Below are positions 1-20,000 of a stretch of 20,000 bases of DNA, one piece after another. The position numbers and the translations under genes were made by a program. Source of the stretch: an uncultured virus (IMG/VR IMGVR_UViG_3300031758_000046) (lineage: Duplodnaviria > Heunggongvirae > Uroviricota > Caudoviricetes); the IMG/VR virus record IMGVR_UViG_3300031758_000046; one strand, 5' to 3'. The first letter of the stretch is position 1. Each line of letters opens with the position of its first letter. Below the pieces are notes generated by a model. That model was not told the DNA's origin, ran no database searches, and was given only the letters and a program-made list of their open reading frames with translations.

Positions 1-19
1 AGTTGACCAGAAAGAGTTT

Positions 20-1009
20 ATGAATATTTCATTTTCTACGCCTATAGTTAATTTAAGAACTAATAATGGATATGGATATGCAAGTAAAAATATAGTAAAA
101 TCTTTAAATAAACTAGGACACTTCACACCATTTCAAGATCCAAAATCAAAATTACAATTAAATTTTTCACAACCATCACATTTTAAATTACATAAAAATC
201 AACATCAAATTAGTTATACTCCGTGGGAGTCCACAATAATCCCAGAAGAGTGGAAATATTACATGAATGCATGTGATGAAATATGGGTAACTTCAGATTG
301 GTGTGCAAATGTATTTGAAGATAATGGATTTAAAGTTTCTAATGTTTATCCACACGGTATTGACCCTATGTGGATCCCAAACAGAAGGCAAGATGACGGA
401 GTAATTAAATTTTTACACATAGGGGAGCCAGCACCAAGAAAAGCTGGACAAATGGTATTAGATGCATTTGGACATTTATTCGGAAATAAAGACGGATTCT
501 CATTAACAATTAAAGCAGATCAAATAAATACCACCAGAGTATATAATAACTATTTAGATAAAAATATTTTAGGAACACCAGATAAATATTATAATAACGT
601 ATATGTAATTATAGATGTCTTAAATGATGAGGAATTAGTAGAATTATACCAGTCTCATGATGTCTTAGTTTATCCAAGTTATGGTGAAGGATTTGGCTTT
701 ATTCCATTACAAGCATTAGCAACTGGCATGCCAACAATATGTACAACAGGATGGGCACATTACGAAAATTATCTTGGTCCACTAAAATTAAAATCAGAAT
801 TAATAGATTCACCTTGGCCATTTCCACATCAAGGAAAAGTTTTTGAACCAAACTATCAACATTTACTTGAACTTATGAGAGATGTTTCAATAAACTTTAA
901 TGCATATTCTGGATATTATTTTGCTCAGTCAACTAAAATACATAAAGATTATAATTGGGATCAGTTGACCAAGAATGCATTTAAAGATATTTTAAAAAAA
1001 ATTTATTAA
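20..1009 (+). CDS. Glycosyltransferase, GT-B fold, family 4 (Glycos_transf_1-like)
   Basis: 329 aa ORF; N-terminal GYG motif, HGID, 'FLHIGEPAPRK' and C-terminal 'HDVLVYPSYGEGFGFIPLQALATGMPTI' (EX7E-type motif with Q at the second position), ending 'YNWD'. Confidence 0.88.
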   Translation: MNISFSTPIVNLRTNNGYGYASKNIVKSLNKLGHFTPFQDPKSKLQLNFSQPSHFKLHKNQHQISYTPWESTIIPEEWKYYMNACDEIWVTSDWCANVFEDNGFKVSNVYPHGIDPMWIPNRRQDDGVIKFLHIGEPAPRKAGQMVLDAFGHLFGNKDGFSLTIKADQINTTRVYNNYLDKNILGTPDKYYNNVYVIIDVLNDEELVELYQSHDVLVYPSYGEGFGFIPLQALATGMPTICTTGWAHYENYLGPLKLKSELIDSPWPFPHQGKVFEPNYQHLLELMRDVSINFNAYSGYYFAQSTKIHKDYNWDQLTKNAFKDILKKIY

Positions 1010-1033
1010 AGTCTTCCCCTTGTGAATAACATT

Positions 1034-1042
1034 TGATACACT
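1034..1042 (+). promoter_or_regulatory. Possible extended -10 promoter (TGaTACACT) upstream of the RNR gene
   Basis: TGn-TAnnnT in the intergenic gap 1010-1096; same pattern as other intergenic motifs in the window; no good -35. Confidence 0.35.
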
Positions 1043-1096
1043 TATATCTCATCTAAATTTTAAAAACTGCACAGGCGGAGAAAAGGTCGTATATAA

Positions 1097-3031
1097 ATGC
1101 CATTTACAATTGAAAACCCATATGAAAACTTTATTGCATTATCTAGATATGCAAGATGGATGCCAGAAGAAAATCGTCGTGAAACATGGAGCGAAACCGT
1201 AGATCGTTATTTTGTTTTTATGTTAGATCATTTGTTTAGAGAGTATTCGTACGAGCCATCATCAAAGTTAATCCAGGAATTAAAAGAAGCAGTTCTTAAA
1301 AGAAATGTTATGCCTTCAATGAGAGCAGTAATGACTTCAGGTCCAGCTTTAGAAAGAGATCATGTTGCTGGATACAATTGTTCATTTGTTCCAGTAGATT
1401 CTCCTCGTTCATTTGATGAAACAATGTATATTCTTATGTGCGGTACAGGAGTAGGATTTTCTGTTGAATATAAGTACATTAATAAATTACCAGCAGTTCC
1501 AGAATCATTAGAAAAATCTACAACCGTAATTACAGTAGAAGATTCTAAACAAGGATGGGCAAAAGCATATCGTGAACTTCTTGCAATGCTTTGGGCAGGA
1601 CAAATTCCAGCAATTGATGTAACTAAATTGCGTCCAGCAGGAGCACGTCTTAAAACTATGGGCGGAAGATCTTCTGGCCCACAACCATTAGTTAATCTTT
1701 TTGATTTTACAATTAAAATATTTAAAAATGCAGTTGGAAGAAATTTAAAACCAATTGAATGTCATGACTTAATGTGTAAAATTGGTGAAGTAGTAGTTGT
1801 TGGTGGAGTTCGTAGATCCGCAATGATTTCTCTTTCTAATATTAATGACATTGAGATGGCGTCAGCAAAATCTGGCAACTGGTGGGAAACAAATCCACAA
1901 CGTGCACTATCAAATAATTCTGTTGCATATTCTCGTAAACCAGAAATGGAACAGTTCATAGCAGAATGGAAAAATTTATATGATTCAAAATCAGGAGAGC
2001 GTGGAATATACAATGTTGCAGCAGCACAGGCGCAAGCAGCTAAATATGGACGCAGGGATCCTGAAATACACTATGGAACAAACCCTTGCTCTGAAATTAT
2101 TTTGCGTCCTTATCAGTTTTGTAACCTTTCAGAAGTCGTATTACGTGAAAAAGATACAATTGAGGATGTTGAAAATAAAGTACGACTTGCTACAATTCTT
2201 GGTACCTGGCAATCAACCTTAACAGACTTTAAATATCTTAGAAAAATTTGGAAAGATAACACAGAAGAAGAAAGACTACTAGGGGTTTCTTTAACTGGAC
2301 AGTTTGGGCATAAATTCTTTTCTGGAAAAGAAGATATTAATAAATTAGAAAAAACTCTGGTATCGCTTCGAGAGTCAGCCAGAAAAATAAATTCTGAAGA
2401 AGCCAAAAAAATTGGTATACAGGAATCAGCAGCAATTACTTGTGTTAAACCATCTGGCACCGTATCTCAATTAGTAGGAGTGTCTTCAGGAATGCATCCT
2501 TGGCATTCCAAGTATTATATTCGCACAGTTCGTGGATCAAAGGGAGACCCAATTTCTGTATTTTTAAAAGAAGTAGGAATTCCAGTAGAAGATGATGTGA
2601 TGAAGCCAAATGAAACTTATGTATTTTCATTTCCAATCAAAGCACCAGAAGAAGCAATTGTTAGAAGCGACCTTACAGCAATTGATCATTTAAATACTTG
2701 GTTGGTTTATCAGCGTGCATGGTGTGAACACAAGCCATCTATTACTGTTTCTGTAAAAGAAGATGAATGGATGGAAGTTGGATCATGGGTTTATAAAAAC
2801 TTTGATGAAGTATCTGGAATCTCATTCCTACCCCACTCAGATCATTCATACAAACAAGCACCATATCAAGAAGTTACTAAAGAAGAGTACGAAGAGCTTT
2901 TGTCTAAAATGCCAAAAGAAATTAGATGGCAAGATCTTTCATTTTATGAAACAGAAGATGGAACTTCTACAAATGCTACGCTTGCATGTACTTCAGACGG
3001 TAACTGTGAACTTGTAGATATTTCTGCATAG
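1097..3031 (+). CDS. nrdJ: Class II (adenosylcobalamin-dependent) ribonucleotide reductase, RTPR/NrdJ type
   Basis: 644 aa; 'YNCSF', 'GGVRRSAMISL', catalytic 'TNPCSEI', 'QFCNLSEV', 'TCVKPSGT' and C-terminal redox Cys pair 'ACTSDGNCE'. No adjacent nrdB small-subunit gene and no intein visible. Confidence 0.93.
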   Translation: MPFTIENPYENFIALSRYARWMPEENRRETWSETVDRYFVFMLDHLFREYSYEPSSKLIQELKEAVLKRNVMPSMRAVMTSGPALERDHVAGYNCSFVPVDSPRSFDETMYILMCGTGVGFSVEYKYINKLPAVPESLEKSTTVITVEDSKQGWAKAYRELLAMLWAGQIPAIDVTKLRPAGARLKTMGGRSSGPQPLVNLFDFTIKIFKNAVGRNLKPIECHDLMCKIGEVVVVGGVRRSAMISLSNINDIEMASAKSGNWWETNPQRALSNNSVAYSRKPEMEQFIAEWKNLYDSKSGERGIYNVAAAQAQAAKYGRRDPEIHYGTNPCSEIILRPYQFCNLSEVVLREKDTIEDVENKVRLATILGTWQSTLTDFKYLRKIWKDNTEEERLLGVSLTGQFGHKFFSGKEDINKLEKTLVSLRESARKINSEEAKKIGIQESAAITCVKPSGTVSQLVGVSSGMHPWHSKYYIRTVRGSKGDPISVFLKEVGIPVEDDVMKPNETYVFSFPIKAPEEAIVRSDLTAIDHLNTWLVYQRAWCEHKPSITVSVKEDEWMEVGSWVYKNFDEVSGISFLPHSDHSYKQAPYQEVTKEEYEELLSKMPKEIRWQDLSFYETEDGTSTNATLACTSDGNCELVDISA

Positions 3032-3040
3032 TGGTATTAT
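3012..3040 (+). promoter_or_regulatory. Sigma70-type promoter TTGTAG-N17-TATTAT with extended -10 TG
   Basis: TTGTAG 3012-3017, TG 3032-3033, TATTAT 3035-3040; overlaps the nrdJ stop, upstream of the holin-like gene. Confidence 0.5.
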
Positions 3041-3100
3041 ATTAGTATTGGGTAACCCCCAAAATTCCTGGGCACACGGCTCAGAAATAGGAGGATCTTA

Positions 3101-3328
3101 ATGAAAAAAGATCTAAATAACGATGGAGTAATAACAATGACAGAACAAATCCTAGCGGCTCTTGGAACATATGCTCGTGCATTTCTTTCAGCAGCAATCG
3201 CTTTGTATATGACTGGCAATACAAATCCAAAGGACCTTTTGATGGGTGGAGTTGCAGCAGTAGCCCCAGTAATTTTAAAGGCTCTTTCACCAAGCAATCA
3301 AGAGTTTGGTTTCAAGTCAGCTAAGTAA
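3101..3328 (+). CDS. Small membrane protein, putative holin (two hydrophobic segments), possible dual start
   Basis: 75 aa, RBS AGGAGG 3089-3094; hydrophobic stretches 'ILAALGTYARAFLSAAIALYM' and 'LLMGGVAAVAPVILKAL'; charged C-terminus; second Met (3137) with GGAG at 3125-3128. Confidence 0.6.
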   Translation: MKKDLNNDGVITMTEQILAALGTYARAFLSAAIALYMTGNTNPKDLLMGGVAAVAPVILKALSPSNQEFGFKSAK

Positions 3329-3347
3329 TTTAGTAAACTGTATTAAG

Positions 3348-3381
3348 AAAGCTCCTATGCTAAAATGAGCATAGGAGTTTT
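3348..3381 (+). terminator. Intrinsic terminator-like hairpin after the holin-like gene
   Basis: Perfect 10-bp stem CTCCTATGCT (3352-3361) / AGCATAGGAG (3368-3377), 6-nt loop, followed by TTTT. Confidence 0.65.
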
Positions 3382-3403
3382 CCTATTTTAGGAGATTTTG
3401 AAA

Positions 3404-3754
3404 ATGGCAGTACAAAAGAATTTTGAAGTAGATCAAAATGCTACTTTTACCTTTGAGGTTCAATACACCTTAGAGGACGAAGTCACACCAATAAGTTTAG
3501 TAAATGCAACTGCAAAAATGCAAGTACGTGATACTAAAGGTGGATCTAAATTAGCATTTACACTAACATCACCGTCTGGTGGTATAACAATTAATGGCGC
3601 AACTGGAACATTAACCATTAAAATGACACCTACTCAGACAAATAAACTCTTTTATCCAAAATCTTCTTATGACATTATGGTTGTCGATTCTAACGGGAAT
3701 AAAATAAAACTCCTTGAAGGGTTTTTAACTCTCAGCAGATCGGTAACTATATAA
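3404..3754 (+). CDS. Virion structural beta-sandwich protein (tail-fibre attachment/collar type, LtfC/BppU_N-like)
   Basis: Pattern 'DQNATF...PISL..ATAKMQVR...G.ITI...GTLTI...YDI...KLLEG.LTL..SVT', common in phage fibre-attachment proteins. ATG 3404 preferred over TTG 3398 because of AGGAG at 3390-3394. Confidence 0.6.
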   Translation: MAVQKNFEVDQNATFTFEVQYTLEDEVTPISLVNATAKMQVRDTKGGSKLAFTLTSPSGGITINGATGTLTIKMTPTQTNKLFYPKSSYDIMVVDSNGNKIKLLEGFLTLSRSVTI

Positions 3755-4206
3755 TGTCAGAAAAAGTAATAGTAACAGAAGTAAAAAATAAAGTAATTAT
3801 TAAATCCCCTGGGCCACAAGGACCAGCTGGAAGAACAATATTAAATGGCACTGGTGCTCCCGCAAATAACTTAGGAGTTACTGGTGATTTTTATTATAAT
3901 ACAACTACTACAGATTTTTATGGTCCAAAATTAACAGACTTGTCATGGTCTGGATCATCAGTTATTAAATTTGTACAAGAAGGATCTGATTATTCATATT
4001 CTACTTCTTGGGAACTTGCTCAAGTAACTGGACCAGTTTCTGGAATATATTCTGTAACTATTAACCATAACCTAGACTTTTTCCCAAATGCAACAATAAA
4101 AGATAGCTCTGGAGAAACAGTAGAAACTGGATTAGAATACATTAATACAAATACAATAAAACTGACAATGGCTCAACCATTTTCAGGGACAGCATACCTG
4201 TCATAA
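3754..4206 (+). CDS. Virion/tail-fibre accessory protein
   Basis: TAATG overlap with the previous gene; short GPQGPAG, 'GTGAP...GDFYYNT' fibre motif; C-terminal 'TINHNL...' small beta domain. Confidence 0.6.
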   Translation: MSEKVIVTEVKNKVIIKSPGPQGPAGRTILNGTGAPANNLGVTGDFYYNTTTTDFYGPKLTDLSWSGSSVIKFVQEGSDYSYSTSWELAQVTGPVSGIYSVTINHNLDFFPNATIKDSSGETVETGLEYINTNTIKLTMAQPFSGTAYLS

Positions 4207-4218
4207 AGGAGAAATAAA

Positions 4219-5151
4219 ATGGCAAGAAAATTTTTAGTTAGTTTAGATCTTAACAAAAATGAGTTACTAAACGCTAGATTACAAAATCTGTCTTCCGACC
4301 CATCTTCACCAGTGGCAGGTCAGATTTACTTTAATACACAAGACAATGTAACAAAATTTTATGATGGCAATCAATGGATTTCAGGGGGGTCTACTAAATT
4401 TGGCCTAGAGGCAAATAGACCAAGTCCTTCTAAATCAGGAACCTTATATGCCGCAACAGACACAAGTACATTATTTTTGGATAATGGAACATCTTGGATT
4501 CAAATATCTGTAAATCCTGAAGATTTAGCAGATGCTCTTCAAGAAGCAAAAGATTACACAGATACTCGTGAAATTGCAATTACATCTGCTTACGAAGCAT
4601 ATGCAGATCAAGCAGAGGTAGATGCAAAAGCTTACACAGATGCTCGTGAAACTGCAATAACAACAGCCTATGAATCTTACACAACAACAGCAATTGGTAA
4701 TTTAATTGATGGTGCACCAGGCTTATTAGATACATTAAATGAAATTGCAGCGGCAATTAACGATGACGCTAATTATTTCACAACTATTGCAAATTCACTT
4801 GCAACAAAACAAGATAACTTAACAGCCGCAAACGGTATTGATATTGATAGCTCTCAAAATATTTCTGTAAAGCTAGGAACTGGTTTATCTTTTGATGGCT
4901 CTGGAAATATCGTTCCTTCAAGCGGATATGGAGTAAGAAAATATTCAGAAGATATTGGAGACGGCACAGCAGTTTCTTTTGTAATTCCACACGGCTTTAG
5001 TACAAAAGACGTAACAGTTCAAGTATATGAAAAAGCTTCACCTTTTTCAAAAGTTGAAACAGATGTAGAGCACACCGATGTAAACACCACTACAATTAAA
5101 TTTGCATTAGCTCCAAGTCTAAATGAGTACAGAGTTGTAGTAATAGGATAA
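4219..5151 (+). CDS. Tail-fibre-like structural protein
   Basis: RBS AAGGAG; '[19 protein letters not shown]' motif; internal repeat with 78-nt period (4543-4602 / 4621-4680); '[19 protein letters not shown]' fibre motif; C-terminal 'HGF' beta domain. Confidence 0.7.
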
Positions 5152-5155
5152 AAAC

Positions 5156-5512
5156 GTGAAGTTAAGGTCTTTACTTAATTTAGCAACACTAGCCTCCGAC
5201 CCAGCAGGGTCGGTAGGCGATGTGTTTTTTAATACAACAGAAAAAGCCTTAAAAATTCATAACGGAACAACATGGATTATTCTTTCACAGAACACAGACC
5301 CAGCACCATTCTATATGCACACACATACATTTGATGGTGACATACATACAATTGATATTGAAAATCCAATAACATTTAAAGATATAAATACTGTAGCAAG
5401 TGTCTCAGAAAATATTCCTAAGATAGTAGGGTTTGACGGAGGGTCACCATCAAACAATGTTACAGATCCTAATTTCTTAGAGTTATCATTACTAGATGGC
5501 GGCAATATTTAA
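5156..5512 (+). CDS. Small structural protein, fibre-related
   Basis: GTG start with AGGA upstream; N-terminal 'SDPAGSVGDVFFNT..KIHNGTTW' parallels the 4219 protein; HTH motif; DGG motifs. Confidence 0.55.
   Translation: MKLRSLLNLATLASDPAGSVGDVFFNTTEKALKIHNGTTWIILSQNTDPAPFYMHTHTFDGDIHTIDIENPITFKDINTVASVSENIPKIVGFDGGSPSNNVTDPNFLELSLLDGGNI
5192..5230 (+). other. GC-rich intragenic hairpin followed by a T-run
   Basis: GCCT-CCGACCC (5192-5202), loop AGCA, GGGTCGG-t-AGGC (5207-5218); TTTTTT at 5225-5230. Confidence 0.45.
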
Positions 5513-5574
5513 TTTTTAGGCAATTATAAATATTATAATGTATAATATAACTAAGTCATAATTTAGAGGTAAAA

Positions 5575-6132
5575 ATGGCAACAAACTTTCCAAGCTCTTT
5601 AGATACATTAACGAATCCAAACTCAACAGATGCGTTATCAAATCCGTCACACTCTCAGCAGCACACCAATCTTAATGACGCTGTCGAAGCAATTCAGACA
5701 AAAATTGGTGTAAATGGATCTAATGACTCAACTTCAATTCAGTATAAAATATCAGAAATAGAAACAACCTTATCAGATATTGAAAATTCAACTGGGGCAA
5801 CAGAGACTCTTTTAGGACTAGAGGGAAACAATGACCTTACAATATCAGGTATTGAAAACAAAACTACTATAGACTCATTTAATAAAAATCTGTATAGAAC
5901 ATTAGAATACACTGTTCAATTATCTAGAGGATCAGAGTATCACAGTTCTAATATTTTAATTTTAAATGATGGCACTAATGTAAACATTGCAGAATCAAAC
6001 ATTATTTCAAACACAAATAATGTTCTGGCTAATCTTACTTTTGAAGAAAATTCGGGTATAATTAGTTTATGCGTTACTCCAACGAGTACAGCAGTTACTG
6101 CTAGATATTACAGAACAGCACTTAAAGTATAA
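5575..6132 (+). CDS. Virion structural protein
   Basis: N-terminal 'ATNFPSSLD...H..QH.NLNDAVEAIQTKIG' motif frequent in phage structural proteins; C-terminal beta domain resembles the C-terminus of the next gene; RBS GAGG. Confidence 0.6.
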   Translation: MATNFPSSLDTLTNPNSTDALSNPSHSQQHTNLNDAVEAIQTKIGVNGSNDSTSIQYKISEIETTLSDIENSTGATETLLGLEGNNDLTISGIENKTTIDSFNKNLYRTLEYTVQLSRGSEYHSSNILILNDGTNVNIAESNIISNTNNVLANLTFEENSGIISLCVTPTSTAVTARYYRTALKV

Positions 6133-6155
6133 AAAAAGCAGTAAAAGGGGAATAA

Positions 6156-7577
6156 ATGGCAACAGTAAATAAGAACTTTAGAATCAAACATGGTCTGGTG
6201 GTTGAGGGATCAACCGCTACCGTAAATGGCCAAAATGTATTAACCGAAACAGGTGGAGATGCCTATATTCTCAACCTCGTTGGCGGGGCAACACTTGTAA
6301 AATCTGTATCCTCTGACTTTGCAGTAGACGGAGCAGGAAATCTTACAATCAACGGATCTTCAGATCTTGCAAGAACTGGAGATATTACCACAGCAGTTAA
6401 TGCACTAGACACTGATGATATTGAAGAAGGTGCAAGTAATCTTTATCATACCGCACAACGTGCAAAAGATGCAGCAGCAGAACTTTTAACAAATGCATCA
6501 ACAACAAATATTACAATTACAGGAACAGGTGCTGGATTAACAATTACTGCCGAAAACGGCGTAGCTGATTCAGACACTGATGATCTTACTGAAGGCACAA
6601 CAAATCTATACTTCACCAATCAACGTGCATTAGATGCAACAGCATCAGCATACGATATATCAGGTTCTGCTTCAGCAGCACAAACTGCAGCAGAAAATTA
6701 TGCAGACAGTTTAGCAGGAAACTATGATCCAGCAGGCGCTGCTTTAACAGCAGAAACTAATGCTAATATATATACAGATAGTGAAATCAATGGCTTAGTT
6801 ACAGATGACATTGAAGAGGGTGTAAGTAATCTTTACTTTACAAATACTCGTGCTCGTGGAGCAATTTCTGCAGGAACTGGAATCAGTTACGATAGCGGAA
6901 CTGGTGTAGTATCTGTAGACAATACAATTGCAACAGAGTCTTACGTCAATACAGCAATTAGTAACCTTGTTGACGGAGCTCCTGATCTTTTAAATACTCT
7001 TAATGAAATTGCAGCAGCAATCAATGATGACGCAAACTACTTTACAACAATTGCTAATCAGATTGCAGGAAAGCAAGATACATTAACAGCATCTACAGGA
7101 ATTACAATTGATGGTTCAAATAACATTTCGGTAACAGCCAATACATATGATGCATATGGAGCAGCTTCAGCGGCCCAAACAGCAGCAGAGGCTACAGCTC
7201 AGGCAGCACTGGATGATGTTCTTGATGCCACAACACCATTCTCAGACATCAATATAAATGATTTTGCAAAGCAGGTAGCTGCTAGATCTACATCACTTGG
7301 TTCAGTTGTAGTAACTGCTTATCAGTTCAATAAATCAACATTTAAATCAGGTAAGTTCTTGGTTAAGATTGACAACGGAACACATAATGAAATCTCAGAA
7401 ATTCTAGTAACACTAGATTCATCTGACAACGTAGCAATTACAGAATATGCAATCGTCGGAACAAATGGTTCAAGAGGAACAATTACAGCAGATGTAGATG
7501 GAACTCATTGCCGAATCAGAGTAAATCCAGTAAATGATTCAACTATTACTGTAGCTGGTACAATCTTTAACGCATAA
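6156..7577 (+). CDS. Tail-fibre-like structural protein with TDDxxEGxxNLYxTxxRA repeats
   Basis: Three 18-aa repeats (6411-6464, 6576-6629, 6801-6854); '[19 protein letters not shown]' module; Ala/Thr/Gly-rich. Confidence 0.72.
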   Translation: MATVNKNFRIKHGLVVEGSTATVNGQNVLTETGGDAYILNLVGGATLVKSVSSDFAVDGAGNLTINGSSDLARTGDITTAVNALDTDDIEEGASNLYHTAQRAKDAAAELLTNASTTNITITGTGAGLTITAENGVADSDTDDLTEGTTNLYFTNQRALDATASAYDISGSASAAQTAAENYADSLAGNYDPAGAALTAETNANIYTDSEINGLVTDDIEEGVSNLYFTNTRARGAISAGTGISYDSGTGVVSVDNTIATESYVNTAISNLVDGAPDLLNTLNEIAAAINDDANYFTTIANQIAGKQDTLTASTGITIDGSNNISVTANTYDAYGAASAAQTAAEATAQAALDDVLDATTPFSDININDFAKQVAARSTSLGSVVVTAYQFNKSTFKSGKFLVKIDNGTHNEISEILVTLDSSDNVAITEYAIVGTNGSRGTITADVDGTHCRIRVNPVNDSTITVAGTIFNA

Positions 7578-7585
7578 TTAAATAA

Positions 7586-7613
7586 AAGGCTAGGGGAGAG
7601 CCTTAATCTCCCC
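7586..7613 (+). other. Intergenic hairpin(s), two overlapping alternative stems
   Basis: GGGGAGA (7593-7599) / TCTCCCC (7607-7613) and AAGGCT (7586-7591) / AGCCTT (7599-7604); no U-tract on the + strand. Confidence 0.45.
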
Positions 7614-7643
7614 ACAAAAAACAATTAGGGGATAGTGAACTTA

Positions 7644-7991
7644 ATGGCAACAACAGATAAAAACTTTAAAGTTAAAAATGGACTCAATGTCGCAGGAAAC
7701 GCTACATTTGATTCTAGCGTTATATTGGGATCAACCCCCCTAAGATTTGATACGGCAACAAATAAACTACAGATCCAATTAAATGGAACATGGAAGCCTA
7801 TTGCATTTACCGAAGACCTGGAAAGCCAAATTGGCTTTACAGATATCGGACTAGCAATAGATTACAATGGTCTTCCAATATACACAGTTCAGGCAAATGG
7901 AGTAAGCACCACAGCAACTAAGTTCGCTGACGGTGGAACCCCAGAAACCTCAACATATGGTATGACATTTGATTCTGGGGCTTTAGTTTAA
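7644..7991 (+). CDS. Small structural protein with N-terminus paralogous to the 6156 protein
   Basis: 'MATTDKNFKVKNGLNVAG' vs 'MATVNKNFRIKHGLVVEG'; ATG 7644 preferred over GTG 7635 (GGGGA at 7628-7632 is too close to the GTG). Confidence 0.6.
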   Translation: MATTDKNFKVKNGLNVAGNATFDSSVILGSTPLRFDTATNKLQIQLNGTWKPIAFTEDLESQIGFTDIGLAIDYNGLPIYTVQANGVSTTATKFADGGTPETSTYGMTFDSGALV

Positions 7992-8000
7992 ATAAAATAA

Positions 8001-8009
8001 TGCTATACT
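8001..8009 (+). promoter_or_regulatory. Extended -10 promoter (TGcTATACT)
   Basis: TGn-TATACT in the intergenic gap before the long fibre gene, followed by the AAGGGG RBS. Confidence 0.45.
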
Positions 8010-8031
8010 TAGCAAATAAGGGGAAATAAAT

Positions 8032-10506
8032 ATGTCAACAGTAAGAATTCAAGTAAGACGAGGTACTGCATCAGAATGGACCTCAGTAAATCCTACACTA
8101 GCTGCAGGAGAACTAGGTGTTGAAACAGACACTAGAAAAATTAAAATTGGAACTGGAAGCACTGCTTGGACTAGCCTTTCTTACATAGCAGCAGACTCAC
8201 CAGCAATTACAGAAATTGCACAAGACGCAATTGATCAAGCTCTTTCTATGGGCTCAGGTCTTACAAAGTCTTATAACGATAACACAAATACAATTTCCCT
8301 TGGCATCGACGACTCAATTGTCGCACTTAAATCTTATGTTGACAGCCAGGTAGGTGGGTTACAAAATACAGTAACTTCAGACTATGTATTATTAGCAGAT
8401 GTTGGAAATGCAGGTGGACCTGCAAAATTAGATGCTGACGGAAACTTGCTTGTTCCAAAATCAAGCATTATTATAGAAGGATCATCAGCAGATGCTCATG
8501 AAACCACACTAACAGTATCAAATCCAACATCAGATAGAACAATCACACTTCCAGACTCATCTGGTACAGTAGCACTAACATCAGACCTTGCACCATATGC
8601 AACAACACAAGCATTAAATTCCGTAGTATCTTCATTGAATATTCATCAAGCAGTAAATGTTGCAACAACAGAACCGTTAGTAGCAACTTATGCTGCTGGT
8701 TCCGCTGATAACGGCAATGGAACTGGAATTGGTGCAACATTAACAATGAACTCAAATGGCACTCTAACAATAGATGGCTTACAAGCAGAAAATGGATTTA
8801 GAATATTAGTAAAAGATCAAGCAAACTTAGTTCATAATGGTATTTATGAAGTAACAATTGCAGGATCAGCTGGAGCACCAGCCGTTTTAACTAGATCTGC
8901 AGACTACAATAACTCAGATGTAAACACACCTCTTGATGTTGCTAAAGGCGATGTCGTTTTTGTAACAGATGGAACAGAAAATGGATATAAACAATTTTCT
9001 CAAATATACGCAGGAACTAACGCAGACGGCTCAGTAAAAATTGGATCTGAAAATATTGACTTTACTCAAATTTCAGGAGCAGCAACAATTATAGCTGGAA
9101 ATGGTATAACTAAATCAGGAAACACAATTAGTGTTGATGCTCAAGAATTTTTAGCAACATCTACCGCATCAAGTACATATTTAACTCAAGCAGATGCAGC
9201 AAATGACTATTTGTCACAAACAGATGCTGGGGCTACTTATTTAACTCAAGCAGATGCAGCTTTAACATATTTAAATCAAACAGACGCAAGTACGACATAC
9301 CTGTCACAAGCAGATGCAGGTACAACATACTTGTCTCAAGCAGATGCTGCAACAGATTATTTTGCTGTTACAACAGATCAAATTGAAAATGCCAATATTA
9401 AAATTGGCGCAGGAATTGCAGCAGATAAAATATCAGGAAACGCTGTAACACAAGCAGATACAGGAACTGTAACCAATACAATGCTTGCAGGATCCATTGA
9501 TAATAACAAATTATCAAACTCTACAATTTCAGGCATATCGCTTGGATCTAATTTAGAAACATTAACAATTGGAACTGGTTTAAGTGGTACATCTTACAAC
9601 GGTGGATCAGCAGTAACAATTGCAATTGATTCAACAGTTGCTACAGAGTCTTACGCAGACACCGCAGCATCAAATGCTCAAGGAGCAGCAGAAGATTACG
9701 CTGACGGACTTGCAGCAAATTACGAAGTTGCAGGAGCTGTTTCAACACACTCATCTGATACAACAAACGTACACGGAATTACAGATACAGCCCAAATTGC
9801 TCTTCTAGATGCTGCTACACAGCAATTTACAGGAGACATGGGAATTACTGGAGACTTAATTGTTGACGGTGACGTAACTGTTAATGGCGGAAGCTTTACA
9901 GCAAGCGCTACATCTATAACAATTGAAGATAATCTAGTTCAGCTTGCTCATCAAAACGCAGCAAATACCGTAGACTTAGGTCTTGTTGTAGCGTACAATG
10001 ACGGCGCAGCAAAACACTCTGGTATAGTAAGAGATGTTTCTGCTAATAAATGGAAACTATTTAAAGGCGTAACAACAGAGCCTGCTACAACAGTAGACTT
10101 TACAGAAGGATCACTTGATGACCTTGAGTTAAATGAAATTAAAACAGCTGGAGTAGTATTCTCAGACGGCACACAGACCAAAGAGGGTGTTCCTTCAAGA
10201 ACTCCAATTATTTCAAAGACTGCAGACTATACATTGTCTGCGCTAACCGAGAGAGATTCATTAATTGAAGTTGACTCTTCTTCAGCAGTAACAATTACAA
10301 TTCCAACCAACTCAGCAGTTGCTTATCCAATTGGAACAACTCTAGATATTCTTGGAGTTAACACAGGACTAATCACAATCGCAGGAGATACTGGTGTAAC
10401 AGTAAATGCTACCCCAGGATTAAAGTTACGTACACAATGGTCATCCGCAACATTACTCAAGAGAGCAGAAAATTCTTGGGTAGTTTACGGCGACTTGAAA
10501 TCATAA
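8032..10506 (+). CDS. Long tail fibre with N-terminal Mtd_N-like domain and conserved C-terminal beta domain
   Basis: N-terminus 'IQVRRGTASEWTSVNPTLAAGELGVETDTRKIKIG.G.TAW.SL.Y' matches the major-tropism-determinant N-terminal motif; 'RILVKDQ...NGIY' fibre module; 10-aa repeats; C-terminal 'TPGLKLRTQWSSATLLKR...W...GDL'. Confidence 0.82.
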   Translation: MSTVRIQVRRGTASEWTSVNPTLAAGELGVETDTRKIKIGTGSTAWTSLSYIAADSPAITEIAQDAIDQALSMGSGLTKSYNDNTNTISLGIDDSIVALKSYVDSQVGGLQNTVTSDYVLLADVGNAGGPAKLDADGNLLVPKSSIIIEGSSADAHETTLTVSNPTSDRTITLPDSSGTVALTSDLAPYATTQALNSVVSSLNIHQAVNVATTEPLVATYAAGSADNGNGTGIGATLTMNSNGTLTIDGLQAENGFRILVKDQANLVHNGIYEVTIAGSAGAPAVLTRSADYNNSDVNTPLDVAKGDVVFVTDGTENGYKQFSQIYAGTNADGSVKIGSENIDFTQISGAATIIAGNGITKSGNTISVDAQEFLATSTASSTYLTQADAANDYLSQTDAGATYLTQADAALTYLNQTDASTTYLSQADAGTTYLSQADAATDYFAVTTDQIENANIKIGAGIAADKISGNAVTQADTGTVTNTMLAGSIDNNKLSNSTISGISLGSNLETLTIGTGLSGTSYNGGSAVTIAIDSTVATESYADTAASNAQGAAEDYADGLAANYEVAGAVSTHSSDTTNVHGITDTAQIALLDAATQQFTGDMGITGDLIVDGDVTVNGGSFTASATSITIEDNLVQLAHQNAANTVDLGLVVAYNDGAAKHSGIVRDVSANKWKLFKGVTTEPATTVDFTEGSLDDLELNEIKTAGVVFSDGTQTKEGVPSRTPIISKTADYTLSALTERDSLIEVDSSSAVTITIPTNSAVAYPIGTTLDILGVNTGLITIAGDTGVTVNATPGLKLRTQWSSATLLKRAENSWVVYGDLKS
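9178..9357 (+). repeat. Six imperfect 30-nt tandem repeats encoding YL(T/S/N)Q(A/T)DAxxx
   Basis: Tyr codons at 9178, 9208, 9238, 9268, 9298 and 9328, with a further Tyr at 9358. Confidence 0.9.
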
Positions 10507-10518
10507 GGAGAATTATAA

Positions 10519-11856
10519 ATGAGTAAGAGATCTGGTAGAAAATCCCAAGCAGCAAATGACTTTTTAGAGCCAAAACCTGTAGAAAATTTAGTAGCTACAG
10601 ATGTAGGAACTTCTAGAGCATACAATGACGGAGCAGTAAATCTATCATGGGAGTTACCTGCAGGATCACCTCCAGCAACCTCTTACTCAATTACAACAAC
10701 CCCAGCATCAACAACACAAACTACATCTAATACCTCTTTTACATTTACTGGGCTATCATCAGATACAGCCTATACATTTTCAATAACTGGAAGCAATGCT
10801 GCAGGAACTTCTGCTGCTACAACTTCTAGTTCTGTAACAGCAACTACGGTTCCTCAATCTCCACAATCAGTTTCAGCAGCTTCTCCAAACGCAAACGAAG
10901 ATGTTGTTTCATGGTCAGCAGGTGCTTCTGGTGGTAAAACAATTACTAGTTATACCGTAATATCTTCAGATGGACCATCATACACAAATTCAACTTCACC
11001 AAAAACTATTTCAGAAACAGCTGGAACTTCACAATCTTATACAGTTTATGCAATTAACGATAATGGAACATCAGTAGGAGCAACTACTGGTTCTGTTACT
11101 ACAACAGCACCGTTCTTCCCACCGTTCTTCCCATATTTCCCACCGTTCTTCCCATATTTCCCACCGTTCTTCCCATTCTTCCCGTTCTTCCCACCATATT
11201 TCCCACCATTCTTCCCATTCTTCCCGTTCTTCCCACCATATTTCCCACCGTTCTTCCCATATTTCCCACCGTTCTTCCCATTCTTCCCGTTCTTCCCACC
11301 GTTCTTCCCACCGTTCTTTCCACCAAGATTCGGTCCATATTTCCCAGCGTGTGTTGACGGAGATACTTTAATCTTAACTAGCGAAGGTCCAAAACCTGCT
11401 AGAGAGATAAAAGTAGGAGATAAACTACTAACAGTTGATGCTTTAGGGTTAGCCGATCAACCTAACAAAACACCTCTTGAAATTAATGTTCAAGATTTGA
11501 TGATAAGTAACATGGTACACACAGAAGTTACAAATGTTATAGTCTCAGACAAACAGGACAGAGTTTACTTCAATGGAAACAAAGAAGTTCAGTTTACAGA
11601 AACTCATCCAATATTCGTAAAACGAAATAACGAATATCGTGTAGTCGAAGCAGGACTAGTACAACAAGGAGATGTTTTAATAAATATCTCAGTAGATAAC
11701 TTATCTGAAACTTTAGATATGACCAAGGTAATATCAGAAGTTGAAGTGTCTAAGGTAGATAAAATAACTTTAGATTTAGCAAAAGATGTGTACACATTTA
11801 GCTGCGATCCACATAATTGGTACTTCGCAGGAGATATATTAACACACAATAAGTAA
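10519..11856 (+). CDS. Basic N-peptide + two FN3-like domains + (PFFP)n tract + C-terminal Hint domain
   Basis: RBS AAGGAG; FN3 signatures 'NLSWE.P...SYSI...FTGLSSDTAYTFSI...NAAG.S' and 'VSWSA...ITSYTV...YTVYAINDNG.S'; 79-aa P/F/Y tract; Hint domain from Cys278 to terminal HNK. Confidence 0.88.
   Translation: MSKRSGRKSQAANDFLEPKPVENLVATDVGTSRAYNDGAVNLSWELPAGSPPATSYSITTTPASTTQTTSNTSFTFTGLSSDTAYTFSITGSNAAGTSAATTSSSVTATTVPQSPQSVSAASPNANEDVVSWSAGASGGKTITSYTVISSDGPSYTNSTSPKTISETAGTSQSYTVYAINDNGTSVGATTGSVTTTAPFFPPFFPYFPPFFPYFPPFFPFFPFFPPYFPPFFPFFPFFPPYFPPFFPYFPPFFPFFPFFPPFFPPFFPPRFGPYFPACVDGDTLILTSEGPKPAREIKVGDKLLTVDALGLADQPNKTPLEINVQDLMISNMVHTEVTNVIVSDKQDRVYFNGNKEVQFTETHPIFVKRNNEYRVVEAGLVQQGDVLINISVDNLSETLDMTKVISEVEVSKVDKITLDLAKDVYTFSCDPHNWYFAGDILTHNK
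11110..11346 (+). repeat. Mosaic tandem repeat of 9- and 12-nt units encoding PFFP/YFP/FFP/PYFP (79 aa)
   Basis: Units such as CCGTTCTTCCCA, TATTTCCCA and TTCTTCCC(A/G); all residues are P, F or Y except one R and one G. Confidence 0.97.
11350..11853 (+). other. Hint (Hedgehog/intein, BIL-like) autoprocessing domain without endonuclease
   Basis: Block A 'CVDGDTLILT', block B 'FTETHP' (TxxH), block F 'VYTFSC', block G 'YFAGDILTHN', then a single Lys and the stop codon. Confidence 0.88.
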
Positions 11857-11868
11857 AATAATAATCAC

Positions 11869-11901
11869 CTAAAGCCCCCAAACGGGGGCTTTAGTATTCT
11901 T
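11869..11901 (+). terminator. Intrinsic terminator
   Basis: Perfect 11-bp inverted repeat CTAAAGCCCCC / GGGGGCTTTAG with AAAC loop and T-rich tail, immediately after the Hint gene. Confidence 0.8.
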
Positions 11902-11928
11902 GACAGTTAATTATATATTATATATAAT
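11900..11928 (+). promoter_or_regulatory. Perfect sigma70 consensus promoter TTGACA-N17-TATAAT
   Basis: TTGACA 11900-11905, 17-nt spacer, TATAAT 11923-11928; 24 nt upstream of the first oxygenase ATG. Confidence 0.85.
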
Positions 11929-11952
11929 GTATACATAGTAGAAAGATAAAAT

Positions 11953-12672
11953 ATGCAAGATATTTATGATATAAACGATAATCCATGGTTTACAAAAGAT
12001 AGATCAGAATCAACTTCTTTTAGGGTAAATAGATCTTTTGGTAATATTAAAGTTTTAAATCCAGGTATTGGATTAAATATTTATGAATCAGCTATTCCAA
12101 GCAGTGTTTGCGAAACATCAATTAAAACATTAGAAGATAAGCTAACAAATGGCAACATGTATAAATGGTCAGAAGCACAAGTTACGACCTCAGACAAACC
12201 AGTAAAATCTGCAAGAGATTGCGTAGATTTTAAATTTAAACCAGAAAATCTTGGAAAAAGAAATGAAAATAATGCAGAACTTCTAGATATGCATGAATCC
12301 ATTTATAATGTATTAAAAAAATGCGTAGATGATTATTGTCAATATTGGGGAATTAATGTTGTATATTATGAAGCTTTTAATTTTGTGAAATACACCAGCC
12401 CAGGACAACATTTTAGAGTTCATGCTGATCATGGTCCACACTATAATTGTACAGTTTCAGCTGTAATATATTTAAATGATGATTACGAGGGCGGGGAGAT
12501 AGCATTTCCAAGATTAGATAAATTAGTATATAAACCAAAACGTGGTGACGTAGTAATTTTTCCATCAAACTATATATACGAACATTCTTCAGAACCAATG
12601 ATTTCTGGAGATAAATACTCTGTTGTAATTATGATGGATATTAACCTATTAGGACATAAGGAGAACAATTAA
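11953..12672 (+). CDS. 2OG-Fe(II) oxygenase, prolyl-4-hydroxylase-like (1)
   Basis: HAD...'YLNDDYEGGE'...'FPS..IYEH'...'GDKYS' (HxD..H triad, Lys for 2OG binding). Confidence 0.9.
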   Translation: MQDIYDINDNPWFTKDRSESTSFRVNRSFGNIKVLNPGIGLNIYESAIPSSVCETSIKTLEDKLTNGNMYKWSEAQVTTSDKPVKSARDCVDFKFKPENLGKRNENNAELLDMHESIYNVLKKCVDDYCQYWGINVVYYEAFNFVKYTSPGQHFRVHADHGPHYNCTVSAVIYLNDDYEGGEIAFPRLDKLVYKPKRGDVVIFPSNYIYEHSSEPMISGDKYSVVIMMDINLLGHKENN

Positions 12673-13328
12673 TGAATAAACAAACTTGGTCAAGCGCAGA
12701 AGACTTAGGATCAGGAATTTGGGTATATAGAGATGTTTTAACAAAAGATTTAGATATTATTAATAGGCTAGAAACAAATTTAGATGGAAGCACTCCAGGT
12801 TGGACTTGGCAGCCAGCTTATGTTGGATATCAAGAAAGAATGCCAGAATATAGAGACTGCGTAGACTTTAAATTTAAAAAATCAGATATAGCAAATGATA
12901 AGTCTCCTATATCATTAAAAATGCAAGAATTGTGGCAAGACTGCTATGATAGGCAAGCACCAGCAGTAGAAGATTATTGTCAAAAACATAATATACATAA
13001 ACTTCAATATTGGGAAGCTTTTAATTTTATTAAATATGTTCCTGGACATCACTTCATGGAGCACCATGATCATGGATTTTCATATAATTGCACTGTATCT
13101 TTAGTTGGCTATATTAACGATGATTACGAGGGCGGAGAATTATATTTCAGATTACAAAATTTAAATATTAAACCAAAAGCTGGAGATTTATATATTTTCC
13201 CTTCAACATATATGTATCCTCATCAAGCAAAAGTAGTTAAGTCTGGAACAAAATATTCATTAGTTACAATGTTAGATTATAGCGCAAAATTTCATACTCC
13301 AGCAATGTACGAAGATACTGGTAATTAG
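12672..13328 (+). CDS. 2OG-Fe(II) oxygenase, prolyl-4-hydroxylase-like (2)
   Basis: HHD...'YINDDYEGGE'...'YPH'...'GTKYS'; paralog of (1), sharing RDCVDFKFK, EAFNF.KY and YNCTVS; TAATG overlap. Confidence 0.9.
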   Translation: MNKQTWSSAEDLGSGIWVYRDVLTKDLDIINRLETNLDGSTPGWTWQPAYVGYQERMPEYRDCVDFKFKKSDIANDKSPISLKMQELWQDCYDRQAPAVEDYCQKHNIHKLQYWEAFNFIKYVPGHHFMEHHDHGFSYNCTVSLVGYINDDYEGGELYFRLQNLNIKPKAGDLYIFPSTYMYPHQAKVVKSGTKYSLVTMLDYSAKFHTPAMYEDTGN

Positions 13329-14047
13329 TGTCTATATTAAAGGCATATAAAAGACATCCAAATTCTTTTATAATTGAACCTATTTCAGTAAAAAGACAAT
13401 GGATGGACGAAACTCCAGACGGTCATGCGTATAGGTGTTTTCCAGTAACAATGGCAAATACAATAGGTTGGACATTATCGTGTCCAGTGGACGTATCATT
13501 TATATGGGATGGGCAAATAGACACAACGCCAGATAGAGTTAAAATTTTATCTGGTCAAGAATATTGTTACACTGGAAGAGGCCAAGGTTCAGTAAGTTTT
13601 AATACAGGTCTTATTCTAAAATCAGAAAAACATATAAGTGTATTAAGTATTACTCCACAAAATTATTTTTATGAAGATTTTGAAGTAATGTCATCATTAA
13701 TAAGTACATCTTTTTTTAATGTTGATTTTCCATTAGCAATTAAAGTTAAAATTCCAAATAAAGAAATTATTATAAAAGCTGGCACTCCCATTGCTACAAT
13801 TATTCCGATTTCTCTTACATCATTAAAAGATGAATCTATAGAAATAGAAAATTTTATAAAGCCAGAAGATTATGATGCTAAATTAAAAAGTTATGGAGAT
13901 GCTGCTCAAGTAATAAATCAATCTGGACAGTGGACAGATTGGTATAGAGATGCTATTGATGAAACTGGCACATCTATTGGAGAGCATGAAACTAAAGCTT
14001 TAAAATTAAAAGTAATAGATAATACAACAAAGGAAAATAACAATTAA
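13328..14047 (+). CDS. DUF6065-like protein (possibly dUTPase-like beta fold)
   Basis: GTG start overlapping the upstream TAG; 'R.WMD.T...HAYRCFP...AN..GW.L.CP.D' and 'IKAGTPIATIIP' motifs. Confidence 0.6.
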   Translation: MSILKAYKRHPNSFIIEPISVKRQWMDETPDGHAYRCFPVTMANTIGWTLSCPVDVSFIWDGQIDTTPDRVKILSGQEYCYTGRGQGSVSFNTGLILKSEKHISVLSITPQNYFYEDFEVMSSLISTSFFNVDFPLAIKVKIPNKEIIIKAGTPIATIIPISLTSLKDESIEIENFIKPEDYDAKLKSYGDAAQVINQSGQWTDWYRDAIDETGTSIGEHETKALKLKVIDNTTKENNN

Positions 14048-14768
14048 TATAATTAAATTTGTATCAAATAGGCCTTGGTTAAATAAAGAAAGTATTTCTA
14101 AGCCAACAGCAGCCATAAAAGAAATACCAGAATGGTTTAGAAAGGCAGATAGATTTGCAGTTAATCCAATTACTAAAGATTATTGGAAAGGGCCAGACGG
14201 AGGCAAAGTTCCTACATGGAAGGCTTGCCCAGCTATATTTGATATATTAGGCACTGGCTATGTTCTTAAAACACCATGCGACATTAAATTTTATTTAAAA
14301 AATAATAAAATGTCTGTTGAAATAAAAGAAGATAGGTATAAAGATTTTTGTTCTCAAAGAGACCCTATGCCACAATTTGTTCATCCAAAAGGTTACCATA
14401 AAGAACATTTTGCATGGTACCCAGACTGGGCAATTGAGTTGCCAGAAGGATACAGTGCTTTATACACAACCCCATTTAATAGGTTTGATTTACCATTTTT
14501 AATGACTACTGGAATTGTAGATAATGATAAAATTAATTTACCAGGAACAATGCCATTTTTTATAATTAGAGGATTTGAAGGAGTGCTACCAGCAGGAACT
14601 CCATATGCTCAAATAATTCCATTTAAAAGAGAAGATTGGTCATCAGAAATATTTATAGAAAATCCAAATAATTTATACAAAAAGAATCAAAAAAATAGTG
14701 ATAAATATAGAGTAAAAGATGGTGGAGTCTATAAAAATGAAGTTTGGTCTAAAAGAACATATGAATAG
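14043..14768 (+). CDS. Second DUF6065-like paralog; N-terminally extended relative to the ORF track, probable ATT start
   Basis: Frame of ORF 14310-14768 is open back to 14019 and encodes 'NIIKFVSNRPWL...P.WFRK...TWKACPAIFD.L.TGYVLKTPCD'; AAGGA at 14030-14034 precedes ATT 14043; C-terminal 'PAGTPYAQIIPFKRE'. Confidence 0.65.
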   Translation: MNIIKFVSNRPWLNKESISKPTAAIKEIPEWFRKADRFAVNPITKDYWKGPDGGKVPTWKACPAIFDILGTGYVLKTPCDIKFYLKNNKMSVEIKEDRYKDFCSQRDPMPQFVHPKGYHKEHFAWYPDWAIELPEGYSALYTTPFNRFDLPFLMTTGIVDNDKINLPGTMPFFIIRGFEGVLPAGTPYAQIIPFKREDWSSEIFIENPNNLYKKNQKNSDKYRVKDGGVYKNEVWSKRTYE

Positions 14769-14770
14769 AA

Positions 14771-14779
14771 TGATATAAT
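14771..14779 (+). promoter_or_regulatory. Extended -10 promoter TGaTATAAT, 6 nt before an ATG (leaderless-type)
   Basis: Motif ends 14779, ATG at 14786, no Shine-Dalgarno between them. Confidence 0.55.
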
Positions 14780-14785
14780 AAATAT

Positions 14786-15457
14786 ATGGACAATAATTTA
14801 GCAAATGGTGCAGCAAATTGGGATAACCGTGTTTCAATAACACCACCTGGATTTTTTGGCAACAGTCCAGAGCATATTCAGGCAAGAGAAAATTTTATGA
14901 CTGAAGAAGAGAGATTATTCTTATTAGAATCAGCTAAATCAATTAATGAGTGGGATAGAACCGAAACTCATTATAATGATGACGGAATTGTAATTTATGA
15001 CTCTTCTTATTGGGATAACCGTGTTGCATCAAGACCAATTCTTGATAAAATAAATCCAGAGATATCTGTTGTAATTGAAAAACTTGTTGAAAGATTAAAA
15101 GTTGAAGTTGATAATCATTTTAATGTTGATGCTAAACCTACAAGTCCAGCAATTGTTAGATGGATGAAAGGATATAGACAAGAGCCACATGCAGACAAAC
15201 AGTTGCAAAATGGAGAGCCAAATGATTTTCCTTGGTATGATCTTGCTGGATTATTTTATTTAAATGATGACTACGAAGGCGGAGAACTTTATTTTATGCA
15301 TCATGATGTACAATTTAAACCAAAACCTGGAGCAGCATATTTCTTCCCAGGAGATGTAGGATACAGTCACGGAGTAAAAGAAATAACAAATGGAATTAGA
15401 TATGTTATTCCATTTTTTTGGACAATTTTAAAACATACTGGTGATAAGCAGCCATGA
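14786..15457 (+). CDS. 2OG-Fe(II) oxygenase, prolyl-hydroxylase-like (3)
   Basis: HAD...'YLNDDYEGGE'...'YSHGV'...'GIRYV'. Confidence 0.9.
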   Translation: MDNNLANGAANWDNRVSITPPGFFGNSPEHIQARENFMTEEERLFLLESAKSINEWDRTETHYNDDGIVIYDSSYWDNRVASRPILDKINPEISVVIEKLVERLKVEVDNHFNVDAKPTSPAIVRWMKGYRQEPHADKQLQNGEPNDFPWYDLAGLFYLNDDYEGGELYFMHHDVQFKPKPGAAYFFPGDVGYSHGVKEITNGIRYVIPFFWTILKHTGDKQP

Positions 15458-16248
15458 CAGTAGATTACACAGAAATATATCCTAAAATATATGTATACCA
15501 CAATTCAATAAAAGATCCTAATTTTTTTTTAAAGCAGTCTTTAAATCAATATAAAATTGGTTGGAAGGATTGGTCATTTTTTGGAAGATATATAGGAATT
15601 GGCGGGAAAACAGCTAAATATAAAAAATTTCCAACCTGGGAAGAATTTAAAGAGTCTATAGATTTACAAGAAAATCAACAACTAAGTTTAGAGTATATTG
15701 ATAAGTTTTATCACAACACTAAACATTATATAGATAATAATTTAATTACTTTAAACGAATGGGCATACGAGTCTTCCTCTTTATGTGAATATGATATAGC
15801 AAAAGGACATGACGGAGAATTCTCTATGGCCTATCACTCAGACTTTATTGTGCCAGAAAAAAATTGGCCAGGATTAAAATTTGAAATATCAGTAACAACT
15901 TATCTTAATGATGATTACGATGACGGTGAGTTGTGTTTTGCTATAGATAACGATTTATTTTCTTATAAACCTAAAGCTGGAGATATGATTATTTTTCCAT
16001 CAAGACCACCATATTTTCATGGAGTAAGAAAACATAAAAATAAAAATAGATATATGATTAGAGGATTTTGGCTATCTTCTTACGAAGGAAGTCTTGAATG
16101 GCATGAGGGATTGCTTAAATACGGTAAAGAAGAGTGGGAAAAAATGCAAAGAATCGAACTAGAAAAATATACCATAGAAAATATACCTTCTCCATCAGAA
16201 TACGCATCTTCTTATTCTAGAGATAATGAAAGATTAAATATAAAATGA
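15454..16248 (+). CDS. 2OG-Fe(II) oxygenase, prolyl-hydroxylase-like (4)
   Basis: HSD...'YLNDDYDDGE'...'FPSRPPYFHGV'...'NRYM'; ATGA overlap. Confidence 0.88.
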   Translation: MTVDYTEIYPKIYVYHNSIKDPNFFLKQSLNQYKIGWKDWSFFGRYIGIGGKTAKYKKFPTWEEFKESIDLQENQQLSLEYIDKFYHNTKHYIDNNLITLNEWAYESSSLCEYDIAKGHDGEFSMAYHSDFIVPEKNWPGLKFEISVTTYLNDDYDDGELCFAIDNDLFSYKPKAGDMIIFPSRPPYFHGVRKHKNKNRYMIRGFWLSSYEGSLEWHEGLLKYGKEEWEKMQRIELEKYTIENIPSPSEYASSYSRDNERLNIK

Positions 16249-17054
16249 AAAATTTAGAATTTATAACAATATATCCTGGAGTAAACGTATACAGAAATGT
16301 TTTTCAGGATGTAAATGATTTTTTAGAAAAAGCAAAAAAATGTGAAAAATGGGAGCAATGGTATACATTTGGATCAATGCTTGCTCTTCAAGAAATGCCA
16401 ATTAAATTTGATTCATTTCCAAATAAAGATGAGTATATGACATCAAGAAAATGGGACGACGGTACAGAAAATTCAAAAATAAGAGGACAGCTAGCAGAAG
16501 AAGTAGCAGAAATATTTTATGATGTAACAAGTCATTATATAAAAATGCATCCAGAGCATTCATTACAAAATTGGATAAAAAACCCCGCTTCTGTTAATAG
16601 ATACAATGATGGATCAAGTATATCTGATAACTATTCAATGAACTACCATACAGACTATAATCAAGAAATTGAAGATTCAAGTGGTATTAAATTTGGAATT
16701 ACTACAACATTTTATTTAAATGATGACTATAAAGATGGAGAAATTTGTTTTAAAATTAATGATCATTTTATTTCTCATAAACCACAAAAGGGAGACGTAA
16801 TAGTATTTCCATCTAAGCCACCATACTATCATGCAGTTAGAAAATCTAGTGGAACAGATAGATATATGATTAGATCATTTTGGCAATTTGAGTATGAAGG
16901 ATCAAAAGAATGGCTAGAAAATCAAGAAAAATACGGCAAAGATGTTTGGGCGTCTATGGAAGAAAAAAGAATTAGCAAAGAAAGATTTATGTATCAAATT
17001 GAAGGAGAGTCTATGCATAAATTTTTTGGAAAAGATAATGGAATTAAACTATGA
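16245..17054 (+). CDS. 2OG-Fe(II) oxygenase, prolyl-hydroxylase-like (5)
   Basis: HTD...'YLNDDYKDGE'...'FPSKPPYYHAV'...'DRYM'; paralog of (4) including the C-terminal 'YEGS.EW.E...KYGK..W' extension; ATGA overlap. Confidence 0.88.
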   Translation: MKNLEFITIYPGVNVYRNVFQDVNDFLEKAKKCEKWEQWYTFGSMLALQEMPIKFDSFPNKDEYMTSRKWDDGTENSKIRGQLAEEVAEIFYDVTSHYIKMHPEHSLQNWIKNPASVNRYNDGSSISDNYSMNYHTDYNQEIEDSSGIKFGITTTFYLNDDYKDGEICFKINDHFISHKPQKGDVIVFPSKPPYYHAVRKSSGTDRYMIRSFWQFEYEGSKEWLENQEKYGKDVWASMEEKRISKERFMYQIEGESMHKFFGKDNGIKL

Positions 17055-17893
17055 GACAATGTACTTGTGGAAGATCTAATGCGTATCCATATTGTGATGG
17101 AACTCATAAAAAGAAAAAGGAGCCAATAATGAAAGACGGCATGATAGATGTTTTAGATAAAAGTAAATTTATTGTTTTGCAAGACGAAGAAGTTCCAGAA
17201 AATAAAGCTGGTGTACTTGGAGTCTATACCAATAAAATTGTAGAAATACCCAACTTTATTGACCCAGCAATAGTTCCCAAGATGATTCATTTTTTTGAAA
17301 ATTGTAATGTTGAGTGGGGAGATATTGCGTTTTACGGATCTTCTGGAAAAGGTATTTTAACTGACTCTGAAACAATGAAAAAATTTGGATTGCCAGATGA
17401 ATTTTTTGATAAGTTAAAAAATAAATATCAGGAAACAGTAGAACTGGTATTCGGCAGAGAAGTTAGAGCAAATACTTCTCATGCACAAAAATGGGATGTT
17501 GGAGGATTTGCAAGCCCGCATTCAGATAATTCAGATAATGAAGGAAAACCTAATGCTTTTGAAATAAATAAGTATGTTGGAATTTTATACTTAAACGATG
17601 ACTATGAGGGTGGGGAATTATATTTTTGCGATAAAGATAATGAGATGAATCCATATCTATCATTTAAACCAAATGTATATTCTTATTATGTATTTCCTGG
17701 AGGGTATGAAAATATTCACGGAGTATCAGAAATTACTAAAGGAACAAGATACACTATGGTATCATTTTGGGATTTTGCAGATTTAGTATATGACGATGCT
17801 ACTTTAGAAAAATGGAAAGAAGAAGAAAAGCAAGTTAGAATTGAACAGGCTGCACAAAAAGAAGAATGGCTAAAAGGAAATAAATATGCCTAA
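17051..17893 (+). CDS. CDGSH [2Fe-2S] motif fused to a 2OG-Fe(II) oxygenase (6)
   Basis: N-terminal CTCGRSNAYPYCDGTH matches C-x-C-x2-S-x3-P-x-C-D-G-(S/T)-H; HSD...'YLNDDYEGGE'...'IHGV'...'GTRYT'; ATGA overlap. Confidence 0.88.
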   Translation: MRQCTCGRSNAYPYCDGTHKKKKEPIMKDGMIDVLDKSKFIVLQDEEVPENKAGVLGVYTNKIVEIPNFIDPAIVPKMIHFFENCNVEWGDIAFYGSSGKGILTDSETMKKFGLPDEFFDKLKNKYQETVELVFGREVRANTSHAQKWDVGGFASPHSDNSDNEGKPNAFEINKYVGILYLNDDYEGGELYFCDKDNEMNPYLSFKPNVYSYYVFPGGYENIHGVSEITKGTRYTMVSFWDFADLVYDDATLEKWKEEEKQVRIEQAAQKEEWLKGNKYA

Positions 17894-18482
17894 TGTTCAA
17901 AGATTTGAAAAAATATCATATTATAAAAACGTTATAGACGATCCTAAATCACTAATCAATTTAATAGAGGAGTCAGATAAAAATTTAACGTCAGATACTA
18001 GTATCCCAAGTTGGCAAGAATGGAATGCTAGCGGAGATAGTCCTTATCAATTTGGTTATCAAAAAAGATTTAACAATAATGTTGAAGCTGATACTTCTCT
18101 AGAAATTAAAAAAATAAATATGACATTAAAAAATGCTATTGTAGATGCATCTAATGATTATTCAAAAGAATATGGTATAAATATAGGAACATTAATGCCT
18201 TTATCTATAAGTAAGTATTCCACTGGAAAATCTATGGGCCCTCATGTAGACGATTATAATAATGGAGATGACCCAAACATATCAGTAGTTTTATATTTAA
18301 ATGATAATTATGACGGTGGTGAGATTAATTTCCCAAATCAAAACATAACAATAAAACCAGAAGCAGGAAGCATTGTGATATTCCCATCTGTAGAGCCATA
18401 TTACCACGAATCCCTACCAGTTATTTCTGGTATTAAATATATGTCTCCTGGATTTTGGCGTAAAGTAGACAAGGTGGTATAA
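17886..18482 (+). CDS. 2OG-Fe(II) oxygenase, prolyl-4-hydroxylase-like (7)
   Basis: HVD...'YLNDNYDGGE'...'PYYHES'...'GIKYM'. Confidence 0.9.
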   Translation: MPNVQRFEKISYYKNVIDDPKSLINLIEESDKNLTSDTSIPSWQEWNASGDSPYQFGYQKRFNNNVEADTSLEIKKINMTLKNAIVDASNDYSKEYGINIGTLMPLSISKYSTGKSMGPHVDDYNNGDDPNISVVLYLNDNYDGGEINFPNQNITIKPEAGSIVIFPSVEPYYHESLPVISGIKYMSPGFWRKVDKVV

Positions 18483-18483
18483 T
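18455..18483 (+). promoter_or_regulatory. Promoter TTGGCG-N17-TATAAT with extended -10 TG, 6 nt before an ATG (leaderless-type)
   Basis: TTGGCG 18455-18460; TGgTATAAT 18475-18483; ATG 18490. Confidence 0.55.
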
Positions 18484-18489
18484 TTAAAA

Positions 18490-19593
18490 ATGGCCACTAT
18501 TCCAAATGATAAAAACTGGAGATTCCCAGACTACACAGATTCACCAGATATACCAAGAGATATTTCTTATTTAGCTGCAGATATTTCAGAGTATATAGAT
18601 TCTCACCCAGGTCCACAAGGTGAGCAGGGGGATACTGGACCAGCAGGACCAGCAAACGTTTTATCAGTCGGAACAGTAACAACTGGACCAGCAGAGTCTT
18701 CAGCCTCAGTTACAATTACTGGTACATCACCAGAGCAAACAATCAATTTTACAATTCCTCGTGGCGATACTGGAGCAACTGGTGCAACTGGCGCACAAGG
18801 TATTCAGGGAATACAGGGCATACAAGGAGAACAAGGAATTCAAGGTATACAAGGAGAAAAGGGCGACAAGGGCGATACTGGTGCAACTGGCGCAACAGGA
18901 CCTCAAGGTATACAAGGCGAAAAAGGTGATGATGGTGACCAGGGCATACAAGGAGAACAAGGAACTGGCGTTAATATATTAGGTTCTTATGCTAATCTTA
19001 CAGCACTACAGACAGCACATCCAACTGGAAGCTCTGGAGATGCATATTTAATAGATAATGATTTATATGTTTGGTCTCAATCAACATCTTCATGGATAAA
19101 CGTTGGAACAATAAGAGGCCCACAAGGTATTCAAGGAGAGCATGGCATACAGGGTCCAAAAGGCGATAAGGGAGATACTGGCGATACTGGAGCAACTGGT
19201 GCACAAGGACCGCAAGGCCCACAAGGCGAACCAGGATTAACAGGAGCAGACGGAGCAGACGGAGCAGACGGAGCAGACGGTCAAGACCTTACATCAGTAT
19301 TTACAATATCACAAAAATCTACATCTTACACATTAGTGGCATCAGATCTTGGAAAATTAATAGAAATGTCAAATGGCGGAGATCTAATTATACCAACAGA
19401 TTCAGAAATATTTGATATCGGATCTACTATAGATATAATTCAAACTGGATCATCGCAAGTAACAATAGGCGGAGATACTGGTGTAACAGTAAACTCAACC
19501 CCAGGATTAAAATTAAGAGCACAGTGGTCATCTGCAACATTAATTAAAAGAGGAAATAATCTTTGGGTTGCTGTAGGCGATTTGAGCGTCTAA
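18490..19593 (+). CDS. Collagen-like tail fibre with the same C-terminal domain as the 8032 fibre
   Basis: N-terminal 'FPDYTDSPDIPRDI..LA..I' attachment-type motif; three Gly-X-Y blocks; C-terminal 'GDTGVTVNSTPGLKLRAQWSSATLIKR...W...GDL'. Confidence 0.85.
   Translation: MATIPNDKNWRFPDYTDSPDIPRDISYLAADISEYIDSHPGPQGEQGDTGPAGPANVLSVGTVTTGPAESSASVTITGTSPEQTINFTIPRGDTGATGATGAQGIQGIQGIQGEQGIQGIQGEKGDKGDTGATGATGPQGIQGEKGDDGDQGIQGEQGTGVNILGSYANLTALQTAHPTGSSGDAYLIDNDLYVWSQSTSSWINVGTIRGPQGIQGEHGIQGPKGDKGDTGDTGATGAQGPQGPQGEPGLTGADGADGADGADGQDLTSVFTISQKSTSYTLVASDLGKLIEMSNGGDLIIPTDSEIFDIGSTIDIIQTGSSQVTIGGDTGVTVNSTPGLKLRAQWSSATLIKRGNNLWVAVGDLSV
18610..19287 (+). repeat. Gly-X-Y collagen repeats in three blocks (5, 22 and 19 triplets), including perfect (GGAGCAGAC)x4
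   Basis: Blocks start at 18610, 18763 and 19117; perfect 9-nt repeat at 19243-19278. Confidence 0.92.
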
Positions 19594-19594
19594 A

Positions 19595-20000
19595 ATGCCA
19601 AAAAGAAATCGTGGTAGATCTGGTACAAGAAAAACAAATGTTCCAAATTATTTAGGACAAACTTCTACCGACACGCAAACATCTTTAACAAATCTTGGAT
19701 TTGTTTATATATATAATACAACCGATACTACAACAGAGTCTGATAATTTAAAAATATATTCACAAAGTATTTCTTCTGGTCAATTATATACTTTGGGATC
19801 ACAAGTTTCAGTTGAATATTATGTGTATGTTGCGCCGTTCTTCCCACCGTTCTTTCCATTTTTCCCACCCTATTTCCCACCGTTCTTTCCATTTTTCCCA
19901 CCCTATTTCCCACCGTTCTTTCCATTTTTCCCACCCTATTTCCCACCGTTCTTTCCATTTTTCCCACCCTATTTCCCACCGTTCTTTCCATTTTTCCCAC
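19595..20000 (+). CDS. Basic N-peptide + PASTA-like domain + (PFFP)n tract; runs off the window end (absent from the ORF track)
   Basis: ATG 19595, 1 nt after the upstream stop; MPKRNRGRSGTRKTNVPNYLGQTSTDTQTSLTNLGF...IYSQSISSG...GSQVSVEYYVYVAPFFPPFFPFFPPYF...; no stop before 20000. Confidence 0.85.
   Translation, partial: MPKRNRGRSGTRKTNVPNYLGQTSTDTQTSLTNLGFVYIYNTTDTTTESDNLKIYSQSISSGQLYTLGSQVSVEYYVYVAPFFPPFFPFFPPYFPPFFPFFPPYFPPFFPFFPPYFPPFFPFFPPYFPPFFPFFP
19835..20000 (+). repeat. Perfect 33-nt tandem repeat encoding PPFFPFFPPYF
   Basis: Unit CCACCGTTCTTTCCATTTTTCCCACCCTATTTC at 19844, 19877, 19910 and 19943, plus a 25-nt partial copy at 19976 truncated by the window. Confidence 0.97.

What the first reader, a model, noticed from the sequence alone, without database searches (positions are those of the whole stretch)
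10519..20000. Candidate new system: Pro/Phe-repeat virion proteins with Hint autoprocessing flanking a seven-oxygenase tailoring cluster
Seen: two genes with long (PFFP)n tracts bracket a tightly overlapped block of seven P4H-like 2OG-Fe(II) oxygenases, all with intact HxD..H triads, and two DUF6065-like proteins. The first tract ends one residue (Ala) before the catalytic Cys of a Hint domain. Known: P4H-type enzymes act on Pro-rich polypeptides (a chlorovirus PBCV-1 P4H modifies Pro-rich viral repeats), and Hint domains generate a reactive thioester at their N-terminal junction. Inference: the PFFP tracts are substrates that are hydroxylated (Pro, possibly Phe/Tyr) by divergent oxygenases and freed or ligated at their C-terminus by the Hint domain. 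This would be a RiPP-like or extensin-like maturation pathway for a phage appendage displayed on fibre tips. I know of no described system with this architecture, but cannot search to confirm novelty.
Basis: partly seen in the sequence, partly recalled or inferred. Interest (0 to 1): 0.92.

Follow-up and report, generated by a model that had tools for sequence, protein, structure and literature searches.

The report
Phage proline-phenylalanine tethers with hydroxylase battery
An uncultured lake phage, like hundreds of relatives, encodes tail-fibre-region proteins carrying a long stretch made almost only of proline and phenylalanine, here capped by a self-cleaving intein-like domain and followed by seven collagen-hydroxylase-like enzymes whose make-up follows the proline pattern of the stretch, which points to an undescribed but unproven protein-modification system in phages.

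Summary
ORF 10519-11856 encodes two FN3 domains, an 81-residue Pro/Phe/Tyr tract and a C-terminal Hint domain whose Cys278 follows Ala277. A paralogue starts at 19595.

New here:
- The Hint is a bacterial-intein-like (BIL) domain (PDB 2LWY, E 3e-11) with Cys1, TxxH and HN-Lys-stop invariant in this clade.
- Hint is only one of several C-terminal caps: 46 of 156 tail types. Cys-rich tails are commoner (52).
- DUF6065 has a dUTPase fold (Z 11).
- A conserved hairpin plus a perfect sigma-70 promoter separates the tract gene from the oxygenases.
- In a sample seeded with DUF6065, 46 of 46 informative loci have a tract gene just upstream of the cluster.
- Phages with Pro-Pro-rich tracts carry 6-13 oxygenases; those with Pro-poor tracts carry 0-5.
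- The oxy1 orthologue occurs in 85 of 85 clusters whose tract has single-Pro F-P-F/Y motifs and in 0 of 17 without. On trees this needs only 1-3 changes, so shared descent is not excluded.

Hydroxylation and cleavage are inferred, not shown. An auxiliary-gene cassette remains a serious rival. The scan reached like readings before on other DNA (three notes). No paper was found.

The parts
8032..10506 (+). Tail-fibre protein (824 aa) with an Mtd_N-like N-terminus. Its C-terminal ~95 aa domain is shared with the collagen-like fibre. It lies directly upstream of tract gene 1.
   Evidence: Pfam Mtd_N E 1.8e-15. phrog_8780 and phrog_21978 match the C-termini of both fibre proteins. Homologues precede the tract gene in most loci.
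10519..11856 (+). Tract protein 1 (445 aa): two FN3 domains, a Pro/Phe/Tyr tract and a C-terminal BIL-type Hint domain.
11107..11349 (+). Pro/Phe/Tyr tract, residues 197-277 (37 F, 34 P, 6 Y). DNA repeat periods are 21, 42 and 63 nt. Codon use is unusual: Phe TTC 36 of 37, Pro CCG 11 of 34.
   Evidence: AlphaFold2 pLDDT about 43 with no secondary structure.
11350..11853 (+). BIL-type Hint domain, residues 278-445. It has Cys1 (C278), block B TETH, block F VYTFSCDP and block G ILTHN, followed by Lys and the stop codon.
   Evidence: Pfam Intein_splicing E 3.2e-7, 30.7 bits, below the 35.8 cut-off. The profile's best PDB hit is 2lwy, a bacterial intein-like domain, E 3.1e-11. The residues are invariant in the clade.
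11869..11894 (+). Terminator-like hairpin (11-bp stem, 7 G-C pairs) behind the tract gene.
   Evidence: The stem keeps pairing through compensatory changes in 7 clade members.
11900..11928 (+). Perfect sigma-70-type promoter, TTGACA-17-TATAAT, ahead of oxy1.
   Evidence: 12 of 12 matches. Conserved in 7 clade members. One of only two perfect matches in the 76.9-kb record.
11953..12672 (+). oxy1, a P4H-like 2OG-Fe(II) oxygenase. Its orthologue follows single-Pro F-P-F/Y motifs in related phages.
   Evidence: PF13640, 50.3 bits. Catalytic triad present. Co-distribution 85 of 85 and 0 of 17.
12672..13328 (+). oxy2, a P4H-like oxygenase.
   Evidence: PF13640, 46.3 bits..
13328..14047 (+). DUF6065 protein (duf1) with a predicted dUTPase-like fold.
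   Evidence: PF19541 E 2e-30. Model pLDDT 82. VIA-align Z 11.0 to dUTPases; the top 23 rows are all from the dUTPase/dCTP-deaminase superfamily and the next row has Z 3.8.
14043..14768 (+). Second DUF6065-type gene (duf2). The frame is open from 14019. The canonical ATG of relatives reads ACA here, an ATT lies at 14043, and the first ATG is at 14310.
   Evidence: Full-length tblastn matches from residue 1 in haloviruses.
14786..15457 (+). oxy3, a P4H-like oxygenase.
   Evidence: PF13640, 37.3 bits..
15454..16248 (+). oxy4, a P4H-like oxygenase. It is absent from many relatives.
   Evidence: PF13640, 38.1 bits..
16245..17054 (+). oxy5, a P4H-like oxygenase.
   Evidence: PF13640, 37.6 bits.
17051..17893 (+). 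oxy6, a P4H-like oxygenase with an N-terminal CDGSH-type Fe-S motif.
   Evidence: PF13640, 37.3 bits. zf-CDGSH 29.0 bits, just under the 29.5 cut-off.
17886..18482 (+). oxy7, a P4H-like oxygenase.
   Evidence: PF13640, 51.4 bits.
18490..19593 (+). Collagen-like fibre protein (367 aa). It starts 7 nt after oxy7 and its C-terminal domain resembles that of the 824-aa fibre.
   Evidence: Pfam Collagen E 1e-21. PHROG tail-fibre families.
19595..20000 (+). Tract protein 2, cut by the window end (304 aa in the genome, ending at window coordinate 20509): PASTA-like N-terminus, tract and BIL-type Hint ending THNK.

Best explanation
The window holds the host-recognition end of a roughly 110-kb uncultured phage found in runs labelled lake-water or freshwater metagenomes.

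Each of two fibre genes is followed by an accessory protein with three parts:
- an N-terminal adaptor (two FN3 domains, or a PASTA-like domain);
- a disordered, very hydrophobic tether of P-aromatic-F and PP-aromatic-F units;
- an exchangeable C-terminal cap, here a bacterial-intein-like Hint domain.

Proposed mechanism:
1. The seven P4H-like 2OG/Fe(II) oxygenases are transcribed from their own strong promoter, probably on one transcript with the collagen-like fibre gene and the second tract gene. They hydroxylate prolines of the tract. Different paralogues serve different proline contexts: oxy1 serves single Pro between aromatic residues, others serve Pro-Pro.
2. The BIL domain makes a thioester at Ala277-Cys278. 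As BIL domains mostly do, it resolves this by cleavage, which frees the FN3-tract protein with a new C-terminus.

Shown: the anatomy, the conserved catalytic residues, the synteny, and the co-distribution of enzyme set and tract motif.
Inferred: hydroxylation, the substrate, cleavage, and a place on the virion.

My odds: the Hint of this clade is active, 0.65; the oxygenases act on the tract, 0.5; the whole statement, 0.42.
For: - Hint. The profile's best PDB hit is the BIL domain 2lwy (E 3.1e-11), followed by mini-inteins. Cys1, TETH and HN-Lys-stop are invariant in 15 of 15 clade sequences and in the first seven of the 17 sequences. BIL domains lack the +1 nucleophile and mostly give cleaved products (PMC7664689, passages read).
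- The wider Hint family has 511 representatives at E up to 1e-10. In the 39 members I printed, the domain nearly always follows a Pro/aromatic low-complexity repeat directly.
- Oxygenases. 7 of 7 pass PF13640 and have the intact triad plus a Lys or Arg. Profile hits are P3H1 9e-10, B. anthracis P4H 1.3e-7, LH3 and PBCV-1 P4H.
- Synteny. In the DUF6065-seeded sample, 46 of 46 informative loci have a tract ORF within 2.5 kb upstream of the cluster; 29 loci were uninformative. In the tract-seeded sample, 70 of 89 tract ORFs have an oxygenase or DUF gene within 3 kb downstream. Adjacency holds although the upstream fibre gene, the gene order inside the cluster and the C-terminal cap all differ.
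- Dose. Eight records with Pro-Pro-rich tracts hold 6-13 PF13640 genes. Ten records with Pro-poor tracts (FGFTPFG, PYSFTP, FAPFG) hold 0-5.
- Match. An oxy1 orthologue is present in 85 of 85 clusters whose tract has F-P-F/Y and absent in 17 of 17 with Pro-Pro motifs only. Two oxy2-like genes occur in 12 of 14 PPG-type clusters.
- No terminator-like site lies between oxy7 and the collagen-like gene, which starts 7 nt later.
Against: - No mass or expression data exist. No RNA run holds the locus.
- In the PBCV-1 precedent the P4H works on peptides, yet no hydroxyproline was found in virion proteins (PMC7019647, passages read).
- The cluster sits behind a conserved hairpin and a perfect consensus promoter, as morons do.
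- In G001 and G005, 5.5 kb lie between tract gene and cluster. They encode a TylF-type methyltransferase, a duf2-like protein, a radical SAM-SPASM enzyme, a PLP Cys/Met enzyme, an unassigned 180-aa ORF, a weak ferritin-like match (below Pfam's cut-off) and a GMP-reductase/IMPDH-type protein. An SDR sits inside the cluster.
- Oxygenases of the same phrog_61 type abound in cyanophages and pelagiphages. The four records I scanned have no tract pattern.
- Two or three more oxygenase genes lie elsewhere in this genome: phmmer finds three, PF13640 two.
- DUF6065 has a dUTPase fold. Relatives of duf2 sit beside thymidylate synthase, DNA polymerase or RNR.
- The co-variation may be one lineage effect. 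On trees the tract type changes 4 times (2 on well-supported branches) and the oxy1/FPF pair 3 times (1 on well-supported branches). Sign tests give p 0.5 to 1.
- Three records with Pro-Pro-rich tracts hold 1, 0 and 0 oxygenases (G002, G003, G004). They are fragments, 50%, 26% and 8% complete.
- Only 46 of 156 tail types have a Hint, and 17 of these lack Cys1, the terminal HN or both.
- The tract is modelled without structure.
Confidence: 0.42

Rival explanations
1. The oxygenase/DUF6065 block is an auxiliary (moron-type) cassette that acts on host proteins or small molecules, like the multi-copy 2OG-Fe(II) oxygenases of cyanomyophages. It lies beside the tract gene only because this phage lineage keeps a cargo hot spot at the end of its fibre module.
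For: - Own perfect promoter behind a hairpin, conserved in 7 clade members.
- Metabolic genes inserted at the same spot in G001 and G005.
- The same oxygenase family occurs in 306 cyanophage, pelagiphage and methylophage records. 14 of 16 cyanomyophages carry several copies of unknown role (PMC3037559, passages read).
- Two or three extra copies lie elsewhere in this genome.
- duf2 relatives lie among nucleotide-metabolism and auxiliary genes.
Against: - 46 of 46 adjacency holds through rearrangements.
- Oxygenase number and oxy1 presence follow the tract's motif type.
- The block is flanked on both sides by fibre genes on the same strand, with 7 nt to the next fibre gene and no terminator-like site there.
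Confidence: 0.3
2. The oxygenases hydroxylate other virion proteins, above all the collagen-like fibre (Pro or Lys in G-X-Y repeats), and not the Pro/Phe tract.
For: - Profile hits include the collagen P3H1, P4H and lysyl hydroxylase LH3.
- A collagen-like gene follows oxy7 after 7 nt here and in all close relatives that reach that far.
- Collagen-like genes recur near the cluster in distant relatives.
Against: - This collagen-like protein has only 5.4% Pro.
- Collagen-like genes also occur in the Pro-poor-tract phages that have few or no oxygenases (L247, L252, L265).
- oxy1 follows a tract motif, not a collagen feature.
Confidence: 0.12
3. The Hint domain of these proteins is a structural or receptor-binding tip that stays on the protein and does not process itself.
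For: - 17 of 46 Hint-type tails lack Cys1, the terminal HN or both, yet keep the fold-level match.
- Hint alternates with Cys-rich and FN3-like tails at the same position, as receptor-binding tips do.
Against: - In the window's clade Cys1, TETH and HN-Lys are invariant, while 20% of columns vary overall.
- HNK endings dominate the 149 best family representatives.
Confidence: 0.3
4. The cassette modifies nucleotides or DNA: dUTPase-fold proteins work together with the oxygenases.
For: - DUF6065 matches the dUTPase/dCTP-deaminase fold with Z 11.
- duf2 relatives lie beside thymidylate synthase, DNA polymerase or RNR.
Against: - The oxygenases match P4H-type protein hydroxylases; no TET/JBP family appeared.
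- Identity to dUTPases is only 12-17%. By my own look at the consensus, which is not a test, no dUTPase motif stands out.
- A duf2-like gene stays next to the tract gene even in phages without oxygenases (L264, L284, L286, L303).
Confidence: 0.06

Closest known systems
A-type bacterial intein-like (BIL) domains, such as the Clostridium thermocellum BIL (PDB 2LWY)
   Same: Best solved match (E 3.1e-11). Cys1, block B TxxH and a terminal His-Asn are present, and there is no nucleophile at +1. BIL domains mostly cleave rather than splice (PMC7664689).
   Different: Here the domain is the very C-terminus, followed by a single Lys. It sits on phage fibre-module proteins, always directly after a Pro/aromatic low-complexity tract. 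Activity is untested.
Hedgehog/Hog proteins (an N-terminal domain plus a C-terminal Hint that transfers the N-terminal part to a nucleophile)
   Same: The Hint is C-terminal and nothing of size follows it, so only the N-terminal product can matter. The thioester forms at the junction.
   Different: There is no sterol-recognition region. The sequence is nearer to BIL domains and mini-inteins than to Pfam Hint (PF01079, E 0.0041 on the second protein). The acceptor nucleophile, if there is one, is unknown.
Chlorovirus PBCV-1 prolyl 4-hydroxylase and that virus's Pro-rich repeat proteins
   Same: A virus-encoded P4H-type enzyme alongside viral Pro-rich repeats. PBCV-1 P4H is among the profile hits (E 2.5e-4). 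[quoted passage not shown]
   Different: PBCV-1 has one enzyme, not next to its presumed substrates, in a eukaryotic virus, and no Hyp was found in its virions. Here 6-13 paralogues sit directly beside a Pro/Phe tract gene in a phage.
Multi-copy 2OG-Fe(II) oxygenases of T4-like cyanophages and pelagiphages (phrog_61)
   Same: Same PHROG and Pfam family. Several paralogues per genome, function unknown (PMC3037559).
   Different: Those genes lie in auxiliary-gene islands. I found no Pro/Phe tract pattern in 0 of 4 records scanned, two of which are cyanophages and one a pelagiphage. Here they form one co-oriented block tied to a tract gene.
Self-cleaving C-terminal intramolecular chaperone domains of phage tailspikes and fibres (Peptidase_S74 type; recalled, not searched)
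   Same: A C-terminal domain of a fibre-module protein that may remove itself after folding or assembly.
   Different: The fold and chemistry are unrelated: a Ser-Lys protease against a Hint thioester. No sequence relation was seen.
Hydroxyproline-rich glycoproteins (extensins) with plant and algal P4Hs (recalled)
   Same: Long Pro-rich repeats as P4H substrates. A glycosyltransferase is encoded in the window (20-1009).
   Different: The tract has no Ser-Pro(n) motif; it is Pro plus Phe/Tyr only. Glycosylation is pure conjecture.

Membership tests
HINT superfamily, BIL type | Sequence or profile match to Hint/intein domains | tested here: met
   Profile A5 against PDB: 2lwy (BIL) E 3.1e-11, then mini-inteins down to 1e-5. 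Pfam Intein_splicing E 3.2e-7, but 30.7 bits is below the 35.8 cut-off.
HINT superfamily, BIL type | N-terminal Cys/Ser nucleophile and block B TxxH | tested here: met
   C278 and T-E-T-H are invariant in the window's clade. They are lost in some distant tract proteins.
HINT superfamily, BIL type | Terminal His-Asn without a Cys/Ser/Thr at +1 (this separates BIL domains from inteins) | tested here: met
   The protein ends THN-K-stop, invariant in 15 of 15 sequences. HNK endings are common among the 149 best representatives.
HINT superfamily, BIL type | Hint fold | tested here: inconclusive
   The Hint part is modelled at pLDDT 80-90 as an all-beta domain. The Foldseek list was filled by FN3 hits, and the domain was not folded alone.
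HINT superfamily, BIL type | Autocatalytic cleavage or splicing | not testable with these tools
   Needs expression of the wild type and a C278A mutant.
Intein (mobile, spliced out of a host protein) | Inserted within a conserved host protein, with a +1 nucleophile | tested here: not met
   The domain is C-terminal. The C-extein is one Lys, and no homing endonuclease is present.
P4H-type 2OG-Fe(II) oxygenases (PF13640) | Family profile over the curated cut-off | tested here: met
   7 of 7 ORFs score 37.3-51.4 bits against 27.
P4H-type 2OG-Fe(II) oxygenases (PF13640) | HxD...H iron triad and a basic 2OG-binding residue | tested here: met
   H157, D159 and H211 (oxy1 numbering) are invariant. 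A Lys or Arg is present at +10 in 7 of 7.
P4H-type 2OG-Fe(II) oxygenases (PF13640) | Peptidyl-proline hydroxylase activity on a defined substrate | not testable with these tools
   Only association data exist.
DUF6065 (PF19541) | Family profile over the cut-off | tested here: met
   duf1 scores 106.5 bits against 26.6. duf2 has no Pfam hit at E up to 1. It is related through BLASTP (E 9e-6) and phrog_7084.
dUTPase/dCTP-deaminase superfamily | Fold | tested here: met
   VIA-align Z 11.0, rmsd 2.8 A, 111 residues aligned (24ok). The 23 top rows all belong to this superfamily and the next row has Z 3.8. Foldseek E 1.7e-4.
dUTPase/dCTP-deaminase superfamily | Catalytic motifs and nucleotide binding | not tested
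   Identity is 12-17%. No motif-by-motif structural alignment was made.
RiPP pathway | A short precursor peptide (leader plus core) beside its tailoring enzymes | tested here: not met
   The presumed substrate is a 445-aa protein with two folded FN3 domains. No RiPP recognition or leader-peptidase family was hit.
Moron / auxiliary gene cassette | Own promoter and terminator, set into a structural operon | tested here: inconclusive
   An upstream hairpin and a perfect promoter are present and conserved. No terminator-like site follows oxy7.

The most novel reading that the evidence does not exclude
Phages of a widespread freshwater lineage run their own multi-enzyme protein-hydroxylation pathway. 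A battery of 6-13 diverged P4H-like oxygenases, each tuned to one proline context, converts a Pro/Phe/Tyr tether on a fibre accessory protein into a hydroxyproline-rich appendage. That appendage could be sticky or a site for glycosylation. A C-terminal BIL domain then turns the tether's end into a thioester. The thioester is either hydrolysed or captured by a nucleophile on the virion or on the host surface; capture on the host would amount to covalent attachment by a phage.
Probability: 0.35. Interest if true: 0.88.

Novelty: new variant of a known kind. Interest (0 to 1): 0.77.

Why it matters
- The multi-copy P4H-like 2OG oxygenases of aquatic phages have had no function for about fifteen years. 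This lineage offers the first concrete candidate substrate, encoded next door, and a testable rule that pairs enzyme with motif (oxy1 with F-P-F/Y).
- If the reading holds, it would be the first phage-encoded virion hydroxylation pathway.
- It would also be a natural set of context-specific prolyl hydroxylases acting on a simple repeat polymer, of use to protein chemists.
- The tract-plus-BIL architecture is common: 511 representative proteins at E up to 1e-10. It would add a new biological role for intein-like domains.
- Even if the rival holds, the tether proteins with their exchangeable Cys-rich, Hint or FN3 caps are an undescribed class of phage host-recognition parts.

Tried and rejected
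- Complex prediction, three copies of the collagen-like fibre's C-terminal domain with the N-terminal domain of tract protein 2: no answer (score 0.06, mark 0.32).
- Expression data: no RNA holder is listed.
- Tract-length polymorphism from public contigs: all four runs break inside the tract. Lengths taken from short-read assemblies, including the 18-144-residue range in my loci, cannot be trusted.
- Foldseek on the whole 445-aa model: only FN3 hits, so the Hint fold was not tested in this way.
- megablast of 10519-20000 against isolated phages: only a 39-nt match. tblastn of the tract protein: 14 jumbo Erwinia/Dickeya phage records at 26-29% identity over the Hint part.
- duf1 against isolated phages: no match.
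- ESM Atlas for duf1: only DUF6065 clusters, mostly viral, with no function given.
- Isolated 'Ca. Nanopelagicales' phages as a possible lab model: they are 39-kb phages and 'oxygenase' does not occur in the paper's text (PMC10202952, passages read).
- The phiCbK paper's 'Hint domain' refers to ordinary inteins in TerL and RNR.
- Independent-contrast tests: too few independent changes to reach significance.
- Reverse-strand ORFs over the tracts (G-X-Y-like or W/E-rich repeats, such as window 11099-11338, minus strand): I read these as mirror images of the repeat, because FN3 and Hint flank the tract in the plus frame.
- Literature searches that found no description: 'DUF6065', 0 papers; P4H with phage tail fibre; Hint domain with phage tail fibre; 2OG-Fe with cyanophage; BIL with phage; hydroxyproline with bacteriophage virion; freshwater actinophage with 2OG-Fe. 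For these I saw listings and abstracts only, apart from the passages cited elsewhere in this report.

Full report
**Setting.** The window is bases 18495-38494 of a 76,885-bp virus record that CheckV rates 71% complete. Its capsid protein and class II ribonucleotide reductase are nearest to those of ~130-kb Streptomyces siphophages (58-65% identity). Two 100%-complete relatives measure 114 and 120 kb. Near-identical DNA occurs in 20 public runs from 14 studies, labelled lake-water, freshwater, aquaculture or 'fungus' metagenomes; 11 of these runs may be the source itself. Window bases 3398-10506 encode a series of fibre proteins. After the second tract gene the genome continues with a LamG-like protein, portal, protease and capsid genes.

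**Observation.**
- ORF 10519-11856 (445 aa) has two FN3 domains (Pfam E 5.4e-13; pLDDT above 90; Foldseek hits to tandem FN3 pairs).
- Residues 197-277 form an 81-residue tract of 37 Phe, 34 Pro and 6 Tyr, built from PPFF, PFF, PYF and PPYF units. Cys278 follows Ala277 directly.
- A paralogue starts at 19595 and runs 509 bases past the window end. It has a different, PASTA-like N-terminus and 64% identity over tract plus Hint.
- Between the two lie seven ORFs that all pass PF13640. HxD, the distal His and a Lys or Arg ten residues later are all present.
- There are two DUF6065-type genes. The second has lost its canonical start, ATG to ACA compared with four relatives, but its frame stays open.

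**The Hint domain.** Pfam's Intein_splicing model matches below its cut-off (30.7 against 35.8 bits). A profile of 17 family members finds the bacterial intein-like domain 2LWY first (E 3.1e-11) and mini-inteins after it. In the window's clade Cys1, block B T-E-T-H and the ending T-H-N-K-stop never vary. The missing +1 nucleophile is the mark of BIL domains, which mostly give cleaved products (PMC7664689, passages read). From memory, some A-type BILs can still ligate their flanks through the amino group that is freed.

A search of 1.84 billion representatives found 4,936 relatives at E up to 0.001 and 511 at E up to 1e-10. Most of the best 149 end in HNK or a close variant. Only 24 of the 149 have a strict Pro/Phe/Tyr tract. 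In the 39 others I printed, Cys1 nearly always follows some other Pro/aromatic repeat, such as FGFTPFGAFG, PYSFTP, PPGFFAPP, PPDFTPAPP or PTPTPT. The junction of a low-complexity tract with Cys1 is therefore the conserved unit.

**The tract proteins are modular.** I found 156 distinct C-terminal tails among 3'-complete tract ORFs:

| Tail type | Count |
|---|---|
| Cys-rich, 13-75 residues | 52 |
| Other short tail | 30 |
| Hint with Cys1 and HN | 29 |
| 12 residues or fewer | 15 |
| Another domain, often FN3-like | 13 |
| Hint with Cys1 only | 11 |
| Hint with neither | 5 |
| Hint with HN only | 1 |

Hint is thus one exchangeable cap, and in some lineages it has lost its catalytic residues. 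AlphaFold2 gives the tract no structure (pLDDT about 43). Within the tract Phe is encoded by TTC 36 times in 37 and Pro by CCG 11 times in 34. Other window genes use TTT 151 times in 174 and CCG 5 times in 194. Apparent tract lengths of 18-144 residues in related contigs cannot be trusted, because short-read contigs break inside the tract.

**Each tract gene follows a fibre gene.** The 824-aa fibre protein and the collagen-like fibre protein share a C-terminal domain, and each is followed by a tract gene. This fits an accessory protein that docks on a fibre. A complex prediction gave no answer.

**Enzymes.** A profile of the seven oxygenases hits prolyl 3-hydroxylase 1 (9e-10), Bacillus anthracis P4H (1.3e-7), PiuC, lysyl hydroxylase LH3 and PBCV-1 P4H (2.5e-4). 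oxy6 carries an N-terminal CDGSH-type motif, just under Pfam's cut-off.

DUF6065 modelled at pLDDT 82. Its fold is that of dUTPases and dCTP deaminases: Z 11.0, the top 23 rows all from that superfamily, and the next row at Z 3.8. Relatives of duf2 occur in 49 haloarchaeal virus records and one cyanophage record. In the two records I looked at they lie next to thymidylate synthase and DNA polymerase, or next to RNR and transaldolase.

**Signals.** The 96-nt gap after the tract gene holds an 11-bp hairpin followed at once by TTGACA-17-TATAAT. Both are kept in seven clade members, and the stem keeps pairing through compensatory changes. Only one other perfect promoter exists in the record. No terminator-like site separates oxy7 from the collagen-like gene 7 nt further on. 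The promoter may therefore drive the oxygenases and the two following structural genes together.

**Comparative genomics.**
- The 32 loci found with the Hint domain all belong to one clade and share the window's gene order.
The best 80 were kept, and 75 of them were new loci that I annotated.
- In the DUF6065-seeded sample, 46 of 46 loci with at least 2.5 kb upstream have a tract ORF within 2.5 kb of the cluster; 29 loci were cut too short to tell.
- In the tract-seeded sample, 70 of 89 tract ORFs with at least 3 kb downstream have an oxygenase or DUF gene within 3 kb.
- The 19 exceptions are mostly second or third tract paralogues of the same phage. The rest are L107 (a 3.7-kb gap) and L043, L052, L076 and L089.
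- Adjacency survives changes in the upstream fibre gene, in cluster gene order and in the cap.
- These loci are related to one another and some overlap, so the counts are not independent.

**Does the enzyme set follow the tract?**
- Among tract-Hint genes that directly follow a fibre gene, those with Pro-Pro-rich tracts mostly have 4-8 oxygenases within 6 kb. Second paralogues and clusters set apart by an insert have 0-2. Those with Pro-poor tracts have 0, 0, 0, 1, 0, 4, 0, 0, 1, 1.
- Whole-record counts of PF13640 genes in Pro-Pro-rich phages are 9, 6, 7, 8, 6, 7, 10 and 13. In Pro-poor phages they are 1, 5, 1, 0, 0, 5, 2, 2, 1 and 1. Several of the Pro-poor records are near-identical.
- Three records with Pro-Pro-rich tracts go against the trend with 1, 0 and 0 genes. 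They are 50%, 26% and 8% complete.
An oxy1 orthologue is present in 85 of 85 clusters whose tract has a single Pro between aromatic residues (F-P-F/Y). It is absent in 17 of 17 clusters whose tract has only Pro-Pro motifs (PPGFF, PPHF). PPG-type clusters have two oxy2-like genes in 12 of 14 cases.
- On a DUF6065 tree of 92 distinct clusters, counts and table agree that the two traits coincide in every row, but they need only three changes, and one on well-supported branches. On a Hint tree the tract type changes four times, two on well-supported branches. Sign tests give p 0.5 to 1.
- The pattern is what an enzyme-substrate pair predicts, but shared descent is not excluded.

**Against the tailoring reading.**
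- The hairpin-promoter pair is typical of a moron.
- In G001 and G005, 5.5 kb separate the tract gene from the cluster. They encode a TylF-type methyltransferase, a duf2-like protein, a radical SAM-SPASM enzyme, a PLP Cys/Met enzyme, an unassigned 180-aa ORF, a weak ferritin-like match (below Pfam's cut-off) and a GMP-reductase/IMPDH-type protein. A short-chain dehydrogenase lies inside the cluster.
- The same oxygenase family is common in cyanophages and pelagiphages, where its role is unknown (PMC3037559, passages read). I found no tract pattern in the four named virus records scanned.
- Two or three further oxygenase genes lie elsewhere in this genome.
- In the closest precedent, PBCV-1, the P4H hydroxylates peptides, but no hydroxyproline was detected in virion proteins (PMC7019647, passages read).

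**Most likely mechanism.**
- Shown: the modular anatomy, intact catalytic residues in all seven oxygenases and in both Hint domains, conserved adjacency, and an enzyme set that follows the tract motif.
- Inferred: the oxygenases hydroxylate tract prolines, with paralogues split by proline context. The BIL domain forms a thioester at Ala277-Cys278 and cleaves, leaving FN3-tract as the mature fibre accessory.
- Odds: Hint active in this clade 0.65; oxygenases act on the tract 0.5; both together, with the virion role, 0.42. An auxiliary cassette has 0.30, collagen-like fibres as the target 0.12, and nucleotide or DNA chemistry 0.06.

**Novelty.** The parts belong to known kinds: BIL/Hint, P4H-type oxygenases, FN3 and collagen-like fibres. 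I found no description of three things: the tract-plus-BIL architecture on phage fibre-module proteins, the link between tract and oxygenase battery, or the dUTPase fold of DUF6065. The searches were made, and subscription journals are not covered. Three earlier notes of this scan on other DNA (e1-6104951, e1-6104946, e1-6109782) reached like readings. They are not independent evidence, but I re-derived their main claims here.

Noticed in passing
window 17051-17120: oxy6 begins MRQCTCGRSNAYPYCDGTHKK, a CDGSH-type [2Fe-2S] motif (Pfam zf-CDGSH 29.0 bits against a cut-off of 29.5) fused to a P4H-like oxygenase.
   Followed up: no
window 14019-14310: The second DUF6065-type gene has ACA where four relatives have the start ATG. 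The frame stays open and the next codon is ATT, so the gene uses either a rare start or is decaying. The closest relatives (L005, L006, L167) show the same short ORF.
   Followed up: partly
window 11107-11349: Codon use in the tract differs sharply from the rest of the window: Phe TTC 36 of 37 against TTT 151 of 174 elsewhere, and Pro CCG 11 of 34 against 5 of 194. This may avoid long T runs, or it may reflect the origin of the repeat unit.
   Followed up: partly
L042:609-1613, L069:645-1583, L086:2409-3326, L050:9368-10306 and others: The commonest C-terminal cap of tract proteins is not Hint but a 26-48-residue tail with 4 or more Cys, such as GGCSGCARSYCWQACPSCCGSCGC (52 of 156 tail types). 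It is an undescribed mini-domain at the end of the tether.
   Followed up: partly
L242:585-6096 (G001), mirrored in L243 (G005): Between the tract-Hint gene and the oxygenase cluster lie a TylF-type methyltransferase, a duf2-like gene, a radical SAM-SPASM enzyme, a PLP Cys/Met enzyme, an unassigned 180-aa ORF, a weak ferritin-like match and a GMP-reductase/IMPDH-type protein. An SDR lies inside the cluster.
   Followed up: partly
L264:11332-12072, L284:10190-10906, L286:11287-12003, L303:11305-12021: In phages with Pro-poor tracts and few or no oxygenases nearby, a duf2-like gene still directly follows the tract-Hint gene. The DUF-tract link may therefore be tighter than the oxygenase-tract link.
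   Followed up: no
window 8032-10506 and 18490-19593: The 824-aa fibre and the collagen-like fibre share a ~95-residue C-terminal domain (phrog_8780, phrog_21978), and each is followed by a tract gene. This hints at a docking pair.
   Followed up: partly
window 11099-11338 (-), L313:10550-11005 (-), L292:10538-11020 (-): The reverse strand of the tracts gives long spurious ORFs with G-X-Y-like or W/E-rich repeats, which gene callers could mistake for collagen-like genes.
   Followed up: no
window 10519-12100 in runs X2, X14, X16, X18: Short-read contigs end at about 11145 and resume at about 11289, and summed depth rises up to about a hundred-fold inside the tract. Tracts are assembly break points shared by many phages in one sample.
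   Followed up: yes
G000:C1 11424-12137 (-), 12459-13238 (+), 67439-68050 (+): Further P4H-like oxygenase genes lie outside the cluster, far from any tract gene. phmmer finds three; the PF13640 search finds two of them.
   Followed up: no
window 20-1009 and 1097-3031: A group-1 glycosyltransferase (phrog_2170) and a class II (B12-type) ribonucleotide reductase lie just upstream of the fibre module.
   Followed up: no
window 10519-10570 and 19595-19650: Both tract proteins start with a basic motif (MSKRSGRKSQAANDFLEP and MPKRNRGRSGTRK). It is conserved across relatives despite their different N-terminal domains.
   Followed up: no
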